Of a DNA stretch of 64,000 nucleotides, positions 1 to 64,000 are shown one piece after another. A program made the translations under genes and the position numbers. The notes beneath the pieces are model-generated. The model searched no databases, had not been told where the DNA came from, and worked only from the letters and a program-made list of their open reading frames with translations. The stretch is from positions 6,345 to 70,344 of the forward strand of contig JADHSC010000005.1 in NCBI GenBank assembly GCA_016777125.1. The letters run 5' to 3'. Each line of letters begins with the position of its first letter. The stretch's first letter is position 1. This DNA comes from Candidatus Poseidoniaceae archaeon (GTDB lineage: Archaea > Thermoplasmatota > Poseidoniia > Poseidoniales > Poseidoniaceae).

Positions 1-267
1 CTTGAAGTTCTCAACTCATACTGGGTTGGAGAAGATGGGAAACACAAGTTCTTCGAAGTTATCATGATCGATACTCACCACCCTGCTATCATCAAGGATA
101 AGCAACTCGGCGTCTTCTGCCAAGCAAATGGTAACATGAGTCATCGTGGCCGTGCTTACCGTGGAAAGACATCCGCTGGAAAGCGTGGACGTGGTCTCTT
201 CAACAAGGGTAAGGGTGCAGAAAAGTTGCGTCCTTCTCTCAAGGCAAACCTCAACCGTGGCAAGTGA
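1..267 (+). CDS. rpl15e: 50S ribosomal protein L15e, C-terminal part (5' end lies outside the window)
   Basis: Frame-1 translation from position 1 gives [24 protein letters not shown]...[19 protein letters not shown]...LNRGK*. This matches the conserved L15e C-terminus (YWVGEDSTYKFFEVILID...RGLTSAGRKSRGLGKG). Confidence 0.8.
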
Positions 268-324
268 AATCAAGCGTTTGTTTGATGTCCTTGTTCCGCT
301 TCCCCCAACACAGGAGGGCGTCAA

Positions 325-582
325 ATGGGTAAAGGTCAACGTAGTTTAACAGACGTAACAGGGCTGCATGTTTACCTCCCTGACGGCCGTTTTCTTGGTG
401 TCGTTCATGACACGGTTATCGAGCATTCAACGATGACGTGTACGCATATGTTCGTTCGAGACACACCTCCAGAACTTGTCATAGACTCAATACATGTTGC
501 AATACCTTGGCGTTGGGTACGTTCGATCAATGACATCGTTGTGCTTCGATGGTTCCCAGAAACACCAATATCCCGCACTTAA
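325..582 (+). CDS. small hypothetical protein, possibly PRC-barrel-like
   Basis: 85-aa ORF with AGGAGGG 8 nt upstream of the ATG. The LPDGRFLGVVHDTVIE segment resembles PRC-barrel proteins. Assignment is weak. Confidence 0.35.
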   Translation: MGKGQRSLTDVTGLHVYLPDGRFLGVVHDTVIEHSTMTCTHMFVRDTPPELVIDSIHVAIPWRWVRSINDIVVLRWFPETPISRT

Positions 583-588
583 GGAAGA

Positions 589-1743
589 ATGCACATGATG
601 GAATTACATATTCTTGGAACAGCATCAGCGCGGCCAACGTCGACAAGAAATGTAAGTGGTAGTGTCCTTTCTACCGAAGAGGGGCTGGTTGTTATCGATG
701 CAGGCGAAGGTTTTCAAATTCGATATTCTGCACAACGCAGCATGATGAAACGAAGTGATCAAACCGCTTCATTACGCCCGCATAAAATTGCAGCAATTGC
801 ATTGACCCATGGCCATCTTGATCACACATGGGGACTTCTTCCTTTTCTTCAGACCCTTGCACTGGATGGTAGAAAGCGTCCGTTGATGATTTACGGACCA
901 ACTTCCCAAGTGATACTAGAGGCTTTGGAAACAGGCGGATTTGATGCGAACGTTCCTGAAGATACCCCTTCAGCAGACCTCATCAATCAATATCGAGCTT
1001 GGTTTCAACTCGGAGCGAACTCCACTGAATTAGGATATGAGGTTCGCTGGATGCTAGGAGAGCCCCATTCAAACAGATGGGTTGAACTCAATCCTGATGT
1101 TTCTTCACTCAATTGGCATGATGAAATGCCTCAACCAGAACCATTCAAGAGTATTCGTCTCGACGCGCTTGCTACGAAACACAGCGTACCCTCTTGTGCG
1201 TGGCAAATCACAAAAGCAGCGAGTCAAGGGGTTTTTGATCGCAATCGAGCAACTCTCGCAGGCCTTAATGAAGGGGAACGCCGTTTACTCGCAACAGGTA
1301 CGGATATCGAGCAAGAGAACGGAACAATACTCAAAGCATCTTCATTCCGAGGACCTGGACGTAGCGCTCATTCGTTTGTAATATCAGGAGATACTGCTGA
1401 ACAATCGATTCATCCTATCGGTATACCAACCGTTCTTGTTCACGAAGCCACATTTTTGGAAGAATCGCATTCGAAAGCAGAGGAACATCTCCATAGCACG
1501 GCAATGGGTGCTGCAAGAACGGCAAAGGCTTGTGGAGCGGAACACCTTGTTTTGACGCATTTCTCTGCACGGATTCGAGATGCTACTGAATCGCTCAATG
1601 AAGCGATGGAAGAATATGGGGACGTTGGTGGAATTACCTATGCCAATGATGGAGACCGCCTCCAAATCGATATTGATGGTAATGTCACGTTCTATCGACG
1701 AAATGAACAAGGATGGAAGCAGCACAACATAACGCATCATTGA
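589..1743 (+). CDS. rnz: RNase Z-like metallo-beta-lactamase fold hydrolase (with insertion)
   Basis: N-terminus LHILGTASARPTSTRNVSGSVL matches the RNase Z start. HGHLDHTWGLLPFL is the HxHxDH motif. The C-terminal LVHEATF...HST...LVLTHFSARI matches the RNase Z C-terminus. AAGGAAG RBS upstream. Confidence 0.65.
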   Translation: MHMMELHILGTASARPTSTRNVSGSVLSTEEGLVVIDAGEGFQIRYSAQRSMMKRSDQTASLRPHKIAAIALTHGHLDHTWGLLPFLQTLALDGRKRPLMIYGPTSQVILEALETGGFDANVPEDTPSADLINQYRAWFQLGANSTELGYEVRWMLGEPHSNRWVELNPDVSSLNWHDEMPQPEPFKSIRLDALATKHSVPSCAWQITKAASQGVFDRNRATLAGLNEGERRLLATGTDIEQENGTILKASSFRGPGRSAHSFVISGDTAEQSIHPIGIPTVLVHEATFLEESHSKAEEHLHSTAMGAARTAKACGAEHLVLTHFSARIRDATESLNEAMEEYGDVGGITYANDGDRLQIDIDGNVTFYRRNEQGWKQHNITHH

Positions 1744-1768
1744 AGTGTAATGTCATCAAGGCGCAGGT

Positions 1769-4240
1769 ATGCAATCAAAGCGTGCATACGTTCTCATCGG
1801 TCTGCTCATGTGCTCGGTACTGATTCCAGGCATACAAGCTACTGAGGGTAGGGATGCACCACAGTGCCTTTCAGTAACCGAATCAACGCTGTCATCTCAA
1901 GTTGCTGTAGCCAATGGTGCATGCATGCGTTTTGACCTCGGAACCCTCCAACCTGGTGATGTCTATGACTTCTCGATTACCGTCATTGATGACGCACTCG
2001 ACGTTCTTGTTTTCGATGAATCAGGATTGCAGCCTTACCTCTTAGGTCAATCATATCGTTCTACATTCCAACAAGTTCCTTCGACCGAATCTGCAAATGG
2101 TCAATACGAATTTCATTGGAAAGTACCTTCCTCGATCAATGCCAAATCATGGACAGTGATCATCGACAATCTTGCTCATGATGGTGATCAAGGACAAGGT
2201 GACCAAGGTGGTGTTGATGGACGGATTTCCATGACGGTCTCGGAATTAACAGATACTCCATGGACGCCTTATCATGATCTCGTTGGCATCATTCCAGATG
2301 GCCATGTGACTCTTCTGGAGGGAACCTCTTTGCAACTTGAGGAAGGAACAACAATAGCCGTAACTGCTTGGTCCCTCCAAGGATTTGCAGATGTGTACTT
2401 ACAAACTGATTCGATGAATGCAAACTATCTTTCGGGTCAATCAAATGTAGCCCTAACAGGGGCCTCACTTGTTGGTGTTGATGGAACTTCTTCGTTCAGT
2501 TGGGTCGTTCCATCTGCTCTTGCGAATCAACCTCTCAAATTGGTTGTTGATAACACTGAAGATCCTGATGGTCAAGGAGATGGTTCAACGAACCTAAGAG
2601 TAACAATTCGTGTTCAACTCGTTCCTGTCATTCAGGCTCAATTCGTTGCAGAAAACACCACGGTTGCAATGAATACATTGGTTGGATTCGATGCTGCCTC
2701 AACTCCAAATAATCTCGGCCAAATATCACAATATACGTGGGATTTTGATTCCACAATCGATGGTAATGGTGATGGTGACTTCATCAACGACGTCGATGCA
2801 ATTGGCCTTACTTCAGAAGCGCAGTGGACCTCTCCTGGTGAACGAATCGTTACATTAACTGTTCTTGGACAGAGTAGTTTCGATCGTCAAGAACAAACCA
2901 TTACCGTGAATGATATTATCAATCCAGTGCCTCGAATTACCGGAACAACGGCCTCCTCTTCATCTGCTACACCAGTCTCTGGTAGTTGGAGAATCGCTTA
3001 CGCAAACACCCTTGTTTTGACTTGCAATTCAAGTTCGGATGATGATTCAATCTCTTCGTGTTCATGGTCTCTCGATGGTGCTCCTTACAATCAACAGACA
3101 ACGGTTTCCTTCAATTGGAGCACGATTGGAGAACACGTCGTTGGCCTTACTGTCTTTGATGGGAGCGGTAATAGCGCTTCAACACAGGTGGATGTTCGAG
3201 TTGTAGATGGTTCAATACCTGTAATTGATGACTTCTTTGTTTCTCAATTCAAGAACTCACTCGAAGAGGGTCAAATCCAAACGTACTCAATCAACGCAAA
3301 CGATGTTTACGACTCCGCATCAAACCTTCGATATCACTGGGACATCAATCCATCAGAAGATACCGATCAAAACGGAAATCCAACGGATGATCCTGATTAC
3401 ATTGGGCCCAACGTTGATTTGTTATTCGATACAGCGGGGACAAAAACAGTTGTTGTAACGGTCTTTGATGCTTCAAATAATACTGACACTCGAACCTTTA
3501 CAATCGTCGTTGAGGAGTCGGTCGAATCGAGCACAAACTTTGGATTAATCGCCGTAGTTTTGTTCATTTTTGTTGTAACATTGTCAATATCTTTCATTGG
3601 ATACCGTCGCTGGCAGTCCTCAATTGCAGTTGGTTTGTTGACAGGCCGCGGCCTTTCAGACTCTGAAGCGAAGGCACACATGACAATGGTTCGTCAATCT
3701 CAAAAGTTGCCACTCTTTGCTAAAGCCATCCAACTTGCAGGACTTGATGTTGGTGAAGTTGTTACCCAAGATCAACAAGAACAAGCTCGTAAGGAAGCAG
3801 AACTTCAATCGATTTATGGAAATGGAGAAGTCGAAGAAATCCCCCAGGCTCAGTTCGCTCCAAAGAGAGAGATTAGCCAAGCAAGTTCGCAAGCAGCGGC
3901 TGAAGCAGCGGCTCTGTTCTTCGATGACGCCCCCTCCGCCCCTGCACCAGTTATCATCCAAGACCCTGACGATGCTCTCCTTCGAGAGCTAGGGTCGATG
4001 AATGAAAAGCCTTCCCAAACCCCTCAATCCGGTGGTATTCAGTTGCCAGAAAATTTGGCTCCTGCTGTCGAACATCCACTTCCAACTCCTGAAGTTGTGG
4101 AAGTGGAAAAACCATCCAATTTACTCAAAGGCTCTTGCAACAGTTGTTCTTTGAAATTCCAAGTACCTATGCCAGACGGTGTGAATGAAGCAATTGTTGT
4201 GTGTCCATCATGTTCTGAAGAACAACTCTTCCAACGCTAA
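1769..4240 (+). CDS. secreted/membrane-anchored surface protein: signal peptide, PKD-like repeats, single TM, acidic cytoplasmic tail ending in a zinc ribbon
   Basis: Signal peptide MQSKRAYVLIGLLMCSVLIPGIQA. At least three PKD-like repeats (e.g. VVGLTVFDGSGNSAS and TKTVVVTVFDASNNTD). TM helix FGLIAVVLFIFVVTLSISFIGY. C-terminal CNSC-x17-CPSC. Confidence 0.7.
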   Translation: MQSKRAYVLIGLLMCSVLIPGIQATEGRDAPQCLSVTESTLSSQVAVANGACMRFDLGTLQPGDVYDFSITVIDDALDVLVFDESGLQPYLLGQSYRSTFQQVPSTESANGQYEFHWKVPSSINAKSWTVIIDNLAHDGDQGQGDQGGVDGRISMTVSELTDTPWTPYHDLVGIIPDGHVTLLEGTSLQLEEGTTIAVTAWSLQGFADVYLQTDSMNANYLSGQSNVALTGASLVGVDGTSSFSWVVPSALANQPLKLVVDNTEDPDGQGDGSTNLRVTIRVQLVPVIQAQFVAENTTVAMNTLVGFDAASTPNNLGQISQYTWDFDSTIDGNGDGDFINDVDAIGLTSEAQWTSPGERIVTLTVLGQSSFDRQEQTITVNDIINPVPRITGTTASSSSATPVSGSWRIAYANTLVLTCNSSSDDDSISSCSWSLDGAPYNQQTTVSFNWSTIGEHVVGLTVFDGSGNSASTQVDVRVVDGSIPVIDDFFVSQFKNSLEEGQIQTYSINANDVYDSASNLRYHWDINPSEDTDQNGNPTDDPDYIGPNVDLLFDTAGTKTVVVTVFDASNNTDTRTFTIVVEESVESSTNFGLIAVVLFIFVVTLSISFIGYRRWQSSIAVGLLTGRGLSDSEAKAHMTMVRQSQKLPLFAKAIQLAGLDVGEVVTQDQQEQARKEAELQSIYGNGEVEEIPQAQFAPKREISQASSQAAAEAAALFFDDAPSAPAPVIIQDPDDALLRELGSMNEKPSQTPQSGGIQLPENLAPAVEHPLPTPEVVEVEKPSNLLKGSCNSCSLKFQVPMPDGVNEAIVVCPSCSEEQLFQR

Positions 4241-4315
4241 AATCAAGATAAGGAATCAATCGTTGTTTACGCAGTTCGGGGATGGGTTCAGATACCAGTT
4301 CCTTCACCTATATTC

Positions 4316-7300
4316 ATGGTCGAAGAAGCGATTCGTTTGATTCGCCCTGGCCTTAAGCAGCCAAAAAGAGGACGTCTCGCCTTTTTTCTTGTTCTTGTCA
4401 TGCTTATTCCCTTGTTCCAGCCAGTTCAGGCTGATATCACTGTACGGCAAGATGATTTTGACCTCTTAGAGACTCTCTCAGATGTGATGGCATTACAAGA
4501 ATCAAGCGATGATTCTGTTGTTGCAGTTGGTTCGTCAACCTCTGCTTTAGCCTTAGTTGAGGCTGCGAAGCGAGAAAGTCAAGCAGGTGATCCGCTCGAT
4601 GATGCTACGCAATATCTGAATAATGTCGAGTTAAGAGACACGACTCCGCTTGCTGAAGATCACCCGCGTCCGTACGAGATTCTTTTGGATACGAATTCTC
4701 AACCTGATGGTTGGCCAAATAATCTCCTCCAAACCTTATTTTCTCTTGAGGCCATTTCGTTAACAGACCCGCTTGCAGTGGGGATTAACACCTATGCGTT
4801 GTACGTTAATTTCTCAAGCAGAAATTCAGGGCCACAGTTTGAGACTTGGTCCTATGGGACGTTTACAGGTGAATTATTCGTAGGGGCTGATTTGGTTTTA
4901 TTCGAAAATTACATCGATATCGATGGAGATAACGTTGATGACGTTTCAATTTCGCTAACGGTACTTGGTCTGCTTCAACTCAACCAAGGGTTCGGATTTG
5001 AACCCCCATTTGATCCGTTCAACCCGTTTAGTGCAATTCCAGATACGATCTGGCTCCGACCTACATTCCAATGGAAGATTAACCAACTGAACGAGAATGA
5101 TCCCCTTTGGGATGAGATGGCTCACATGGAAATCTCTCTTCTGAAGGGTCTTGCATTTGACTCAGCAGTTCAAGATTCACAATCTTATGCACTTGTTCTT
5201 GACACACGATTGACTCAACCGCCAAGCGATTTCAGAGTCGAAGTTGGAATCCAAGAATTTAGGTTTAGTATCTCGAGCGCTGTCACAAACATTGTTCAAC
5301 TTCTCACGGATTTCATTGGAGGTGGTGCTTTACCAGCAGATGCGTTGACGTTAACATCCGTATCAGCACCATATGCTATCGGAATACGGAATCCTAATTC
5401 AGACGCATCCAATCTCCAAACCGAGTGTGATACGGACTATTATGACGTTATCAACGACCATGATGCAACAAGTGAGCTCCACAAATGTGGATTTGGAGTG
5501 GGAATCGGTTTCATCGAATTCGAGGAACTCGATGTAAACGGCCAAGCAGATATTATTGACATGGGATACATCGATGTTGGATTCCATCCTGAACGAGGTT
5601 CTAACGTATTGCCTGAAGAAGTTGATTTGACGCTAAGAAACGACAACCTTGGAGACAATACGTTCGATACTGTTGAACTGTACAGTGATACGGGGGCTGA
5701 TCTTTGGCTCCATTACTTCGAAGACCGAAGCAACACAATTGAAGGCGGAACCTTTGGAAACGTATCCGATTCTCGATTATGGATACGCGGCATACCTTCT
5801 GGAACACTCCCCCAAGAAGAAATAGATGCCATTTTCACGACAATTGGAGAAGCTCCAGGAAGTGTCAATCTTCCCGGAGATATGCCAGACAGACTTTCAT
5901 TTATTGTTGCGATAAAGAATTTCACTGGAGATTCAACTACAAACCAAAATGATCTCACCCTCCCCATCAATCCGGCAGCGCCACCGACAACACTGATTAT
6001 GATTGCAGGAACTGAACGAATTGATTCATTGACCTATGACTCAACAATGAAGCGCGGTGGCTATGATAACGATGTTAGTTCTATTCGAATATCCGTTTCG
6101 AATCTTCCTGAAGTTCTCGTTTTGAAAGGAAGTTTCCAATTATCCGAGACTGGTGTTTCTCGGGTCAATTTCAACAATCCTAACCTCAATACAATTTCTC
6201 AACTCCTTGACAATGCTCTGTTGACCTTGGTCGAAATTGTACTCGATTTGGGGTCTATACTCAACGGACTTCCTGATGCCATTGTCAGTACTGCTGGAAC
6301 CTCTGGCGGTTCCATCGAAGTCATCTGTTTGACTCAAGTAAAACAAACATGGAACGACGGTTCTGTACGCGGCCCGAGCAGTTTAGGGGAAATTGCACTA
6401 GCCATTGGCAGCAGTGACCATCCTTGGTTCACATCATCCGATCACATTCTCCTGTCCGAAGACACATCCATTGCCACGATCGCAGGAAGAGATGGCCCAG
6501 TCTCTCCTCTGGTCCCAATTGCCATGAGCATCCGTGTTTCAAACATCTCAAGGGTGTTCCAATCCTTTGATGGAATTACAAGCGAGAGGACGCTTGAATT
6601 AATTGGTCAACAGTCAGGCGCCCTCTTGATTGGGCACATCCGTCACAATGGTGATGATCTCGTCAATGTAACGAGCCAATCGGCCCGAATATCGAACCGA
6701 CCAGGCGATTTAACCGTTGTACAAGACCCGAGTAAACTCGTCTATTCTGCAAGTGAGCCGATTGGAACCATCACCTACGGAGGCCAAGAGGGTAAACAAC
6801 GCAATGCCATTCGACTCGAAGGCTTACCATCAGCCTTCCAATTGAATCTGGGTGATTCGGTTGGATTTGCTGCTGATACACCTATCGATTCGATCACGAT
6901 TCAAATGACCAACGCTACAACGCCGTTAACAATGGACGGAGACCATTTCAGATTCTGGGTTAACACAGATACATCAGAGGCTTCACTCAGTGCACGTATT
7001 TCCAACGTCCAGTCTGTTCAACGATTTTCTCCGCTTAATCCAAATGCAACTGGACCGGAAGGAAGCGCACGATATTCCTTGCAAAGACAAACATCAACTC
7101 CGTTCAATATTGTCATGGAAGATGTGAGTAACTATGACGACCCGTTCCTTGGTCTGAACGGAATGATGCGACTTGATCCATTGCCAGCAAATCTAGAAAT
7201 TGTTCTTCCGAGTGATGTTGATTCCAGTGGTATTGAATTACCTGATTTCGGTGAAGGAGAGGGCGTTGAAGCGCTCTCATTCTTCCTCGGCGACGTTGTT

Positions 7301-8986
7301 GATTTAGGCAGTTTAGTCAACGACCTTGTGTATGGCCTCGTGGTTGATATTGGCGACTCTTCAGGAGAACAAGCTGATGTTGCTTATGGATTGGACATGG
7401 TCACAGGTGAGAGTTTCGACCTTACAGCAGACATGCGCAAAGGATCTGTTCCTACTGGGACACCAGAATGGCAACATGGTCTTGACATACAGGCAACAGA
7501 GCGAACAGTACTCGACTTCAACCTCTCTCGTCTTCCAGAATTTACTCAATCAAGCCGAACAATCGTTTCCGATATTCTCAGCGATTACATCATCGATGAG
7601 TCCGAAGCTGAAATTATTCGCCAAGAATTCACTCAGGCAAATCTCAGCATCGCAAATACATTAATTGAGTCCCTCGATGATGGGTTACTTACAGAAAGAG
7701 AACTCAAAGGCATTGATGTAGCCTTGCTTGCAGAAGGCGGCATCACCTTTGAAACACGACGAAGTTGGCATGTTCACACATGGCTTCCTCAATTGCCTTC
7801 AGGACGTATTGAAATCGATTACATCTTCACTCTGGTTGATGAAGTTCCAACTTATGATTTCGAAATGAATCTCGAGGACTGGTTGCCAGCAGAAGAACGA
7901 TTCTATCTCACGATGGATGGAATTCAGAAATCTTCAGTGGAACTTCAGATATTTGGTTTAGATACATCAACGTCCCGAGATGTATCTGCCAAAGCATTAT
8001 TCTCACGTCAAGAGAATCTCACAGTCCCTCGTTTGTCCGTGGACATGAGCTATGATATCGGGCAACGATTGGATTATGTTTACGCGGTTTTCAACGATAA
8101 AGAGAACAAGGTACGTGCTGAAACCTTCCTCGTAGGTGTTCCTCAACAAACTCAGTTTTCAGCGACAATTGGAGACGTTTTGTTACTCGATGTTGATGTT
8201 CCTCAGGAATTCCGCGTAGGGGATACGAGTGTACAATCGATGATGATTCAACAGCATCGCTTTGTCGATGGATTCTGGTGGCCTTCTACAACATTCTTCA
8301 GAGATGTACCTTCTGAAATGCGCCTTGCAGCTGAGCCTGATCAACGACTCGACATTCGGGAAGAGACTTCCTTCCAAGGAATGATGACTCTGGATTATGC
8401 TTCAAATTCGGATAAGATGGATATGTATATCGAAGCATCTGGACGAGCTATTGACGCAAAAGGAGATACTCTGATGATGGCTACAAATTTACCACGAACA
8501 TTCAAGTTGGAAACAACAGATGATTGGGGTGTTCGAATCGTTAGTTCTGGTGATGGAGTCGAAGAACTCTATATGCGACAAACCAACGTTCCAGGAGCAC
8601 CAGGTGTGTTCCTCGATCGTCTTGAAATCATAGGAGAGGACCTCAAAGGCGCGACGATTACAATACATCGCCCACTCGGATATCCAGTCATCATAATCGA
8701 TGATATCACGACAGGTCGTCTTGTTTCAAGTGCAGAAGTTCATATTCAACCAGGTGAATATGTTCCGCTTATGGGCGATTTCGAAGTCGATGGACGAGGT
8801 GTTCTTCTCGATGCTCAGTTTACTGGGTTCATTCCAACCTCAACCTCGATAGGTGTGAATGGTGTCGTTACAGATTTATCAGTCGTCAGTACTCTGACTG
8901 GTGGTTCTGTTGAAACACGACACATATTGGTGGTTGAACCAATTACATCAGGTGTTGCATCTGTATTAGCAATGATCTTTGGGTGA
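4316..8986 (+). CDS. giant (1556 aa) highly acidic secreted protein, no recognisable catalytic domain
   Basis: Long uninterrupted ORF. N-terminal signal peptide (h-region LAFFLVLVMLIPLF, cleavage near VQA-D). Very acidic composition. Lies in the same orientation as the flanking surface-protein genes. Confidence 0.7.
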   Translation: MVEEAIRLIRPGLKQPKRGRLAFFLVLVMLIPLFQPVQADITVRQDDFDLLETLSDVMALQESSDDSVVAVGSSTSALALVEAAKRESQAGDPLDDATQYLNNVELRDTTPLAEDHPRPYEILLDTNSQPDGWPNNLLQTLFSLEAISLTDPLAVGINTYALYVNFSSRNSGPQFETWSYGTFTGELFVGADLVLFENYIDIDGDNVDDVSISLTVLGLLQLNQGFGFEPPFDPFNPFSAIPDTIWLRPTFQWKINQLNENDPLWDEMAHMEISLLKGLAFDSAVQDSQSYALVLDTRLTQPPSDFRVEVGIQEFRFSISSAVTNIVQLLTDFIGGGALPADALTLTSVSAPYAIGIRNPNSDASNLQTECDTDYYDVINDHDATSELHKCGFGVGIGFIEFEELDVNGQADIIDMGYIDVGFHPERGSNVLPEEVDLTLRNDNLGDNTFDTVELYSDTGADLWLHYFEDRSNTIEGGTFGNVSDSRLWIRGIPSGTLPQEEIDAIFTTIGEAPGSVNLPGDMPDRLSFIVAIKNFTGDSTTNQNDLTLPINPAAPPTTLIMIAGTERIDSLTYDSTMKRGGYDNDVSSIRISVSNLPEVLVLKGSFQLSETGVSRVNFNNPNLNTISQLLDNALLTLVEIVLDLGSILNGLPDAIVSTAGTSGGSIEVICLTQVKQTWNDGSVRGPSSLGEIALAIGSSDHPWFTSSDHILLSEDTSIATIAGRDGPVSPLVPIAMSIRVSNISRVFQSFDGITSERTLELIGQQSGALLIGHIRHNGDDLVNVTSQSARISNRPGDLTVVQDPSKLVYSASEPIGTITYGGQEGKQRNAIRLEGLPSAFQLNLGDSVGFAADTPIDSITIQMTNATTPLTMDGDHFRFWVNTDTSEASLSARISNVQSVQRFSPLNPNATGPEGSARYSLQRQTSTPFNIVMEDVSNYDDPFLGLNGMMRLDPLPANLEIVLPSDVDSSGIELPDFGEGEGVEALSFFLGDVVDLGSLVNDLVYGLVVDIGDSSGEQADVAYGLDMVTGESFDLTADMRKGSVPTGTPEWQHGLDIQATERTVLDFNLSRLPEFTQSSRTIVSDILSDYIIDESEAEIIRQEFTQANLSIANTLIESLDDGLLTERELKGIDVALLAEGGITFETRRSWHVHTWLPQLPSGRIEIDYIFTLVDEVPTYDFEMNLEDWLPAEERFYLTMDGIQKSSVELQIFGLDTSTSRDVSAKALFSRQENLTVPRLSVDMSYDIGQRLDYVYAVFNDKENKVRAETFLVGVPQQTQFSATIGDVLLLDVDVPQEFRVGDTSVQSMMIQQHRFVDGFWWPSTTFFRDVPSEMRLAAEPDQRLDIREETSFQGMMTLDYASNSDKMDMYIEASGRAIDAKGDTLMMATNLPRTFKLETTDDWGVRIVSSGDGVEELYMRQTNVPGAPGVFLDRLEIIGEDLKGATITIHRPLGYPVIIIDDITTGRLVSSAEVHIQPGEYVPLMGDFEVDGRGVLLDAQFTGFIPTSTSIGVNGVVTDLSVVSTLTGGSVETRHILVVEPITSGVASVLAMIFG

Positions 8987-8990
8987 TATA

Positions 8991-9635
8991 ATGGAAGATG
9001 AATTAGTTGTACATGAGGACGATATCATCTCCTCAAAACCTCTCGGTTTGTTGGAATCATCTCAACGCCAAGAGGCCTTTGCAATGGGCTTAGATCTCGA
9101 TGATCCTGAACAAGCAGAAGCATACATGCAAGCCCAAGAAGCAGCTCTTTTCATCAAAGAACGTATTCGAAATATCAACCCTGCACGTGTTGCTATTGCT
9201 GGTCTAATCATGCTCCTTCTTGTTGGATTAATTGCAAGTGGATGGTATTGGGTCCTTCCGCGTGATGATGTGGAAGTTGAAACCATCTACATGCAACGAG
9301 GTGGACATCTAATCATGTCCGAATTATACAATGATGGAAGCCGTGCTATTACGGACGTAACAGTTCAGGTTGAATTCCAAGACGAGTTTGGTACTCTCAT
9401 TCAGGAGATGAGGATCGATGTTGATGAAGTCGCAGCCCATTCTTCACTTGCTGGTGATGATTTGGAAATGATTGTTCTTGGCTATACTGTGTGGGATGAA
9501 TACATACTGGAAGTTTCTGTTACTTGGACATCTTTCGATAACAGAGTCCATACGGAATCTTGGGCACATGTGGTCGGCGAATGGGCATCAGAACGTTTCG
9601 TTGATGACTGTGAAACGACAACTAAATTGTTTTGA
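8991..9635 (+). CDS. small single-pass membrane protein coupled to the giant protein
   Basis: ATG at 8991 sits 5 nt after the upstream stop, with a GGGTGAT RBS-like motif. TM helix VAIAGLIMLLLVGLIASGWYWVL. The upstream TTG at 8979 overlaps the giant ORF and is less likely. Confidence 0.5.
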   Translation: MEDELVVHEDDIISSKPLGLLESSQRQEAFAMGLDLDDPEQAEAYMQAQEAALFIKERIRNINPARVAIAGLIMLLLVGLIASGWYWVLPRDDVEVETIYMQRGGHLIMSELYNDGSRAITDVTVQVEFQDEFGTLIQEMRIDVDEVAAHSSLAGDDLEMIVLGYTVWDEYILEVSVTWTSFDNRVHTESWAHVVGEWASERFVDDCETTTKLF

Positions 9636-9695
9636 TATACGTTGAAACACATTACCCATAGCGATAAATGCGTCTTATAACGGAGGAGAAGTGTG

Positions 9696-12600
9696 ATGAG
9701 ACATCAATGGAGGCCAGCACTCGGAATCTTGCTGATTCTTTTGTTGAGTCCTTGGAGTAGTCTTATTCAGACCGAGGAAGAGGAATCATCTGCCCTAATG
9801 GGTGATGAATTCGAGCAGTTCTCTATTCGAACAGATGCGTATTCAGACTTTGTTGGTGAACTCGATGCAACCATTGGGCATGAACAACGACCTGTAGAGG
9901 CAAACTCGCGAATAGGGGTGTTCACCATACATGGACTCGAGACCTCACGGCCGTTATCAAGTGACGTCCTTGAACCTCGTAATGATGTGCGTCTTCTGCT
10001 TGTGAATAACGAGCGTAACCTTCTCGATGTACGTTCTGAATTATCCGAAGTACAAGGTCTTGAAGTCAGAGAATACATTTCACCATCCGGATTGCTCGTA
10101 CAGGGGACAGTTGATGGATTTGATTCAGCAATGGGTGTCGATGGAATAGAAGGGCAACTCCTCGTTCCATTGGCTATGTTCCTTGATGATGTCTTCCTCG
10201 ATACCATGCTCTTTGAACAAGAAACTGCAGCAATCTACGGGCAAGAAGTACGTCTTGAAGGGTGGAGGAGTGAACAAACACTCGATACAATCTCGATACA
10301 TGATGCAAGTGGATCGAGTATTGAACAAGACCTCAATGATGTTGCAATTCTGGCAATGGATGAAGTTGTCAAACTGGATGACGGAAGATATAGAGGACTA
10401 CTTTCAGTAGACGATATCCTTGACATTGTCCGTCAACCTTCAGTCATGTGGCTACGTTTTGAGCCTCAAATGGCGTTCAGCAATGACCAATCGAAAAATC
10501 ACATGAAGATCACAACAATGCGTTCTTACTTCACAACAGATCTTGATGGTTCTGGACAAATTGTTGCGGTTGCTGATTCAGGACTAGATGAAGATCATGG
10601 TGATTTCGGGACTCGAGTTGTCGGTAATTTCGATGTTATTGGAGACGGTTCGACAGCCGACAAACACTCTGGTCATGGAACACACGTCGCATGTACTGTT
10701 CTTGGAGATGGGACAAAGGGTGGCTATGCAGGCGTGGCTCCGTCTGCAGACCTCTACTTCCAAGCCATGGAGAATGATAACACAGGAAACTTCCAATCAC
10801 CTTCACTCAATTATCTTCTCAACACAGCCTACAATTCAGGAGCTCGAATTCATACCAATTCATGGGGCTCTTCTGCAGCATCAAATCAGGGTAAGTATAC
10901 CTCTGAATCAGAAGATGTCGATGATCGAGCCAACAATTACGATCGCGTCTACAACGGGGTCGAAGGCTTAACCATTCTCTTTGCAGCAGGTAATGATGGT
11001 CCAAATGCAGGTACCGTTGGTTCACCATCAACTGCAAAAAACTCTGTTACAGTCGGTAACCACCAAGCCCGATACAATGGAGCGCCTGATAATCTGATGT
11101 CAGGATCTTCTCGCGGGCCAACTGATGATGGACGAATCAAACCAGATATTATCGCACCTGGAGGCTATGTTCGTTCATGTCGTGCTCAAGAGGCACAAGA
11201 CATCGCAGGATCATCTTGGCAATCAACATGGTATCTCGAATATACCGGGACTTCGATGGCTACACCAAATGCAGCAGGCGCTTCAGCGCTCATTCGTGAG
11301 TATCTTCTTGAAATTGCTCAACGTCCTTCTCCGCAAGGTGCATTGATCAAAGCGCTCTTGGTTCTCGGCGCACAAGACATCAATACTCGAGATATTCCGA
11401 ATAATGATGAAGGATGGGGGCGAGTAAATCTCAAAGAAACTCTTGCTCCTTCTCAGGGACGTGGTATTTGGGTTGATGACCGTTCTGTATTATCGAATAC
11501 GGGTCAATCAAAATCATATGTATTCAACGTCACTTTTGCCAATTCACAACTCAAAACAGTCCTTGCATGGTCTGATGCTCGTGGAAGTCGATTTTCTAAT
11601 AACCAACTGGTTAATGATTTGGATTTAGAAGTTGAATCACCAGATGGTACGATCTATCTCGGTAATGATTTTGCGAATGGGCGTTCAACAACGGGGGGTA
11701 CTAAAGACGACGTAAATAACCTCGAAGTTGTGCTTATTGATACTGCAATGAAAGGAATTTGGACTGTTCGAGTCAAAGACGGAATGCATGGTGGAAGCAA
11801 TACTCAGCCGTTTGCTATTGCAGTTTCTGGACAGGGCGTGAATGATTTACGTCCAGACCCTCAAGTTGTGGCTAATTCGATGCTTCTGAATGTTTCAATT
11901 CCACAAGTCGGTGATCAAGTTCGATTGACAACAGAGGTTTTCAATGCAGGGAATATCAAAGCGGAATCAGTTGATCTTGCCTTTGTTATCGATGGTGTAG
12001 AAGAAGATCGTAAAACCGTTGACATCAATCCGGGCGCATCCCGCCAGTCGACATGGTATTGGACTCCATCACAATCTGGAACTGCAACGCTTGAATTGAA
12101 GATTGATCCTGACGATACAATTGATGAAATTCAAGAAAACAATAACCTCCTTACGACCATTGTGGATGTGACAGCACCTGGTGTCAAAGTCACGTCAAAT
12201 GTAACTGAACAAGTCGTTCAATTTGCGAGTCAAACAACAGCTTCTTGGAATTTAACGCTCGAAAATACCGCTTTGATAGAAACGAATGCATCGATCGATA
12301 TCCTTGGTGTATCACGTGTTTCGGATGGAACAACCGTGCCCTGGTATGTCGGGATGACAGCATCAAATTTTACACTTCAAGGGAAAGGTAAGGCTTCGAT
12401 ATCTGTTACGATTGTTTACCCAGAAGCGCCAGAGCCAGGAATGTATGAAATCAATGTGGTTGGAATAGATGTTGACAATGCAATCACGTATCCGTATCAA
12501 TTGTACCTCCACGTGTTGGATATCCCTGAATTCAGAATTGAGTATGATTACGAGATCGTCCCCGTTCATCCTGCAAACCCGACGAACCTTTCAGTTCGAG

Positions 12601-14177
12601 TTTACAACGATGGAAACACAGAGATTGGGTACGATTTATTCTTGCAAGCTCCGTCTGGATGGAGTGCAGGATTCCAAGATCTTGGAAGCGAACCAGGCGC
12701 ATCTTCCGGTTCGACAGGTCTTATTACAAAGCAGGGGCAAAAGGATGTGGAATTACAATTCATTCCTCCACAAGTGTCGACTGCAGCAGGAGCTGAACGT
12801 ATGGTGCGTCTAACTGCGATTTCTCAAACAGACCCTTCTCAAACGTGGGAAATTGATATTCCCATCCGTGTTATGGAAGTTCGGGAAGTTGAGATTTTAC
12901 TTGAATCGAACATTGGAACACCTCGCCCAGATGCAACATTGAATCTCTTGTTTACGATTGAAAACCGTGGAAATGTCGACATTACATTCAACCCGAGTAT
13001 GTCTCTACCAACTGGATGGCAAGTTCAATCAACCCTTCAGCCAATTGAGATGGCATGGACGGACAATTCGAAAAATATCCTCATCAGCATCGTTGGAAAT
13101 GGTGATGCAATTTCAGGTCAACTCACGCTCAATCTCGACAACGGCTCAGACCGGTATTCATGGAATACTCAACTTGAAGTTCTGGCATTACCTCAACCAG
13201 AATTAACATTCAAAAGTTTAGACTTTGAAGATGGGAGAACCTTTGATCATCCATTTGGTCCAGGGGCTCATCCTGCTGATCAAGAACTCATCTTCACATG
13301 GTTATTGACCAATGATGCTGAAACAGTGTGGAGGCCTGATATATCCATCTCAGTTTCCCAAGGGCTGTTCGGAGATTGTCTCGATGTTACACAGGTTGCA
13401 TCAGGCGATGTCGTGCCAGTTGTTTGCTCGATTATCATACCATCCACCATAGAGGTTGGTTCCCAGCCTGATTTCAGTTTCACACTTTCGGGAGATGGTG
13501 TTTCACTCGTTGAAGGAACAAGTCTCCTTGTCGCAGAAAGTCGCGGGGTTGATTGGAAGATTACAGGACTTTCAACCATAGATGACTCAGGATCTGGGAC
13601 GATTCAGGTTCGTTTGACCAATACGGGAAATGTTCAACTTTCACACAGGCTTGAACTGCAAACGACTGAAGGACTAACAGCGTCATTAGTCGAGGAAGAT
13701 ATCGTTAACATGGTCGCTGGTGATTCGCAACAATTTACTGTGGTTGTCACAGGTTTAGCCAGTGGATCACAGCAGATCACGTTTCAGCTAACAGGAACCC
13801 AAGAGGTATCGACTCCGGCGACAACTGTTGACATTGATGTGACCGCTTCGTTTAGCGAAACAGCTTCAAACAGTCAAACACTCTTGTATTCAAGCATAGG
13901 AATTACTCTTCTTGCAGTAATCCTTCTTGGCGGCATTTTAGCCCGTTCAAAGAAAGAATCAGACGTCGTTTCTCCGGAACAAAAAGCCCTTCCTTCAATT
14001 GTTCAACAACCTGCAGTCATGTGTTGGTCATGTCATGGTCCAATCACTGGACCAATGCAAGGATGCCCTGGCTGTGGCGCACGATATCATACAAAAGGTA
14101 CTGAAAATTGTGATGCTCAAAGTCTTGAAGCCTGTGCGAATTGTGGAGCGAGTACAGAACAGTTCGTACTTGCATAA
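9696..14177 (+). CDS. subtilisin-like (S8) serine protease fused to multiple CARDB-like Ig-fold repeats, TM anchor and cytoplasmic zinc-ribbon tail
   Basis: Signal peptide. Catalytic triad motifs VAVADSGLD (Asp), HGTHVACTV (His) and GTSMATPNAAG (Ser). Repeated NPGAS/NAGN CARDB-like modules. TM helix IGITLLAVILLGGILA. Tail with CWSC-x10-CPGC and C-x8-CANC. GGAGGAG RBS 7 nt upstream of the ATG. Confidence 0.8.
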   Translation: MRHQWRPALGILLILLLSPWSSLIQTEEEESSALMGDEFEQFSIRTDAYSDFVGELDATIGHEQRPVEANSRIGVFTIHGLETSRPLSSDVLEPRNDVRLLLVNNERNLLDVRSELSEVQGLEVREYISPSGLLVQGTVDGFDSAMGVDGIEGQLLVPLAMFLDDVFLDTMLFEQETAAIYGQEVRLEGWRSEQTLDTISIHDASGSSIEQDLNDVAILAMDEVVKLDDGRYRGLLSVDDILDIVRQPSVMWLRFEPQMAFSNDQSKNHMKITTMRSYFTTDLDGSGQIVAVADSGLDEDHGDFGTRVVGNFDVIGDGSTADKHSGHGTHVACTVLGDGTKGGYAGVAPSADLYFQAMENDNTGNFQSPSLNYLLNTAYNSGARIHTNSWGSSAASNQGKYTSESEDVDDRANNYDRVYNGVEGLTILFAAGNDGPNAGTVGSPSTAKNSVTVGNHQARYNGAPDNLMSGSSRGPTDDGRIKPDIIAPGGYVRSCRAQEAQDIAGSSWQSTWYLEYTGTSMATPNAAGASALIREYLLEIAQRPSPQGALIKALLVLGAQDINTRDIPNNDEGWGRVNLKETLAPSQGRGIWVDDRSVLSNTGQSKSYVFNVTFANSQLKTVLAWSDARGSRFSNNQLVNDLDLEVESPDGTIYLGNDFANGRSTTGGTKDDVNNLEVVLIDTAMKGIWTVRVKDGMHGGSNTQPFAIAVSGQGVNDLRPDPQVVANSMLLNVSIPQVGDQVRLTTEVFNAGNIKAESVDLAFVIDGVEEDRKTVDINPGASRQSTWYWTPSQSGTATLELKIDPDDTIDEIQENNNLLTTIVDVTAPGVKVTSNVTEQVVQFASQTTASWNLTLENTALIETNASIDILGVSRVSDGTTVPWYVGMTASNFTLQGKGKASISVTIVYPEAPEPGMYEINVVGIDVDNAITYPYQLYLHVLDIPEFRIEYDYEIVPVHPANPTNLSVRVYNDGNTEIGYDLFLQAPSGWSAGFQDLGSEPGASSGSTGLITKQGQKDVELQFIPPQVSTAAGAERMVRLTAISQTDPSQTWEIDIPIRVMEVREVEILLESNIGTPRPDATLNLLFTIENRGNVDITFNPSMSLPTGWQVQSTLQPIEMAWTDNSKNILISIVGNGDAISGQLTLNLDNGSDRYSWNTQLEVLALPQPELTFKSLDFEDGRTFDHPFGPGAHPADQELIFTWLLTNDAETVWRPDISISVSQGLFGDCLDVTQVASGDVVPVVCSIIIPSTIEVGSQPDFSFTLSGDGVSLVEGTSLLVAESRGVDWKITGLSTIDDSGSGTIQVRLTNTGNVQLSHRLELQTTEGLTASLVEEDIVNMVAGDSQQFTVVVTGLASGSQQITFQLTGTQEVSTPATTVDIDVTASFSETASNSQTLLYSSIGITLLAVILLGGILARSKKESDVVSPEQKALPSIVQQPAVMCWSCHGPITGPMQGCPGCGARYHTKGTENCDAQSLEACANCGASTEQFVLA

Positions 14178-14202
14178 TTCGTAAACAGGAAAGGACATCC
14201 TT

Positions 14203-17112
14203 TTGATAGGTCAACACCTCCCCGTAAATAGGAGAGGGATTTTCTTGAGCAGAACATCTGGCAGCAAACACCTTGCGATTTTGTTTATTTCGCTCATGGT
14301 AATCTCCATGATGCCCCTATCAGTCCCTACCGTTTCTGCGGATGAAGGGAGGGATGCGAACATTCGCCTGACAGTTAATCCATCCGAACAAAATATCAAT
14401 CCTGGAGAATCTGGGGAATACACAGTTCGAGTTTACAATGATGGATCGACTCCAGTAACAATTCAATTGAGTACAGCGGAAGAAGGAACTCAAGAATGTG
14501 GGGCATACACCTCATCCATTACCCAAATCAGTGGCGCAATTGAATCAGGTTCCTATGAAGAAGCGACCATGACTGTTACACTAACGGTCAATGCAGAATC
14601 ATCTTGCGACACGACCGTTTCAGCGACTGCAACAGAATCTCCAGATCCTCCAGAAATACCAGGACAACCTGTCACTAAAACTTCAACAGTGACGACAACC
14701 GCTGGCGATGGATCTGGCAACGCACTTTTCGGAGTTGATTTGTCAATGGTCGTTTCGAGTAAGACATGGGGCGGTGAAGAGACGACAGAATGGACTCTCG
14801 TTGTTGAAAACACCGGCCAACAACAAACAGATGTCAATCTCGTAGTCGATGAGGTTACAGATGGTGCTTGTTCAAACCCAGGCAGTCTTACGCCATCGCT
14901 ATCGGAAACATCGGTCTCACTTGGTGCAAACGAAACAGAAGATGTCATTGTTTCTCTTGACATAGATAACGAAGAAGAAGCCGATAAGTATTGCTGGGAG
15001 ATTACTGGAACAGTCTCTTCTGACCCGACAGGCAATTCTTCTGATACTCAAGAATTTGATATTACAGTCCCCGTTTTGAAGGAATGTGATTTAACTCTCT
15101 CAAAATCAACATTGAGCATCGAGCCTGATGCTGATGCTACACTAAAGGCCATATTTACAAACGAAGGTAACTCTGATTGGACTATTCAAGCTGCTGCTGC
15201 AGGTCCAAAGGCTGGATGGGTTGCATTTGTTGGCGGCACCAGTGGGCTACTGCCATATAGTGGTGGAAGCGGAACCAAGGAATTCAATCTCAAAGTCACT
15301 CCAGATGACTCCGTTATAGCCGGAGAAGAGCAAACCATAACCATCCAAGGGAAAGATGGAACCGCCGTAAAATGCAGTTCAGAACTGACAATCGTCGTAG
15401 GACAGTCCTATGGTGCAACGATTTCAATGACATCCTCCCAACTTAACAACATAGAACCAGGTACGAGTGCGACAACATCTGTCACAGTTGAAAATACAGG
15501 CAATGGTGTTGATAACTTCAGAATTACACCTTCTTCTCTACCAGCGGGATGGAGTGTTGAACTCGATCAGAACGTTATTTCACTCGATTCAAAGCATACG
15601 CCTCAGAGGAAAGACACGGTCGATGTCACCGTCTCTCTACCAACAGATGCGTTAGCGACTGAGGTCGTGAACATCGTACTTTCAGTCTCGCCTTCATCAG
15701 GTGGTCAAGCCTACGATGAAGTGACTCTTGCAGTCTCTGTTGCAGCTGTTCATGAGTTTGAGGCAATATCGACAGCAATGACGCAAACTGGTAAGAATAA
15801 TAATGAGGTCAAATTCCCATTTGAAATCGATAACATTGGAAACGTGGAAGATAGTTTCAGACTAAGCGTTATCAGCCAAACGGCCACTCCAGGATGGTCT
15901 TTTTACTTCGAGGATGCTGCAGGTAATCGATTTACTGAAATCGCAGTCGATGCTCGTACCTCCAAGCAAATTTTCTGTGTTGTTACAGTTACAGATTCCG
16001 ATGAATATACTACTTTGACCATCAGAGTTACCAACAAAGGTGATTCCAATAGCATTGATGAAGATTCGGACGGTATTCCAGACAATCAACGTGAGTTGAA
16101 ATTCACAGCTTTCCTAACGACCCGGGACTATGCAATGGATGTTCGTCTTGAAAATGGTGGGCTTGATGGAAGAACTGGCGAATTAATTCTCGCTCCAGGT
16201 GATGATGAAACAATCGGTCTCTGGCTGAGGAATATGGGTAATGGTGATGACATTGCAATGATTGAACTCACAGGTCTTACAGGCATAGCCACACGAACAG
16301 TATATTCAACTGGCTTGCCCATTGGTGACGAATTAGCCATTCCGTTCGGGTATGGGATCTGGGATGAGAACAACAGCCGTTTCGTTACCGATGCATCGGG
16401 AGCTCCGTATCTTGAAAATACAGCAAATGCTGCAGAAGAGGAAATGTACTTCACACTTAATCTCAGTCAAGGCCATAGCGTCAAGCCTTATGAGATGTAT
16501 CTCGAACTCAAAATCGATGTTAATGAAGCGACTTTGACTGGTGAGGGAGGCAATCTCAACATCGTTGTTACAAGTAAATCTAACGCTGCAAACCGTAGTG
16601 GGACGGCAACAGTTTCCCTGAGTGTCAAAGAGATTTTCAATCTTCAAATCCTCCAACCTACTCAAGATTCGTTCGAAATAACATACCCTGAGCCTTTGAA
16701 GTTTGATGTTCAAATTCGTAATGATGGAAATGTTCGGACAATGACTGAAATCTTTTCTTCAGACAATCTTCGTGGTTGGATGGTCACCCTAGAGGAACCT
16801 GTTAACGATAATGACTGTGAATTGATAGAGGTTAACCGTCTTGAATGTTGGATTGATCAAGGCGAAACCAAGAATGTTACTGTAATTGTCAAATCACCTT
16901 ACGATGCAGAATTCAAAGATACGTTTGATTTCACCATCTCTGCCCAACCCGAGGAAATTGGAGTTATCGGGCGTACGAACCAACAATTCGATGTCACAGG
17001 TGACGTTGAATCATCGCTCTTCGGATTTGCAGAGGATGCCACAGTTGCTGTGGTTGGTGGTGGGTTCATCTGCCTCATTCTTCTCGGATTCATTATTAGC
17101 CGCCGTAGTTGA
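14203..17112 (+). CDS. secreted surface protein with CARDB-like repeats and a C-terminal TM anchor (PGF-CTERM-like variant)
   Basis: Signal peptide LAILFISLMVISMMPLSVPTVSA-DEG. Repeated NPGESGEYTVRVYNDG-type modules. C-terminus GGGFICLILLGFIISRRS*. TTG start preceded by AGGAAAGGA. Confidence 0.65.
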   Translation: MIGQHLPVNRRGIFLSRTSGSKHLAILFISLMVISMMPLSVPTVSADEGRDANIRLTVNPSEQNINPGESGEYTVRVYNDGSTPVTIQLSTAEEGTQECGAYTSSITQISGAIESGSYEEATMTVTLTVNAESSCDTTVSATATESPDPPEIPGQPVTKTSTVTTTAGDGSGNALFGVDLSMVVSSKTWGGEETTEWTLVVENTGQQQTDVNLVVDEVTDGACSNPGSLTPSLSETSVSLGANETEDVIVSLDIDNEEEADKYCWEITGTVSSDPTGNSSDTQEFDITVPVLKECDLTLSKSTLSIEPDADATLKAIFTNEGNSDWTIQAAAAGPKAGWVAFVGGTSGLLPYSGGSGTKEFNLKVTPDDSVIAGEEQTITIQGKDGTAVKCSSELTIVVGQSYGATISMTSSQLNNIEPGTSATTSVTVENTGNGVDNFRITPSSLPAGWSVELDQNVISLDSKHTPQRKDTVDVTVSLPTDALATEVVNIVLSVSPSSGGQAYDEVTLAVSVAAVHEFEAISTAMTQTGKNNNEVKFPFEIDNIGNVEDSFRLSVISQTATPGWSFYFEDAAGNRFTEIAVDARTSKQIFCVVTVTDSDEYTTLTIRVTNKGDSNSIDEDSDGIPDNQRELKFTAFLTTRDYAMDVRLENGGLDGRTGELILAPGDDETIGLWLRNMGNGDDIAMIELTGLTGIATRTVYSTGLPIGDELAIPFGYGIWDENNSRFVTDASGAPYLENTANAAEEEMYFTLNLSQGHSVKPYEMYLELKIDVNEATLTGEGGNLNIVVTSKSNAANRSGTATVSLSVKEIFNLQILQPTQDSFEITYPEPLKFDVQIRNDGNVRTMTEIFSSDNLRGWMVTLEEPVNDNDCELIEVNRLECWIDQGETKNVTVIVKSPYDAEFKDTFDFTISAQPEEIGVIGRTNQQFDVTGDVESSLFGFAEDATVAVVGGGFICLILLGFIISRRS

Positions 17113-17240
17113 AGTACGGATTTTGGCATTTTGGAACCCCTCCATCAAGCACTGTTTTACGCGTGGTTGACTGGGAACGCTTATGGAGGGTATTCAAGTC
17201 GGATTATTTAGAGAGCGCATGCTTTCTGAGGCGATGTATA

Positions 17241-17708
17241 ATGGTCGATGCAGGTTCGGTTCCAAGCGCCTATCTTTCAATTGCTTTCCTTACCGTGGTT
17301 GGCATCCTTATGCCGATGACGAATTTCATCATGTCATGGGCTCTTCGTCCACGTACAGATCCTTCCCGACCGCACATCACCAGGTCCTATCTTCTCGAAG
17401 GATATGAGCGAGACCACAGCCTCTATCCTCGTCGTCTTTCAACATTCGAGTGTGGAAGCGAACCTATCGGCGATGCAATGATTCAGTTTCACTTCCAATA
17501 CTACTGGTATGCGATTGTATTCCTTGTATTCGATGTAGCATTCATGTTCCTTGTTCTAGGCGGTATGGTTACCGCCCAAGAAACATCAACTGTTGATGGA
17601 GATATCGCAAATGCTGAGGCTGGACTTGCAGTCCTCGGAGCCTTCTTTGCGATCATGTCACTCGGCGTTTGGTATGTATTCCGCAAGCGAGGACGAATTT
17701 ACATCTGA
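17241..17708 (+). CDS. nuoA: NADH-quinone oxidoreductase subunit A
   Basis: Conserved FECG..P.G and FLVFDVAFMFL motifs with TM helices. The in-frame upstream extension from 17109 is not NuoA-like, so ATG 17241 is chosen. Confidence 0.7.
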   Translation: MVDAGSVPSAYLSIAFLTVVGILMPMTNFIMSWALRPRTDPSRPHITRSYLLEGYERDHSLYPRRLSTFECGSEPIGDAMIQFHFQYYWYAIVFLVFDVAFMFLVLGGMVTAQETSTVDGDIANAEAGLAVLGAFFAIMSLGVWYVFRKRGRIYI

Positions 17709-17717
17709 GGTGAGATC

Positions 17718-18311
17718 ATGGCAGAATCTGGAGAGAATTATACCGCATTCAATAGCCGAGCACTTGTTGAAGTGGTCGGTGACGTAACTGATGAAGCACT
17801 CAAGGCAACGAAGATCAAACAACTTCTTTCAGTCCTTGCAGGCCGATTTTTCAACTGGGGAGGGCGTAAATCCCTCTTCACCCTTCACTTGGGAATCAAG
17901 TGCTGTGCTATTGAGATGGCAGCAGCAGCAACCCCTCGTTTTGACGGAGACCGTTTCGGTGTCTTGTTCCGTTCATCACCACGTCAATCCGACGTACTTC
18001 TTGTCAATGGGCCAATCAGTAAGAAGTTCGCTGACAAAGTCGTTCGTCTCTGGGAGCAAATGCCAGAACCGAAATACTGTATCGCAATGGGTGAATGTGC
18101 TATTTCAGGCGGCCCTTACTTCCAATCTTACAACATTCTCGAAGGAGTCGACACTGTCATTCCCGTAGACGTTTACGTCCCGGGTTGCCCACCTCGTCCA
18201 GAAGCTCTCATCGACGGCTTTGGCCTTCTCAGAGAGAAAATCATTCGAATTGGTGGTGCGCCAAGCACAGGCCGAGATGGTGAGAAACCAGTGATCGTAG
18301 GAGAGGACTGA
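17718..18311 (+). CDS. nuoB: NADH-quinone oxidoreductase subunit B (20 kDa, N2 cluster)
   Basis: Motifs CCAIEM, GPISKK, CIAMGECAISGGPY and VPGCPPRPE. TGAGGTGAG RBS upstream. Confidence 0.9.
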   Translation: MAESGENYTAFNSRALVEVVGDVTDEALKATKIKQLLSVLAGRFFNWGGRKSLFTLHLGIKCCAIEMAAAATPRFDGDRFGVLFRSSPRQSDVLLVNGPISKKFADKVVRLWEQMPEPKYCIAMGECAISGGPYFQSYNILEGVDTVIPVDVYVPGCPPRPEALIDGFGLLREKIIRIGGAPSTGRDGEKPVIVGED

Positions 18312-18312
18312 A

Positions 18313-18963
18313 ATGGGTATGAGCATCACTTCAGAACAAAATGAGGCAGCAGCTTCAGCCTTCCTTGAACAAGCCGAAGAGCGATTTGGAGGCTCTGGCG
18401 TAACCGTCTCAATCGAACATCACAGCAATGCTGTGAAATTTGCATTCGTCCGTATGACTTGTCCACCACAACACTGGATTGCATTGGCTAAGTGGATGCG
18501 ATTCGATGCAGGAATCAACTACTGTTCGATGGTTACAGGAACGCATTATCCTGAAGGAGGAGATCGCACATGGGGCCTAGTATACCATTTCCTACGACAA
18601 CCAATTCGTGATGTTGAACCGTTCACCTCTGATGTTTTGAAAGCAGAAAGCCTTGAAGGAATGGATATTCCTCTTGAAGTTGAAGTTCTCATAGACCTAC
18701 CTGACGGCAGAGAGCCATCTGTGCCAAGCATTCAATCCATATGGATTGGAGCGGATTGGAATGAAAAGGAGACATGGGATCTTGTAGGAATCAAATTTGA
18801 AGGTCATGAAAACATGCACCGTGTCCTCAATCCTCACGACAGTCCCGAAGGATTCCATCCACTGCAAAAGCAACATAAAATTCGATATCATGATTACAAT
18901 GAAATGTATGATGACGCACAAGGTTTCGTGCGAAAGCCGGCAGATGAGGGCCGGGTAAAGTGA
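18313..18963 (+). CDS. nuoC: NADH-quinone oxidoreductase subunit C (30 kDa)
   Basis: Lies between nuoB and nuoD. Has the NuoC-like C-terminal HRVLNPHDSPEGFHPLQK. Confidence 0.8.
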   Translation: MGMSITSEQNEAAASAFLEQAEERFGGSGVTVSIEHHSNAVKFAFVRMTCPPQHWIALAKWMRFDAGINYCSMVTGTHYPEGGDRTWGLVYHFLRQPIRDVEPFTSDVLKAESLEGMDIPLEVEVLIDLPDGREPSVPSIQSIWIGADWNEKETWDLVGIKFEGHENMHRVLNPHDSPEGFHPLQKQHKIRYHDYNEMYDDAQGFVRKPADEGRVK

Positions 18964-18972
18964 GGTGATATC

Positions 18973-20112
18973 ATGGCACAAATGTGGATTACAATGGGGC
19001 CTCAACATCCAATGACGCATGGTCTTTGGACACTTCGCGTCAAGGTTGATGGTGAAACAGTTGTCGATACTGAAGCTGAACTTGGCTACATCCATCGCGG
19101 CGTTGAAAAGATTGCAGAAGCACGAGACTTCACACAAGTTACACCCTACTGCGATCGTCTCTGTTACGTCAGTGCAATGACCTGGGCAAATTCCTACATT
19201 TACGCTGCTGAAGACCTTCTTGAGGTCGAAGTTCCAGAACGAGCAGAATACATTCGTTTGATCTCTGCAGAAATTCAGAGACTTGCCTCTCACCTGATGT
19301 GGCTTGGAGCGTTTGGACCCGATATTGGTAACCTCACACTCATGACATGGTGCATGAGAGACAGAGAAATGTTCCTCGATTTGTTGCAAGAACTTGGCGG
19401 TTCTCGAATGCACTACAACTATCCTCGTATAGGTGGAGTCAAGCGAGATCTCCCTGTTGGCTTTGCTGACAGAACCCGCGCTAAAGTCAAGTTGTTCGAG
19501 CAGAGAATCAAAGAATACGAAATGATGCTTGATCAATCAACCATTTGGCTGGTCCGCCTCCAAGGAGTCGGTTATTCTCGAGCAGAAGATATGGTTAATT
19601 CCGGTGTTTCAGGACCAAACGTTCGTGCTGCTGGTGTAAACTATGACGTTCGTTGGGCCCACCCATATTCGGTCTATGATCAAGTTGACTGGGAGCCTGC
19701 TGTTGAGAAGCCAACCTCTGTCAAAGGAGCAGATTGCTACGATCGATACCGTGTCCGAATGGAAGAAATGGTTCAGTCCTGTAAGATGGTTCTTGATGCA
19801 TTGGATAAGATTCCTGGTGGCGCGAACACACACTACAGCACTGGCGATGAGATGATTCTGACAAAGGCCCCAACGCGTGCCCCAGAAGGCGCAACTGGAT
19901 TCAGTAACTACGAATGTACTCGTGGTGCTTCACAATTTTATATCCAAGGAGGCGGTGATGGCCGTGGAAAGAATCCTTATCGGCTCTCAATCCGTTCTCC
20001 TATGTTCATAACAATTCCATACGTAGCTAAGACGATGATCGGCTACAAGGTTGCAGATATTCCTGCGATTATGGGAAGCTTTGACCCATGTATTGGAGAA
20101 ACAGATCGTTGA
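18973..20112 (+). CDS. nuoD: NADH-quinone oxidoreductase subunit D (49 kDa)
   Basis: N-terminus MGPQHPMTHGLWTLRVKVDGETVVDTEAELGYIHRGVEKIAE. TGAGGTGAT RBS overlaps the nuoC stop. Confidence 0.9.
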   Translation: MAQMWITMGPQHPMTHGLWTLRVKVDGETVVDTEAELGYIHRGVEKIAEARDFTQVTPYCDRLCYVSAMTWANSYIYAAEDLLEVEVPERAEYIRLISAEIQRLASHLMWLGAFGPDIGNLTLMTWCMRDREMFLDLLQELGGSRMHYNYPRIGGVKRDLPVGFADRTRAKVKLFEQRIKEYEMMLDQSTIWLVRLQGVGYSRAEDMVNSGVSGPNVRAAGVNYDVRWAHPYSVYDQVDWEPAVEKPTSVKGADCYDRYRVRMEEMVQSCKMVLDALDKIPGGANTHYSTGDEMILTKAPTRAPEGATGFSNYECTRGASQFYIQGGGDGRGKNPYRLSIRSPMFITIPYVAKTMIGYKVADIPAIMGSFDPCIGETDR

Positions 20113-20121
20113 GGTGATACT

Positions 20122-21633
20122 ATGGATGACAAGTACGACCTGAGAAGTTTGTTCATTGGCGAGGACAGTCTCGTTCATGATTTGGTTACCTCTGGACTTG
20201 AGGGAACACCTCTTGAAGACAGTTCCTCAAACATTGCGTTCGGCCTCGGTACGTTTGCAGTGGTCAACATTGTGTTCTTACTCCTCTTCTTTTCCCAATT
20301 CGCAATCCTATGGATTGAGAGAAAAGCCGTTGCTCGTATGAATGATCGTCGCGGTGCAACCACTGCACTTCGTTCTCTCTGGGTCGGAGAAAACGGTGTA
20401 ACTGGAGGAGAATGGTGGAACATGCTTCCATTCGGTCTCGGACGTCCAGTTGGCGCAGTCAACAAATGGTTGAACCAGCGCTTTGGTAATCGTTCTGAAG
20501 AATTCGAAACAGTTGACCGTGTCAACAATCGTTCGTGGATGGGATTGAGTATTCTCCCTGGATTCTTCCAAAACGTTGCTGATGGAATGAAATTCCTCAT
20601 CAAAGAACACATGGTTCCACGTCGGGCTGACAAACTCATTTTCGAGGTTTCACCGTTCCTCATCGTTTCGACGACACTCATCATCCTTGGTATGATTCCA
20701 CTTTCCAGTGGCATATATGCAACCAACCCTGACCTTTCTATTCTCTACATCATCGCTATCTTTGGAATCGCTCCAATCGGTGTCTTCTTTGCTGGCTGGG
20801 CTTCAAACAACAAGTACACACTCATCGGTGGTATTCGTTCAGCAGCACAACTTACTGCATATGAGATTCCATTGCTGTTATCATTACTTGCAGTTGCAAT
20901 GTTGAGCGGAACGTTCAACATTATTGACAGCGTTCACTTCCAACATACTGCTGGTGCATGGAATCTCTTTTTGATGCCACTGGGAGCAGCACTGTTCCTT
21001 ATCACAATGATTGCAGAAGTAGAACGTGTTCCATTCGATATGCCAGAAGCTGAAGCTGAACTGGTCGAAGGATGGTGGACAGAATACGGTGGTATGCGAT
21101 TTGGTATGCTGTTCATGGCAGAATACATCCGCACCTATGCTGCATGTTTCCTCTTCACTCACTTCTTCCTTGGTGGATGGCACCTTCCATTCCAAGGAAC
21201 AATTGGTCAAATTCCATACTTAGGAGATGCGTACCTGTTGATTCCTGGTGCGTTGGTTGTTCTGATCAAGGCGTGGCTTGTTTTCCTCATCGTCTTCGTA
21301 TGGGCTCGATTCTCTCTTGCACGTATCCGTACTGACCAAATCCTTGAATTCGGTTGGAGAATGCTCCTACCTCTTGCAGTTTTGCAAGTTGTTCTCGCAG
21401 CATTGTACCGATTGTACCTCTTCGATGTTGAAGGAATGTCAGACACCGTTGCTGGTGGAACTGCATGGGAAGCCTTTGGAATCCCATTCCTCATCCCAGC
21501 ACTAACCACTATCCTTTGGTTGGCTATCTTTTTCCTATTGCTCAATGATACGGGCAAGAATGAACACGAAGAACGTATGTATCACGTTCAGACAGTGCAG
21601 CCCGCTGGTACCCATACTCCTGGGCAGGACTGA
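20122..21633 (+). CDS. nuoH: NADH-quinone oxidoreductase subunit H (with insertions)
   Basis: The ILWIERKAVARMNDRRG region corresponds to the NuoH ERK..G..Q.R.GP motif. Eight or more TM helices. About 150 aa longer than typical NuoH. Confidence 0.8.
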   Translation: MDDKYDLRSLFIGEDSLVHDLVTSGLEGTPLEDSSSNIAFGLGTFAVVNIVFLLLFFSQFAILWIERKAVARMNDRRGATTALRSLWVGENGVTGGEWWNMLPFGLGRPVGAVNKWLNQRFGNRSEEFETVDRVNNRSWMGLSILPGFFQNVADGMKFLIKEHMVPRRADKLIFEVSPFLIVSTTLIILGMIPLSSGIYATNPDLSILYIIAIFGIAPIGVFFAGWASNNKYTLIGGIRSAAQLTAYEIPLLLSLLAVAMLSGTFNIIDSVHFQHTAGAWNLFLMPLGAALFLITMIAEVERVPFDMPEAEAELVEGWWTEYGGMRFGMLFMAEYIRTYAACFLFTHFFLGGWHLPFQGTIGQIPYLGDAYLLIPGALVVLIKAWLVFLIVFVWARFSLARIRTDQILEFGWRMLLPLAVLQVVLAALYRLYLFDVEGMSDTVAGGTAWEAFGIPFLIPALTTILWLAIFFLLLNDTGKNEHEERMYHVQTVQPAGTHTPGQD

Positions 21634-21644
21634 GGTGATTGAAT

Positions 21645-23006
21645 ATGCCAACACACCCTCAAGCAAAACCGAACTTCCGAAATCTCTTCTGGTATCCGTT
21701 TAAGATTACTCTGATTACTGCCTTGAGAACATTCCCTCTCATGGGTAAATTGTTTCCAAAGAAATTGGGTATGGGCTATCACAATACAACCCATCCAGAG
21801 TTTTTGGATGAAGCGAGTGCACAACGTGCAAAGAGTCGTTCACAATACAATGACATCACCAATCAAGAATTTGCTCCTGACCGAGTTACATCCGATCTCT
21901 TCCCGACACTTTGGAAGCCTCAAACAGTTCAGTACCCGTACGAACGCCTTGAGGACATGGAGCCTTGGCTCTTCGTTCCAGGTAATTACAATGGCCGTAT
22001 TGGTGTCATTTGGGAAACCTGTACTGCATGTAAGATGTGTGTGAACATCTGTCCAAACGACTGTCTTCACATGACAACAGAACTTCGTGTTGACGTTCTC
22101 GACAACGCAGAAGGTGAATACGATGGATACGGTGCTGAATTGGAAGTTGGCGGCTATGCTGCTAAGTTCCGTGAAGAAGTTGTAGAAGAACTCGAATCAT
22201 TCGATCTCATCACTGCTCACACGGCACCTCCTGCAGAATGGCGCTTTGGACAAGTCCTAGATCTGAGTGGCAGCACTGCTACTGTTCGCTGGAATGACTC
22301 TGGCCAAGAAGAAATGATTGAGCAATCTGATTTACGAACTGCTGATAATCAAATCGTATCAGGTCGTATTGACATTGGACGATGTATGTTCTGTGGTCTC
22401 TGCATGGAAGCATGTGGTTTCACTTCATTCTTCATGACCAACGAATACGATGGAATGTCAGGCTTCTCTCGACAAGACCTTTGGTTTGATGCAAGCAGAA
22501 CACGTGTTCTTCCTTCCGTTCATCAAGAAGCTGTTGACGGAGAACTTGCAAAGCGTGCTACAAAGGAACGAGATAAGCGTGCAAAGAAGGCTGCTAAGGC
22601 TGCAAAAGCCGCTGTACCCGAAGTAGTGGTCGTAGAACCACCTCAAGTTGTCGAAGTAAAGGCCGAAGTCAAGGCTGAGACTGAAGACGACAAGCCCATG
22701 AGTAAAGAGGAAAAGAAAGCAGCCGATTTGCAACGAGTCAAGGAACGGTCAAAAAACATTGATTTCAATATTCTCGGAACGGCTAGTGCTGAAGAAAAAG
22801 ATGACCTTCAAAGCATCAAGGGCATCGGGCCGTTTATCGAAGAGAAATTAAACGCTCTCGGCATCTATACGTTCTCACAAGTCAGTAAAATGACCAGTGA
22901 GTTAGAAGATCAAGTCAACGAAGCCATCGAATTCTTCCCTGGTCGTGTCAAGCGGGACGAATGGACCAATCAAGCCAGCGACCTGCTCGAGAAGGGGGAT
23001 GCCTGA
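21645..23006 (+). CDS. nuoI: NADH-quinone oxidoreductase subunit I (2x[4Fe-4S]) with a ~290-aa extension: Lys/Ala/Glu-rich linker plus C-terminal helix-hairpin-helix module
   Basis: Ferredoxin motifs CTACKMCVNICPNDC and CMFCGLCMEACG. C-terminal KRAKKAAKAAKAA...LQSIKGIGPFIEEKLNALGIYTFSQV. ATG lies 5 nt after GAGGTGAT. Confidence 0.8.
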   Translation: MPTHPQAKPNFRNLFWYPFKITLITALRTFPLMGKLFPKKLGMGYHNTTHPEFLDEASAQRAKSRSQYNDITNQEFAPDRVTSDLFPTLWKPQTVQYPYERLEDMEPWLFVPGNYNGRIGVIWETCTACKMCVNICPNDCLHMTTELRVDVLDNAEGEYDGYGAELEVGGYAAKFREEVVEELESFDLITAHTAPPAEWRFGQVLDLSGSTATVRWNDSGQEEMIEQSDLRTADNQIVSGRIDIGRCMFCGLCMEACGFTSFFMTNEYDGMSGFSRQDLWFDASRTRVLPSVHQEAVDGELAKRATKERDKRAKKAAKAAKAAVPEVVVVEPPQVVEVKAEVKAETEDDKPMSKEEKKAADLQRVKERSKNIDFNILGTASAEEKDDLQSIKGIGPFIEEKLNALGIYTFSQVSKMTSELEDQVNEAIEFFPGRVKRDEWTNQASDLLEKGDA

Positions 23007-23008
23007 AA

Positions 23009-23283
23009 TGGACGTCGCCTCGGCCACTGAAACCATCATCTTCTTCATTTTTGCAACGATTACTATTCTCGGTGCATTGGGGCTCATTTACGCACAACGA
23101 GTTGCTCATTCGATGCTTTCTCTGATTTTCTGTTTCATGGCAGTTTCAGGAATCTTCATCCTTATGGGTGCTGAATTCCTTGCAGCAATTCAAATTCTCG
23201 TTTATCTAGCGAGTGTAGGATTGGTGGTTCTCTTCGGTATTATGCTGACTCGACGCCAAATTCAGGAGGAGGATTTCGAATGA
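23009..23283 (+). CDS. nuoJ1: NADH-quinone oxidoreductase subunit J, part 1
   Basis: 91-aa protein with two TM helices, immediately after nuoI. The split J1/J2 arrangement is typical of Halobacteria. Confidence 0.65.
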
Positions 23284-23549
23284 GATTAATGTCAACACTA
23301 ACTCGACTTGGACTGATTCTTCTAGCTGGTGCAATGATCTCAGTGTTGGGGACTTCCACAGTTTGGGATACTGATTCTTCAGAAGAAATCACAACAAATG
23401 ATCTTGCGAATACAATGCTCGATGATTGGGCACTTCCTCTCTTGATTCTTGGTATCCTTATGGCAATGGCCATGATGGGTGCTGCTTACCTCGTTCGTGA
23501 TGAACGTCGTGAAAACCTTGAGTGGGAACAGAGAGGTGAAGACGTATGA
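23280..23549 (+). CDS. nuoJ2: NADH-quinone oxidoreductase subunit J, part 2
   Basis: ATGA overlap with nuoJ1. 89-aa protein with two TM helices. Confidence 0.6.
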   Translation: MRLMSTLTRLGLILLAGAMISVLGTSTVWDTDSSEEITTNDLANTMLDDWALPLLILGILMAMAMMGAAYLVRDERRENLEWEQRGEDV

Positions 23550-23848
23550 TTGATCCAGCATGGGTAAGCGTACTTTCCGCTTTGTTGTTTACGATTGGGC
23601 TATGGGGCGCTTTCACTCGTAAGAACGCTATTGTCGTTCTGATGTGCCTTGAATTGATACTTAACGCAGCCAACCTGCAATTCGTTGCAGCGGCCATTCA
23701 GCACGGAGATGCTACAGGATGGGTTTACGCCATCTTCGCAATCGCCATTGCAGCCTCAGAGGTTGCAATCGGTCTTGCCATCTTCCTTGCAATGTATGGT
23801 CAACACGAATCCATCTCTCTTGACGATGTTAATTTATTGAAGCACTGA
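23546..23848 (+). CDS. nuoK: NADH-quinone oxidoreductase subunit K
   Basis: 100-aa protein with three TM helices. LMCLELILNAANLQFVAA is the NuoK signature. ATGA overlap with nuoJ2. Confidence 0.85.
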   Translation: MIDPAWVSVLSALLFTIGLWGAFTRKNAIVVLMCLELILNAANLQFVAAAIQHGDATGWVYAIFAIAIAASEVAIGLAIFLAMYGQHESISLDDVNLLKH

Positions 23849-23857
23849 GGTGATTTT

Positions 23858-26104
23858 ATGGGAACAACAACAGACATACCAGAAATCACATCTTCCTTTA
23901 CGGAATATGCCATCTTCATCGTTCTTTTACCGATGCTTGCATTCCCAGTCATTCTCTTCCTTGGACGATTGTTCAATGGAAACGAAACCTGGGTTAAGTC
24001 TGCAAAAGAAGGTGGACTCATCGCTCTACCAATTATGGTTGCAAGTTTCATTCTTTCATTAATTCTCATTGTCGAATTTATCGGAAGTGGAACGGGCTCA
24101 TACTACATTGGTGATTGGCTTAGTTTCGGATGGATTGGAGCAGATGGAATGACCATCGAGGAGGAGGTCTTTGGTGTCGGAATTTACATCGATCACGTTA
24201 CAGTGATGCTCTTATTCGTCGCATCATTCCTCTGTATGCTCATCAATATCTTCAGTATTGGATACATGAATACAGATCCAGTAAACGACAACAGAAACCA
24301 TCGTTTCTATGCTGAATTCGTTCTTTTCTGTTCAGGTATGCTCGGAATGGTTCTTGCTGACTCCTTCCTTTGGTTGTTTATCTTCTGGGAATTAATGGGT
24401 CTATGTTCCTATCTTCTCATTGGATTTTACTACGAACGACCAAGTGCAGCTTATGCTGCAAAGAAAGCATTTCTTACAACCCGTGTTGGTGACGTTTTCC
24501 TCGTCATTGGATTGGTTATGCTTTGGAATATGTTTGGCTCCCTTGACTACTCAGTCGTCTTCAACCCCGATAACATTGCAGCAGTTGATGCAGGCGAATT
24601 ACAAATGGCGCTTGGAATGATGTTCATTGGTGCAGTTGGTAAATCTGCTCAATTCCCACTCCACGTTTGGCTTCCAGACGCAATGGAAGGGCCAACACCC
24701 GTTTCCGCTCTTATTCACGCTGCAACCATGGTCAACGCAGGATTGTATCTCGTTGCCCGTATGTTCCCATTCTTTGGAGCCCCTGCAATGGCCGGCGAAC
24801 TGGTTGATCTTGCATTCATCATCGCAGCAATCGGTGGAATTACCGCCGTCATGGCTGCTGCAATCGCCTTTGTTCAAGATGATTTGAAGAAAGTACTCGC
24901 ATATTCTACGATGAGTCAACTCGCATACATCTTCACAGGACTTGGTGCAGCGTTATGGCTCGCTAACACACCAGGAATGGAAAAGTACGCAATCGTCGCC
25001 TTTGGTGCAGCTCTGTTCCACCTCTTTAACCACGCAATGGCAAAAGGGATGCTGTTCATGGCAAGCGGTTCAGTCATTCACGAAATGCATCATGCACATC
25101 ATGACGTCCACCATCACGACGACCATGGAGATGACCACGGAGACGACCACAATGACGATCACCACGATGAATTCGATGCTCAATCGATGTCAAATATGGG
25201 CGGTCTTGCATCCAAGATGCCAATTACTGCTACAGCAATGCTTGTAGGTTCAGCTTCAATCATGGGTCTACCACTGATTGGTGGATTCTGGTCCAAAGAA
25301 GGTATCATCGCCAACGCTTGGAGAGTTGCCCTTGAAGATCCGCGATTCTTCCTACCTGCTTTCTGTGTTCTTCTTGGTGCAGCAATGACTGGTTTCTATA
25401 TGTCGAGAATGTGGCTCAAGACCTTTGCAGGAAAGCCAAAGACAGAAGTTGCAGAACATGTCCATGAACAAACACCATGGATTCCTATTCCTTTGGTTAC
25501 ATTGACATTCGTCACGCTCTCAAGCGTCATTCTTGCGGGAATGATGTTTACACATTGGTCAAGTGATAGTGGGTATGCATTCTTCAGTGAGAAGGGATTG
25601 ATCGATGGTCTGATTTACGAATTTGAACACGTCTTCCTCAATTCTGATGCGTTCTACTTCGTACTGACCTATGTTGCAATCTTCATCGGAGCCATCGTTG
25701 GACCTGGTCTTGCAATGGCATTGTATGGTGGAGCACTCAAAGATGGTGAGAAAGCCAAGGGATGGATGCAACCGATCATCAATCTCTCTGCTCGTGTAAA
25801 CGAGAAGCGTGGTTTCGACAACAGCGCTTGGGCTGATTCAAGCCTATCAGTTGCCCTCAAGGAACGACTCTACTTCGACAAATGGTACGATACTGCAATG
25901 CTCAAACTCGTTGCAGGATTTGCTGTTCTCAGCGCAACCTTCGATCGTAAGGTCATCGATGGAACAATCAAGACCATCGAACGTTCTTCACAGAAGATTT
26001 CACTCAGCGTTCGTAAACTTACAACAGGGTCTGCTCGTGATTACATCATGATGGCGGCATTAGGTGTCCTTGTCATCTATGCAATGCTGGAGGTGATGAT
26101 TTGA
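23858..26104 (+). CDS. nuoL: NADH-quinone oxidoreductase subunit L (antiporter-like), with His/Asp-rich loop insertion
   Basis: 748-aa polytopic protein with conserved Mrp-antiporter-like regions (WLPDAMEGPTPVSALIHAATMV). TGAGGTGAT RBS. Insertion HEMHHAHHDVHHHDDHGDDHGDDHNDDHHDEF. Confidence 0.9.
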   Translation: MGTTTDIPEITSSFTEYAIFIVLLPMLAFPVILFLGRLFNGNETWVKSAKEGGLIALPIMVASFILSLILIVEFIGSGTGSYYIGDWLSFGWIGADGMTIEEEVFGVGIYIDHVTVMLLFVASFLCMLINIFSIGYMNTDPVNDNRNHRFYAEFVLFCSGMLGMVLADSFLWLFIFWELMGLCSYLLIGFYYERPSAAYAAKKAFLTTRVGDVFLVIGLVMLWNMFGSLDYSVVFNPDNIAAVDAGELQMALGMMFIGAVGKSAQFPLHVWLPDAMEGPTPVSALIHAATMVNAGLYLVARMFPFFGAPAMAGELVDLAFIIAAIGGITAVMAAAIAFVQDDLKKVLAYSTMSQLAYIFTGLGAALWLANTPGMEKYAIVAFGAALFHLFNHAMAKGMLFMASGSVIHEMHHAHHDVHHHDDHGDDHGDDHNDDHHDEFDAQSMSNMGGLASKMPITATAMLVGSASIMGLPLIGGFWSKEGIIANAWRVALEDPRFFLPAFCVLLGAAMTGFYMSRMWLKTFAGKPKTEVAEHVHEQTPWIPIPLVTLTFVTLSSVILAGMMFTHWSSDSGYAFFSEKGLIDGLIYEFEHVFLNSDAFYFVLTYVAIFIGAIVGPGLAMALYGGALKDGEKAKGWMQPIINLSARVNEKRGFDNSAWADSSLSVALKERLYFDKWYDTAMLKLVAGFAVLSATFDRKVIDGTIKTIERSSQKISLSVRKLTTGSARDYIMMAALGVLVIYAMLEVMI

Positions 26105-27660
26105 GCATCGATTACCTATCACTTATGGTCGTCTTGCCAATCATGGCAAGTATCTTCTTGCTTGTTCTTACATCACGTCTTTCAGAAGGGGCCCGAAGAA
26201 AATTCGACTCCTCTATCCGAATGGCAAGTCTTGGAATTACATTGGCAATGTTTGCTCTGGCAACGCTCATGTTCTTCGGAGAAATTGGCAACGTTGATTG
26301 GACCGGTATCGCCTTCAACAACTTTGAGTTCAGCGAATCCTATGTCTGGATTGAACCGCTTGGAATCGAATGGAGTGTCGGTGTCGACGGCCTGTCCTTC
26401 CCAATGGTTTGGCTGACAACACTTCTCTTACCAATTACGATCATCGCAACATGGAACGAAAAGGCAGGAGCAACCTACTTCCCGCTTATTCTCATGATGG
26501 GTGGTGCACTTATCGGCGTCTTTGTCGCACTTGACATGTTCATGTTCTACGTGTTCTGGGAATTGACCTTGATTCCAATGTTCTTCCTTATCCTCAAATG
26601 GGGTGGGAAAGACAGAAAGTATGCTGCTCAGAAGTTCTTCATCTACACCTTCACAGCATCTGTTGTCATGCTTCTAGGTTTGTTCACCATGTATTTCCTC
26701 ATGGATACACAAACCTTTTCGATGGTAGATATGGTTACTGAAGCAAATGGAGCAAACAGCAGCGGTGTCTGGCTTGGTCTTGAAGTTCAGAAAGCACTCT
26801 TCATTATGCTCATGCTTGGATTCCTTGTGAAACTCCCAGCTGCACCATTCCATACTTGGCTGCCCGATGCTCACGTACAAGCGCCTACAGGCGGTTCAAT
26901 GCTGCTTGCTGGTGTTATGCTGAAGATGGGTGCTTACGGAATGTTCAGACTTCCAATCTCTCTCTTCCCACATGCTCTTGAGGAATTCAGATTCATCATC
27001 ATGTTGATTGGTCTGATCTCTCTTGTATGGGGAGCAATCGTTTGTCTTGGACAAACCAACCTCAAGAAGATGGTAGCATATTCCTCCGTTTCACACATGG
27101 GTATCATTCTACTCGGTATCGCAAGTATGCAACCTCTTGGATGGGCAGCAGCTCTCTTCATGATGTTCGCTCACGGAATCATCAGCCCAATGCTCTTCGC
27201 AGTTTGTGGTGCATTCAAGCACCACTATCACAGCATGGAAATTGGTGCAATGCGTGGAATGGCAAAACATTCCCCGTGGCTTGCAACGAGCATGATGTTT
27301 GGATGGATGGCTTCTCTAGGTCTTCCTCTCCTTGCTGGATTCGTTGCTGAATTGATGCTTATGGTTGCTTACTGGCATGCTTATGGATGGTGGATCCTCT
27401 TACCAGGTCTTGTTCTTGCTCTTACCGCAGCATACTACCTCTGGTCGATGCAACGAACTATCTTCGAAGGTGGAGATGAAACTCAACCTCCAGAAAGTCT
27501 GCATGGCGAGCCAGTTCCTGATATCGCGAACTCAGAGAAGTTGGCAATGCTTCTCCTTGCTGGATTTACAATCCTCTTCGGAATCATGCCATGGATTTTC
27601 CTTGATATGATGAGCGAATGGACGATAAATGCCATGAAGTTCCTAGGGTTTGGTGTTTGA
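26101..27660 (+). CDS. nuoM: NADH-quinone oxidoreductase subunit M
   Basis: TTG start 4-nt overlapping the nuoL stop, preceded by GGAGGTGATGA. Contains WLPDAHVQAPTGGSMLLAGVMLKMG. Confidence 0.85.
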   Translation: MSIDYLSLMVVLPIMASIFLLVLTSRLSEGARRKFDSSIRMASLGITLAMFALATLMFFGEIGNVDWTGIAFNNFEFSESYVWIEPLGIEWSVGVDGLSFPMVWLTTLLLPITIIATWNEKAGATYFPLILMMGGALIGVFVALDMFMFYVFWELTLIPMFFLILKWGGKDRKYAAQKFFIYTFTASVVMLLGLFTMYFLMDTQTFSMVDMVTEANGANSSGVWLGLEVQKALFIMLMLGFLVKLPAAPFHTWLPDAHVQAPTGGSMLLAGVMLKMGAYGMFRLPISLFPHALEEFRFIIMLIGLISLVWGAIVCLGQTNLKKMVAYSSVSHMGIILLGIASMQPLGWAAALFMMFAHGIISPMLFAVCGAFKHHYHSMEIGAMRGMAKHSPWLATSMMFGWMASLGLPLLAGFVAELMLMVAYWHAYGWWILLPGLVLALTAAYYLWSMQRTIFEGGDETQPPESLHGEPVPDIANSEKLAMLLLAGFTILFGIMPWIFLDMMSEWTINAMKFLGFGV

Positions 27661-27661
27661 A

Positions 27662-29341
27662 ATGAGTGAGAATACATTTGACATGGATTTAATCCAAACG
27701 CTCGGTCCTGAACTCACAGTCTTTGCGGGTCTTCTTCTAATCATGATCGTTCCAAATCTTGGAAACGGTAAATTCCGCATCCCAGGAACTCAAATTGAAC
27801 TTCCTTGGTTCCTTGGTGGAACTCGATACAAGGCAGTCTCTTCTCCTCGTTTACCGGGACTACTAGCAGTATTGACCATGCTGCTTGCACTGATACAGGT
27901 CATTTGGTATCTTATCGACTCAAGTTCCGTCAGTGAACAAGTAACAAGTGAAAGCGGTTATGAGATTCTCAAAGTGAACATGTTCTCTCGACTATTTGAG
28001 GGTATTTTCTTCGCAGCACTCTTGCTTGCAGCTCTCGCATCGCTTGACAGACTTCCAACTGGCTCAGTAAAGAGCGACGATATTGATGTCCTTTTCAACA
28101 ACCGACGACAAGCAGATTTCTACATCCTGATGCTCACATCTGCACTTGGAATGAGCGTCGTTGCACTTGCTCAAGACATGTTCGTTCTCTTCATTGGACT
28201 TGAACTCGCATCCTTCTCAACATATGTTTTGGTTGCCTTCCACAAGGAAACCCGAGCAGGTTCTGAAGGTGGTGCAAAATACTTCATCGTCGGTTCAGTT
28301 GCCTCCGCAGTAGGTCTCTATGGTCTTTCAATGCTCTATCTCTGGGCTGGTTCATTACAATTCGATGTGCTCGCTGAAACATGGGCTGCTAATGGAGCAA
28401 ACTCGCTGAGCATGATGGCGCTTGGATTTGTACTCGTTGGATTTGCATTCAAGATCAGTGCAGCACCGTTCCACTTCGCGGCACCAGATGCATATTCTGG
28501 AGCGAACAGTCCAGTTGCAGGTGTTCTTGCAACAGCCAGCAAAGCAATGGGAATGCTCGGACTTATGCGTGTTCTATTGTTGATTACAATCCCTGATGCA
28601 ACTGAAGATGGCTCCGCTGTTTGGATTGGCTTACTCGGCGTAATGGCTGCAGTGACCATGACATGGGGTAATATCGCAGCCCTCGGCAGCGAGAATCCAA
28701 AGCGTATGCTTGCCTACTCTTCCGTTGCTCATGCAGGATACATGCTTGCAGCATTGACTGCAATTGGAGCATGGAATTGGGGTCTTGTTGAAAACTCTGG
28801 TAACGCAAAGGACGTTGTCGTCGCAGCACTTCTCTTCCACATGGTCGTTCTTGTCTTCTTCAAACTCGGAGCCTTCCTCGTATTGGGTCTACTCGAAATG
28901 GAAGGCGGCGCATCTCGCTTATCTTCTCTCTCTGGACTTGGAAAGAGAGAACCATTGATTGCAGTCGCTATGTTCCTGTTCATGATCTCTCTTGCAGGCG
29001 TTCCACCAATGGCTGGATTCCTCTCAAAACTCCTCGTCATCATGGGAATTGTTGAGGTTGCTACAGGAACTGGTTCTCTGGATTCACTCTTGGATGCTCA
29101 TTGGGTTTGGTGGCTTGCACTCCTCATGGTTCTCAACAGCGCAATTTCGATGTTCTATTATCTGCGCGTTGGTGTTGTCATGTACTTCCATGAGCCTGAA
29201 GAAGGCCGACAAGGACCTCTTGCTTCTGGTGTTTCAATTCGACTTGCAATTGCAATCTGTGCAATTGGAACAGTTGCCTTTGGACTGGTTGGTGGCGAGT
29301 TAATCGACCTCTGCCGTGATGCAGCCCAATCCCTCGGTTGA
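27662..29341 (+). CDS. nuoN: NADH-quinone oxidoreductase subunit N
   Basis: Polytopic protein with the FHFAAPDAYSGANSPVAGVLATASK antiporter-like motif. ATG at 27662 chosen; TTG 27650 is an alternative start. Confidence 0.8.
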   Translation: MSENTFDMDLIQTLGPELTVFAGLLLIMIVPNLGNGKFRIPGTQIELPWFLGGTRYKAVSSPRLPGLLAVLTMLLALIQVIWYLIDSSSVSEQVTSESGYEILKVNMFSRLFEGIFFAALLLAALASLDRLPTGSVKSDDIDVLFNNRRQADFYILMLTSALGMSVVALAQDMFVLFIGLELASFSTYVLVAFHKETRAGSEGGAKYFIVGSVASAVGLYGLSMLYLWAGSLQFDVLAETWAANGANSLSMMALGFVLVGFAFKISAAPFHFAAPDAYSGANSPVAGVLATASKAMGMLGLMRVLLLITIPDATEDGSAVWIGLLGVMAAVTMTWGNIAALGSENPKRMLAYSSVAHAGYMLAALTAIGAWNWGLVENSGNAKDVVVAALLFHMVVLVFFKLGAFLVLGLLEMEGGASRLSSLSGLGKREPLIAVAMFLFMISLAGVPPMAGFLSKLLVIMGIVEVATGTGSLDSLLDAHWVWWLALLMVLNSAISMFYYLRVGVVMYFHEPEEGRQGPLASGVSIRLAIAICAIGTVAFGLVGGELIDLCRDAAQSLG

Positions 29342-29392
29342 AGAGGGTGCCTTCAAGAGGGGTTGACCTCTCCGTTTACATGGTGAGCCTCA

Positions 29393-30055
29393 ATGGGAAG
29401 ACGTCATGAAGAAAAAGTGGACGTAGAAGAACTCGCCCGTCTGGAAAATCCAGAGGGTTCCTCGGGAAAGATTCGTGTAAAGCTTCCAAACGGTGGTAAG
29501 AAGCGCGGAGAGTTTGGATTCAAGGGCGAAATGTTTGCTCTTGCTGAAGAGATTCTCGGTGGTCGCCGTGTAACAGTCCTCTGTGCTGATGGGGAGACCC
29601 GTATGGCACGTATACCAGGGAAAATGCGTCGTCGACAATGGGTTCGTGAAGGCGACCTCATCATTGTCTGGCCATGGGATTTCCAAGATTCAAAAGCTGA
29701 TGTAAAGCATCGTTATACAAAGACTCAGGCTATGTATTTGTCAAGAAAGCAAGTGCTTCCGGAAGTTGTTGATATGTTTGGCATGAATGATCGTGTTGAC
29801 GATGATGACGACGATGACTTGTTCGGTATCTCTGATGCACCTGAGGTCGTTGAAGAAGACGATGATGAAGATCTGTTTGGTGATGATGACGACGATGATG
29901 ACGATTTGTTTGGAAGCGATGATTCTGTCGAAGAAGTCGCCGAAGAGGCCGTTGAAGAGCCAGTAGTGGTTGAGGAACCAGCAGAATCAGTTGAACCAGA
30001 ACCGCTTGATGATGATGACGATGACGACGATGATATCGACGCATTGTTCGCTTAA
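29393..30055 (+). CDS. eif1a: translation initiation factor aIF-1A with long poly-acidic C-terminal tail
   Basis: S1/OB core RVTVLCADGETRMARIPGKMRRRQWVREGDLIIVWPWDFQDSKADVKHRY. About 110-aa tail with three DDDD-DLFG repeats, ending DDDDDDDDIDALFA. Confidence 0.85.
   Translation: MGRRHEEKVDVEELARLENPEGSSGKIRVKLPNGGKKRGEFGFKGEMFALAEEILGGRRVTVLCADGETRMARIPGKMRRRQWVREGDLIIVWPWDFQDSKADVKHRYTKTQAMYLSRKQVLPEVVDMFGMNDRVDDDDDDDLFGISDAPEVVEEDDDEDLFGDDDDDDDDLFGSDDSVEEVAEEAVEEPVVVEEPAESVEPEPLDDDDDDDDDIDALFA
29790..30050. repeat. GAT/GAC/GAA codon low-complexity repeat encoding the poly-Asp/Glu tail of aIF-1A
   Basis: Runs of gatgatgacgacgatgac are visible directly in the DNA. Confidence 0.7.
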
Positions 30056-30109
30056 TCATCAAAGCATTGATGTTCCTCCTCAACAAACCCACAGCAGGAA
30101 GGGTATGCT

Positions 30110-31105
30110 ATGTCTCGTTCAAATGATGATTGGGATGAATTGAGTGAGCGTACTCCTCAACGTCGTAAAACCCGCAAGAAACACAACAAGCGTCCAATGT
30201 CTTTGGATGATAAAGCAGACGCAGATTTTGATGAGCGACATGCTTCAAAGTTTGTTGAAGACTTAGCGGGAAAAAATAGTTCATTCAATTGGATGAAGGA
30301 TGAGCGAAACAAGCGCATGTTCAAGAAAATTGAAAACCGTATTCAAGGCGCTATGGGCACTGGGTCCTACGATTGGGTCGATAGAAGAACGTTCGACCAA
30401 GTCTTTGACAGACTGACCTTAATGTCACTTTACAAGATGATGAATTCAGGAATACTGGATACACTCGATTTCCCAATCGCTCGAGGCAAAGAAGCTCACG
30501 TATTCCATGGTACAGACCATGATGGCCAATCGGTCGCAGTGAAAATCTTCCATACCTCAAATGCGGTATTCAAGAATTTGATGCAGTACATTGAGGGCGA
30601 TCCTCGTTTCGGAGGACTTCGTCGACGTCATCGAGATCTTGTCGATATTTGGGTGCGAAAAGAACATCGTAATTTGACACGTTTGCATCGTTGGGGCTTA
30701 CCTGTCCCGCGTCCTATTGCTATTCAAAAGAATATTCTTATCATGGAATATCTCGGTAGTGAAATACAACCCTCTCCTAAATTACGAGATGTTCGAATCG
30801 AAAACCCTCAACCAGTGTTCGATGAAATGCTTGAGTTCTTGGCAGTTTCTTGGCAGAAAGCTGATTTAGTTCATGGTGACTTTTCTCCGTACAATATTTT
30901 GTGGCATAATGGTGGACCAATTGTTATTGATGTTGGTCAGGGGGTTGTTCAACACCATCCGAAGGCAAAGGAATTCCTTGTACGAGATGTAACTCGGTTG
31001 GTTGAATGGGCGAATAAAAATGGTATTGACATAACATTAGCAGATGCAATGTATGATGTTCTGGAAATGGACCTATCACACGTTCATCGAACCGAAGAAG
31101 AATGA
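30110..31105 (+). CDS. rio1: RIO-type serine/threonine protein kinase (Rio1-like)
   Basis: RIO domain motifs GKEAHVF, IMEYLG and LVHGDFSPYNILW. Sits directly downstream of aIF-1A, an arrangement conserved in archaea. Confidence 0.85.
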   Translation: MSRSNDDWDELSERTPQRRKTRKKHNKRPMSLDDKADADFDERHASKFVEDLAGKNSSFNWMKDERNKRMFKKIENRIQGAMGTGSYDWVDRRTFDQVFDRLTLMSLYKMMNSGILDTLDFPIARGKEAHVFHGTDHDGQSVAVKIFHTSNAVFKNLMQYIEGDPRFGGLRRRHRDLVDIWVRKEHRNLTRLHRWGLPVPRPIAIQKNILIMEYLGSEIQPSPKLRDVRIENPQPVFDEMLEFLAVSWQKADLVHGDFSPYNILWHNGGPIVIDVGQGVVQHHPKAKEFLVRDVTRLVEWANKNGIDITLADAMYDVLEMDLSHVHRTEEE

Positions 31106-31106
31106 A

Positions 31107-31851
31107 TCATTCTTCTTCCCAAACAATGTGTTCATCTTCAGCCATTTCCATCATATCGATGACGGCTTCACCATCATCAGGATCGACTTGACTCGCTTTG
31201 AGTTTACGGCCTCTTCGTTCACTAACATCAGCTAAACCAGGGACAAGTCCATCGAAACCAGTTGATGGTTCTTCCTTGGATTCTTTAGCTTCAATCGAAT
31301 CTAAAGAACGATTATCGAATTTCATGCGCTTTCTACGACGCTCAAGGAATGAGAGTACTGTTCCGTGTTCTGAACCGCCTGCAAGCATCTCAACGGCTTG
31401 CCGGGCAAGACCAATACTTTCAGCATCACCTACGAGTACAACTGTCGATTTGTAAATTGTAATTTCAACATCGGTTAAGTTTTCAATCAAGCGACGAACT
31501 TTACCTTGACTTCCAATGATTCGAGCACGAATTCTTCGCTGTTGATGAGAACGCTTACCAACGAAATCCTTCAAATCAACCATTTCAAAGAAATTCTCAT
31601 CCTCAAGTAAACGAATTGCTGCTTTTGGAGCCATCCCTCTTCCAATTGCTTTGATGACATCTGGAAACTTTAACGCTTTAATCGGGTCGTAAGAGCCAGG
31701 TTCGCCCCAGACTACTTCCACATCACCCGTCTCAGAATCGATGTGAAATTCTTTTGCTCCGGATGCATTTCGTAGTGACTTTGCAGTCGTACCTTTTGAA
31801 CCGATGAGAACAGCAATTCTGTCCTTTGGAATTCGAGGAAGCCCTTGTCGC
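31107..31851 (-). CDS. KH-domain RNA-binding protein (archaeal Dim2/Pno1-like), acidic C-terminal tail
   Basis: Two KH GxxG loops (IAVLIGSKGTTAKSL and ARIIGSQGKVRRLIE). Start taken at MRQGLPRIPKD. Convergent with rio1. Confidence 0.75.
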
Positions 31852-31879
31852 ATGATTACAACCCACCAGCCGATGTTCT

Positions 31880-33712
31880 TCAATCCCGCTGTTGAAGCCA
31901 AGCTACAACAAAGCCAGCACAAAGGAGTGCAAACATGGTTGGAGCGAACGATGGAACAAGGCCAGGGGAGGAAACGTCAGCACCCGTAACGACCATGTAA
32001 TGGTCGTTGTTTATCTCACTGTTTTCATCGATGAGATTTGAAGGGTCGATACGTACACGCAGGTCATATTGTCCAGTATTTGGAACGGTGTAGTTCCATG
32101 TGAGATATGCTACACCGGTGCCAAGGGAACCTGCAAGAAGTGTTTGTGCTTGCATAACAGTCCATTCTGTTGCTGCATTACGATCGGCAGGAGCAGCTTC
32201 TAAAATCACAGCAACTGATCCAGGATACGCCTTGTTGGAACGGATTTCGCCAGAGATTGTGATGTTACCAAATGTGTCACCGGGACGCACAACAAGTTTG
32301 TTGACGTCAGTTTCAGTCACATTCCAATAGAGGTCGAGTCCTGGCATGACTTGGAATGCTCTAGGTTCTGTTGTTTCGCTGTTTCCAGCTTCGTCTACAA
32401 CAGTCGCTCTAAGCATGAGGTACTGACGAGACTTTGTTGCCCAATTTGCTAATGCAAGGTCTCTATCAAGGCCAGTGCCGGGAACTTCAAGCCATTGGCC
32501 TGAGAGGTCTGGTGTTAGGCCAACACCGTTTAGATCGAATCCATATTGTAATGAAATCTCACTTTCGTCGATACCTGAGAGTAAGTCATACGCTGCAAAG
32601 GAAATGTTGGCTTGACCGACAAGATCGGTTGTAAGTGCATCAACAGTCCATCCCACCATTTCAGGAATAGTGGTGTCAACTTGCACAGTTGCTGTAATTG
32701 TGTTTCCAACGTTACCAACCTTATCCGTTGCTCGTAATTCGAGTGTATGATTTCCCTCTTCAAGCGTAATTGAATGTGTATTCGTGGTGATAGCGGTCCA
32801 TGTTCCAGAATCAATTTTCAGTTCCACAGTCTCGACACCAGATCCAGTTCCATCATTGGCACCATCCAGAACACCAGATAGTTCCACATTTGTAGAGGAT
32901 TGCCATGTTGAACCACTTCCAACTGTGATGGAGGACATGGTTGGTCCAGTACGGTCGATACCAATGAATAATGTCGATGTATTACTCAATCCGGAATCGT
33001 CGTAAACAGTAAGTCGAGGATTCCAAGTTCCTTCAGAAAAACTTCCGCTTGACCAATCCCAGCCGTATGTAAGACTCGACGGTCCATCAGTGGAAGGTGA
33101 CCCAGGTCCTGGGACATTCTGTAGAGTTGCTCTGTTGAAATCATCATCAGAAACACCGTATCGGAATTCTAAGGTACCAGTCTCAGCGATGCTAAACCAT
33201 GCTCTATCAGAACTACTTGTTCCAGCCCCAACATTTGGAGATAGAACAGTGAATGCAGTAATATCAGGGACGTGATTATCAATTGTGAATTCTCCTGTTG
33301 TGGTCAACGTAGAGTCGTCTACATCTGTATCCCAGCCAGTAGCACGCATTGTGTATGTGCCATTCGCAACCGAAGTGGAATCAAAATTGAAGAGCCAAGG
33401 TGTACCTGTGAGATTTGTAAGTGTGGAATATGCACCTCCTTGTGATGCAATTTCGACCAAGATCGAATCAATGGTCCCTGTCCCTGAAATGCTGAACGTA
33501 ATCGTCTTCAATCCTGTAACAGATTCCGATTGAACTGGGCCGTTTGAGAATGCGATACTCGCTGCTGATGAGGAGTGTATTACTGCCTCTTCTTCAAGCT
33601 GTAAATCGTTGTTAATGTCAAGTGGGAAAATGGAAATCAGCAAGAGGGAAATGATGCCGACTGCAACCGCTCTGCCTCCCATGCTTTTCTTACAGATGCG
33701 ACCTCCCTTCAA
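31880..33712 (-). CDS. secreted surface protein with Ig-like/CARDB-like repeats and a C-terminal TM anchor
   Basis: N-terminal signal/anchor AVAVGIISLLLISIFPL. Beta-rich repeats. C-terminus PTMFALLCAGFVVAWLQQRD*. Confidence 0.65.
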   Translation of the reverse strand: MKGGRICKKSMGGRAVAVGIISLLLISIFPLDINNDLQLEEEAVIHSSSAASIAFSNGPVQSESVTGLKTITFSISGTGTIDSILVEIASQGGAYSTLTNLTGTPWLFNFDSTSVANGTYTMRATGWDTDVDDSTLTTTGEFTIDNHVPDITAFTVLSPNVGAGTSSSDRAWFSIAETGTLEFRYGVSDDDFNRATLQNVPGPGSPSTDGPSSLTYGWDWSSGSFSEGTWNPRLTVYDDSGLSNTSTLFIGIDRTGPTMSSITVGSGSTWQSSTNVELSGVLDGANDGTGSGVETVELKIDSGTWTAITTNTHSITLEEGNHTLELRATDKVGNVGNTITATVQVDTTIPEMVGWTVDALTTDLVGQANISFAAYDLLSGIDESEISLQYGFDLNGVGLTPDLSGQWLEVPGTGLDRDLALANWATKSRQYLMLRATVVDEAGNSETTEPRAFQVMPGLDLYWNVTETDVNKLVVRPGDTFGNITISGEIRSNKAYPGSVAVILEAAPADRNAATEWTVMQAQTLLAGSLGTGVAYLTWNYTVPNTGQYDLRVRIDPSNLIDENSEINNDHYMVVTGADVSSPGLVPSFAPTMFALLCAGFVVAWLQQRD

Positions 33713-33798
33713 ATCTCCCCTTCCAACAGGAGGTTTTTTGTCAACTTTTTGCCTTCTTATGAGATGGGTTCAAGTGCTTTGCATGACGTGGGAAAAGC

Positions 33799-36618
33799 AT
33801 GGCAAGAGGGGCGTATGTGGTCTGCTGTGTATTGCTGATGATGACTTCATTGGTCCCAACCTCTGTGAGTTCATACGATAGCGGTGGCATTCAAGCATCA
33901 GATTCCACTCTCAGTATCATGCCTGCAAGTCCTACGTCTGGTGGTTCAATTACAGGTTCATTGACGCTTTCGAACACGAATTCAGAAAAAGCGTTCGATG
34001 TTGAATATTCATTCTACAAAAACGGAATATCTACAGCCAACCGCCTCATTACAAGCACTGTCAATATCGAAGCTAATGGTTTTGAAATTGTGACGGCACA
34101 ATGGGACAATCTGGTCGAGGGTGAAAACAAACTTTGGGTCACGTATTCCTACAATGGACAAACCGAAGTTGAGTTTTATCATTCCTTTACCGTACTGGGA
34201 TTGCCGAATCTCAGAGTTACAGAAACAATTCTGACTCCAAGCACTGATCTTCATTCTGGCGATATTATTTCACTGAGTGCAAAGGTAAGTAACATCGGCT
34301 CAGTTGACGCTCAAGCATCATATCTTGGAATTAATTACCCTGGTTCGATTGAAGATGTAGAACTTCAAACTCCAGCGATTAATGCCAGCGAATATGCATG
34401 GGTCAACACGACCTTTACCGCACCTGTATCAGGTTCTTACGATCTCATCCTAACTCCAGACGCCCGAGATGAGGTATTGGAATCAACCGAACAAGGAAAA
34501 GATGAAATCGTTCAATTTGTCATTGAACCAAGAATGGATCTATCACATGTTGGCGAGATACTTATTGTGCCCACAGAGGGTTCCCTTACTGGTCCATGGG
34601 CCGTCTCAGGTACGATTGCAAGAGAGTCAGGAGAAGGCACACTTGACGTTCCAATGGTCATTGAACTACGAGAAGGTGCCTCCACTGTCCGTTCGCTCCA
34701 ACCGTTCACCGTAAGTGTCTTTGGAACAGGATATTCTCAACATGCATGGACAACATCGATTGAAAGTGCGAACATTGCTGGATTGAGCAACGGTCAATAT
34801 TCGCTTGTTGCTCGTATTGACCCATTCCAGACGGGTGGGTTTGTGCAAGAGAGTATGGAAAATGACGACCATGTTACAACGTTCACTCTTCCCGAGATAC
34901 CAGACGTTTATGTTGACCCACTTGCTTTACCAAACTTGACTTCTGTCTCAGCTGGTTTCCCAATCGATTGGTCGATGACGGCCACGAATACTGGCGACAT
35001 TTCTGTTGGCGGTAACTTCCTCTATTCATGGGAAGGTCAAGAGTTCCAATCTGGTCTCATCACTCTCCAGTCAGGTAGCAGTTACACCTACACAGTTTCC
35101 TTGTCAACCTTGTTGGGTGCTCATACAGCGGAACTTGATGTTCAATGGCAACCTTCAGTTAATTCATATGATCGAAATCCAACCAATAGTCGTGCTTCAG
35201 GGTCCGTCCTTGTCGAAGCGAATCTGCAACTTGAATGGGATGAGGATACGCAGGTTCTGGTTGACAAAGATGGCGAACTGGCAACCTTCCCACTTGATTC
35301 AGGCGAAGAATACACACTCAGTATTTCTATGAAATCAACCCGAGGGTCAGGCGATGTCACTATTACATGCAAGAACAGTCAGGCAACATGGTCAGTTTCT
35401 GAGATTGTTATTGAAAATCCTGGGGACCGAGAGGAAGTATCCTGTACATTCAAAGCCTCAGGAAAGTTGACAATTGTTCAGTTGGTTCATTCTCCTTCTT
35501 CCACAATGACCGAGACGTTCGAGCGTTCTTACTCAACAGCGTTTATTGATGGTGGAAATGGTGCAAACGAAGAGAATAGCGGTACGGGAACTGCGGTTCT
35601 GATGTTCATTGGAGCACTTGTCCTCATTGGATTCCTCGTCGGTGCAATTCTGCTTACAAGAGACAGAGAAGATGAAGTGGAACGAGATATTTTCAATTAT
35701 TGTCCCTCCTGTGATGGCGAACTTGAAGGCGACGAAAATCGTTGCCCGCATTGTTCGTTCAACCTTCGTAAAGCACGTTCACAGTTCCACGAATGTTCTG
35801 CATGTGGAGAGTCTGTACCTGATCTCATGGAGAATTGTCCATACTGTGGAACAGAGCAAGATGTTCGTTCATATTTCGAGCAACGAGAACGCCGCATCCG
35901 TGAAGTCCCCGAAGAAAAGGAATTGGTTTCACTCCCCGAAGAAGACGAAAACGAAATCGTTAGCGGTACCGAAGATTTCGCTTCTGCTGTCAAAGAATTT
36001 GGGTATGATGAAGATAATCTTGAAGATGAGTGGGATGAGAATGTTGTTGCTGCTGAAGAAGAAGTTACAGCTGCATATGATAGACGGTATGCTGATGAGA
36101 TCTCGATGGAAGATATGACCGATGAGGAAATTGCTGAAATGGAGAATCAGGTCGTTACAACTCTGAAGACTGCAAAGGAAGCATTCGAAGGTCATGATTT
36201 GGATGCATTCCTACCGGATAAAGAGGATCTGAAGACTCTCAAGGACGATGGAACCGACAAGGATGGCGATGCATGGAATACACTCTCTGCAAGCGATGCT
36301 GACATCCGAGGAGACTTGTTCGAAATCACTGGTGAAAAAGGTGTATTGCCTGGCGACAAGGTTGTTGTTGGTATGGGCTTGACAGATAGTTCACTTGCAG
36401 GAAATGAGATCACTGAGGCTTCTCACAATTTCTTAGTTGAAGATGATTCTAAACCACTTTCAACAGATTCGTCTGAACCGAAGAAGGCTGCAAAGCCACG
36501 TCGACGTCCACGCCGAAAGGCAGAATCGGCTAAGGAGACTGCAGATTGTGGCGCCTGTGGTGCAGTCATTGCGGCAGATGCAAAGGAATGCCCAACCTGT
36601 GGTGCAAAGTTCGAATGA
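33799..36618 (+). CDS. surface protein: signal peptide, CARDB-like repeats, TM, cytoplasmic tail with three zinc ribbons
   Basis: Signal peptide VVCCVLLMMTSLVPTSVSS. TM helix TAVLMFIGALVLIGFLVGAILL. Tail carries CPSC-x9-CPHC, CSAC-x9-CPYC and, at the C-terminus, CGAC-x9-CPTC. Confidence 0.7.
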   Translation: MARGAYVVCCVLLMMTSLVPTSVSSYDSGGIQASDSTLSIMPASPTSGGSITGSLTLSNTNSEKAFDVEYSFYKNGISTANRLITSTVNIEANGFEIVTAQWDNLVEGENKLWVTYSYNGQTEVEFYHSFTVLGLPNLRVTETILTPSTDLHSGDIISLSAKVSNIGSVDAQASYLGINYPGSIEDVELQTPAINASEYAWVNTTFTAPVSGSYDLILTPDARDEVLESTEQGKDEIVQFVIEPRMDLSHVGEILIVPTEGSLTGPWAVSGTIARESGEGTLDVPMVIELREGASTVRSLQPFTVSVFGTGYSQHAWTTSIESANIAGLSNGQYSLVARIDPFQTGGFVQESMENDDHVTTFTLPEIPDVYVDPLALPNLTSVSAGFPIDWSMTATNTGDISVGGNFLYSWEGQEFQSGLITLQSGSSYTYTVSLSTLLGAHTAELDVQWQPSVNSYDRNPTNSRASGSVLVEANLQLEWDEDTQVLVDKDGELATFPLDSGEEYTLSISMKSTRGSGDVTITCKNSQATWSVSEIVIENPGDREEVSCTFKASGKLTIVQLVHSPSSTMTETFERSYSTAFIDGGNGANEENSGTGTAVLMFIGALVLIGFLVGAILLTRDREDEVERDIFNYCPSCDGELEGDENRCPHCSFNLRKARSQFHECSACGESVPDLMENCPYCGTEQDVRSYFEQRERRIREVPEEKELVSLPEEDENEIVSGTEDFASAVKEFGYDEDNLEDEWDENVVAAEEEVTAAYDRRYADEISMEDMTDEEIAEMENQVVTTLKTAKEAFEGHDLDAFLPDKEDLKTLKDDGTDKDGDAWNTLSASDADIRGDLFEITGEKGVLPGDKVVVGMGLTDSSLAGNEITEASHNFLVEDDSKPLSTDSSEPKKAAKPRRRPRRKAESAKETADCGACGAVIAADAKECPTCGAKFE

Positions 36619-36788
36619 ACGAAGTAAATTGATTGAATATAACGCCTGTCAGCACTCATAGGGTTCGTCATCGCTTTCGCTCGGTCCGATTTCGCTTCAT
36701 TCAGGCAAACTGTGAGACAGTAATCTCACGTTTGAACGCTTCCCTTTTCGGCGCGCTTTTCATATTCTTGTGTATGCTGGGGGTGTTT

Positions 36789-37337
36789 ATGCAGCAACGT
36801 ACGCTCGCCGCTTTTGTAGCGTTGACAATGTTGCTTGTCTCCTCATCTGGATGCTTAGGCTTGCTTCAGGGAAGAGAGTACATGGAATCCCTTCGAGACG
36901 ATCCAATTGAATCAGAATCCTTTGCTCCGCTTTCAATTGAGCACACATTTGTGAACGTTCAACAAGAAACGTGGGACGAAGATTTCTCTATTGACTCTGC
37001 GGTAACTGAGATATCTGTTTATTTCAAAGCCGCATTCTTTCTTTCCGATTTGACCGATGATCTTGGTCTCGAACCACGATATGTCGATGTTTCAATCAAG
37101 GATTCAAATGGAAATGAGATGTGGTCAAAGAGAACGACTACAACAGAAAGCACCCTTGAAGAAAAAATTGACCCACAAGAGAACGGTAAATTCCTATCAG
37201 GTGATTGGAATGTATTCATTGAAGCAAGCGGAGGTGGTCTAGCAGGTATTGGAGAAGACAGTTTCCTGATGACAATAACCGTTACTCGAACCTGTATTCT
37301 GTTTCCACAAGCAGATGGCGAATGTGTCACTCTGTGA
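36789..37337 (+). CDS. putative lipoprotein
   Basis: MQQRTLAAFVALTMLLVSSSGC has a lipobox-like SSSGC. The upstream in-frame extension to 36633 is not protein-like. The exact start is uncertain. Confidence 0.45.
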   Translation: MQQRTLAAFVALTMLLVSSSGCLGLLQGREYMESLRDDPIESESFAPLSIEHTFVNVQQETWDEDFSIDSAVTEISVYFKAAFFLSDLTDDLGLEPRYVDVSIKDSNGNEMWSKRTTTTESTLEEKIDPQENGKFLSGDWNVFIEASGGGLAGIGEDSFLMTITVTRTCILFPQADGECVTL

Positions 37338-38502
37338 ACAGTGATTGCTCACAAGCATGTCTTCTACTGCAATTCCTGCACTTTCCTTCACGCTCATGAT
37401 TTCGTTTAGCACCGCCTTCGACCATGAGTTTCTGTACTTTTTTGATACTGGTAAGCAGTGAGTTCTTAGCGTGTTGATCCCAAAAGACCTGATGCACATC
37501 TTCCTCACCATACTTTAGAATACCATATGGAGGGGATTTCTTTGTGTTCGTCTCAACAAGGGATATGTAAGCCAGAAGTTGTACTCGATGGGATTGATGA
37601 GGCTTCTTTGGCACACGTCCCGTTTTCTGTTCGACTGGGATGAATTCGCCATCAATAATGACGATTTGATCGGGCCTTCCTCTTAATCCAGTTTCCTCAT
37701 CACGAAGTAATCCACTTGATTCATCATCATCTGAATAGACTAACTGGGTGTCTTCGTCTAACCCAGCACGCCCTCTCTTCTCGATCATTTCATTTTCTGC
37801 AAAGAGTGATTTTTGCAATTGCCAAGTCGCAAGAAATGTCCAAACGAATGCAGTAACGACCAATATGAAACCTGCTTGGCTTCGATTATCAGCTGCTGCT
37901 AGACCGATTGCATGCAGGCCAATGACAATCGTAGCCAACAAGAGTCCGGCTTCGGTTTTCCCACCAGAAAACCAACCTCCAAGGAACCCGATTGGGTTCC
38001 ATGTCGGCTTCAGCCCGGTCGATTCAAAGTTCTTCGATAATGTTTCAATCTCAGAAACAGTAGGTTCCATATTTAGCCAATTTCGCCAGGGTATAACGAT
38101 TGATAGAATTGCGGCTGCTAGAAATGAAACAGACCACATGGACAGGATCTTAGCCAATTCAATTGGAGCATTCATCAAATCATCGATGTAGACAAAAGCA
38201 ACTGCATCAATTGCAAAAGCAATAATGATTCCATACCACCATGACCAGATGAGGAGTTCTCGCCGTAATTTGATGAGCGAAGTTTGGAATTCATTCATAC
38301 CTTCATGAATTTGTTTATGTTTTTCCATACCAATGGTGATGGCTTCACCCACGCCGGCTGCTCCTTCCTTCGCTAGTCGCCATGAAACAGGGCAGTATGT
38401 ATAGCGCTCGAGTTCGCTTGCGCTTACAGGTAATGGGTTTCCATTCGAATCGAGGTAAAACCCATCAGGGCCTTCGCTTCCCTCTGCAAATGTGACCCCC
38501 AT
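37327..38502 (-). CDS. Cas4/RecB-family PD-(D/E)xK nuclease with Fe-S Cys cluster, interrupted by a four-helix transmembrane insertion
   Basis: N-terminal ERYTYCP Cys motif. Four hydrophobic helices of 20-24 aa. Then GRPDQIVIIDGEFIPVEQKTG (D...ExK), QLLAYISLVE (QxxxY), and a C-terminal C-x2-C-x5-C (CRNCSRRHAC). Confidence 0.6.
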   Translation of the reverse strand: MGVTFAEGSEGPDGFYLDSNGNPLPVSASELERYTYCPVSWRLAKEGAAGVGEAITIGMEKHKQIHEGMNEFQTSLIKLRRELLIWSWWYGIIIAFAIDAVAFVYIDDLMNAPIELAKILSMWSVSFLAAAILSIVIPWRNWLNMEPTVSEIETLSKNFESTGLKPTWNPIGFLGGWFSGGKTEAGLLLATIVIGLHAIGLAAADNRSQAGFILVVTAFVWTFLATWQLQKSLFAENEMIEKRGRAGLDEDTQLVYSDDDESSGLLRDEETGLRGRPDQIVIIDGEFIPVEQKTGRVPKKPHQSHRVQLLAYISLVETNTKKSPPYGILKYGEEDVHQVFWDQHAKNSLLTSIKKVQKLMVEGGAKRNHEREGKCRNCSRRHACEQSLFTE

Positions 38503-38624
38503 ATATTCAATTTAAGACTCATCTATCTTGATATCTTCGCATACAATCCCATCTTTCCGGGTGGGGAGATACTGCGAAGCGGTTAAGAAGAGGCTTTAGG
38601 TCGGTTGCTTGCTGAGGCAACAAT

Positions 38625-39233
38625 ATGTCGGAAGAAACAGGTCTTTTGATTCCACTGGAACTATACGAAGAGACTGGTGTAAACATCGGTACAAAACAGA
38701 AGAGTGCGGACATGGGACGCTTCATTGATTCCGTCAATTCTGATGGTCTTTACCTCCTAAATGTGAACGCTACAGATACCCGCATTCGCATCATCGCATC
38801 ATTCCTGAACCAATATGATGCATCCCGCATTATGGTCGTCTCCGCACGACAATACGGGCAGAGACCTGCTCGTATGTTTGCAGAAGCAATCGGAGCCCTT
38901 TCCGCTGTTGGACGTTTCATTCCTGGAAGCCTAACAAACCCAGCACTTCGCTCATACAAAGAGCCAAACGTCTTGTTCGTAACAGATCCTGCATCCGACC
39001 AGCAATCACTCCGTGAAGCAGTTAACACAGGTCTACCAATCGTTGGACTTGTCGATGCAAACAACAAGTTGCGAAACGTTGACGTTGCACTTCCTGCTAA
39101 CAACAAGAGTCGACACTCTCTCGCTCTGATTTACTGGCTCCTCTCCAGAGAAGTCCTCAAACTACGTGGCGAAACCACAGATGAGGCATGGGCAGAAGCA
39201 AATGATCTCGAAGAGTGGAAGTCAACTTTCTGA
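38625..39233 (+). CDS. rps2: 30S ribosomal protein S2 (uS2)
   Basis: Motifs FIPGSLTNP and VDANNKLRNVDVALPANNKSRHSLALIYWLL are archaeal uS2 signatures. Confidence 0.85.
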   Translation: MSEETGLLIPLELYEETGVNIGTKQKSADMGRFIDSVNSDGLYLLNVNATDTRIRIIASFLNQYDASRIMVVSARQYGQRPARMFAEAIGALSAVGRFIPGSLTNPALRSYKEPNVLFVTDPASDQQSLREAVNTGLPIVGLVDANNKLRNVDVALPANNKSRHSLALIYWLLSREVLKLRGETTDEAWAEANDLEEWKSTF

Positions 39234-40262
39234 TTCAGCCTTTGGCTGCAAGAAGTTCGAAATCGCTTGAGCGGATTCGTCTACATCTGATAACTCATGC
39301 ATGAGTGTTCGAACAGACTTCGCTCCAGGCAATCCCTTTGAGAATGCAATAGCGTGACGCTGCATTGATTGCTTAGCAAGTCCAGTTGTTTCTCTACAAA
39401 GTTCAACATATCGATCCCAACACCATTTTCGGCTCGCAAATGCCTTTGATGTTTCACTCATGAACTCCCATGAATGTTCATGCAACTGTACCCATGGTAA
39501 TTCAGATTCATCCATCCAACCCAATCCTACTTTGATCTGTCCGAAAACATCGGGCCGCCCAATAGCAGCTCTTCCAACCATAAGCCCAGATGCATTTGTC
39601 AATTCAAGACATCGTTGAGCGCTCTCAGCATCAGTGATGTCACCATTTGCTACAACTGGGATGTCGACAGCACCGACTGCACTCTGTATCGTCTGCCAAT
39701 CCGCAATGCCAGAGTAGCGTTGTCGCAGAGTTCGTCCATGAATACACAATCGCTGAGCACCGACTTTTTCCAGAGATTGACAAATATCAACAGCATTATT
39801 TGGTCCCTGACCAGTTCCTAGACGCATTTTTGCTGTTACTGGTATGTCGATTGCATCAACAATATGTTCAACCATCGAAACAAGTTTCTGCGGTTCACCC
39901 ATCAATGCAGCACCAGCACAAATATTGGTAACTTTTGGAGCAGGACACCCAAAATTAAGATCGATGACATCTGCACTTTCCTGAAGCATTGATGCTGCTG
40001 TGACCATATCATCCATCTCTCCTCCAAATATTTGAGGGATAAAGGGGGTTTCTCTTGGATCAGATTCCATCTTTCTCCATGAAGTGGTTGCTTCTCGACT
40101 CAAGGCTGTACTGTTGGTGAATTCAGTAATGGTGATATCAGCGCCACATTCTTTGGCTAATAGACGATAGGGAAGGTCAGAGACTCCAGCCATAGGGGCA
40201 AGATAGAGGGGTCTTTCTTCACCCGACCAAGGTTCGAAAACGTCGAATCCAATGGTCATCAT
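39222..40262 (-). CDS. tRNA-dihydrouridine synthase (Dus family) with C-terminal extension
   Basis: LAPMAGVSDLPYR and IDLNFGCPAPKV (FMN/TIM-barrel Dus motifs). Confidence 0.8.
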   Translation of the reverse strand: MMTIGFDVFEPWSGEERPLYLAPMAGVSDLPYRLLAKECGADITITEFTNSTALSREATTSWRKMESDPRETPFIPQIFGGEMDDMVTAASMLQESADVIDLNFGCPAPKVTNICAGAALMGEPQKLVSMVEHIVDAIDIPVTAKMRLGTGQGPNNAVDICQSLEKVGAQRLCIHGRTLRQRYSGIADWQTIQSAVGAVDIPVVANGDITDAESAQRCLELTNASGLMVGRAAIGRPDVFGQIKVGLGWMDESELPWVQLHEHSWEFMSETSKAFASRKWCWDRYVELCRETTGLAKQSMQRHAIAFSKGLPGAKSVRTLMHELSDVDESAQAISNFLQPKAESES

Positions 40263-41377
40263 TCATCGCCTATTGTCAACACTTCTTCGATCATGTCACC
40301 AACTCGGCGAATTCTTCGAAGAACTCGATCTAATCGAACAATGACATTTTGTTTTGCTATATCTGGCGACTCTCCAATCATTCTGTAGCCGAGAGGCAAT
40401 CGCCCCCCAAGTAAATTCAGAAGCAGCATTTGGTCGGTTGACCCGATATCATTCATTGCAGTTTCAACAAGTTCAATCGTCAGCTTTCCCTTTGCTAAGG
40501 GCTTGAGTAATGAATCATGTTGTCCTTCAGGAATCAAGCGCATGAATCCTCCTTTCTTCAACATCCAGTCTTCTCCGCGACGTTGATGTTGGGTTACCAT
40601 GGCCGACCAGAGCGTCATAGGAAGTCGATCAGTTCGCGGAATTCGTTCGATAAGTCCACATGTTCTGAATCGTTCAAACATCCGTCCTAAACGTGCCTTT
40701 TGTCCAGGTATTGCTTCATCTGCATCATCCAATGAAATCGGTGTGTCAGATTCAAGGAGCATCTTAAACAATCGTTCAGAAATTGAACCTTCACGCAATT
40801 CATCACCTGGTCGTTCACCTAACATTCCTAAATCGGCCATCCATTGGGTGAGAACGCTTGCCCCTGCTTCTTCGTTTGGTGGTCGATAATCAACGATTGC
40901 GAGTGTAAGCGGGAGTGGTGATTCTTCAGGTAATTCGTTCGGTAAACGCTCTCCTGTTCTTTTCCAAAAGGCGTCAATACGATCCATCTTCTGTTCAATC
41001 ATTAGCCGGTATTGGGCAGAACAAAGTTCCAACGCCTGAGTTAATCCTCCTCCTCGAAGCATGTAACGCCTCCAGCCTTTTCCTTCATTTGCGAAGGTAA
41101 GTAAACCGGAGTCGATCAATCGAGTGAGATGATGATTCAAAGCAGCAGGTGTCATTGCTAATTCATCAGCAAGCATTTGAGCATCCCATGAATCTCCTGG
41201 ATTTGGAAGAATATGATCTCGAAGGAGTCGATGTATTGGGGAGGCTGAACCATAATCGGCAGTTGCTTCGCCTTTTCTGCGAACGAAACAAAAGGACTCA
41301 ACCAACCAACCAACCAATCGGTCAATCGAGCGGTCGCTCGTCGGCATGGGTATCTCGTCCAACCGTACATTGAGCAT
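40259..41377 (-). CDS. winged-helix (wHTH) domain protein, putative transcriptional regulator
   Basis: ADELAMTPAALNHHLTRLIDSGLL is a typical HTH recognition helix. A second wHTH-like region occurs later in the protein. The start is uncertain. Confidence 0.5.
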   Translation of the reverse strand: MLNVRLDEIPMPTSDRSIDRLVGWLVESFCFVRRKGEATADYGSASPIHRLLRDHILPNPGDSWDAQMLADELAMTPAALNHHLTRLIDSGLLTFANEGKGWRRYMLRGGGLTQALELCSAQYRLMIEQKMDRIDAFWKRTGERLPNELPEESPLPLTLAIVDYRPPNEEAGASVLTQWMADLGMLGERPGDELREGSISERLFKMLLESDTPISLDDADEAIPGQKARLGRMFERFRTCGLIERIPRTDRLPMTLWSAMVTQHQRRGEDWMLKKGGFMRLIPEGQHDSLLKPLAKGKLTIELVETAMNDIGSTDQMLLLNLLGGRLPLGYRMIGESPDIAKQNVIVRLDRVLRRIRRVGDMIEEVLTIGDE

Positions 41378-41422
41378 AAGCCATCACATTCACCGATGGT
41401 CTTTGAAGACTGTGCATCAATT

Positions 41423-41436
41423 GCTTTCTAGAAAGC
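41423..41436. promoter_or_regulatory. perfect 14-bp palindrome GCTTTCTAGAAAGC in the promoter region of the wHTH gene
   Basis: Seen directly in the sequence. It lies about 40-60 nt upstream of the 41377 start on the minus strand, between two regulator genes. Confidence 0.35.
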
Positions 41437-41447
41437 GGTTATTGAAC

Positions 41448-42110
41448 TCAACGTCGTCGTCCGTCTTCCCATTGATATCGCAATCGTTCGGGGCGTTGGA
41501 ATGTTTCAGGTTCAATGTGGGGTGCTATCTCGAGACGATCCTGTCGAAGAATACCTCTGCGACGTAGCACCTTAACTGCTGAATGAACGCTCGCTCGAGA
41601 ACGTCCTATCCGACGTGCAAGTTCCGCTTGTGTCTTTGGAGCCCCCTCTTCTAGAATGTCATCCACAATTTGTCTTTGAACTGTAGACAAGCCAATTGGA
41701 AGGCTTGAAGCAACCATCTCTTGACTTGCAGTCATCGCTTGCAAGATTTCAACTTGCGCTGGACCACCAGCAAAGTAGCAGGTTCTTCCATTGACTGGCA
41801 TGACTGTAATATTGCTTTCATTTTGTAAAACATCCAGATGGTGTCGTAGCGTACCATTTGCAGCACTGAGTTCATGTTGAAGCTCACGATAGCATAGACC
41901 TGGATGTCGTTCAAGTGTACGCAGGACGCGTGTTCTGAACGGATGTTCGATATGTTGTCGCTTTGAAGCAACTCCGCCAAAGGTGAATGCTGAGGCTGCT
42001 GAGGCTGCTGCTACAACGCCGTGTGCCAATCCTGCAACACCGCCAGCAGCACCTGCGATTCCTGCAGCGAGCCATGGCCTTTGTCGAACCCATTGTGCAA
42101 GGAGTGCCAT
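41448..42110 (-). CDS. membrane-anchored wHTH transcriptional regulator-like protein
   Basis: N-terminal Gly/Ala-rich TM segment followed by two HTH-like segments (LCYRELQHELSAANGTLRHHLDVL and TQAELARRIGRSRASVHSAVKVL). Confidence 0.5.
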   Translation of the reverse strand: MALLAQWVRQRPWLAAGIAGAAGGVAGLAHGVVAAASAASAFTFGGVASKRQHIEHPFRTRVLRTLERHPGLCYRELQHELSAANGTLRHHLDVLQNESNITVMPVNGRTCYFAGGPAQVEILQAMTASQEMVASSLPIGLSTVQRQIVDDILEEGAPKTQAELARRIGRSRASVHSAVKVLRRRGILRQDRLEIAPHIEPETFQRPERLRYQWEDGRRR

Positions 42111-42157
42111 AGGTTTCGGTTTGCTTTTTGGTATCTTAAACCATCGTCTCTTTGAGT

Positions 42158-42613
42158 CTAAGCGCCGATGATGGAACCCTTGTGGATTTTCATAAATGCA
42201 ACAAGTGGTGAAAGTAATTTACCACAGGTTTTCCCATGTTCGGAAAGGCGGTATGTGACTCGAATTGGCGGTCCTTCACTGACACTGCGAACAACGAGAT
42301 CTTCATCTACAAGATAACGTAGTTTGTCAGAAAGAGTTCGAGAAGAGATTCCTTTGAGAAGATGTTTCATCTCATTGAATCGACGGTCTCCAGCGATGTA
42401 AAGCGTTGAGAGAATCTCGATTGTCCAACGTGAACCAAAAACATCCAATGCTTCAACGGCAGCATCAACCTCCCAAGCGATATCGAATGGACCTTGAGTG
42501 GAATGGTCTGAAAGAAGTGTTCGAATCTGTCCGCCGGTCTGGATTGTTTCGCTGATTTTATCGCTGATTGTTCTCAATTCGGTCGGCGGTAAAATCATTG
42601 GAGGTTCGGGCAT
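42158..42613 (-). CDS. HxlR-family HTH transcriptional regulator
   Basis: WTIEILSTLYIAGDRRFNEMKHLLKGISSRTLSDKLRYLVDEDLVVR...VTYRLSEHG matches the HxlR consensus. Confidence 0.75.
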   Translation of the reverse strand: MPEPPMILPPTELRTISDKISETIQTGGQIRTLLSDHSTQGPFDIAWEVDAAVEALDVFGSRWTIEILSTLYIAGDRRFNEMKHLLKGISSRTLSDKLRYLVDEDLVVRSVSEGPPIRVTYRLSEHGKTCGKLLSPLVAFMKIHKGSIIGA

Positions 42614-42713
42614 ATTTACTCGGAAGCAATAGGTATACTTGATTTCTTTTCAACACTTAGCAACAAAACGTGTAAGCGCATGATTCATGAACGTTTTGCT
42701 GTTCGTCCAGTTT

Positions 42714-44780
42714 ATGAAGGCTGTTGAGAACGTTGCAATCGTCGGTGCGGGGAACATGGGTTCTGGAATTGCCCAGAAAAGTGCTCAAGAAGCATTCAAC
42801 GTCCAAATGGTTGACCGAGAGGAACAATATGTGGCTCGTGGCCGTTCAATTATCGAGAATTTCCTGTCAGAAGCGATTGAACGCCGTATCTTTTCCCAAG
42901 CTGAAGTCGATGCAACATTGAATCGTATCACTGGAGTCATTGGGGTGGAGAATACCGCAGTTGACACAGATCTCGTTATCGAAGCAGTTTTCGAAGATTT
43001 TGACATCAAAACAGCAGTCTTTTCGACACTTGACGAAGTCTGTGGAGAAGATACAATTCTTGCATCCAATACCTCTTCGTTATCAGTCAACGCCCTTGCT
43101 GAAGCGACTGGGAGACCTGACCGTTTTGTTGGTCTCCATTTCTTTTACCATCCAGCAAAGAATAGACTTATCGAAGTCATTCCTGCTGAAACGACTTCGA
43201 AGGAAACCCTTGATCGAACCGTTCAATATTGCAGAACGCTCGGAAAAGTTGTCATCGTTTGCAAAGACAGACCTGGCTTTGTCGTCAATCGTTTCTTCGT
43301 TCCTTGGCTCAATGAAGCATGCCTTCTTCTTGAAGAGGGAGTTGCGAATGCGGCTCAAATCGATGCAATTTCTCGTAAAGCCTTCCGAATTGGATTAGGC
43401 CCATTCGGATTGATGAATTTGACAGGTCCACCTATCGCTCTTCATTCAACTGATTATCTCGCCGAGCAACTGAACACACCTCGATATGTTGGTGCACAGA
43501 ACCTTAGAGACTTAGTTGAAAACAATGCAATGTGGCCAATCGAAGAAGATGATTCCTTTAATCCTGAACAGTATACGACTGTTTCAGAACGTCTCCTTGG
43601 CGTCGTATTTGGCGTCGCTGCACAAATTGTTGATGAAGACATTTGTTTGATGGAAGACGTAGACCGTGGGGCTAAAGTTGGACTGCGATGGGCGAAGGGT
43701 CCATTCGAACTCATGAACCGTCTCGGTGTTGCAGAAGCATATCGTATGGCTTCAGCATATCAACAACTTACAGGCGAGACATGGAACCTTCCTGAGTTCT
43801 TTGAGCAACAAACATCTAATTGGGACTTTTCCTATGTTGATCTCCACACAGAAGATGGAATTGCAACCATTACCATTAATCGTCCAGAAGCAATGAACGC
43901 TTTGAATGAAGTCGTCGTTGAACAATTGACACAAGCAGTTCAAGCTGCTAATGCAAACGATGCAGTGTCAACAATTGTTCTCGATGGTGCTGGAAAAGCC
44001 TTCGTTGCAGGAGCAGATGTCAAATTCTTTGTCGATAAAATTCGTTCAGATTCAATCCCAGACATTGAAGTCTTTACAGAGAATGGACACGTACTCTTAT
44101 CGGCATTAGAAGACTCAAGCAAAACAACCGTTGCACTAACCACTGGATTGGCCCTCGGTGGTGGACTTGAACTTGCTCTCGCTTGTGATTTCCGCATTGG
44201 TACAAGAAGGACTCAATTTAGATTCCCAGAGACGAGTATTGGAATTTATCCAGCACTCGGTGGAACGCAACGTCCTGCTCGTATTGCAGGAAGAGAAATC
44301 GGTCGATGGGCAGTTCTTGCAGGGAACTTCATGAACGCTCAGACTGCAACAGATGTTGGACTTGTTACTCATTTGGTCGATGTGAACGAAGTAAACGCAA
44401 CCATTCAAACGATCCATTCAACTGGAAAACCAGCGGACAAATATCCTGGAACTCCATCGAATGGAAGCAGTCAGGTCGTACAGTTTGCTAAGAAATTCTA
44501 TGCAGATGAAAACATGGCGACACTTCTCGCAGGTGGATGTCCTGAAGGATTTGATGCTGAGGATAAAACAGTTGCACGCCAACTCAAGTCACTCAAATTT
44601 ACCGCACCAATTGGTCTTGCTATGGCCAGTGCTCGCATTGATGCAACAGGAACTACAACGCTTTCTAAGGGACTTGAAATGGAACTTGAAGGACTGAATC
44701 AAATCTTCTCTACAGAAGATGCTTTGGAAGGATTGAGTGCTCTTATCGAAGGACGTAGAGCAACATACAAGAATGCCTAA
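42714..44780 (+). CDS. bifunctional 3-hydroxyacyl-CoA dehydrogenase / enoyl-CoA hydratase (FadB-like, dehydrogenase-first order)
   Basis: N-terminal Rossmann VAIVGAGNMGSGIAQ plus the HACD C-domain. C-terminal crotonase fold ATITINRPEAMNALN...GAGKAFVAGADV. Confidence 0.85.
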   Translation: MKAVENVAIVGAGNMGSGIAQKSAQEAFNVQMVDREEQYVARGRSIIENFLSEAIERRIFSQAEVDATLNRITGVIGVENTAVDTDLVIEAVFEDFDIKTAVFSTLDEVCGEDTILASNTSSLSVNALAEATGRPDRFVGLHFFYHPAKNRLIEVIPAETTSKETLDRTVQYCRTLGKVVIVCKDRPGFVVNRFFVPWLNEACLLLEEGVANAAQIDAISRKAFRIGLGPFGLMNLTGPPIALHSTDYLAEQLNTPRYVGAQNLRDLVENNAMWPIEEDDSFNPEQYTTVSERLLGVVFGVAAQIVDEDICLMEDVDRGAKVGLRWAKGPFELMNRLGVAEAYRMASAYQQLTGETWNLPEFFEQQTSNWDFSYVDLHTEDGIATITINRPEAMNALNEVVVEQLTQAVQAANANDAVSTIVLDGAGKAFVAGADVKFFVDKIRSDSIPDIEVFTENGHVLLSALEDSSKTTVALTTGLALGGGLELALACDFRIGTRRTQFRFPETSIGIYPALGGTQRPARIAGREIGRWAVLAGNFMNAQTATDVGLVTHLVDVNEVNATIQTIHSTGKPADKYPGTPSNGSSQVVQFAKKFYADENMATLLAGGCPEGFDAEDKTVARQLKSLKFTAPIGLAMASARIDATGTTTLSKGLEMELEGLNQIFSTEDALEGLSALIEGRRATYKNA

Positions 44781-45019
44781 GCCCATTTGTCACTCATTGA
44801 TTGAATCGATTTGAGAACCGCTGATAGATCAATAGATTCCCCTTGTTCTTGAGCGAGGAGGATATTGTTCTCTACTGCATCAACCAGAACTTGCTCAGGT
44901 TCTTCGCCAAGCAGATCAGCAATCACTTCTTTCAGGGGCTTTGCCTTTCCTTGAAGAATAGCAATCTGTGCTCTTATCTTCTCATCATCGTCCTTTGGTG
45001 GACGCACGTTTGAACTCAT
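44777..45019 (-). CDS. small (80 aa) predicted helical acidic protein, translationally coupled to the JAMM gene
   Basis: ATGA overlap with the upstream JAMM gene. No Gly-Gly C-terminus. Composition suggests an all-helical fold. Confidence 0.45.
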   Translation of the reverse strand: MSSNVRPPKDDDEKIRAQIAILQGKAKPLKEVIADLLGEEPEQVLVDAVENNILLAQEQGESIDLSAVLKSIQSMSDKWA

Positions 45020-45561
45020 ACCAACACCTCGATTTTTATTTTATTATCTGCTTCGAGCCAGTGGTCCCAAGTAACAATGTCTTGATCAGTCCATGAAGAA
45101 AGAGGGCCAGTAACGCCAATCCGTTTTGTTGAATCCTCTCCCACCAGATTACGACTCTCTTTAACTCCAGGAGCCCCCAGAACAAGAGCACGGTCAAGGA
45201 TGCCTTGAGCGACTGCGAGGCTGTTCCTATCGGTTGAACTCCAATATGCATGGAATCCAGGATGGGTGTGGACCCACAAACGGAACGGGGCCATCATACC
45301 TACAGGTGGGCGTAATGGGACTCTCCCAGGTGACCCCCAATCGATTTGGATTGCTCCATTCGCATCGATGAGTACGGATGTTTCAAGCCCTGCAATCAAT
45401 GAAAGGTTGTACACCAAATCCCACCGTCCATGCTCAGCAGCTCGCCTTTGGACGAGAAGAAGTTCCTCAGTCTCAACCGCCTTCGCTTCGGCTTGGAGAC
45501 AAGCAGCCATCCAATGTTCGAATGTCAACCCCATTTCCTCAAGTTTTGTTACTGGAATCAA
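45016..45561 (-). CDS. JAMM/MPN+ family zinc metalloprotease (deubiquitinase-like)
   Basis: WVHTHPGFHAYWSSTD matches the HxH-x7-S-x2-D JAMM motif, with Glu residues upstream. 4-bp overlap with the E1-like gene. Confidence 0.7.
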   Translation of the reverse strand: MIPVTKLEEMGLTFEHWMAACLQAEAKAVETEELLLVQRRAAEHGRWDLVYNLSLIAGLETSVLIDANGAIQIDWGSPGRVPLRPPVGMMAPFRLWVHTHPGFHAYWSSTDRNSLAVAQGILDRALVLGAPGVKESRNLVGEDSTKRIGVTGPLSSWTDQDIVTWDHWLEADNKIKIEVLV

Positions 45562-46187
45562 GCGATCACCTCTGGGAATTTGAGTTCTCCAAACATGATG
45601 CTACCCATTCGTTCTTTCAAAACGGGTTGATTTCGTAATTGCCCAATGAGCCATGTCGCACCAGCAGCGGCAGCATTGACGTAGCCGAATTGAATGTTTC
45701 CAGCCTCGAGTGCTCCCTTAATTTGACAACTTGCAGGTTCATGGTCTGGTGTCATCATTGTTACTAATTCCGTATGGGATTCACTTGTGAAGAACACGTG
45801 CCCATCCCCTGTAGACCTCATATCAATCCACGGAACAGTAGAAGCATGGACCAATCGCCTAGGAAGGGGACGATCGACGCCTATGAGGACAAAATCAAAC
45901 CCTTCAAGTTGTTCTGCGTTTCTCAGATTCTCAGGAAAAGAATGACATGTTACAAATTCAAAATCAGTAAATCGTTGAGCAAGCACTTCTGTCTTTGCTT
46001 TGCCAATATCAGACTTTGTAAACCGTTGATGACCAAGATTTGTGGCTTCGACGATATCTCCGTCCATGAGCGTAATGGTGCATGTTCTCTGAATTCGTTC
46101 AAGCGCTGGAGCGAGAAGTTCGATGGTCATGCCACCAATTCCGCCAACACCTACGAGCAATATATTCGGGTTCCCCTGTTGTTCCAT
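45558..46187 (-). CDS. minimal E1-like adenylyltransferase (ThiF/MoeB/UbaA superfamily)
   Basis: ILLVGVGGIGG is the Rossmann GxGxxG. DGDIVEATNLGHQRF corresponds to the DxDxVExSNLNRQ motif. It is only 209 aa, with no CxxC zinc motifs and no rhodanese domain. Confidence 0.65.
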   Translation of the reverse strand: MEQQGNPNILLVGVGGIGGMTIELLAPALERIQRTCTITLMDGDIVEATNLGHQRFTKSDIGKAKTEVLAQRFTDFEFVTCHSFPENLRNAEQLEGFDFVLIGVDRPLPRRLVHASTVPWIDMRSTGDGHVFFTSESHTELVTMMTPDHEPASCQIKGALEAGNIQFGYVNAAAAGATWLIGQLRNQPVLKERMGSIMFGELKFPEVIA

Positions 46188-46223
46188 GAACAGTTCAATC
46201 TTCGACTGTTTATGAACCGAAAT

Positions 46224-47234
46224 CTAATTTTGGATTAATGGGAGTTTTTTGGTTGGGGGTGCAATACCCAAATCTTCAGGGAAAAACATCTCTGGATCAG
46301 GAAGGGGAATTGGTACAATCTCTCGGCCGATAAGGGCCACACGACTCGGACGACTTTCTGATAGAACTCGACGATCAATCTGCGGTGCAAGTTCATTTGA
46401 AAAGTTGAGAATATCTTCATGGCTTGGCATGTTTTCCATAGAGAGGTTTTCTCTGCTATGGCCAACATAGACGTAACCCTTCGCCTCAATCCAATCTGGA
46501 TCTGCACGATTATCAAGAGCAGCAAACTGCTTGATGTGTTCTGAAGACATATTGATTCCCTTCATCATGGTATGCCGACATACGATTCGAGTATCGAGGC
46601 TTGGAAGCAAATCGATGGTTTTCTCAAATTGATCCCACGCACCATTCCCCCATTTTGGTCGACAGACCTCATCGAACACCTGCTTGTTTGGAGCATCAAC
46701 TGAAACATAGAGTTGAGTTGGAAGCGTATCCAATTTCTCCAAGACCTTTGGAAGTGTTCCATTGGTAACAAGCATTGTTGTCATTCCATGCTTATGGCAC
46801 AGTTCCATGTATTCACCAAGTTTGGTATAGAGGGTTGGCTCTCCGTTGAGAGAAATTGCAACATGTTTCGGGTCCTGAGCTTCTTTGAATTTTTCAGGGG
46901 TAACCTTGTCATTTCCTCCAAAGCCAGAGAGCAATCGTCGCTGTGCTCGTACACTTTCGTAGAGGAGTTCAAGCGGATCTTGGTCGGTTAATTCAAGCGT
47001 ATCCATATGTGGTTCTCGCCAGCAATATGTGCAAGCAAGATTGCATTGGTCTACAACAGGAGACATCTGCATGCATGTATGGCTCTTTACTCCATAGAAT
47101 GTCCCTTTGTAACAGGAACGATCACGGAGAAGTGATTCTTTTGTCCAGTGGCATGTCTTCACGCCACCATGTTCTCCAACAATGTGGTAGCGTTGCTTTT
47201 GCAATTTGGCTTTCAATCCTGGATCCATACCCAT
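46224..47234 (-). CDS. taw1: tRNA 4-demethylwyosine synthase (Taw1/TYW1-like radical-SAM enzyme)
   Basis: YHIVGEHGGVKTCHWTK...CYKGTFYGVKSHTCMQMSPVVDQCNLACTYCWR shows the auxiliary Cys cluster plus the CxxxCxxC radical-SAM motif. Confidence 0.8.
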   Translation of the reverse strand: MGMDPGLKAKLQKQRYHIVGEHGGVKTCHWTKESLLRDRSCYKGTFYGVKSHTCMQMSPVVDQCNLACTYCWREPHMDTLELTDQDPLELLYESVRAQRRLLSGFGGNDKVTPEKFKEAQDPKHVAISLNGEPTLYTKLGEYMELCHKHGMTTMLVTNGTLPKVLEKLDTLPTQLYVSVDAPNKQVFDEVCRPKWGNGAWDQFEKTIDLLPSLDTRIVCRHTMMKGINMSSEHIKQFAALDNRADPDWIEAKGYVYVGHSRENLSMENMPSHEDILNFSNELAPQIDRRVLSESRPSRVALIGREIVPIPLPDPEMFFPEDLGIAPPTKKLPLIQN

Positions 47235-47332
47235 GTCGATTACTCCTAGAGCCGACTTCTTCGGTTGAGTTACCTCGATTGAGAACGGCTCGGATATGCA
47301 AGCCTCGTCCTCTTCTCACTTGAAGAAAACGG

Positions 47333-49465
47333 TCATCGGCGAAGTAATGGTAAGAGGGCATTTGCAGCCTTTTCAGCAGCATTTGCAACATCATCAAGTC
47401 GTTGCAAGACACGATACATGTGCATTGCAGCCAGTGGTTCATCATCACCGTTGGTGAAGACATATGCTGCGGCCTTTGCTTCAACACCATCTGCTTCGTG
47501 TTCAATGAGATTGACTTCACGAATCAATGCATAGACTTCATCGACTCCAGCCTTCGTTCTGCCGCTGATGTGGTATTGACGTAAAGCCTCAATCAGATCT
47601 TCATACTTAGCCACTGTTTGAGAAACAATCTCAGCCATTTCAACCAAATTCTCTCGTGCAGTTTCATCTTCCATGAGTGGGCGGAAGGAGAGTTGTTCTG
47701 CTACGTTTTGTGCGTAATCAGCAATTCTGTCCTGGCGACTTACCATGTAGAGGAATGAATCTGAGTCGGCAGCGATACCAAATCTCAGGTCTTGACTTGC
47801 GAGTTCTCGAATCTCAGACTTAATTTTGTCAGCAGTAAATTCTGACTCAACAGTCTCTTCGATTTCTTGACTTGCATCTTCACCAGCACTCGCTTTCTTG
47901 ACAGCAGCAACCATTTTCTCGACGGTTAATTCAACGGCTTCTGCATGCTTGTGGAACAGATCGAATGGAGTTGCCCCATCCTCCTTTGAACTTCCAGCAT
48001 CGGAAAGGGCTTCTTCGACATAAATTTCATTGTCACGAGTTTTCCACATTGCATAGCCAACAGTCATGAAGGCAATTGGAAGAAGAATAATCATTTTGAG
48101 ATTATCTCCGCCTGATGCGATGTAAATTGTAGCAGCACCAAAAGCAGCGACTGGAACACTCGCAACCCAAGAAGCAGCAATCTTTCCAAAGACTCTGAAA
48201 TCCACAGCCTTGGCTCCACCTGCTAATCCTACGCCTACAACGGCACCAACGAGAGTGTGTGTTGTCGATACTGGGACTGCAAGGAAGGGCATAGAGAAGA
48301 TGAGAATTGTTGTTGCAGCTCCAAATTCAGCAGCGAAACCACGTGTTGGAGTAATGTCTGTGATCTTCTTTCCAATCGTTTCCATGACTCTCCAACCCCA
48401 TGTCATCACACCAATAGCAATACCAGCAGAACCGAGAAGAACAAGCCAGAGAGGAATGTCAGCACTTTCCATCAATTGGCCACCATCTTTGGAGAGAACC
48501 TGCCATACTGCAGCCATTGGTCCAATTGCATTGGAACGGTCGTTTGCACCGTGTGCGAATGCGACGTATGCTGCTGTGATAATTTGTAACCAAACGAAGA
48601 TACGTTCTACGCCTCGGAAACCATTGCTTTCTTCATTGATGTCTATTCTCTTGAGAATAAGGAAGAGACAGAATGATGCAATTGCGCCGATTAATCCAGC
48701 GAGCATAAGTGAGTTGATTGGAAGCCATGCAGCCTCTGCAAACGGATCCCATACTCCATTTTCTTTAGCAGGCAACCAGTCTGCTTTGTCATCGATCCAT
48801 TCATTTTTATCGGCCCTAGAGAAAAATCCCTTCAGCGCTTTGAATTGTAGAGCAAGTCCCAAAACAAAGAACGTCGGGAAAGCAAGAATTGGCGCCAACC
48901 ATAGGGAACGTTCCTCAGGATTATCAGAATCTAAGATGAGTTTCTTGATGATGTAGAATGAGAAGAAAGCAAGTAATGCCCCCATTATCGGGCTTGCAAC
49001 CCAACTCATGACGACCTGGCCGACCTTCTCCCAGTTGATGTAGTCTGTACCGTGATCAACTTCCAGAACCAATCCTACACCTATGATTCCACCAATGATG
49101 GAATGTGTTGTCGATACAGGTAGTCCAAATCGTGTTGCGATGGTAAGCCATGTTGCAGCAGCCATCATTGCGGCGATGAAACCAAAGGCAATATCTTGTG
49201 AAATCTTTTGACTAACGCCGCCTTCTTGATCGAAATCAATGACGAGAATGCCTTTGCGAACTGTATCAGTGACCGCATCACCGGCAAAAAATGCACCTGC
49301 GAATTCAAAAATAGCAGCAATAATGACCGCTTGCCTGAGTGTTAATGCACGAGAACCAACAGAGGTACCCATTGCATTTGCGACATCATTCGCACCGATG
49401 TTCCAGGCCATATAGGCGCATACAATTAACGCTAGAGCAATTACAACGACTGTGATTGGTTCCAT
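47333..49465 (-). CDS. PiT-family inorganic phosphate transporter fused to a C-terminal cytoplasmic PhoU/DUF47-like domain
   Basis: NIGANDVANAMGTSVGSRALT and a second GANDRSNAIGPMAAV half (PHO4 repeats). About 230-aa helical C-terminal domain. Confidence 0.8.
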   Translation of the reverse strand: MEPITVVVIALALIVCAYMAWNIGANDVANAMGTSVGSRALTLRQAVIIAAIFEFAGAFFAGDAVTDTVRKGILVIDFDQEGGVSQKISQDIAFGFIAAMMAAATWLTIATRFGLPVSTTHSIIGGIIGVGLVLEVDHGTDYINWEKVGQVVMSWVASPIMGALLAFFSFYIIKKLILDSDNPEERSLWLAPILAFPTFFVLGLALQFKALKGFFSRADKNEWIDDKADWLPAKENGVWDPFAEAAWLPINSLMLAGLIGAIASFCLFLILKRIDINEESNGFRGVERIFVWLQIITAAYVAFAHGANDRSNAIGPMAAVWQVLSKDGGQLMESADIPLWLVLLGSAGIAIGVMTWGWRVMETIGKKITDITPTRGFAAEFGAATTILIFSMPFLAVPVSTTHTLVGAVVGVGLAGGAKAVDFRVFGKIAASWVASVPVAAFGAATIYIASGGDNLKMIILLPIAFMTVGYAMWKTRDNEIYVEEALSDAGSSKEDGATPFDLFHKHAEAVELTVEKMVAAVKKASAGEDASQEIEETVESEFTADKIKSEIRELASQDLRFGIAADSDSFLYMVSRQDRIADYAQNVAEQLSFRPLMEDETARENLVEMAEIVSQTVAKYEDLIEALRQYHISGRTKAGVDEVYALIREVNLIEHEADGVEAKAAAYVFTNGDDEPLAAMHMYRVLQRLDDVANAAEKAANALLPLLRR

Positions 49466-49545
49466 ATAGTGTTCTATCGATATGAGGTATATATTCCATA
49501 CTCCATATATTCTATATAGGACTATTTAGACCGTAACCTGATACC
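49466..49545. promoter_or_regulatory. AT-rich divergent promoter region between PiT and the AbrB-PhoU regulator, with a direct repeat ATATATTC(C/T)ATA x2
   Basis: Repeats at 49489-49500 and 49505-49516, 16 nt apart. Multiple TATA-like elements. Confidence 0.4.
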
Positions 49546-50595
49546 ATGGCATCTGGTCCCGGCGATACTTCTTTGCGCAAAATCCAATCAACTGGCGGAG
49601 GGACCTTCACCCTAAGTTTACCAAAACAGTGGGTTACCAAGCAGCATCTGAAAACAAGAGATGCCATTAAGATCGATTGGAGACCGAGCGGAGCGTTACG
49701 ATTGACACCCGTGGAATTTGATAATACGACTGTGAGAACAATAATCTACGATTTAGAAAACCTTCCTGAAGAGAGTCTATTCGACCACCTTATGGGAGGC
49801 TATATCGCAGGCGCTGATATCATAAAAATACGATTTAAGTCTCAGAATGAGAGAATTTTGCGACAACAAATCCGCCGGTTTCTAAGGGCTACTCGCGGCT
49901 TTGAAATGTATTCCGAAGAGGACAATGAATTTGAATTACGGTGCCTTCTCAACACAGGAGATATGCCGATTTCTTCAAGCCTGAATCGTATGTTTTTACA
50001 ACTCTCCAGTTCAATACGAGACATTCTAAGTGTGTTCCAAGGAGAGGATCCAACGTTTCTTGATGATTTGGATGAGCGTGAAAGCGAAATTGATGCTCTT
50101 CTCCATCTCATAGAGCGCCAAGTAAGACTGCTGGTTGACAATTATTCCATCGCAACCAAACTGAATATGACGCGAATTCAATCCCTTGAATCTGGGAATC
50201 TTGCGCGCTCCCTCGAACGCATGATGGACCATGCAGTTCTTATTGGAACAAATGTGAAAGTCAATTACGAGATATTAGCTGATAAAGAGAACAACTCCTC
50301 ACTGAACAAATTACCTGAATGGCAGAACTCGATCAAAGAATTGATGATCAATATACGAATAAGAGACGCCAAGCGAATAGAAGAAGCACGTACAAATCTA
50401 AAGATCATTCAAAATGATCTGATGGAAAACGAGCGAAAACTCTTCCAAAACCCTAAAAAGTATTCTTGGGCACTTCATGAATTATCTGTTTCAGAATCTA
50501 TTCGCCGACTGTGTGCTTATGCCCGGGACTTTGGAGAGTCCCTGATTAATATGAATGCCTACAAAGGAATAAGGCGTGACAGGAAAGGTGTTTAA
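49546..50595 (+). CDS. phosphate uptake regulator: N-terminal AbrB/SpoVT-like swapped-hairpin domain plus PhoU domains
   Basis: IQSTGGGTFTLSLPKQWV (AbrB-like) followed by PhoU-like helical repeats. Markedly AT-rich codon usage. Confidence 0.7.
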   Translation: MASGPGDTSLRKIQSTGGGTFTLSLPKQWVTKQHLKTRDAIKIDWRPSGALRLTPVEFDNTTVRTIIYDLENLPEESLFDHLMGGYIAGADIIKIRFKSQNERILRQQIRRFLRATRGFEMYSEEDNEFELRCLLNTGDMPISSSLNRMFLQLSSSIRDILSVFQGEDPTFLDDLDERESEIDALLHLIERQVRLLVDNYSIATKLNMTRIQSLESGNLARSLERMMDHAVLIGTNVKVNYEILADKENNSSLNKLPEWQNSIKELMINIRIRDAKRIEEARTNLKIIQNDLMENERKLFQNPKKYSWALHELSVSESIRRLCAYARDFGESLINMNAYKGIRRDRKGV

Positions 50596-50687
50596 TAAAA
50601 CACTTAATGTATTATTTACACCTTTGTGTTGGCTTTTTCACCTCTCCTTTGAATAGGTCGGACGCCTACTTCTATACAGGGACAACA

Positions 50688-50846
50688 ATGGATATCGAAC
50701 TAGAGACCTACGTAAACCAAACAATGGATAGACAACAGTATAGGAGTGGAATTTTCTCCAGTCTCCTTGAGCGATATGCTCGTGCAGTTGCATACTACAG
50801 AGCTCCAGTAGATACCCGCGGAATCCCTGCACTAAAGGAGGAATAA
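50688..50846 (+). CDS. small ORF (52 aa), paralog of the following small ORF
   Basis: MDIELETYVNQTMDRQQYRSGI... shares LE[TS]YV[ND]..[MI]D...YR[SN]GI with the next ORF. Confidence 0.35.
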   Translation: MDIELETYVNQTMDRQQYRSGIFSSLLERYARAVAYYRAPVDTRGIPALKEE

Positions 50847-50849
50847 ATA

Positions 50850-50969
50850 ATGGATAAATATTTAGAAAGCTACGTCGATAACGCAATTGATAACCTCGAA
50901 TACCGTAACGGGATTCGATTTCTTCCTGGTTGGATGAATAAGATTCTTTCCAGTATTCGTCGATCCTGA
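50850..50969 (+). CDS. small ORF (39 aa), paralog of the preceding small ORF; absent from the ORF track (<60 aa)
   Basis: AAGGAGGAA RBS 7 nt upstream. Encodes MDKYLESYVDNAIDNLEYRNGIRFLPGWMNKILSSIRRS*. Confidence 0.4.
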   Translation: MDKYLESYVDNAIDNLEYRNGIRFLPGWMNKILSSIRRS

Positions 50970-51011
50970 ATCAACGGCAACAGTCTTGAATGATAAGGTT
51001 CATGTTGAGGC

Positions 51012-51986
51012 ATGAGCAACTGGGCGCCGCATCTTATCGGCTTGGCCACTCCTCTCTCTGCAATCATCTGTTTGATGATCGGTGGTTGGTGGATTATTGT
51101 CCCCATCGTACTTCTACTCGGAATTTATCCTTTCATGGATACACTTGCTGGCTCTACCACGGTTCATGATATCGAAGACGAAGGAAAAGGTCACGACTTT
51201 ATTGTCCATTTACATGGTCTGCTGGTGCCACTAATTGTTGCAGCGTTGCTGTATCGGGTGTGGGACGGTCTCGGTTCCATTTCCATACTCATCCCAATCC
51301 TATGCGCAGGTCTGGCCACTGGAGCTGCAGGTGTTGTAGCCGCACATGAGCTCGGTCACAGAAAACCTAAATCGTTCAGTTGGTGGCTTGCTCGTCTCGA
51401 TCTTTTCTCCGTTCTTTACCTCCATTTCACTGTTGAACATAACCACACACATCACAAGCATTGGGCCAGAGAAGTTGATCCAACAAGTTCTCCTTGGGGC
51501 AGAAGCATCTATATTCACTTATTGAGAACAATCCCTCTGCAACTAAGAAACGCCTTTAGGATACGCAAAAAAGATGCAACAATATCAGTAATCTTGGAAC
51601 TTAGTTTGTTGATATCTCTTGCAGTTTGGGGAATGGACTACTTTGTTGCCTTCCTTGGTCAAGCAATCATCGCAATCTACCTTCTCGAATTTGTGAATTA
51701 CATCCAACATCATGGTTTACTTCGAGGAGTGGATGAGCGACCAAATGCATCTCATGCATGGGAAAGCCGAAGCCGTTGGTCAAAATATACATTGATGAAC
51801 TTGACACTCCATGCGTCTCATCATCTTCGGTCAAGTACTCCTTATGAGCGACTCAAGCCTCATGATGAATCGCCCCAGTTACCTGGAGGCTATTACCAAA
51901 TGTTCTGGATAGCGTTGATTCCACCACTCTTTCATCGATTGATGAGAAAGCGTGTAGATCATTCTGGTGGTGTTGGTGGAGCGTAG
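51012..51986 (+). CDS. membrane di-iron hydroxylase/desaturase of the AlkB (alkane-1-monooxygenase) / fatty-acid desaturase family
   Basis: Histidine boxes HELGHR, EHNHTHH, NYIQHHGL and HASHH, with TM helices. Confidence 0.65.
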   Translation: MSNWAPHLIGLATPLSAIICLMIGGWWIIVPIVLLLGIYPFMDTLAGSTTVHDIEDEGKGHDFIVHLHGLLVPLIVAALLYRVWDGLGSISILIPILCAGLATGAAGVVAAHELGHRKPKSFSWWLARLDLFSVLYLHFTVEHNHTHHKHWAREVDPTSSPWGRSIYIHLLRTIPLQLRNAFRIRKKDATISVILELSLLISLAVWGMDYFVAFLGQAIIAIYLLEFVNYIQHHGLLRGVDERPNASHAWESRSRWSKYTLMNLTLHASHHLRSSTPYERLKPHDESPQLPGGYYQMFWIALIPPLFHRLMRKRVDHSGGVGGA

Positions 51987-53023
51987 CCCCCGTTAACAGC
52001 TTCCTGAACAATCTTCAAATCTGATTCGACCATCATTTGAACCAATTCTTCGAAGGTTGTTTTGGTTTCCCAACCCAACTTTTCCTTAGCGTAACTTGGA
52101 TCCCCTATGAGGAGGTCAACTTCAGCAGGACGGAAGAATTTTGGATTTGTACGAACACGAACAACTCCTGATTGATCTGTAGCGATTGTGTCTGCGCCTT
52201 CACCAGACCAAGTAAGATCCATTCCAATGTGAGAGAACGCAAGAGAAATCATGTCGCGAATGCTGTGGGTTCGTCCTGTAGCGATGACATAATCATCAGG
52301 CTTGTCTTGCTGAAGCATCTTCCATTGCATCTCAACGTAATCGCCAGCGAATCCCCAATCGCGCTTTGACTCAACGTTTCCAATGTAGAGGCATTCATCG
52401 AATCCATGCTTGATTCGAGCAGCCATCATCGTCACCTTTCGTGTAACGAATTCAAGACCGCGTCTTGGGCTTTCGTGGTTGAATAGGATTCCTGTGCAAG
52501 CAAACATATCGTAGGATTCTCGGTAGTTTCGAGTGATTTCAAATGCCATAACCTTTGCACATCCATACGGAGAGCGAGGATGGAATGGTGTTTCCTCAGA
52601 TTGAGGGACCTCTCGTACCTTTCCGTATTGTTCGCTAGAACCTGCCTGGTAAAATCGGCAATCTGGTGAATGCTTACGAATTGCTTCAAGGCATCGAAGG
52701 GCTCCGAGTCCAGTAATGTCTGCTGTCATCATTGGAGATCTCCATGATTCTGGAACAAACGACATTGCACCGAGATTGTAGAATTCATCTGGTTTGACTT
52801 GATGAACGGCATTATCAATCGAGTTCTGATCAGCAAGATCACCGTTGAGTAGGTGGAACTTATCATTACCCATCAAGTGGTTGATGAGGCTACGTCCTAG
52901 GCTTGGCTGGGATACTCTACGAACCAATCCATAGACGGTATATCCCTTTTCGAGGAGTAATTCTGCTAGGTAGGAACCGTCTTGGCCGGTGATTCCTGTG
53001 ATGAGGGCTGTTCTTTCGCTCAT
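51959..53023 (-). CDS. gmd: GDP-mannose 4,6-dehydratase
   Basis: ALITGITGQDGSYLAELLLEKGY, the SDR catalytic region and FYQAGSSEQYG. Confidence 0.85.
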   Translation of the reverse strand: MSERTALITGITGQDGSYLAELLLEKGYTVYGLVRRVSQPSLGRSLINHLMGNDKFHLLNGDLADQNSIDNAVHQVKPDEFYNLGAMSFVPESWRSPMMTADITGLGALRCLEAIRKHSPDCRFYQAGSSEQYGKVREVPQSEETPFHPRSPYGCAKVMAFEITRNYRESYDMFACTGILFNHESPRRGLEFVTRKVTMMAARIKHGFDECLYIGNVESKRDWGFAGDYVEMQWKMLQQDKPDDYVIATGRTHSIRDMISLAFSHIGMDLTWSGEGADTIATDQSGVVRVRTNPKFFRPAEVDLLIGDPSYAKEKLGWETKTTFEELVQMMVESDLKIVQEAVNGGYAPPTPPE

Positions 53024-53159
53024 ATAGAATCCTAAGCCGTTCCTCTTTTGAAGGCGTCGGAGTTACGCTTGAATGAGAATTCTTACAACGATACAAATCT
53101 ACAAAAATGCTGAGGCAATCCCTAGAAGAGTATATGATGTGTATATCGGAGGAGAAATC

Positions 53160-53867
53160 ATGCTGACAGTAAACGATTTGACCAAGAGTTTTGGTTCTGG
53201 TTCAAACAGGTTAGATGTACTCAAAGGCGTGGATATGAGCATCACAAAAGGTGAGATGGTTGCTTTAATGGGCCCGTCAGGCTGTGGTAAATCCACGTTA
53301 TTGAATATCATTGGAGGTCTTCTTTCAGCAGATAGCGGGGATATTGATCTTGAAGGCCGTACATACGGACGGCAGAAACCTTCGGAGGTCGTTGACATTC
53401 GACGAAAGGGCGTTGGCTGGATTTTCCAAGACTTCCATCTTGTTCCTTCACTCTCGGCAAAAGACAACGTCGCTATGGCTCTCGAACTTTGTGGCTACAA
53501 GAGCGAAGAAGCTGAGGAGCGTGCAGTTGCCGCTCTAAACGAGGTCGGACTCGGAGATCGAACACATCACATTCCTGACCAACTGTCAGGTGGTCAACAA
53601 CAACGTGTTGCGATTGCTCGAGCGATTGCAGGAAAGCGTTCTATTCTTCTTGCTGACGAACCAACAGGGAATCTTGATATTGCTAGCGGTAAGGAGATCA
53701 TGGAACTGTTCAAGAGATTGTGTAATGATGAAGAGAATCCAATTTCTATCTTGATGGTTACCCACGATCCAGATCTTGCAACACAAGCAGATAGAATGTT
53801 GCTGTTACGTGATGGTAAGACCTTTGCAAGCGACATACGTAGCGCTTGGGGAATAGAGGAGGAATGA
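53160..53867 (+). CDS. ABC transporter ATP-binding protein (MacB/LolD-like)
   Basis: Walker A GPSGCGKST. Signature [14 protein letters not shown]. Walker B LLADEPTGNLD. GGAGGAGAAATC RBS. Confidence 0.85.
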   Translation: MLTVNDLTKSFGSGSNRLDVLKGVDMSITKGEMVALMGPSGCGKSTLLNIIGGLLSADSGDIDLEGRTYGRQKPSEVVDIRRKGVGWIFQDFHLVPSLSAKDNVAMALELCGYKSEEAEERAVAALNEVGLGDRTHHIPDQLSGGQQQRVAIARAIAGKRSILLADEPTGNLDIASGKEIMELFKRLCNDEENPISILMVTHDPDLATQADRMLLLRDGKTFASDIRSAWGIEEE

Positions 53868-53871
53868 TTCT

Positions 53872-56800
53872 ATGTCTGAAGAAACAGAACAAAAGTCCGT
53901 TGAATCAAACGAGATCAAAGAGAATGGCCGTCTCGGAACGTTCATCCACAGAGTCAGAGAACTTCCATCAAATTACAGAATTGCCTTAGTTAGTTCGTGG
54001 CGAAACAAGGAACGAGGCCTTGCAGTCTTTGCAGGAGTCTTCCTTGCGTCTCTTGTTATTACCACCGTTCTTTCCTACGGTGTTGGTCTGAGCCAAATTT
54101 TCCTTTCAACTTCACTCGAGGGTGAACCTGTCGATGCTAAAATTGAATTCGACCGTAAGCCAGTGGAAGGGGCTGAAGGTTGGACAAATAATTCCACAGT
54201 GATGATGGAAGTGTGTGACGAACTTGTTGCGGACTTTGTGGAATTCACAGACTGTGCCTTAACGTTAGGTCGGCAAGGGATTCACGGTGGTGGTTTCTTC
54301 AACGAAGATTTCATTGTTGCTCAACCGCTTGAAATGAGATCCATGGAAGCGAGTGGGAATCCGTTATGGGGCGATATTAACTTCAATTATCCCGAACTGG
54401 AAGATGCAGGTCCACCTATTTCAGAAATGCGTGGAATTCGATTCATGGGCCCAGGTGCATTTGACGGCGAATTGGCAGATCGATTTGGAGGTAATATCAT
54501 CGATGGTCTTGGAGAATGGCCTTCCCCAGAGGAAATGGAGGACCGACGTGGGTTGATTCTTCCATCAAACATTGTATCGGATGCGAGAGCGAACGTTGGT
54601 GACAAAATCGACACACTTTCGTTCGTATATGTCACGCAAACCTCTGAACTTGGTTCCGATTCCATTACCACCGAGAACTGTGTTGGAGAAATCACAAGCG
54701 AAGTAAATGGGCAGACCTATTGCCGAGAAGAATTTGTTGTTGAAAATTTGACCATTCTTGGGGTGTACGATCCTTGGGATTTTGGAAACCCAACGCTTCC
54801 TCCAAATCCTATCTTCGCTTCTCTTACTTCCTTATCGGATGATCAACAACGAACACTCATCGATAACGACCATATCTACCTCTCAATGTCTGTTAACCGC
54901 TCGCTGATTCCATCTTCTTCGACGACTGAAGCAGCAGAATGGCTTGAAGACCTCGGCATGAGAGTCGGTGACAGAGAATATGCAAACGGAACAGTCGAAG
55001 TGTTTTACTTCGATATCGTTAGTGGAACAATCACTTTCCTGCAAATTTTCCTTGGCCTTATCCAAGCGTTTGATTACATCATCATGATTCCAATTGTTGT
55101 TCTATCAATTGCAGTATTGATTTACGGTTTGGTTTTGAGTCTGGAACAACGAAGACGAGAAATCAGTATCCAGCGAGTCATAGGAGCTGATACTCAACGA
55201 TTGAGCGGAATGGTTCTGCTTGAACTATCTGTAATCGCTTTCGCAGGCTGGGTTGTCGGCTACCTGCTTGCAATGATCGCAGTACCGATTGTTCTCTCCG
55301 CAGTAGGATTCTTGGTGTTCTCAGAACTCACAACCGAAGTCAATCCAGCTTTGTCCTTCGGAGCAACACTCTTCACAGCATTTGCAACGTTGGGTGTGGC
55401 ATTGCTCTTCGGACGTAGCCGCACACGTGAATTCATTGAAATGGAAATCGATGAAGGCGTCCGCACAATTTCCAAGAAGCGCCCTCCTCGACGTTGGCTG
55501 CATTGGACAATGTTTGCCATTGGTATGCTCTCCTTTACAGACACTGCTCTTGAGCAAAATGGTAGCGAAGATGGTCTGTATTCGAACTTCTTCCTCGAAG
55601 GACTGTTCGGGATATTTGGCCCGTTCTTCCTCTGGATTGGTGGCGCTCTTCTTCTCGCTTGGCTCGGTGCAAAAGGCCCTTACATCATGCAGTTTATCTT
55701 CGGAAAGACTGCGTTGTTAAAGGATGTGAAGCGTGGATTGAAAGGATCAGGTTCCTCGGAATCCATCAATAGACTCTCGGTCATTATGCTTCTTACGCTC
55801 TCCATTGTAACATTAGCAGCAGTTCAAGGCTACACGGGAACACTCGTCGATGAGAGAACTGCTGATGCGAACGTAGGTTCTGAATTGCAGATGGTCATGG
55901 ATGGACCTCGTTCCCAATCTCAAGTTGAAGCTGTTCTTACTGAATACTATCCTGATGGAGAAATAGTCGCAATGACGGTTCCTCAAATCCTCCTTAGTCC
56001 TACGGCAGGTGGGGATACATACCTAACCTACGTTTTGATGAACAATAGTGATGAAGTGTTACGTTGGAACCAGCAAGCAATTCCGGGAGATGGCTCAGAT
56101 CCTTCAATTTATGGAGGTATGACCTTTTCAGCCGGCGAAGATGCAGCCTACGGTTTGGATTTGTGGGGTTCGGGACGACGAAGTAATGACGCAGAAGACA
56201 TTGTTCTCTCTGCTTCAGATTCTCGCTCTGAAGTGGTCAATTTCACATATAATGACATAGATTTTGTCCCATCGAACATCTCTGAAGAAGATAGACTCGG
56301 AATTTTATTCGCTTTCGCATCAGTCCTAGATACCGACTTGAGTGATACCGATTTGTCAAATGAAAACTTTGCGTATCGAGACTTTGGTCGAACAAATTTC
56401 ATTGGCGCAGATTTAAGCGGTGCAAACTTCTCAGGTGCGAACCTAAGCGAATCAATATTTGTCGATACAAACATCGAAAATACCAATTTTTCAGATGCTA
56501 ACTTGGAAGGAGCAATTTTCTTTTCTCTTGCATCTCTGTTAAGTGCAGAAGACCCAGTACAACCTACATTGGATGAAATTATCGAGCGCATAGGGCTTTA
56601 TGATCTCAGTGTAACAGAAAGCATTGAAGGCATGATCTGTCCAAACGGAGAAACAGCTCCGGATGAGGCATGTACAACCTTCTCTGATTTCTCACAGTTC
56701 CCTGAGTTACTTCAACCATTTTTGTTTATGCAATCGATGGATGTCGTCATCACTCCATCTCAAGAAGAACTGAGATACATCGGAGTACACAGATTCATTC

Positions 56801-57483
56801 CTGGCGTTCCGAGTGCTGCTATGGGCACATCTCTGATTATTTCTGAAGAATCATGGCGAGCATTTGTTGGAGATGAAGATGCGAATTCACACAATTCGAC
56901 AACGTGGATTATCCACCTTCCTGATATCAGTGGAGATGAGTTGAAAGCACTCGCTTCGATCATCGAAGCGGATTCTCGAGTCTCGAGTACGAATGATTGG
57001 AAAACTGCTCACGAAGCAGTTGAACGAGACGGTGGCCTGATCTTTGGAACACCTGGGCTTCTCTCATTGCAATTCGTTGTAGCGAGTATTGCTGCTGTAG
57101 CATCTGCCTTCGTTTTCTTATCGTTGGTACTCACACAACGTCAAAAGGAATTAGCGATTCTCCAAGCGATTGGAGCAAGTCCAAATCAGATTATTCGACT
57201 TGTTCTGTTTGAGATTCTGTCGATTGTTCTTGTTTCTATGTTGCTCGGAATTATTCTCGGTATTGGTGTGGCGTTCTCCTTCAACGGATTCTTCGACGTC
57301 TTCGGGTTCATCTTCCAGATATTTGGTGGAACGTCTACGGTGATTGAACGTGAGTTGGTCTATCCATGGGTTCAACTTGGTTTAGTAACGTTCTCTGTTT
57401 TCGTAGCGGTTGTTCTTGCATTGGTCGTAACAACACGTCGAGCACTCAGCGCTGATCTTGCAAGCGTTCTCAAGGGGGAGTGA
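53872..57483 (+). CDS. ABC permease with two FtsX domains and a ~600-aa extracytoplasmic domain containing pentapeptide repeats
   Basis: FtsX motifs LSLEQRRREISIQRVIGAD and LTQRQKELAILQAIGAS. Ectodomain repeats ADLSGANFSGANLSESIFVDTNIENTNFSDANLEGAIF. Confidence 0.8.
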   Translation: MSEETEQKSVESNEIKENGRLGTFIHRVRELPSNYRIALVSSWRNKERGLAVFAGVFLASLVITTVLSYGVGLSQIFLSTSLEGEPVDAKIEFDRKPVEGAEGWTNNSTVMMEVCDELVADFVEFTDCALTLGRQGIHGGGFFNEDFIVAQPLEMRSMEASGNPLWGDINFNYPELEDAGPPISEMRGIRFMGPGAFDGELADRFGGNIIDGLGEWPSPEEMEDRRGLILPSNIVSDARANVGDKIDTLSFVYVTQTSELGSDSITTENCVGEITSEVNGQTYCREEFVVENLTILGVYDPWDFGNPTLPPNPIFASLTSLSDDQQRTLIDNDHIYLSMSVNRSLIPSSSTTEAAEWLEDLGMRVGDREYANGTVEVFYFDIVSGTITFLQIFLGLIQAFDYIIMIPIVVLSIAVLIYGLVLSLEQRRREISIQRVIGADTQRLSGMVLLELSVIAFAGWVVGYLLAMIAVPIVLSAVGFLVFSELTTEVNPALSFGATLFTAFATLGVALLFGRSRTREFIEMEIDEGVRTISKKRPPRRWLHWTMFAIGMLSFTDTALEQNGSEDGLYSNFFLEGLFGIFGPFFLWIGGALLLAWLGAKGPYIMQFIFGKTALLKDVKRGLKGSGSSESINRLSVIMLLTLSIVTLAAVQGYTGTLVDERTADANVGSELQMVMDGPRSQSQVEAVLTEYYPDGEIVAMTVPQILLSPTAGGDTYLTYVLMNNSDEVLRWNQQAIPGDGSDPSIYGGMTFSAGEDAAYGLDLWGSGRRSNDAEDIVLSASDSRSEVVNFTYNDIDFVPSNISEEDRLGILFAFASVLDTDLSDTDLSNENFAYRDFGRTNFIGADLSGANFSGANLSESIFVDTNIENTNFSDANLEGAIFFSLASLLSAEDPVQPTLDEIIERIGLYDLSVTESIEGMICPNGETAPDEACTTFSDFSQFPELLQPFLFMQSMDVVITPSQEELRYIGVHRFIPGVPSAAMGTSLIISEESWRAFVGDEDANSHNSTTWIIHLPDISGDELKALASIIEADSRVSSTNDWKTAHEAVERDGGLIFGTPGLLSLQFVVASIAAVASAFVFLSLVLTQRQKELAILQAIGASPNQIIRLVLFEILSIVLVSMLLGIILGIGVAFSFNGFFDVFGFIFQIFGGTSTVIERELVYPWVQLGLVTFSVFVAVVLALVVTTRRALSADLASVLKGE

Positions 57484-57486
57484 AGT

Positions 57487-58479
57487 ATGTCGGATATTAC
57501 AAAGAAAAGTATTCTCGAAGCAGATGGCCTGTATCACGTGTACGAATCCAAAGCTGAAGATGGAAACGTTGTCGCTTTGCGCGGTTTGTACATCAACATG
57601 AAAGAAGGTGAAGCAGTTGCGGTTGTAGGGCCTTCTGGGTCTGGAAAATCAACGCTTCTGAAATGTCTTGGAGGATTGATGAAACCAAGTGCAGGTTCAG
57701 TAACGCTTGATGGAAACAACATGACTCGACTGAAAGGAAAAGAGCTGGTACGATTACGTCAAAAGACAGTCTCCTTCATTTTCCAAGAAGGAAACCTTCT
57801 ACCTCATCTGAATGCAAGAGACAATGTGGCTGAACCGTTGCGAAATCAAGGTGTTCGTTCGAAAGAGGCACTGAAAAGAGCTGATGAAATGCTTGAGCGA
57901 CTAAGTATGCCTCATAGAGCGAAAGCCTTGCCAAAGATGCTCAGTGGTGGTGAGCAACAACGTGTTGCAATTGCACGTGCTCTTATCACCAATCCACGCC
58001 TCATCTTGGCTGACGAACCAACAGGTGCACTCGATCCTGTTACGGGACGAGCAGTTCTCGATATCTTCAAAGAATTGAATGAAACTGAAGGTGTTTCGTT
58101 CCTTATTGTAACACACTCGAAAGAAGTAGCCGCGTTTGCTAACAGAAGTCTTGAACTTCGAGATGGTCGATTCGTAGCAGAGCATGGTGCAGAAATCGAT
58201 GTTGAAGATTTGACTGAAGGACGAGAACTCCTTATCGATGACTTAGGAACTGTAACCTTGCCTCCTGATTTGCTTGTACGAATTGGAGGCTCAGGCCGCT
58301 ATTCTGTTGCACTTGCTGAGAGTGGAATGCTTACCTTACAAGGCGAATCATATTCGACAATTGGTGAACTTGTCCTTTCTGCATTCTGTCCTGCTTGTAA
58401 GCATGATTATGGGGACAGTGATGAACAGCAGTGCCCGTCTTGTGGTTCAAGCCGGCCAATGGTGGAGGCTTCTTCATGA
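57487..58479 (+). CDS. second ABC ATP-binding protein with C-terminal zinc-ribbon extension
   Basis: [23 protein letters not shown] and [12 protein letters not shown]-terminal [20 protein letters not shown]. Confidence 0.85.
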
Positions 58480-58775
58480 AACAAATCGTCTCATTTCTGA
58501 GTTATATCGAAGGATTTTCTGCATTGATTCTCTTTGCAGTTGCAATGCCAGTGAAGTATATTGGAGGAGATCCATCGCTTGTCTCTCTTGTTGGACAGAT
58601 TCATGGCTTCCTTTTCCTAGCCTTCCTCGGAGCACTCTTCTATGGAGTTGGAAGACACTGGAACATGACCGCTTTGTTTCATGGATTTATTGCAGCAGTC
58701 GTTCCAGCAGGACCGTTTCTGTTCGATGGAATGCTCATCAGTGGCGAGTATGATCTTGAAGAGAAATCAAACTGA
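58476..58775 (+). CDS. small three-TM membrane protein (DUF3817-like)
   Basis: ATGA overlap with the ABC ATPase. Sequence [50 protein letters not shown]. Confidence 0.5.
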   Translation: MKQIVSFLSYIEGFSALILFAVAMPVKYIGGDPSLVSLVGQIHGFLFLAFLGALFYGVGRHWNMTALFHGFIAAVVPAGPFLFDGMLISGEYDLEEKSN

Positions 58776-59129
58776 TTTGACGCCTTGTGGCCACAATACG
58801 AGAATGAGCGTTTTCCCTTTTGTTTTTGGAGTATGTGTTGATTCTGGATCCATCCAAACAATCGATCCTGTTGGATAAGTTCCGTCTTCATCCCAGACCT
58901 CTCCTTTGAGAACAACATACGCTTCACCACCTGGATGCATGTGGGGCATGAACGCATCCACTGTAACTTCAGAATCAGCTTCGTAGAGAACGAGTGAAGT
59001 CTTTTCTTCACGCTTGAGTTTACCTAAACGTACACCTGTTCCGAAATCTCTCCAAGAGATGTTTTCTTCGAGCCAATCCTCATCAATAGAAAATCCGAGC
59101 CATTGCGACATGTCGTGTGTAAAGACCAT
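58767..59129 (-). CDS. cupin-domain protein
   Basis: HMHPGGEAYVVLKGEVWDEDGTYPTGS is a cupin motif. Confidence 0.55.
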   Translation of the reverse strand: MVFTHDMSQWLGFSIDEDWLEENISWRDFGTGVRLGKLKREEKTSLVLYEADSEVTVDAFMPHMHPGGEAYVVLKGEVWDEDGTYPTGSIVWMDPESTHTPKTKGKTLILVLWPQGVKSV

Positions 59130-59182
59130 GTCACAGCCAAGAAGGCGCCTTTCAAGAGATATTCGGTGAAACTATCTCTTCA

Positions 59183-59420
59183 TCAAGCAGAAGCATCTTC
59201 CCAATACTTGGAAATTGTATTCGTGTCCTCAAGTTTCCCTTCGTGAATTTTTGTGACTTCTCCGTCTCCATTTACGAATAGGACCGTTCCAGGTGCTTTG
59301 ATGCCAATACTGGATTCTTCTATTCAGGCGGTTTATCTGGCGATTCATTCAGTTCTGAATACGATGCTGAAAGTATTGAATTTTCCTTATCGGCCCTTAG
59401 TGAAATCGTCTTTGAAGAAT
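59183..59420 (-). pseudogene. decayed thioredoxin-fold gene fragment (frameshifted, N-terminus missing)
   Basis: Minus-strand translation gives ...SELNESPDKPPE* in one frame. After a frameshift it continues EESSIGIKAPGTVLFVNGDGEVTKIHEGKLEDTNTISKYWEDASA*, which resembles the C-terminal beta-alpha of thioredoxin (GIRSIPTLLLFKNGE...). There is no CxxC-containing N-terminus. Local AT content is high. Confidence 0.3.
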
Positions 59421-59422
59421 TA

Positions 59423-59674
59423 GTGATTCCGTTCCTCTTAGTTCCGATTTACTTTGCAATTTTCTTCGCTAGGCGCAGCGAATACAAGAAGTGTCTCGCA
59501 GAGATTGAGGGTGCTAAATCATTGAAGCAACTTATCGAATTGGAGAGCAAGGTCAATCTCATGGTCAAGGAAAGGAAGATCAAAGTTTACCATGGACTTG
59601 TCTTGCGTAATGCTTTGGAAGAAAACGAATCGAAATACAAATCGCTAAAGAGATTCTCATATGAGGAAGAGTAG
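59423..59674 (+). CDS. small hypothetical protein (one TM + charged helix)
   Basis: 83-aa ORF in an AT-rich region. No similarity recognised. Confidence 0.3.
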   Translation: MIPFLLVPIYFAIFFARRSEYKKCLAEIEGAKSLKQLIELESKVNLMVKERKIKVYHGLVLRNALEENESKYKSLKRFSYEEE

Positions 59675-59797
59675 TCCCATCATTTCATCAACTCTGCGTT
59701 ATGGAGAGAGTTGAATATTCGATTCCTCTTAACGAAACGTTGTTTAATTCAGACTATATATGGAACTCTTATAACTCTAGGATAGGAGCGTGCTTAC

Positions 59798-60235
59798 ATG
59801 GAGATAAAGGAAATATTAGACCCAAAGAAGCTTTTAATCACAATTGGAACACTGGTCATTGCCATTTCGATACTTGGAATGGCAAACAGTGAAGACTGGG
59901 CTGAATGGGGTTGGGATGACGAACCAGTCGGAGAACACGATGCTGCATATGAACAAATGTGGGCATTACACATGTTACCTATTGGAGTAATGGCTATTGG
60001 AACTGGATTATTTGTCACAGGCAAATCTCTCGCTCAAATGTCTATGATTTCCTCTGCAGCAGTCGTGTTGATCATCGGCGGTGGAATGGGATACATGACA
60101 GGAGAGCATGGTTATGATGGCACTCCACCAGCCATCTGGCTGATTATACCTATTTTTACACTCTTATTGACTTTAATTCTTGGAATTGCAGGATATATGC
60201 TCTACAAGGATCTTGAAGAATCACAGGAGGCCTGA
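59798..60235 (+). CDS. hypothetical four-TM membrane protein
   Basis: GGAG upstream. Four hydrophobic helices. Confidence 0.5.
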   Translation: MEIKEILDPKKLLITIGTLVIAISILGMANSEDWAEWGWDDEPVGEHDAAYEQMWALHMLPIGVMAIGTGLFVTGKSLAQMSMISSAAVVLIIGGGMGYMTGEHGYDGTPPAIWLIIPIFTLLLTLILGIAGYMLYKDLEESQEA

Positions 60236-60237
60236 AT

Positions 60238-60936
60238 ATGAGTGATAGAAATCTAATTCCTTACTTCTTAGTGTTAGGTCCTCTTCTCCTTGTTGGGGCG
60301 TACGCGAACTGGCCTGCAGCAGATGCAATTGGTGAACGTGGAGCAAAATCTCTTATCGATAATGCAGATACGTTGATGCCGCTACTCATTGCTGCAACCC
60401 TTGGAACAATTCTGGTTCTTAGTGGCGTATACTTGCTGATCTCTGGTATGATGGAAAATGCATCAGGAATGAATAAGCAATTATTGAGTATTGCAAGTGT
60501 TCTCATCATACTTACGATGGCTTTCTTCATTGTTGGAATGGGCAGTAACGTTTCTGTCATAAATGCTGAGGATTACGATGTCGATCCAGAGGATGAATCA
60601 AACGCATTTGCGAGTGATGCCGATAAATTGGCATCGCAAAATGCTGCCTTTGAGACAGGAAACACAGTGTGGTCAATGTCAACTGTTACTTGGGGCCTTT
60701 CTCTCATCTTAATTGGACTCGTATCCTTCATGATGAATCGTCCAGAGTCTCCAATGGAGTACGTCTTGCCTGCATTAATGCCGGTTGGGACGCTCTTCCT
60801 TAGCCTTCCGATCATAAACAATCCAGAACTCTTTTCGATGGTTTTCCCAGTTGTCTTATTGGTTCACCTCATCATAGGTGGTCTCATGCTAGGTGGCAAG
60901 ATTTCAGTTCCTGGCGCAGTTGAAGAGAGTGCTTGA
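60238..60936 (+). CDS. hypothetical polytopic membrane protein
   Basis: Starts 3 nt after the previous gene. Six or more hydrophobic helices. Confidence 0.5.
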   Translation: MSDRNLIPYFLVLGPLLLVGAYANWPAADAIGERGAKSLIDNADTLMPLLIAATLGTILVLSGVYLLISGMMENASGMNKQLLSIASVLIILTMAFFIVGMGSNVSVINAEDYDVDPEDESNAFASDADKLASQNAAFETGNTVWSMSTVTWGLSLILIGLVSFMMNRPESPMEYVLPALMPVGTLFLSLPIINNPELFSMVFPVVLLVHLIIGGLMLGGKISVPGAVEESA

Positions 60937-60937
60937 A

Positions 60938-61354
60938 ATGGATCAATTAAAGAAAATTCTTAATCCAAAAATTTGGCTCATCCTCACTGCTCTAATCCAT
61001 GCAGTGGTCGGGATTATTTTAGAGACAGATTGGAGTGATGATCCTCAAGTCTTAATTGGCGGTTTCATGCTACTTACATCGGTAACAATGTTGTACATTG
61101 CTTTCTTTATGCATGGACAAGAGCAAGCAAGATTGACAGCGGTAATCGCAGGTCCTGCTTGGGTTTGGTTCGTCGTTAGCGCTGCAATGGGTCTCACTTG
61201 GCAAATCGGATCTGGAGATTCAATGGAGATGACCTTTGCAGGAAGCATCCCTCCTTTGATTATCTGGGGATTAACTGCTCTTAGTGGTGTTCTGCACGGT
61301 AATTTTCAAGACATGATGTCAGGAACTGATGCGGTTGCAGAGGCTACTGAATAA
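60938..61354 (+). CDS. hypothetical four-TM membrane protein
   Basis: ATG lies 2 nt after the previous stop. MDQLKKILNPKIWLILTALIHAVVGIIL... Confidence 0.5.
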   Translation: MDQLKKILNPKIWLILTALIHAVVGIILETDWSDDPQVLIGGFMLLTSVTMLYIAFFMHGQEQARLTAVIAGPAWVWFVVSAAMGLTWQIGSGDSMEMTFAGSIPPLIIWGLTALSGVLHGNFQDMMSGTDAVAEATE

Positions 61355-61358
61355 ACAA

Positions 61359-61718
61359 TCAGATCCAAACATCGTTTGATGCTGTAAGTTCGCTTTCAGC
61401 CTCTCCTGTGTTAACGACGCCAGATGGTTCAATCAGCATCACTTTACACTCTTCGTGAGCGTAAGGACGGTGCTTCGTACCTTTTGGTACAACATACATT
61501 TCTCCTTGTGAGAGTTCCATAGTTTCTGATTCAAATTCGATGAACATTGTTCCTTCGATGACCAGGAAGAATTCATCGGTATCACCATGATCATGCCAAA
61601 CGAAGTCTCCCTTTAGTTTGACAATTTTAATCTGATAATTGTTGAGTTCTGAGATGATTTTCGGTGTCCAATGTTCCGAAAAGAGAGCAAATTTTTCTGA
61701 GAGATTTACTTTATTCAT
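61359..61718 (-). CDS. cupin-domain protein
   Basis: HDHGDTDEFFLVIEGTMFIEFESETMELSQGEMYVVPKGTKHRP is a cupin 2 barrel. Confidence 0.6.
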   Translation of the reverse strand: MNKVNLSEKFALFSEHWTPKIISELNNYQIKIVKLKGDFVWHDHGDTDEFFLVIEGTMFIEFESETMELSQGEMYVVPKGTKHRPYAHEECKVMLIEPSGVVNTGEAESELTASNDVWI

Positions 61719-61815
61719 TTCCTTCCACTAGTCGTCTCCAACAGGAATGTACTGATTGGTTTTTCCCGTAAATTGCGATGTATGGGTATATATCTCACTA
61801 TGAATACCCGTTAAT

Positions 61816-64000
61816 ATGGGTCGAAGGAGATTGATAGTTTCCTTGATGTTCCTTTTCTTGGTTTCATCATGGACGCCAGCAGTTGAAGATTCCCTTCAAG
61901 ACCTCCCTCATATCCAAGAGACGTTCTCGAATGATGTGAATGGTTCAGATGATTACACGGTTGTGTATCAGTTGGACATCCCTGATGAGGCTCAATACAA
62001 CAACGATCCAGTTCCATATTCAGTAGATTCAAGTTCAAGCATTGATTTCACCTTCGATCGAGTTGCTTACTATCTTGAATTAGAAAAGCCAAATGAGGCA
62101 CGAACCTGGGTCTTTGTCTCTTTCCCAAGTATGACCATGCATGCTGATGAATTAGGAGTTCCGACTTTTAACTCTGGAATCGTCCATAATCAACTCTTAA
62201 CAGATGTTGAAATCCAATCCAATCATCCGAATCTATCCTCACTTGGTGTAATCGATACTGGAGTCATCGAATTCTGGGGGACAAATTATGGCACTTCAAA
62301 CGACTTAGGAGTTCCAAATGGAGACGGTTCGAGTTATGACTTTGCAGACGCACAGTACAGTTCCAATTCAGCAGGTTACGGGAGTATGCAAGTGCACGAT
62401 TATGAATCGGGTCAAACGCTCTTTGCTTACAACGCGTGGGGTGGCTCAAATATCGATGATCTCGGGATAGGGAGTAATCCTGATCAAGAGGAAGACCCAG
62501 ACTGGACCTTTGCTTCGAATGCTGCCGAATACACCCTGAAAAGTATGACTGTTCTCGTGCGCTCAGGTCCTACACCATCCGATTTGATGCTTACAATAGA
62601 AGCTCCTGACAATCATCAAATTGTTCAACGAGATGAATACAATATAGGTATTTTTCCAGTAAGCGGTTCAACAGAATATACGGTTGATCTTATTGAAGGT
62701 CGATACATCACGCTTGAAACTGACTTTGAATCTGAATGGGTATCTGTCGCTGTTCCACTAAGTTCGAATTTCTATGGTTCGATTGAGGTTCCAACGGGAT
62801 GGCATCGTCTTGAATTCCGATTCATGGATGAGGGCAATCAGTTGGCACTACACACCGTAAATCCAGTTGGTGTAGGGGAAGTATTCATCGTTGCAGGCCA
62901 ATCCAACTCTGCAAACTCTGGTGATGCTCCACTTACGCCCACTGATTCAAGAGTAAGCACTTGGGGGCCGAGTGGCTGGCGTTTTGGATATGACCCACAA
63001 CCTGCTGCTACAGGAAACAGTGGCTCTCCGTGGCCAGTCGCTGGTGATTTACTTGCAAGTCGTTATGATGTACCAATTGGTTTCCTTTCTGTTGGTTTTG
63101 GCGGTACACAAGTCGATCGATGGGTACCAAGTCAGAATGACCTCTTTCCTCGTATTACAGATGCCCTAGATGCGGTTGAACCGAATGGAGCAAGAGCCAT
63201 CTTGTGGCACCAAGGAGAAAGCAATGCAGGTGGAACCGCTGCAGATGATTATGCACGAATGCTTGGAGAAGTCGTCCTTGGTAGTCGGGAGTATGCAGGC
63301 TATGAGATACCTTGGATTGTTGCTCGAGTGAGCTTTGTTCCGAATGGAGACCCTGTAAAGATGGGGTGGATTATTGAGGGTCAAAATGCAGTCATTGATG
63401 AGGATCCTTTGACATTCCCAGGCCCTCCTACAGATGACCTGAATGGTACACAATGGCGCTATGATACAATCCACTTCAATGAAGCAGGATTGCGTGAACA
63501 TGCCTCTCGTTGGGATTCAAGAATCGCAACAGCAATGACTGATTTGTTTCATCCAATTATTGATTCTGACGAAGATGGTGTAAACGATGATGAAGACCTT
63601 TGTCCAGATACACCCGTTTCAGCAGAAGTGTACGTTGACGGCTGCAGTGAAGAGCAACGACGTCCTGGAAGTACGACTGATTTAGATCAAGACGGAATCA
63701 TGGATGCGGATGATCTCTGCCAACAAACACCAATCGGAGAATCAGTCTATGCAGATGGCTGCAGCGATAGTCAACTTGATTCTGATGGAGATGGAGTCTC
63801 AGATGCGGATGATCTTTGCCCCTCATTCAATGATGCTATCGATCTCGATTTCGATTCAATACCAGACGGTTGTGACGACCTCATCGATCGAGATAATGAT
63901 GGCGTTTCGGATACTAATGACATCTGCAATAACTTTGATGATACCATCGATGTTGATTTGGATGGTATTCCAGATGGCTGTGATGATTTGATTGATTCAG
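61816..64000 (+). CDS. secreted sialate-O-acetylesterase-like (SASA/DUF303, SGNH-type) protein with thrombospondin type-3-like Ca-binding repeats; 3' end outside the window
   Basis: Signal peptide MGRRRLIVSLMFLFLVSSWTPAV. VFIVAGQSNSANSG...GGTQVDRW...ILWHQGESN...IHFN is the DUF303 signature. C-terminal DxDxDGxxDxxDLCP repeats. No stop codon before position 64000, so this ORF is absent from the supplied track. Confidence 0.7.
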   Translation, partial: MGRRRLIVSLMFLFLVSSWTPAVEDSLQDLPHIQETFSNDVNGSDDYTVVYQLDIPDEAQYNNDPVPYSVDSSSSIDFTFDRVAYYLELEKPNEARTWVFVSFPSMTMHADELGVPTFNSGIVHNQLLTDVEIQSNHPNLSSLGVIDTGVIEFWGTNYGTSNDLGVPNGDGSSYDFADAQYSSNSAGYGSMQVHDYESGQTLFAYNAWGGSNIDDLGIGSNPDQEEDPDWTFASNAAEYTLKSMTVLVRSGPTPSDLMLTIEAPDNHQIVQRDEYNIGIFPVSGSTEYTVDLIEGRYITLETDFESEWVSVAVPLSSNFYGSIEVPTGWHRLEFRFMDEGNQLALHTVNPVGVGEVFIVAGQSNSANSGDAPLTPTDSRVSTWGPSGWRFGYDPQPAATGNSGSPWPVAGDLLASRYDVPIGFLSVGFGGTQVDRWVPSQNDLFPRITDALDAVEPNGARAILWHQGESNAGGTAADDYARMLGEVVLGSREYAGYEIPWIVARVSFVPNGDPVKMGWIIEGQNAVIDEDPLTFPGPPTDDLNGTQWRYDTIHFNEAGLREHASRWDSRIATAMTDLFHPIIDSDEDGVNDDEDLCPDTPVSAEVYVDGCSEEQRRPGSTTDLDQDGIMDADDLCQQTPIGESVYADGCSDSQLDSDGDGVSDADDLCPSFNDAIDLDFDSIPDGCDDLIDRDNDGVSDTNDICNNFDDTIDVDLDGIPDGCDDLIDS

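Follow-up and report, generated by a model that had tools for sequence, protein, structure and literature searches.

A gene from a Candidatus Poseidoniaceae archaeon probably encodes an intact and active CRISPR-independent nuclease of the Cas4 family, built as an integral membrane protein and perhaps serving a housekeeping role in DNA processing. Taken on their own, the architecture and the independence from CRISPR are very likely to be right, and the specific housekeeping role in DNA processing is a tentative assignment that could well be wrong. The gene lies at 37327..38502 on the minus strand of the 64 kb stretch of DNA that was analysed (the window), where the ORF list gives a complete and intact reading frame with an ATG start, 391 codons and a stop. 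Its 391 aa product is identical (100%, full length) to the database entry P0001, 'Dna2/Cas4 domain-containing protein [Candidatus Poseidoniaceae archaeon]', and is matched by the Cas4 models of Pfam, NCBIfam and PADLOC. Cas4-family nucleases are familiar as soluble proteins involved in CRISPR adaptation, DNA-end resection and viral replication; a conserved clade embedded in the membrane would place the family at a new cellular site and probably give it a new role. Sequence motifs, homology, family distribution, synteny and split gene forms were all observed directly.

A preliminary description of the sequence had placed the protein in the Cas4/RecB nuclease clade and had named profile searches beforehand as a possible refutation; profile and fold searches alike agreed with the placement. 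The protein was matched by Pfam PDDEXK_1 (PF12705, 3e-11) and Cas_Cas4 (PF01930, 1e-9), and by NCBIfam cas4 (TIGR00372, 6e-18) with 65.3 bits, just over the cutoff of 65, the match spanning model positions 55-179 only, which is the C-terminal two-thirds of the model. The PADLOC Cas4 model (3e-20) and the PADLOC DruK nuclease model also matched. When the family profile was compared with solved Cas4 structures, it retrieved 8d3l (1.9e-8), 4r5q (1.2e-7) and 4ic1 (1.1e-6), and in the profile search the N-terminal Cys/His segment aligned weakly with the N-terminal end of Cas4 8d3l and 4r5q (8.1 bits for one solved Cas4). An AF2 model generated from a 33-sequence alignment reached a pLDDT of 84.2 and a pTM of 0.77, and the single sequence gave a pLDDT of 45. 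As top Foldseek matches the former model returned Cas4 8d3l (E 3e-4, TM-score of 0.51 on the target), Dna2 5eax and Cas4/Cas1 7mi5, the best matches spanning Cas4, Dna2, MGME1, AdnAB, ACE1 and Exo5. Excision in silico of aa 81-232 resulted in one unbroken PF12705 match, from profile position 2 to 247 of 247. Taken together, the profiles and the predicted model place the protein within the Cas4/Dna2/AddB clade, with a predicted PD-(D/E)XK fold.

All the motifs listed in the preliminary description were present in the ORF and in the order claimed there. YTYCP occupies aa 34-38, with the Fe-S ligand position at C37; GRPDQIVIIDGEFIPVEQKTG occupies aa 275-295 and includes D278, E291 and K293; QLLAY occupies aa 308-312 (Q308, Y312); and a cysteine cluster, C375-x2-C378-x5-C384 (CRNCSRRHAC, 37351..37380, minus strand), lies near the C-terminus, as read directly from the sequence. 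The cluster is invariant in 33 diverse members and in 60 Poseidoniales sequences. The whole protein contains exactly four cysteines, C37, C375, C378 and C384, positioned to hold a putative [4Fe-4S] cluster, and Fe-S binding, like catalytic activity and biological role, is inferred. The N-terminal piece of the nuclease fold (aa 26-80, 38263..38427, minus strand) carries C37 and the motif-I helix G58...H62; it was delimited by conservation, the weak Cas4 alignment and the AF2 model, which has helices at 28-36, 38-45 and 53-109. The motif-I His, H62, is N-terminal of all four hydrophobic helices described below. The C-terminal piece (aa 250-391, 37330..37755, minus strand), recognized from the Pfam, NCBIfam and PADLOC Cas4 alignments, invariant columns and Foldseek, holds D278, E291-x-K293, S304-H305, Q308-x3-Y312, R367-N368-H369 and C375-x2-C378-x5-C384. 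Among the 33 diverse members Y36, C37, P38 and G58 are invariant, H62 is at least 90% conserved, and the set H62, D278, E291, K293, Q308 and Y312 is invariant or at least 90% conserved; the catalytic and Fe-S residues are kept in 55-60 of the 60 Poseidoniales sequences.

Canonical Cas4 proteins (COG1468/PF01930/TIGR00372; SSO0001, 4IC1; Pcal_0546, 4R5Q; type I-C, 8D3L), which gave the best profile and fold matches, share with the window protein the His helix, the D, ExK and QxxxY motifs, and the C...CX2CX5C pattern of one N-terminal and three C-terminal cysteines. In contrast to them, the window protein has about 150 residues, comprising four transmembrane (TM) helices and a loop, between motifs I and II and measures 391 aa against about 170-220 aa for a canonical Cas4, and its clade has motifs of its own, PxxPxxSH before QxxxY and RNH before the Cys cluster. 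Whereas a canonical Cas4 is a compact, soluble, single-domain protein able to dock on Cas1-Cas2, the protein encoded here is large, interrupted and predicted to be membrane-integral.

A Kyte-Doolittle scan (19-residue window, threshold 1.6) recovered the four hydrophobic helices previously proposed, at aa 83-110, 116-139, 183-205 and 208-229. Combining hydropathy with the AF2 model and, for the first and third, conservation, we delimited TM helix 1 to aa 83-106 (38185..38256; within the continuous AF2 helix 53-109), TM helix 2, which ends the first hairpin, to aa 116-138 (38089..38157; AF2 helix 113-136), TM helix 3 to aa 184-204 (37891..37953; AF2 helix 181-203) and TM helix 4 to aa 210-232 (37807..37875; AF2 helix 207-246), all on the minus strand. 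Between the hairpins is a cytoplasmic loop (aa 139-183, 37954..38088, minus strand), defined from alignment and conservation, that is long in Poseidoniales only, terminates in a conserved F-GGW-x3-G-x2-E motif and has nine positions at least 95% conserved, with low AF2 confidence at 150-180. Lysine and arginine per residue amounted to 0.222 on the nuclease side and 0.089 on the opposite side, following the positive-inside rule. That the segments are TM helices and not buried core was further indicated by their absence from canonical Cas4, by their even number and by the presence of one helix per half in two-gene relatives. Membrane insertion thus argued from hydropathy, the charge rule and AF2 is consistent with an integral membrane protein of predicted N-in/C-in topology with four TM helices and both nuclease halves cytoplasmic; the three-dimensional arrangement is likewise a model prediction.

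To judge from sequence comparison, the insert is a single type of transmembrane hairpin present twice in tandem: hhalign aligned hairpin 1 with hairpin 2 at a probability of 97.7% (E 2e-12), a score that shared TM composition may inflate. A hairpin HMM found one, two or up to four units in relatives with 2, 4 or 8 TM helices, again with scores that TM composition may inflate; members with one, two or four hairpins are spread over Thermoplasmatota. Among the best 150 cluster representatives, 17 had 2 TM, 30 had 4 TM and 13 had 8 TM, and the helix count in relatives was always even (2, 4, 8). The insert alone matched no Pfam or NCBIfam family, and its PDB matches (designed TM hairpin bundles and ABC-transporter helices) were set aside as reflecting composition only. 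In the arrangement we propose, the fold would be broken between the motif-I helix (H62) and the motif-II strand (D278) by the two tandem hairpins, both nuclease pieces would stay in the cytoplasm because the number of TM helices is even, and the pieces would reassemble as one catalytic domain directly under the membrane.

Several features of the hairpins raised the question of whether they do more than anchor the protein. In the AF2 model the H62-bearing helix passes unbroken into TM1, and TM4 runs on as a single helix back into the nuclease domain. Two intramembrane residues, D99 in TM1 and H197 in TM3, do not vary in any of the 60 Poseidoniales sequences, the equivalent positions being Asn in most other members. 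Conservation of the TM helices (0.64-0.73 vs 0.77 for the nuclease) is far above the needs of a simple anchor, and the hairpins are expanded to four in some lineages. Since TM1 is continuous with the catalytic-His helix and D99 and H197 are invariant, changes in the membrane could move H62, and the enzyme might be a nuclease or sensor gated by membrane state, in which potential, pH or lipid packing would shift H62 and switch the nuclease in a stress or abortive response. The continuous helices (53-109 and 207-246), the two polar residues, the high conservation and the hairpin expansion would all fit such gating, which we nevertheless consider improbable: it is a purely structural reading of a predicted model, polar TM residues can merely serve helix packing or oligomerization, and no sensor or effector gene is associated. 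The broader idea that the hairpins are more than an anchor, making the protein either a membrane-state-controlled nuclease or a ring under a membrane passage that processes crossing DNA, is speculative and only slightly less doubtful; a conserved hairpin module with titratable D99/H197 would there be rigidly coupled via continuous helices to the catalytic His. If true, the two-gene forms described next would be the first natural Cas4-type enzyme built from two polypeptides by TM-helix pairing.

The membrane-anchored Cas4 architecture had been regarded as unusual, and it proved to be real, but not a one-off. More than 1000 homologues from independent assemblies have the same architecture, and the family was found in 386 species-level genomes; the best 80 loci listed were all from Thermoplasmatota. 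Two separate genes, cut at the hairpin and with one membrane helix per half, encode the enzyme in Anaerolineae and in some archaea; the N-half and C-half ORFs overlap in four loci (L090, L092, L094 and L095), and in another (L096) an unrelated 209-aa gene stands between them. Because the two-gene enzyme is cut at the hairpin, two membrane helices would hold its halves together. These observations bear on whether the gene might be an artefact, that is, a mis-assembled or mis-called fusion of a membrane protein with Cas4 fragments, or a protein whose hydrophobic helices are buried core. We found no evidence supporting this, and it is effectively refuted, its probability being negligible, by the more than 1000 proteins, the 386 species-level genomes, the intact ORF and the conservation throughout, and also by independent split-gene versions that break exactly at the hairpin. 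The family of membrane-bound Cas4 relatives is large, apparently still undescribed and without CRISPR linkage.

The gene had been described as monocistronic, and its surroundings bear this out: rpS2 (38625-39233, plus strand) is divergent, separated from it by a shared intergenic region of 122 bp (38503..38624) established by tblastn of S2 and Dus and from gene tables, and the ORF at 36633-37337 on the other side is convergent, with an overlap of 11 nt. Ten more neighbouring proteins, scanned against Pfam only, have housekeeping domains. In each of the 64 Poseidoniales loci recovered, tblastn of S2 and Dus and the gene tables place the nuclease gene beside rpS2 and Dus, and it is single-copy and in a fixed position in every Poseidoniales locus examined; in 8-TM Thermoplasmata it adjoins rpL15e. 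The further statement that the window holds no CRISPR array or cas genes also stood, since Tandem Repeats Finder detected no array in the 64 kb and none of the 37 other window proteins matched a PADLOC Cas model at E<=1e-5. Cas genes were likewise missing from every related locus for which a gene table was drawn up, and the gene is not accompanied by a defence island. The protein could in principle be a genuine Cas4 that acts in trans as an adaptation factor for a CRISPR-Cas locus elsewhere in the genome, as the cas4 equivalog cutoff was exceeded (65.3 vs 65) and several sources carry the label 'CRISPR-associated exonuclease Cas4'. With 64 kb free of arrays and cas genes, none in the related-locus gene tables, and no other adaptation-module gene with membrane helices known or found here, we give this very little chance. 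Whereas a CRISPR-associated Cas4 has cas1/cas2 or an array nearby, the window gene has its fixed position beside rpS2, and membership of a cas operon is inconsistent with this because the housekeeping synteny is conserved. The database label 'CRISPR-associated Cas4' is misleading when genomes are scored for CRISPR content.

Described Solo-Cas4s (PMC5704561, PMC12501428) have in common with the window gene that they are archaeal Cas4-family genes located outside CRISPR-cas loci. They are soluble, in contrast to the window clade, which is predicted to be membrane-integral and also includes split two-gene forms. In M. mazei, Solo-Cas4 is a metal-dependent DNase that binds a [4Fe-4S] cluster and assembles into high oligomers, and its overexpression retards growth (Rentz et al. 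2025, PMC12501428), a behaviour that fits, by analogy, the idea that such nucleases need restraint. Our search of the literature on transmembrane or membrane-bound Cas4 found no paper with this architecture. Transmembrane segments are nowhere mentioned in the Cas4 phylogenomics study (Hudaiberdiev et al. 2017, PMC5704561), the architecture is described neither there nor in a survey of PD-(D/E)XK nucleases, and the JCVI-syn3.0 paper concerns a different Cas4-like clade, with a DEDD nuclease fusion and no TM.

We tentatively propose a housekeeping enzyme working at the membrane's inner face, where it would process DNA ends or single strands, with recombination or repair of membrane-proximal DNA and trimming of entering DNA as candidate roles; a further effect of tethering would be to hold a potentially toxic nuclease clear of the bulk chromosome. 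The nuclease domains of Dna2, AddB/AdnB, Exo5 and MGME1 have the same fold class (Foldseek 5eax, 6ppu, 7lwa, 8xa9), and by analogy DNA-end or flap processing like theirs is plausible. Beside this likeness, the Anaerolineae relatives sit between SSB and a RecN-like gene, in the order SSB, DUF3467, translin-like, N-half, C-half, NAD kinase, zf-B_box and RecN-like SMC_N, a context that may not transfer to archaea. Unlike Dna2, AddB, Exo5 and MGME1, the window protein comes without a fused helicase or partner domain, and the membrane insertion is unique to its clade. DNA-uptake nucleases at the membrane include EndA, NucA and the nuclease domain of ComEC, whose catalytic domains face outward or line the channel. 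The window protein resembles them in being a nuclease at the membrane where DNA crosses, but the folds are unrelated, its nuclease is predicted to be cytoplasmic, and only a single species showed a link of its family with genes for pili or uptake.

The same location could serve a membrane-located innate defence, in which a tethered exonuclease would degrade linear foreign DNA of a virus or plasmid emerging at the inner face, in a mode likened to that of RecBCD/AddAB on linear phage DNA, with tethering protecting the chromosome. Cas4, Dna2 and AddB, whose fold is matched here, are established as acting on free DNA ends, the membrane location is predicted, both the PADLOC Cas4 and DruK nuclease models matched, and one relative lies within a type IV pilus-like cluster with a DUF87/HerA-type ATPase. 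However, the gene is single-copy and fixed beside rpS2 with housekeeping flanks, which sets it apart from the variable, island-borne distribution that most defence genes show; no partner gene stays with it from one lineage to the next; the pilus context is confined to a single species; and neither viral homologues nor an obvious counter-defence signal were found, the viral contigs scanned containing no relatives of the nuclease family. We therefore regard defence as unlikely, while granting it an appreciable chance; the reading is weakened because the contexts found are housekeeping. The housekeeping synteny speaks against a mobile island of defence genes but is no proof of a repair role, and the ribosomal-protein neighbours carry no functional information, yet the contexts as a whole fit DNA maintenance at the membrane better than defence.

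A search for a functional partner conserved across lineages did not find one, and two candidates were rejected. The type IV pilus-like/DUF87 cluster around P0136 had seemed a promising lead towards DNA transfer, and tblastn confined it to one species (L007, L008 and L083 are the same lineage). A secreted LTD-PLD-PKD protein was dismissed as an operon partner, as its gene travels with TIM and FBP aldolase genes and was read as lineage synteny. That gene stands upstream of the nuclease gene in Methanomassiliicoccales-like loci.

Poseidoniales (marine group II) rank with the most abundant archaea of the plankton, yet none is in culture, and any predicted conserved function is for this reason useful. 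We also sought a cultured host among the named homologues and found none, every one being from a metagenome-assembled genome. The family offers a ready-made series, with hairpins in one, two or four copies and natural split genes, in which it could be studied how a catalytic domain tolerates membrane insertion, and the split genes would let TM-helix pairing be studied as a route to enzyme reassembly.

Finally, we considered whether the protein could be a non-catalytic tether between membrane and DNA, its Cas4 fold kept for DNA binding, for example in chromosome or plasmid attachment. Four of the 60 Poseidoniales species (L046, L049, L067 and L070) carry H62N, H66S and D278N together, so that metal ligands are replaced jointly (H62N, D278N), and this subclade keeps the four Cys, E291, K293, Q308, Y312, the TM helices and the synteny. 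Against a tether in general, to which we assign little probability, the full catalytic set is present in 55 of 60 Poseidoniales sequences, the window gene included, and in 33 of 33 diverse members; this pattern points to selection for catalysis in most lineages. In the H62N/D278N subclade at least, the substitutions suggest that catalysis may not be the selected function.

The preliminary description had placed a membrane-inserted Cas4-family nuclease at 37327..38502 (minus strand), and the ORF there proved genuine. It begins with ATG and comprises 391 codons, and its product was 100% identical over the full length to 'Dna2/Cas4 domain-containing protein [Candidatus Poseidoniaceae archaeon]' (NCBI name). 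Translation recovered every motif claimed, in the order claimed: YTYCP at aa 34-38, containing C37; GRPDQIVIIDGEFIPVEQKTG at aa 275-295, containing D278, E291 and K293; QLLAY at aa 308-312; and CRNCSRRHAC at aa 375-384. There are only four cysteines in the protein (C37, C375, C378 and C384), and a Kyte-Doolittle scan (19-residue window, cut-off 1.6) located four hydrophobic segments, at aa 83-110, 116-139, 183-205 and 208-229.

To evaluate the proposed placement in the Cas4/RecB clade, we performed profile searches, and all of them agreed with it. Pfam matched aa ~271-385 (PDDEXK_1, 3e-11; Cas_Cas4, 1e-9), NCBIfam cas4 TIGR00372 matched at 6e-18 over model positions 55-179 (65.3 bits, barely over the cutoff of 65), and the best of the PADLOC Cas4 models reached 3e-20. 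A family profile built from 33 diverse members retrieved the solved Cas4 structures 8d3l (1.9e-8), 4r5q (1.2e-7) and 4ic1 (1.1e-6), and in the same search the N-terminal segment, with its Cys and GxxxH helix, aligned weakly with the Cas4 N-terminus (8.1 bits). AlphaFold was uninformative on the single sequence (pLDDT 45); AF2 with the 33-sequence alignment gave a model with pLDDT 84.2 and pTM 0.77, for which the best Foldseek matches in the PDB were type I-C Cas4, Dna2, a Geobacter Cas4/Cas1 fusion, MGME1, AdnAB, ACE1 and Exo5. The modelled fold is thus of the Fe-S/RecB-like end-processing type. Among the 33 members, Y36, C37, P38 and G58 in the N-terminal piece and G275, P277, D278, P289, K293, P298, S304, H305, Q308, G327, Y331, R367, H369, C375, C378 and C384 in the C-terminal piece were invariant, and H62, E291, Y312 and N368 were conserved in at least 90%, indicating that the catalytic and putative cluster-binding residues are under selection.

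The nuclease was reported to be interrupted by a four-helix insertion, and excision bore this out: when aa 81-232 were deleted in silico, PF12705 aligned unbroken over spliced residues 26-233 and profile positions 2-247 of 247, and the excised 152 residues matched no family in Pfam or NCBIfam. The insertion separates the motif-I helix (H62) from the strand preceding D278, an interval that measures about 215 residues in this protein as compared with about 40 in solved Cas4. AF2 models residues 53-109 as a single unbroken helix, so that the His-bearing helix runs straight into TM1, and residues 207-246 as a second one, by which TM4 leads back into the nuclease. Profile-profile comparison of the first hairpin (TM1-TM2, aa 76-142) with the second (TM3-TM4, aa 178-236) gave a probability of 97.7% and an E value of 2e-12, a score perhaps inflated by common TM composition, with very similar consensus strings. 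Taken together, these analyses show an intact, conserved gene for a Cas4-family nuclease whose fold a duplicated transmembrane hairpin interrupts.

Searched exhaustively with phmmer, 1.84 billion cluster representatives yielded 884 relatives at E<=1e-3, 63 of them at E<=1e-30. Among the best 150 of the 884 representatives were 17 full-length proteins with two TM helices (about 260-285 aa), 30 with four (about 320-410 aa) and 13 with eight (about 500-600 aa), all of which carried [YFW]x[YFW]CP near the N-terminus and CX2CX5C near the C-terminus; counts of one, three or seven in a few of these 150 are probably threshold misses. A hairpin HMM found a single unit in proteins with two TM helices, two units in the short ones with four and as many as four units in those with eight. 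Lysine and arginine were more frequent in the nuclease-side loops (0.222 per residue) than on the opposite side (0.089), as the positive-inside rule predicts for nuclease pieces that both face the cytoplasm, where an Fe-S enzyme would need to be. The even helix counts and the charge bias support the earlier reading of the hydrophobic segments as transmembrane helices, which, judged from sequence, form a repeated module. The predicted topology is N-in/C-in, and in the model the reassembled catalytic domain would lie directly beneath the membrane and be rigidly joined to it. In five other multi-TM relatives (P0184, P0208, P0224, P0223 and P0248), the protein as called apparently has no N-terminal Cys/His segment; their starts may be mis-called, or they may be additional split or fused forms. 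P0223 moreover bears two TRAM-like repeats in a C-terminal extension. The outside loops can take added domains, since one relative (P0122, 481 aa, 49% identity) carries ~90 additional residues in the predicted extracellular TM1-TM2 loop.

Across 60 non-identical Poseidoniales orthologues, mean column conservation was 0.64-0.73 in the TM helices as compared with 0.77 in the nuclease, and D99 (TM1), H197 (TM3) and the GGW-x3-G-x2-E immediately before TM3 were invariant; the equivalents of D99 and H197 are Asn in most other family members. The membrane module may regulate the nuclease or form part of a DNA passage, a reading consistent with this strong conservation of the helices and their buried polar residues and with the continuous helix that joins TM1 to H62 in the model. 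In 4 of the 60 species (loci L046, L049, L067 and L070), H62N, H66S and D278N occurred jointly, replacing both metal ligands, and E291, K293, Q308, Y312, the four cysteines, the TM helices and the rpS2 synteny were retained. The active site of these four proteins may be inactivated or its metal site remodelled, or the protein may be kept for a non-catalytic function.

The same best 150 of 884 representatives included 17 C-half-only proteins of ~170 aa, in which a single TM helix at the N-terminus precedes the C-terminal part of the nuclease. At locus L090 (4753-5555), whose context is archaeal (aS21, EF-1-beta), a 90-aa ORF encoding the N-half, 'ISASEISQYVYCP...GIDAHEK' and one TM helix, overlaps the start of the 184-aa C-half gene. 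Such pairs were also found in L092 (3780-4528), L094 (3765-4516) and L095 (4771-5513), and in L096 (4058-4300 and 5001-5516) an unrelated 209-aa gene separates the two, which shows them to be separate polypeptides and not frameshift errors. Each half has one TM helix, which is accompanied by the Cys and His helix in N-halves (74-90 aa) and by the remainder of the nuclease in C-halves (170-184 aa). Where members of this group are named, they belong to Anaerolineales or Anaerolineaceae and are 40-44% identical to the 2-TM single-chain proteins of Thermoplasmata. The enzyme exists in two forms, a single chain with a TM hairpin or two chains divided at the hairpin turn, which implies that the two membrane helices would pair, joining N-half to C-half.

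With each GTDB species represented by one genome, a scan confirmed relatives in 386 genomes, the best 80 of which belonged to Poseidoniales, other Thermoplasmata, the DHVE2 group and Methanomassiliicoccales. The family extends across Thermoplasmatota and, as the split form, Anaerolineae. In all 64 recovered Poseidoniales loci, down to 43% identity, rpS2 divergently adjoined the nuclease gene, with Dus (dihydrouridine synthase) beyond. Three loci deposited in bacterial MAGs (L021, Salipiger bermudensis; L048, Rhodobiaceae; L056, Verrucomicrobiales), with nucleases 46-72% identical to the query, carry the Poseidoniales gene in this same synteny and are probably binning contaminants. The rest of the neighbourhood in the window is of housekeeping character, with genes for a KH-domain protein, CARDB surface proteins, HTH regulators, fatty-acid oxidation genes, an NADH dehydrogenase operon, RIO1 and eIF-1A. 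Elsewhere, rpL15e adjoins the gene in two 8-TM lineages, and pyruvate:ferredoxin oxidoreductase genes lie near one 2-TM member. A type IV pilus-like cluster (L007:535-8698, in a lineage common to L008 and L083) encloses one 4-TM member, with two Peptidase_A24 (prepilin peptidase) genes, a T2SSE ATPase, a 664-aa protein and a DUF87/HerA-type ATPase; this setting was seen in one species only, and a DpnI-like gene lies close by. Methanomassiliicoccales-like loci have TIM, FBP aldolase and, directly upstream on the same strand, a gene for a secreted LTD-PLD-PKD protein (in L088, gene -1 of the match at 8001-8984; also in L074, L080, L081, L082 and L086), a neighbourhood that we read as lineage synteny. 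This protein (650-909 aa, C-terminally anchored, with two Lamin-tail, two PLD-like and one PKD domain) is possibly a nuclease or phospholipase that acts outside the cell. Anaerolineae show the gene order SSB, DUF3467, a weak translin-like gene, N-half, C-half, NAD kinase, zf-B_box and an SMC_N gene of RecN size (L095:3338-8717; L092:2427-4528; L096:4058-9266), kept between members just ~46% identical.

As had been noted, the window contains neither a CRISPR array (Tandem Repeats Finder) nor cas genes (no PADLOC Cas model matched any of 37 other window proteins), and the gene has no CRISPR association. No relatives were found in 2.9 million viral contigs. The single-copy, fixed-position housekeeping synteny and the Anaerolineae SSB/RecN-like neighbourhood favour a role in DNA maintenance at the membrane; defence where DNA enters the cell is possible, although less well supported. 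In the maintenance role, the enzyme would process DNA ends or single strands, possibly of incoming DNA. The soluble Solo-Cas4 of M. mazei degrades DNA whether supercoiled or linear, and growth slows when it is overexpressed (PMC12501428), whereas the nuclease described here is predicted to be membrane-tethered; tethering may limit its toxicity.

Databases name the protein and its homologues 'Cas4', 'Dna2/Cas4 domain-containing' or 'hypothetical'. The word 'transmembrane' is absent from the Cas4 phylogenomics study (PMC5704561), a PD-(D/E)XK survey mentions TM elements in general terms only, and we found no description of a TM-interrupted or membrane-assembled Cas4 in the literature, our coverage of which was incomplete, so that an earlier description is possible. 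The catalytic domain is already familiar; we rate as new the membrane-hairpin insertion, the series of one, two or four hairpin copies and the natural two-gene split.

Two synteny-conserved neighbours matched no Pfam family: 36633-37337 (+), encoding a probable membrane or secreted protein of 234 aa, whose 3' end convergently overlaps the nuclease gene by 11 nt, and 40259-41377 (-), encoding a 372-aa protein with a weak Csa3-like HTH match alone (E 0.0035). The gene at 33799-36618 (+) encodes 939 aa with an N-terminal signal-like segment, a CARDB domain and a TM helix near aa 600, followed on the predicted cytoplasmic side by several zinc-ribbon motifs and an acidic tail, an unusual combination of surface protein and zinc ribbons that is kept in synteny.

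What the first reader, a model, noticed from the sequence alone, without database searches (positions are those of the whole stretch)
44777..47234. Co-oriented Taw1, minimal E1-like, JAMM and small helical protein: a candidate non-canonical ubiquitin-like/sulfur-carrier processing module
Four minus-strand genes: Taw1 radical-SAM tRNA-wyosine enzyme; a 209-aa ThiF/MoeB-type E1 (GxGxxG plus the DxDxVExxNLxxQ analogue, no CxxC or rhodanese); a JAMM protease with an exact HxH-x7-S-x2-D motif; and an 80-aa acidic helical protein. The last three overlap by 4 bp each (ATGA), so they are translationally coupled. E1+JAMM pairs are the adenylation and deconjugation halves of prokaryotic Ubl systems (SAMP/UbaA/HvJAMM, CysO/Mec, and more recently Bil/CBASS-type antiviral systems). 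Here the usual beta-grasp GG-ending carrier and any E2 are missing, and a small helical protein is coupled instead. Placement next to a tRNA-modification radical-SAM gene hints at tRNA modification, as in SAMP2/TtuB-type thiolation, or at a novel conjugation or defence function.
Basis: partly seen in the sequence, partly recalled or inferred. Interest (0 to 1): 0.65.

Follow-up and report, generated by a model that had tools for sequence, protein, structure and literature searches.

The report
Ubiquitin-like activating/processing operon of marine archaea
Three tightly coupled genes in this marine Group II archaeon (a minimal E1 activator, a JAMM peptidase and a small helical partner) look like the enzyme half of an apparently undescribed ubiquitin-like system: its ubiquitin-like protein is encoded elsewhere as a polyubiquitin-style tandem precursor, and viruses of these archaea carry their own copy.

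Summary
All four ORFs and the quoted motifs are in the window. Only the last three genes form a unit. The order E1-JAMM-small protein, with 4-nt overlaps, holds in every one of 86 Poseidoniales loci with enough flank. A TATA-like box about 25-30 nt upstream of the E1 start is conserved, pointing to a separate leaderless transcript. Taw1 is adjacent only in the window's clade, so it is a syntenic neighbour.

The "missing" GG carrier exists. A new family of about 70-aa proteins ending in GG plus 1-2 residues sits beside homologous E1/JAMM genes in Thalassarchaeaceae, in a Thermoplasmatota lineage with an E1-JAMM fusion, and in about 95-kb magrovirus-like viral contigs. In Poseidoniaceae it is a di- or tri-repeat ORF at another locus; one MAG carries both loci.

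The E1 is closest to PRTRC-type ThiF and shares an invariant Ser-Cys. The JAMM active site is intact. The 80-aa protein models as four helices, not a beta-grasp, and its role is unknown.

Best reading: JAMM trims the poly-Ubl precursor and E1 activates the exposed Gly-Gly for SAMP-like conjugation. This is a new variant of a known kind. No biochemistry exists, and the Ubl gene of the window's own genome was not seen.

The parts
45558..46187 (-). Minimal E1-like adenylating enzyme (209 aa, ThiF fold, PRTRC-ThiF-like clade). It has no N-terminal Arg-finger helices. The canonical Arg of NLxRQ is His53. Ser153-Cys154 in the shortened crossover-loop region is invariant.
   Evidence: Pfam ThiF 4.5e-17. 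Best NCBIfam hit is PRTRC_ThiF, 2.3e-13, below cutoff. hhalign to PRTRC ThiF: 98.3%, E 2.4e-14 over 172 columns. Family invariants. PDB profile hits (MccB, Uba1, Uba4, Cap2, MoeB) cover only the N-terminal half.
45016..45561 (-). JAMM/MPN+ metallopeptidase (181 aa, TTG start overlapping the E1 stop). It has three N-terminal helices and a complete E60...H98xH100-x7-S108-xx-D111 site.
44777..45019 (-). Small acidic four-helix protein (80 aa). Its start overlaps the JAMM stop (ATGA). The invariant N-terminal motif is R6-x-P8-x-D10-xx-E13. The C-terminus is variable and has no GG.
46209..46216 (-). TATA-like box (TTCATAAA) about 22-29 nt upstream of the E1 ATG, in the 36-nt spacer after the Taw1 stop. 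Putative archaeal promoter of a leaderless E1-JAMM-small transcript.
   Evidence: Sequence. An A/T-rich box at the same distance is conserved upstream of E1 in all clades, whatever the upstream gene. Inferred function; no transcript data.

Best explanation
The three genes at 44777-46187(-) are a self-contained, probably leaderless operon conserved across Marine Group II archaea (order Poseidoniales). They encode the enzyme module of a ubiquitin-like (Ubl) protein system.

The substrate is a new family of about 70-aa proteins ending in ...P-G-[IL]-[VI]-G-G. In Poseidoniaceae it is made as a head-to-tail di- or tri-repeat precursor from a separate locus (beside rpoP and an RFC gene). In sister lineages and in magrovirus-like viruses it is a single copy ending in GG plus 1-2 extra residues, encoded next to the E1 and JAMM genes.

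Proposed mechanism (inferred, not shown):
1. The JAMM metallopeptidase cuts after each Gly-Gly and releases mature Ubl monomers.
2. The minimal E1 adenylates the exposed C-terminal glycine and probably takes it onto the invariant crossover-loop Cys154 as a thioester.
3. The Ubl is then transferred to protein lysines without a recognisable E2, as in archaeal SAMPylation, and JAMM can reverse the linkage.
4. The 80-aa helical protein is made in fixed ratio with JAMM by start/stop overlap. It is most likely a non-catalytic subunit (assembly, regulation or target selection) of the E1/JAMM complex, not the modifier.

Taw1 is only a chromosomal neighbour.
For: Shown:
- Operon order and 4-nt overlaps hold in 84/86 and 83/83 loci from the 80 best of 142 matching species-level genomes plus 6 metagenome contigs.
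- The same trio occurs in a different neighbourhood in Thalassarchaeaceae.
- E1 and JAMM are fused into one 405-408-aa protein, still followed by an overlapping 86-aa helical ORF.
- The JAMM site is complete and the fold is JAB/MPN.
- The E1 keeps GxGGxG, D42, N50, K65 and D105. Ser-Cys154 is invariant across the archaeal, viral and PRTRC ThiF sequences aligned.
- The Ubl family sits immediately upstream of the fusion gene in at least 9 loci (ends VPSLQGG-H), upstream of zn385-E1 in 3 MGIIb loci (ends LIGG-WL), and 3.5-5 kb upstream of E1 in at least 9 of the first 45 viral loci tabulated (e.g. IVGG-DY).
- Poly-Ubl ORFs have 2-3 repeats, each ending MPG[IL][VI]GG, with 5-9-aa linkers and a 1-2-aa tail.
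- One Poseidoniaceae MAG (GCA_030742975.1) holds both the tri-Ubl (contig ..23.1) and a PiT-Taw1-epimerase-E1-JAMM-small-FadB locus matching the window's gene order apart from the inserted epimerase gene (contig ..21.1).
- The only PDB sequences matched by the Ubl profile at E<=10 among the 60 listed (of 76) are ubiquitins, aligned in register to residues 41-76 and ending at GG.

By analogy from papers: JAMM enzymes process Ubl precursors in Caldiarchaeum (PMC6043591) and in Bub systems (PMC11601596).
Against: - No biochemistry or transcript data exist.
- The Ubl gene of the window's own genome was not seen: there is none in the 64 kb. Co-occurrence with the operon is shown for one MAG only.
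- The beta-grasp fold of the Ubl is inferred. Single-ubiquitin E-values are 0.25-1.5, hhalign to ThiS and to PRTRC protein C is not significant, and there is no Pfam hit.
- The E1 lacks the N-terminal Arg-finger helices and has His in place of the canonical ATP-binding Arg, so its chemistry could differ.
- No E2 was identified, so conjugation rather than sulfur-carrier use is a judgement.
- Nothing tested assigns a role to the small protein. No homologue of it was detected in the viral versions.
Confidence: 0.6

Rival explanations
1. Sulfur-carrier pathway. The E1 adenylates the GG-ending protein so that it becomes a thiocarboxylate donating sulfur for tRNA thiolation or cofactor synthesis (ThiS/MoaD/SAMP2/TtuB-like), and JAMM only matures the carrier. 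Placement next to Taw1 would then reflect tRNA modification.
For: The E1 is of ThiF/MoeB type with weak hits to ThiF, MoeB, UbaA and TcdA models. It has an invariant crossover-loop Cys like ThiF. Taw1 is adjacent in this clade. Archaeal Ubls are known to be dual-use (PMC2948915).
Against: All NCBIfam hits are far below their cutoffs. No rhodanese, cysteine desulfurase or PP-loop ATPase is in any of the neighbourhoods seen. Taw1 adjacency is not conserved, and E1 has its own promoter-like box. Tandem poly-Ubl precursors and virus-encoded copies fit a stoichiometric protein modifier better than a catalytic sulfur carrier.
Confidence: 0.15
2. Antiviral or conflict system. The module is a defence pathway of the Bil/CBASS/Bub kind that tags viral proteins, and the viral homologues are counter-defence or hijacked copies.
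For: The closest relatives of the E1 are ThiF proteins of PRTRC and E2-JAB-ThiF cassettes on plasmids. There are weak PADLOC hits to Cap2 and BilD. Homologous Ubl, E1 and JAMM genes are in 330 viral contigs that also carry TFB and chaperonin genes typical of MGII viruses (PMC11706807).
Against: The operon is fixed in one syntenic chromosomal position (next to FadB/HxlR) across Poseidoniaceae and was found in 142 species-level genomes, not in variable islands. No effector, E2 or sensor gene was identified: nearby ORFs tested have no Pfam or PADLOC match. PADLOC hits cover only the Rossmann segment. This reading overlaps with the best explanation on mechanism and differs only in biological role.
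Confidence: 0.12
3. The 80-aa helical protein is itself the E1 substrate: a non-beta-grasp modifier (Pup-like in spirit) or a RiPP-like precursor activated at its C-terminus or at an acidic side chain, as MccB and PaaA do with peptides.
For: It is translationally coupled and universally present. Its last residue is small or aliphatic (A/V/I) in nearly all copies. The best PDB sequence hits of the E1 profile are MccB chains. Its N-terminal tail carries invariant D10 and E13.
Against: The C-terminus is not conserved (KWA, CWV, AQA, NEHA, SSV, AWQ...) and is modelled as helix to the end. A cognate GG-ending family is genomically linked to the same enzymes. The E1 has no RRE/peptide-clamp domain (209 aa, starting 7 residues before GxGxxG). 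No homologue of the small protein was detected in the viral systems.
Confidence: 0.08

Closest known systems
Archaeal SAMP / UbaA / HvJAMM1 system (Haloferax volcanii)
   Same: It is archaeal. It combines a single ThiF-type E1, a JAMM/MPN+ peptidase and a small GG-ending protein, with no recognisable E2 or E3. It is chromosomal and housekeeping-like.
   Different: The E1 here is much shorter (209 aa versus a 270-position UbaA model). It has no CxxC pairs and no N-terminal Arg finger, and it scores far below the UbaA model cutoff (24 versus 450 bits). The Ubl family has no ThiS/MoaD Pfam match and occurs as tandem repeats. There is an obligatory small helical partner. Enzyme genes are fused or overlapping. 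Viral homologues exist.
PRTRC system / operon type 6d of Iyer et al. 2006 (Ubl, JAB, E1-like ThiF, E2-like and alpha-helical protein on plasmids and ICEs)
   Same: Its ThiF is the closest E1 relative (hhalign 98.3%, 31% identity, shared invariant Ser-Cys motif). The set includes JAB, a small Ubl and an uncharacterised alpha-helical protein (PMC1779556).
   Different: There is no E2-like protein B and no ParB, and the context is not a mobile element. The JAMM aligns with PRTRC protein A only around the HxH motif. The small helical protein and the Ubl show no detectable similarity to PRTRC protein E, protein C or the 73-aa neighbour. The canonical ATP-binding Arg is replaced by His.
Bacterial Bub (6E) and Bil pathways; Caldiarchaeum Ub/Rpn11
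   Same: A JAMM peptidase matures a Ubl precursor by cutting after Gly-Gly. JAB and E1 can be fused (BubCD). Poly-Ubl proteins occur in 6E operons (PMC11601596, PMC1779556, PMC6043591).
   Different: The domain order of the fusion is E1-JAMM, not JAB-E1. No E2, BubE/DUF6527 or RING component is present. The E1 keeps a conserved Cys, whereas BubCD lacks one. The system is in the core genome of an archaeal order rather than sporadic defence islands.
Type II CBASS Cap2/Cap3
   Different: There is no E2 domain, no CD-NTase and no effector. The hits cover only E1 residues 5-115.

Membership tests
Prokaryotic Ubl-E1-JAMM systems (SAMP/UbaA/JAMM1 type) | ThiF-fold adenylation domain with the nucleotide-binding GxGxxG and Asp/Lys/Asp residues | tested here: met
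   Pfam ThiF 4.5e-17. G13/G15/G16/G18, D42, K65 and D105 are invariant. The canonical Arg is His53 and there are no N-terminal Arg-finger helices.
Prokaryotic Ubl-E1-JAMM systems (SAMP/UbaA/JAMM1 type) | JAMM/MPN+ peptidase with E...HxH-x7-S-xx-D on a JAB fold | tested here: met
Prokaryotic Ubl-E1-JAMM systems (SAMP/UbaA/JAMM1 type) | Small beta-grasp protein ending in Gly-Gly, genomically or functionally linked | tested here: inconclusive
   None in the window. A GG-ending family is adjacent to homologous modules in three other settings and is present in a Poseidoniaceae MAG with the same operon.
Prokaryotic Ubl-E1-JAMM systems (SAMP/UbaA/JAMM1 type) | Ubl adenylation and isopeptide conjugates or thiocarboxylate formation | not testable with these tools
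   Requires biochemistry or proteomics.
PRTRC system (TIGR03734-03742) | PRTRC-type ThiF protein | tested here: inconclusive
   It is the best NCBIfam hit but scores 50 bits against a cutoff of 145. hhalign gives 98.3% with the shared Ser-Cys motif. This indicates a sister clade, not an equivalog.
PRTRC system (TIGR03734-03742) | Companion genes ParB and proteins A, B (E2-like), C (Ubl), E; location on a plasmid or ICE | tested here: not met
   No ParB or E2-like gene is in any of the 86 loci with the window's gene order. The position is conserved and chromosomal. Comparisons to proteins A, C and E are not significant.
Type II CBASS (Cap2/Cap3) and Bil (BilABCD) | E2 domain or protein, plus a CD-NTase (CBASS) or BilA Ubl adjacent | tested here: not met
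   PADLOC hits are confined to the Rossmann part of the E1. JAMM and the small protein have no hit. No E2 or CD-NTase is in the flanks.
ThiF/ThiS, MoeB/MoaD sulfur-carrier enzymes | Equivalog-level match; Zn-binding CxxC pairs and/or a rhodanese domain; thiamine or Moco genes nearby | tested here: not met
   ThiF scores 38.8 bits against 275, and MoeB 19.8 against 376. There are no CxxC pairs and no rhodanese domain. No such neighbours were seen.
MccB/PaaA peptide-modifying E1-like enzymes | N-terminal peptide-clamp/RRE domain and a short precursor peptide | tested here: not met
   The E1 begins 7 residues before GxGxxG. The PDB alignment to MccB covers only MccB residues 114-216.
TcdA (tRNA ct6A dehydratase) | Equivalog-level match to TcdA | tested here: not met
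   26.4 bits against a cutoff of 304. The PDB hit (E about 1e-4) covers the N-terminal half only.

The most novel reading that the evidence does not exclude
Marine Group II archaea and their magroviruses each run their own copy of an E2-less ubiquitin-like conjugation pathway. It would be fed by a polyubiquitin-style tandem precursor that a dedicated JAMM cleaves, with the 80-aa helical protein acting as a new kind of E1/JAMM cofactor. Host and virus versions would compete over which proteins get tagged, giving an archaeal counterpart of the ubiquitin-centred virus-host contests known in eukaryotes and, recently, in bacteria.
Probability: 0.3. Interest if true: 0.85.

Novelty: new variant of a known kind. 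Interest (0 to 1): 0.62.

Why it matters
Poseidoniales are among the most abundant archaea in the surface ocean and remain uncultured, so conserved operons of unknown function are some of the few available handles on their cell biology.

If the reading is right, three things follow:
- An archaeal order carries a ubiquitin-like system with a eukaryote-style feature: a head-to-tail poly-Ubl precursor that needs a processing peptidase. It is built from protein families mostly absent from Pfam, NCBIfam, PADLOC and PHROGs; only the E1 reaches a curated threshold.
- It offers a very small E1 (209 aa) and natural E1-JAMM fusions as compact models of Ubl activation without an E2.
- Archaeal viruses encode their own Ubl/E1/JAMM set, which opens a testable question about ubiquitin-like tagging in archaeal virus-host interactions.

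No paper in the searchable library links MGII or magroviruses to ubiquitin-like systems.

Tried and rejected
- Small protein versus PRTRC protein E, a PRTRC 73-aa neighbour and the viral 102-aa ORF: no similarity.
- Small protein versus the 86-aa ORF of the fusion lineage: only a colinear weak alignment, E 0.028. Homology is left open.
- The afdb50 fold library was unavailable.
- Burroughs 2009 (PMC2732565) is not held.
Pfam: nothing.
- Showing the tri-Ubl and the operon on one long contig, or in more MAGs by record names, gave no further matches.
- Accessory proteins (zn385, c319, p625, p236, p166, p238): no Pfam or PADLOC family. The viral 384-aa protein is only marginally similar to them, E 0.04.
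- Taw1 as an operon member: rejected.
- Mobile defence island: rejected on synteny.


Full report
**What is in the window.**
- The 336-aa protein is a bona fide TYW1/Taw1 (TIGR03972, 3.8e-111, above cutoff).
- The 209-aa protein matches Pfam ThiF (4.5e-17).
- The 80-aa protein has no family in Pfam, NCBIfam, PADLOC or PHROGs.
- One detail needs correcting. The E1/JAMM overlap in this window is cTTGA (TTG start), not ATGA. The JAMM/small overlap is ATGA as stated.

**Organism and conservation.** Named homologues are almost all Poseidoniales / Marine Group II archaea.
- A scan of one genome per species found the JAMM gene in 142 genomes. The 80 listed are Poseidoniales or unclassified marine archaeal MAGs, apart from two MAGs labelled as bacteria, which I take to be mis-binned.
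- In 86 loci the order E1-JAMM-small-(convergent FadB) is constant.
- The E1/JAMM junction is a 4-nt overlap in 84/86 loci, and the JAMM/small junction in 83/83.
- The small ORF is under coding constraint: substitutions fall 30/21/49% on codon positions 1/2/3. A gene caller's antisense 67-aa ORF in L004 is therefore probably spurious.

**Taw1 is a neighbour, not a member.** Taw1 abuts E1 only in the window's clade. Elsewhere an epimerase or glycosyltransferase lies between them, or Taw1 is out of range. In every clade an A/T-rich TATA-like box sits about 22-30 nt upstream of the E1 start codon, whatever gene precedes it. In the window it is TTCATAAA at 46216-46209. That spacing is what an archaeal promoter of a leaderless mRNA would give; this is an inference, with no transcript data.

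**The E1.**
- The family keeps GxGGxG, D42xD44xVE, N50, K65, D105 and an RPxPRR stretch.
- It starts only 7 residues before the glycine loop, so it lacks the N-terminal helices that carry the Arg finger in MoeB/ThiF.
- The canonical Arg of NLxRQ is His53.
- Its closest relatives are the ThiF proteins of PRTRC cassettes and of E2-JAB-ThiF cassettes on plasmids. hhalign gives 98.3%, E 2.4e-14, over 172 columns.
- In an alignment of MGIIa, MGIIb, fusion, viral and PRTRC sequences, Ser153-Cys154 in the shortened crossover-loop region is invariant. This makes Cys154 a candidate thioester or acyl-persulfide residue; that is an inference.
- All equivalog models (ThiF, MoeB, UbaA, TcdA, PRTRC_ThiF) score far below their cutoffs.

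**The small protein.**
- Across 73 distinct sequences the invariant residues are N-terminal (R6, P8, D10, E13, A17, A20, G24).
- The C-terminus varies (KWA, CWV, AQA, NEHA, SSV, AWQ) and is helical to the end. That argues against C-terminal activation by an E1.

**Relatives outside Poseidoniaceae reveal the missing piece.** A profile search with the JAMM family found three groups of diverged relatives.
- Thalassarchaeaceae (MGIIb).
- E1-JAMM fusion proteins of 405-408 aa from marine Thermoplasmatota.
- A group that proved to be viral.

The neighbourhoods are as follows.
- Fusion lineage: p166 - p236 - a 71-aa ORF ending ...VQIVPSLQGG-H - E1-JAMM fusion - an overlapping 86-aa acidic helical ORF - a TFB-like protein.
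- MGIIb: E1-JAMM-small (80 aa, N-terminal VRPPEDDDEK like the window's) sits next to ribonucleotide reductase instead of FadB. In three loci it is preceded by a homologous 104-aa ORF ending ...LTPGLIGG-WL and by a 385-aa Zn-ribbon protein.

The two GG-ending proteins are homologous (E 4.5e-13). They share a conserved TGH motif, a Trp and the P-x-[LI]-x-G-G end.

**Poly-Ubl genes in Poseidoniaceae.** A metagenome scan with this family returned single ORFs of 140-215 aa made of two or three head-to-tail repeats.
- Each repeat ends MPG[IL][VI]GG. Linkers are 5-9 residues and the final tail is 1-2 residues (N, L, MC).
- The gene lies in a conserved housekeeping position: class II aldolase(-) | poly-Ubl | RpoP | RFC small subunit.
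- One copy is QF479_02550 of Poseidoniaceae MAG GCA_030742975.1 (contig JASLTJ010000023.1). The same assembly carries PiT-Taw1-epimerase-E1-JAMM(QF479_02355)-small-FadB on contig ..21.1. This matches the window's gene order apart from the inserted epimerase gene.
- The Ubl profile matches ubiquitins and nothing else among the 60 PDB sequences listed (76 matched at E<=10). The alignment is in register with ubiquitin residues 41-76 and ends at GG. Single ubiquitins score only E 0.25-1.5, so the beta-grasp fold remains an inference.
- The window itself contains no member of this family. That matches the separate-locus arrangement, but it means the Ubl of this particular genome was not observed.

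**Viral copies.** The viral-looking JAMM group maps to 330 IMG/VR contigs, many 90-97 kb long.
- Nearly all of the 80 loci kept have an E1 homologue upstream of the JAMM: 42 of the 45 tabulated, 0.1-2.0 kb upstream. It is 26-35% identical to the cellular E1s and, in L140, carries an xSCQ motif.
- At least 9 of those 45 loci have a Ubl homologue 3.5-5 kb upstream of the E1, for example one ending IVGG-DY.
- Contig L140 also encodes a TFB-like protein, a GroES-like protein and a chaperonin (phrog_5725 groEL, 3.4e-113). A chaperonin is a reported magrovirus feature (PMC11706807), so these are most likely viruses of MGII archaea.
- No homologue of the 80-aa protein was detected there.

**Literature.** No paper in the searchable library combines magrovirus with ubiquitin. 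MGII genome papers do not mention ubiquitin-like proteins.

**Mechanism proposed.**
- Shown: the gene linkage; intact catalytic motifs in JAMM and most of those in E1; the GG-ending and tandem architecture of the linked protein family.
- Inferred by analogy with CsRpn11/CsUb, BubCD/BubAB and HvJAMM1 (PMC6043591, PMC11601596, PMC4443979): JAMM cuts after GG to mature the precursor. E1 adenylates the C-terminal Gly and may form a Cys154 thioester. Transfer to targets then occurs without a recognisable E2, as in SAMPylation, and JAMM may also deconjugate.
- I favour conjugation over sulfur carriage for three reasons. Poly-precursors and viral copies suit a stoichiometric tag. No sulfurtransferase is linked. 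The E1's nearest relatives belong to cassettes annotated with E2-like and Ubl genes (PRTRC proteins B and C; an E2 family D-JAB-ThiF cassette).
- I take the small helical protein to be a non-catalytic partner made in fixed ratio with JAMM. This is the weakest part of the model.
- A Cys-rich accessory family may supply E2/E3-like or targeting functions. It lies after the small ORF in 12 MGIIa loci, appears as zn385 in MGIIb and as p625 in the fusion lineage. It has no known domain and is not adjacent in the window.

**Classification.** It works like the archaeal SAMP/UbaA/JAMM system and its E1 is related to PRTRC ThiF. It fails the membership tests for PRTRC (no ParB or E2-like protein B; not on a mobile element), for CBASS/Bil (no E2 or CD-NTase), for ThiF/MoeB (scores below cutoff; no CxxC pairs or rhodanese), for MccB/PaaA (no RRE) and for TcdA. 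I file it as a new variant of the known kind "prokaryotic Ubl-E1-JAMM system".

Noticed in passing
L106:128-766; L107:136-774; L109:134-769; L110:528-1175; L108:~422-844; L114:10001-10648: Single ORFs made of two or three head-to-tail Ubl repeats, each ending MPG[IL][VI]GG, with short linkers and a 1-2-residue tail. They form a polyubiquitin-like precursor gene in Poseidoniaceae, always beside rpoP and an RFC small-subunit gene. A PAC2 (proteasome assembly chaperone-like) gene lies about 4 kb upstream in L114/L115.
   Followed up: partly
L139-L218 (IMG/VR contigs), e.g. L140:1333-6606: 330 viral contigs, many about 95 kb and carrying TFB-like and chaperonin genes (so probably magroviruses), encode homologues of the E1 and JAMM. 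At least 9 of 45 tabulated loci also encode the GG-ending Ubl. None of these viral proteins has a PHROG family except weak hits for the E1.
   Followed up: partly
L090:6001-7227; L100:1876-3099; L104:574-1794 (also P0317, P0330): Natural E1-JAMM fusion proteins of 405-408 aa in a marine Thermoplasmatota lineage. They are preceded by a 71-aa Ubl ending GG-H and followed by an overlapping 86-aa acidic helical ORF and a TFB-like gene.
   Followed up: yes
L079:6795-7754; L081:~6799-7743; L094:749-1906; L090:8635-10512(-): An uncharacterised Cys-rich/Zn-ribbon protein family (shared C-terminal motifs GHHG, G[DE]SG, CIxxE, ND[IL]) is linked to the module at different positions in three lineages. It has no Pfam or PADLOC hit. 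It is a candidate E2/E3-like or targeting component and is not adjacent in the window.
   Followed up: partly
L093:4954-5175: One MGIIb locus has a 73-aa Myb/SANT-like HTH ORF inserted between E1 and JAMM, with a duplicated ...GGDE* end. It resembles the 102-aa ORF just upstream of the viral JAMM (pairwise E 2e-4), hinting at exchange between viral and cellular versions.
   Followed up: partly
L004:7209-7412(-) versus L004:7166-7408(+): Public gene calls place a 67-aa ORF on the opposite strand, or call a truncated 66-aa version, where the conserved 80-aa small protein (TTG start) is encoded. The small gene is therefore mis-annotated or missed in part of the public data.
   Followed up: yes
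window 47333-50595: Upstream of Taw1 lies a 710-aa PiT-type phosphate/sulfate permease fused to a PhoU-like domain, followed divergently by a 349-aa protein with a weak PhoU match. The PiT-Taw1 pair is syntenic across Poseidoniaceae loci.
   Followed up: no

Follow-up and report, generated by a model that had tools for sequence, protein, structure and literature searches.

A four-gene ABC operon of marine group II archaea with two different ATPases and a predicted beta-helix inserted into a duplicated FtsX permease

Marine group II archaea carry a tightly packed operon of four genes in which two different ABC ATPases flank a permease with duplicated FtsX modules. Cassettes of the ATPase-permease-ATPase type form a family that is old within the archaea and extends to the Asgard archaea, and a predicted beta-helix inserted into the permease is confined to one Poseidoniales sublineage. 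This unusual architecture is real. Gene content, fold class, topology, the beta-helix prediction, the history of the insertion and the selective constraint on it were all established by computation. We consider it somewhat more probable than not that the locus encodes a Type VII ABC mechanotransmission complex in which the motor is heterodimeric and an extra module on the outside is used for docking or as a spacer.

Gene content and conservation of the operon

The first-pass annotation of this DNA had set the locus in a haloarchaeal frame. We reject this placement, as a GC content of ~45% and 94-95% identity to Poseidoniaceae MAG contigs assign it to the Poseidoniaceae / Marine Group IIa (MGIIa). 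Archaea of the MGII group have a single membrane. The following features were found in the window, by which we mean the whole stretch of 64,000 nucleotides that was analysed:

51012..51986, + strand: AlkB-like membrane hydroxylase, a context gene conserved upstream in MGIIa, operon membership not shown
53160..53867, + strand: ATPase1, a 235-aa MacB/LolD/DevA-type ABC nucleotide-binding subunit
53872..57483, + strand: permease, 1203 aa, duplicated FtsX, 10 TM helices
57487..58479, + strand: ATPase2, a 330-aa ABC nucleotide-binding subunit, paralogue of ATPase1 with a conserved 95-aa C-terminal extension
58192..58476, + strand: C-terminal extension of ATPase2 (residues 236-330), with a conserved R-E-L-I-I-D... 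segment and a Cys4 knuckle
58387..58446, + strand: Cys4 knuckle of ATPase2 (C301, C304, C316, C319)
58476..58775, + strand: DUF3817/TIGR03954 'integ_memb_HG', a 99-aa small membrane protein, fourth gene of the operon

The layout of an ATPase, a permease and a second ATPase had been recognized before and is borne out, with all of its sequence features in place. The gene set was correct for these three genes and overlooked the fourth, the translationally coupled DUF3817 gene. Gaps of 4 nt and 3 nt separate ATPase1 from the permease and the permease from ATPase2, and the DUF3817 ATG overlaps the ATPase2 stop codon as ATGA. The ATPase1 ORF is open from 53073, with other possible starts at GTG 53139 and ATG 53073.

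Gene order was conserved in essentially all loci that were long enough (80 species-level loci). The operon gene occurs in single copy across about 200 species-level genomes and is also found in Asgard relatives. Throughout the family, the ATPase genes in the compared loci are paralogous and lie one on each side of the permease; ATPase1, upstream of the permease, is 73-78% identical in MGIIa loci. In situ transcription was seen for the orthologue in a coastal MGIIa MAG, gene 441 (= MG2_0480), which was detected in five of seven metatranscriptomes. The fourth gene product matched Pfam DUF3817 (E 1.6e-17) and TIGR03954 (E 2.7e-19, above cut-off). Its gene is there in most MGIIa loci that reach far enough downstream, and all six of the non-MGIIa loci examined (L085-L090) lack it. 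Besides DUF3817, itself uncharacterised, no conserved partner such as an adaptor, hydrolase or chaperone was linked to the operon.

Both ATPases matched Pfam ABC_tran, with E-values of 8.8e-38 for ATPase1 and 9.3e-37 for ATPase2. Their best NCBIfam matches were DevA, YbbA, MacB, LolD and FtsE (E 1e-53 to 1e-64). Those of ATPase1 had E-values of ~1e-60 and all fell under the equivalog cut-offs, including the best one, the DevA family. PDB matches of the ATPases were LolD (E 1e-52), MJ0796, MacB and YbbA. The Walker A, Q-loop, LSGGQ/E signature, Walker B-Glu, D-loop and H-loop motifs are intact in both. A pseudogene among the ATPases had been named as a point that would count against the earlier reading; neither is one, since the two proteins, complete in their motifs, are 45% identical over the best BLASTP segment. 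ATPase2 orthologues are 45-55% identical across phyla, versus 36-41% to ATPase1, and the two ATPases form separate orthologous lines across phyla.

The zinc ribbon described at the end of ATPase2 corresponds to conserved cysteines at zinc-ribbon spacing, which may form a zinc-ribbon or rubredoxin-like knuckle. The pattern CPxC-x11-CxxCG is invariant in MGIIa, MGIIb, a distant relative (L086) and Hodarchaeales. A profile of the tail matched the rubredoxin-like domain of rubrerythrin (E 4.5e-4); Pfam matches to DZR and HypA were weak, and hhalign gave a probability of 46% against AbrB. This cytoplasmic tail probably has a regulatory or assembly role.

The flanks of the operon are less constant. 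The AlkB-like protein matched the alkane 1-monooxygenase structure 8f6t (E 7.9e-31), and 54 loci have its gene upstream in the same orientation, eight of them in direct adjacency (<150 nt). In a subset of MGIIa loci, the gene immediately before the operon, in the same orientation, encodes a TetR regulator with AcrR/MtrR-like best matches; this TetR gene is absent from most loci and from the clade of the window, in which a divergent GMD gene is found instead. An MMPL gene lies downstream in a clade of 47% identity. Since the TetR, GMD, AlkB-like, glycosyltransferase and MMPL neighbours vary among clades, they may reflect synteny rather than function, and the TetR, AlkB-like and MMPL genes are only weak hints of a hydrophobic cargo. 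Elsewhere, the window encodes large secreted-type proteins, among them a PKD protein and a subtilase (S8) that has CARDB.

Permease topology and the beta-helix insertion

Our structural statements on the permease rest on AF2 predictions. The predicted parts of the protein are as follows:

TM helices including stalks, first five (permease residues): TM1 46-83, TM2 382-436, TM3 441-475, TM4 496-530, TM5 541-562
TM helices including stalks, last five (permease residues): TM6 573-600, TM7 630-668, TM8 1043-1089, TM9 1104-1152, TM10 1166-1193
54121..55014, + strand: ECD1, residues 84-381, between TM1 and TM2, net charge -38
55876..56997, + strand: ECD2, residues 669-1042, between TM7 and TM8, MacB/LolC-like core, net charge -49
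56179..56766, + strand: insertion in ECD2, residues 770-965, ~190 aa, lineage-specific
56317..56526, + strand: pentapeptide-repeat beta-helix, residues 816-885, 14 contiguous in-register pentads, about 3.5 coils

The full-length model (pLDDT 79.5, pTM 0.72) contains 10 TM helices and places the ectodomains between TM1-2 and TM7-8. Two stretches of the permease matched Pfam FtsX (E 5.4e-20), in agreement with the double FtsX permease described in the first-pass annotation. As in FtsX-type 4-TM modules, a large extracytoplasmic domain lies between the first two helices, and the ectodomain fold is predicted to be MacB/LolC-like (Porter/Sabre-type). The best Foldseek matches were YbbP (9ge7/9ge6, over about 1200 columns), followed by BceB, LolE/C and MacB. 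The two halves are strongly diverged and have the TM2 coupling motif alone in common, with a coupling helix after TM2 that reads E-Q-R-R-R-E / Q-R-Q-K-E-L.

The predicted cytoplasmic loops are all net positive (+1 to +5), and the external loops contain 0-1 K/R. All 12 N-x-S/T sequons of the permease and its three conserved Cys pairs are in predicted external segments; in ECD1, Cys115/128 and Cys270/284 are invariant among the Poseidoniaceae homologues of alignment A1. From the positive-inside loops, external sequons and Cys pairs, the pentapeptide segment is predicted to be extracytoplasmic, as had been proposed.

From N to C terminus, the insertion consists of a beta-hairpin, a helix, the pentapeptide helix, cap helices and a C-P-[DN]-G-x7-C loop (Cys923/Cys934), probably a disulfide loop. 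The whole insertion has a net charge of -31 over 196 aa, and the pentapeptide helix carries a net charge of -10 and three N-x-S sequons. The A(D/N)LxG repeats that had first drawn attention to the region lie within the 14 in-register pentads. Membership of the PF00805 type takes at least 8 contiguous A(D/N)LXX-type pentads, a number that the insertion exceeds, and the Pfam pentapeptide profile PF00805 matched with E 2.6e-14 in the whole permease and 1.1e-19 in the insert alone (above the gathering score). [quoted passage not shown] The earlier view of a beta-helical external module stands in part: the module is predicted to be external, and rather than being the ectodomain itself, the repeats are part of a ~190-aa insertion inside a MacB-like ectodomain.

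The insertion was kept in every MGIIa species-level genome recovered. It has no counterpart in MGIIb orthologues, other Poseidoniales clades or Asgard relatives, which have the same three-gene cassette. In alignment A2, the closest clades (P0123, P0124, P0126 and P0132) lack it, and in clade P0125 a different insert occupies this site. Considering that the MGIIb and Asgard orthologues are entirely without it, we regard the beta-helix as an accessory to the mechanism rather than its core. Within the permease, the insertion evolves fastest: its identity is the lowest (22-40% vs 84% in the TM8-10 block) and its dN/dS the highest, yet this ratio is 0.08-0.2, and the insertion is under purifying selection. 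Relatives with as little as 47% overall identity still share the pentad register, the length and the C-P-[DN]-G-x7-C loop. In two relatives of 88-89% identity (L007 and L008), the insert alone has a dN of 0.2-0.3 with saturated dS, which suggests allele replacement.

Possible modes of action

The complex that we favour would be of Type VII (MacB-fold) with a 10-TM, YbbP-like topology. Its permease would be pseudo-heterodimeric, with the two strongly diverged FtsX halves joined by TM5-6, and its motor would be a heterodimer of two different ATPases, both catalytically competent. We infer this pairing from gene content and analogy, and mechanotransmission likewise by analogy. In MGIIa, the small DUF3817 membrane protein would be co-translated with the complex. 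As ATP is bound and hydrolysed in the cytoplasm, the bundle of stalk helices would close and open, and this motion would move the two large acidic extracytoplasmic domains, which could work on the outer face of the membrane with no solute crossing. The insertion, gained by the second MacB-like ectodomain in a Poseidoniales sublineage and built around a 3.5-coil quadrilateral beta-helix, would be a rigid, probably glycosylated, projecting accessory module rather than the catalytic core. More speculatively, it may give an extracellular partner or envelope layer a platform on which to dock, or act as a spacer towards it. Equally speculative is the cargo, which by analogy with YbbAP, LolCDE, MacB, HrtBA and BceAB would most likely be hydrophobic or amphiphilic and extracted from, or expelled at, the outer leaflet. 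Mechanotransmission and outer-leaflet extraction have been described for YbbAP-TesA (PMC12646458) and the MacB family (PMC5985334), and the extraction or remodelling of an envelope component, as suggested in the first-pass annotation, is an analogy of this kind.

Other readings of the same features are less probable. The complex could be an FtsEX-like regulator that moves no substrate, the motion of the ectodomain switching an extracellular protease, glycosidase or S-layer-processing enzyme docked on the beta-helix insertion. Type VII FtsEX-EnvC and YbbAP-TesA act via bound extracellular proteins (PMC12646458), pentapeptide helices are documented protein-protein interfaces, as in the exposed edge strand of SV2C that binds BoNT/A (PMC8145042), and secreted-type proteins (the subtilase and the PKD protein) are encoded in the window. 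However, in none of the clades does the operon have a genetically linked candidate partner, the ectodomains are of the full MacB/LolC type, with YbbP and not the smaller FtsX-type ectodomain as best match, and orthologues without the beta-helix would need another docking site. We therefore regard such a regulator as unlikely. Quite unlikely, too, is a MacB/BceAB-type resistance pump or sensor against a membrane-active toxin or antimicrobial peptide of co-occurring plankton, induced through a TetR/AcrR-type repressor, its acidic beta-helix offering cationic compounds a surface to bind or a decoy. The charge of the insertion, the strong structural match to BceB and the TetR gene directly upstream in some MGIIa loci are consistent with it, and relatives are annotated at source as 'ABC-type antimicrobial peptide transport system permease'. 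These names are automatic annotations, though, the TetR gene is missing from the window's clade and most loci, the two-component system of Bce modules is absent, and conservation in single copy across so many genomes, Asgard relatives included, is more suggestive of a housekeeping role in the envelope than of an accessory resistance gene.

The insertion might instead decorate the surface, tolerated there while taking no part in the ABC cycle, as either a glycosylated shield or spacer or a hypervariable patch under virus or grazer pressure, leaving an ordinary YbbP-like transporter with a variable loop. The empty or differently filled site in sister clades, the low identity and high dN/dS of the insertion and the suggested allele replacement point this way. 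Against this, its dN/dS is at or below 0.2, its register, length and loop are held over long distances and all recovered MGIIa species-level genomes have it, which makes this the least probable of the accounts considered here. At the bolder end, and very unlikely, the beta-helix would be the working interface of a new archaeal envelope machine, in which ECD2, driven by ATP, swings the rigid, glycosylated helix and a lipidic cargo is exchanged with an extracellular acceptor or the S-layer. This cargo could be a membrane lipid, a glycolipid, a lipid-anchored protein or a hydrocarbon-derived substrate tied to the AlkB-like hydroxylase. If true, the operon would be the functional equivalent, in archaea, of LolCDE-LolA or YbbAP-TesA, powered by a heterodimeric motor under Cys4 regulation. 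As a corollary, the exposed, fast-evolving helix would be a receptor for MGII viruses, much as the SV2 luminal helix is for neurotoxins.

Relation to known systems

Our favoured Type VII complex most resembles E. coli YbbAP(-TesA) (PDB 9GE6/9GE7; PMC12646458). Both have a single 10-TM permease with two FtsX/MacB modules fused via TM5-6, two MacB-like ectodomains (TM1-2 and TM7-8, periplasmic in YbbP) and separate ATPase subunits. The sequence relation is negligible, with 11-13% identity in structural alignments, and the YbbP equivalog NF041854 scored 16 bits against a cut-off of 999; the permease shares the topology class of YbbP and is not its orthologue. YbbP uses two copies of a single ATPase, YbbA, whereas here two anciently diverged ATPase genes are present, one with a Cys4 tail. 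The host here is a single-membrane archaeon, ECD2 bears the pentapeptide-helix insertion, and no TesA-like hydrolase gene was seen in the operon neighbourhoods.

MacB, LolCDE, FtsEX, HrtBA and BceAB have in common with the present system the FtsX-type TM fold, a coupling helix after TM2, a Porter/Sabre-like ectodomain and LolD/MacB/FtsE-type NBDs (PMC5985334). Such Type VII systems are described as mechanotransmitting at the outer face of the membrane (PMC5985334). MacB, FtsX and HrtB are homodimers, LolCDE has heterodimeric permeases with one NBD species, and BceB is fused with one ectodomain. A fused permease with two different NBD genes is absent from the arrangements in the 2018 review (PMC5985334). 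Three further assignments were rejected. The ADOP duplicated permease family (TIGR03434) scored 58 bits against a cut-off of 622. BceAB-type systems have 10 TM helices, a single ectodomain at TM7-8 and a BceRS-like pair, whereas the present permease has two large ectodomains and the operon has neither a histidine kinase nor a response regulator next to it. For a tripartite MacAB-TolC / DevBCA pump, the adaptor and outer-membrane duct genes are absent from the operon and the flanks of the loci examined.

The insertion has a close parallel in SV2A/B/C, MFS proteins with a luminal pentapeptide-repeat domain, which likewise place a short quadrilateral beta-helix in an extracytoplasmic loop of a polytopic transporter. 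The SV2 helix has 4.5-5 coils and is N-glycosylated, and the helix here has three sequons. The origin is certainly independent, given the MFS rather than Type VII ABC superfamily and the eukaryotic host. What is known of the use of the luminal domain of SV2 is that toxins take it as their receptor (PMC8145042). Cyanothece Rfr32, Arabidopsis TL15 and Nostoc Alr5209/Np275 are extracytoplasmic pentapeptide proteins as well, but small and soluble and not transporter insertions. In Rfr32, a lumenal protein, a pair of helices stabilised by a disulfide caps the repeat helix (PMC8145042). The cap helices and Cys923/Cys934 loop of the insertion resemble this cap.

In heterocystous cyanobacteria, heterocyst glycolipids are exported by DevBCA, a MacB-type ABC system. 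Their deposition needs HglK, a pentapeptide-repeat membrane protein (PMC8145042). The repeats of HglK form the C-terminal domain of a 4-TM protein, which may act at septal junctions. The likeness is an analogy, no orthology being shown, and the glycolipid hints here are the variable glycosyltransferase and GMD neighbours. With HglK and DevBCA-HgdD, a pentapeptide module and a Type VII ABC exporter share an envelope-lipid pathway; in the permease described here, the two are fused.

The operon, its host and its age

The core of the operon is formed by three tightly spaced plus-strand ORFs, which encode an ATPase (ATPase1), a permease and a second ATPase (ATPase2).

Features of the operon and its upstream neighbourhood (window coordinates, strand, description)
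51012-51986, +, homologue of AlkB (alkane 1-monooxygenase), Pfam label FA_desaturase; match to PDB 8f6t, E 7.9e-31
53160-53867, +, ATPase1; ABC_tran (Pfam, E ~1e-37)
53872-57483, +, permease of 1203 aa; two FtsX stretches (Pfam, E 5.4e-20)
57487-58479, +, ATPase2; ABC_tran (Pfam, E ~1e-37)
58192-58386, +, conserved segment R-E-L-I-I-D[17 protein letters not shown], ATPase2 residues 236-300, between the NBD and the Cys4 knuckle; kept even in Hodarchaeales
58476-58775, +, DUF3817/TIGR03954 'integ_memb_HG' membrane protein of 99 aa; its ATG overlaps the ATPase2 stop as ATGA

The ATPase1 frame is already open from 53073, and GGAGG lies immediately 5' of the ATG at 53160. Both ATPases contain Walker A, Q-loop, LSGGQ/LSGGE, Walker B-Glu, D-loop and H-loop, and they are 45% identical over the best BLASTP segment. 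With all catalytic motifs intact in both, a pseudogenised or degenerate ATPase is ruled out, and the two different flanking ATPases of the first-pass annotation are, by computation, competent NBD paralogues. The C-terminus of ATPase2 (CPACKHDY...CPSCGSS) is a Cys4 motif that is invariant in every relative examined, which bears out the zinc-ribbon-like end proposed for the downstream ATPase. Used as a profile, this motif resembles a domain of rubrerythrin, the rubredoxin-like one (E 4.5e-4). A comparison of the ATPase2 tail with the AbrB/SpoVT looped-hinge motif, using approximate sequences, gave a weak hhalign match of 46% probability over only 20 columns, and a Pfam search of the tail found no AbrB/SpoVT-like match.

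The DUF3817 gene, which the first-pass annotation did not include, is a fourth operon member that is translationally coupled to ATPase2. It occupies this position in most MGIIa loci reaching far enough downstream, and was not found in the six non-MGIIa loci examined (L085-L090). Because these include a clade that bears the pentapeptide beta-helix without DUF3817 (47% permease identity), a joint gain of DUF3817 and the helix is inconsistent with this distribution. A convergent Cupin_7 gene terminates the operon unit downstream.

The operon had initially been ascribed to haloarchaea. This attribution fails, as the GC content is ~45% and the permease is 92-95% identical to MAG proteins and contigs of Candidatus Poseidoniaceae/Poseidoniales archaeon; the GC content and the 94-95% identity to Poseidoniaceae MAGs rule out a haloarchaeal host. 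The best 80 species-level genome matches were all Poseidoniales, the original MG-II assembly CM001443.1 among them, and the operon is conserved in ~200 species-level genomes. Essentially all MGIIa loci of sufficient extent have the order ATPase (~240 aa), permease, ATPase (~330-370 aa), which is kept in MGIIb (L085), in other Poseidoniales clades (L087-L090) and in a relative of 22% identity (L086). A two-ATPase double-FtsX cassette is also found in a Hodarchaeales (Asgard) locus (L091:2776-7526), where ATPase2 retains the 'LTLPDNIL' segment and the Cys4 knuckle; its Asgard occurrence spans Hodarchaeales and Kariarchaeaceae (proteins P0162 and P0171). Since the cassette, including the Cys4 tail, extends to Asgard archaea, sequence comparison indicates that it is an old archaeal module. 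ATPase2 proteins across phyla are 45-55% identical among themselves and 36-41% identical to ATPase1 proteins, which argues that the duplication predates these lineages.

Permease fold and the pentapeptide insertion

Hydropathy and a full-length AlphaFold2 model (residues 4-1203, 63-sequence alignment, mean pLDDT 79.5, pTM 0.72) concur on 10 TM helices. The model has two extracytoplasmic domains, ECD1 (~300 aa) between TM1-2 and ECD2 (~375 aa) between TM7-8. Each predicted cytoplasmic loop has a positive net charge (+1 to +5), external loops have 0-1 K/R, and the net charges of ECD1 and ECD2 are -38 and -49. Every one of the 12 N-x-S/T sequons maps to a predicted external segment, as do the Cys pairs 115/128, 270/284 and 923/934, which are invariant across the Poseidoniaceae alignment. 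From this pattern, the ectodomains are predicted to face outwards. Because the best structural match of the full model was E. coli YbbP (Foldseek E 1e-13, ~1200 columns), we assign the modelled permease to the Type VII (MacB-fold) ABC permeases and to the YbbP topological class, both described previously (PMC12646458, PMC5985334). Membership of two NCBIfam families was rejected: the permease scored 16 bits against a cut-off of 999 for the YbbP equivalog and 58 bits against 622 for ADOP. The two permease halves share only the TM2 coupling-helix motif (33% over 49 aa).

Pfam places pentapeptide repeats at permease residues 824-883 (E 2.6e-14), and 14 contiguous in-register pentads span residues 816-885. 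These include the repeat string quoted in the first-pass annotation, whose double FtsX, classical repeats and extracytoplasmic region were all recovered. That the repeats themselves are extracytoplasmic was also upheld by a topology check, in which charge pattern, sequons, Cys pairs and AlphaFold2 model concur. In the alignment of wider relatives, the repeat module is a ~190-aa insertion (residues ~770-965) with conserved ECD2 on either side; we read the beta-helix module as an insertion within a MacB-like ectodomain. The same alignment lacks the insertion in the MGIIb (Thalassarchaeaceae) orthologue P0123 and in the Poseidoniales clades P0124, P0126 and P0132, while in P0125 an unrelated insert occupies the same ECD2 site. 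The insertion further comprises an N-terminal hairpin and helix as well as C-terminal cap helices, and its C-P-[DN]-G-x7-C loop is kept in all helix-bearing clades.

An exhaustive homologue search of 1.84 billion 50%-identity representatives returned 79 matches at E<=1e-30. Among full-length relatives, TM helices and a pentapeptide run occurred together only in the clusters at 59% and 47% permease identity and in one fragment cluster. About 30 other double-FtsX clusters (20-49% identity) had no pentapeptide run, and the remaining pentapeptide matches had 0-2 TM segments each. Repeating the search with a profile of diverse relatives retrieved the same large 58% clade and widened the set of relatives no further.

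Computation also traced the history of the insertion and the constraint on it. Identity to the 59% clade falls from 83-92% in the TM1, TM7 and TM8-10 blocks, through 70-73% in the central TM2-6 region and 46-58% in the cores of the ectodomains, to only 22-40% in the insertion. Against relatives of 94-95% identity, dN/dS is ~0.01 for TM segments, ~0.05 for the ECD cores and 0.08-0.2 for the insertion. The insertion thus appears to be under constraint, yet it is the most relaxed part of the permease. Compared with window 56179-56766, two relatives of 88-89% identity (L007:6001-9591 and L008:5218-8808) have a dN of 0.2-0.3 and saturated dS in the insertion alone, and a dN of 0.01-0.07 over the rest of the permease gene. 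Such a pattern hints at recombination that replaced the allele, or at hypervariability confined to this region.

Genomic neighbourhood and expression

[quoted passage not shown] The AlkB-like protein has the His boxes HELGHR, EHNHTHH and HASHH, and ocean expression of MGII alkB genes has been reported (PMC13488336). In 54 MGIIa loci an AlkB-like gene lies upstream on the same strand as the operon, but it is directly adjacent in only eight; an AcrR-like TetR, GMD or unknown 2-TM gene intervenes in the remainder. We therefore rejected it as an operon member and kept it as conserved neighbourhood. The gap between the AlkB-like gene and ATPase1 contains a poorly conserved, divergently oriented minus-strand gene (165-234 aa) in L042, L047, L050, L059, L063, L064, L067, L074, L079 and L084, filling the slot held by TetR or GMD in other clades. 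Its product has two hydrophobic, probably TM, segments (by eye) and an acidic tail with a conserved G-[AG]-F-W motif at its end.

Three non-MGIIa Poseidoniales clades have GT4 glycosyltransferase gene pairs directly 5' of the cassette (L085:1494-3859, L087:710-3099 and L088:762-3191), and an MMPL/RND-type transporter gene lies downstream of it in the helix-bearing 47% clade (L088:8721-11606). The neighbouring genes loosely point to lipid/hydrophobic chemistry; plain synteny fits equally well.

Two phosphate-related genes form a conserved pair upstream of the AlkB-like gene: one encodes a PhoU-domain protein whose N-terminal segment resembles AbrB by eye (49546-50595, +), and the adjoining one a phosphate transporter of the PHO4 family with a fused PhoU_div domain (47333-49465, -). 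The window also encodes, on the plus strand, a series of very large proteins that are probably secreted or located at the surface: a protein with a PKD domain (1769-4240, 823 aa), an ORF without Pfam match (4316-8986, 1556 aa), an S8 subtilase with CARDB (9693-14177, 1494 aa), an Ig-like protein (14203-17112, 969 aa) and a CARDB and CBM_4_9 protein with double zinc ribbons (33799-36618, 939 aa).

The permease orthologue in a coastal MGIIa MAG, gene 441 (MG2_0480, arCOG03124), was detected in five of seven metatranscriptomes, with coverage far exceeding that of gene 984, the other FtsX gene. The 'ftsX-like permease' reported among highly transcribed MGIIa genes (Damashek et al., PMC9723583) is probably this orthologue.

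Proposed working and comparison with known systems

By analogy with YbbAP, LolCDE, MacB and FtsEX (PMC12646458, PMC5985334), the ATPase1/ATPase2 heterodimer would close on ATP. Four stalk helices would then bundle and both ectodomains would move, with the work taking place on the outer side of the membrane rather than across it. More speculatively, the pentapeptide helix may serve as an accessory, rigid and acidic and probably glycosylated, for docking a partner or reaching towards the surface layer, and the cargo might be a hydrophobic or amphiphilic molecule.

The same machine could instead be an FtsEX-like regulator of an extracellular enzyme; we consider this unlikely. We have somewhat less faith in a resistance pump under TetR control, for which a TetR gene lies next to the operon in some loci and GMD or a 2-TM gene in others. 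We would be more surprised still if the beta-helix were a functionally neutral or virus-shaped decoration: the insertion is the most relaxed part of the permease, yet apparently constrained.

Marine Group II archaea, to our knowledge never cultured, count among the most abundant archaea of the plankton. In this ecologically important group the system is solidly real, widespread and mechanistically intriguing. Should the helix prove to be a functional interface, pentapeptide-repeat proteins would gain one of their few defined roles outside the cell, and there would be a way to study how archaea with a single membrane service the outer leaflet or S-layer. Otherwise, it would be a clean case of a module inserted into a mechanotransmission ectodomain, in convergence with SV2.

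Relatives are publicly annotated only as 'pentapeptide repeat-containing protein' or 'FtsX-like permease'. Our searches of the literature turned up neither a Type VII ABC permease described as having a pentapeptide insertion in its ectodomain nor an account of the archaeal two-ATPase Type VII family. A search for FtsX and pentapeptide architectures gave nothing relevant, the gene appearing only as a supplementary-table annotation line (MG2_0480, arCOG03124). The MacB-family arrangements that a 2018 review lists (PMC5985334) do not include a fused permease with two different NBD genes.

The operon is part of an uncharacterised, archaea-wide Type VII branch extending to Asgard archaea. Two features are undescribed for the bacterial paradigms: in the branch, what we infer to be an obligately heterodimeric NBD pair with one Cys4-tailed subunit, and in MGIIa, the modelled pentapeptide beta-helix grafted into a MacB-like ectodomain. 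YbbAP is the closest system in topology and fold, but the operon differs from it in sequence and in having two ATPase genes instead of one. In architecture, the nearest precedent for placing a pentapeptide helix in an external loop of a transporter is SV2, which is unrelated and eukaryotic (PMC8145042). Cyanobacterial HglK and DevBCA suggest that both module types may be paired functionally.
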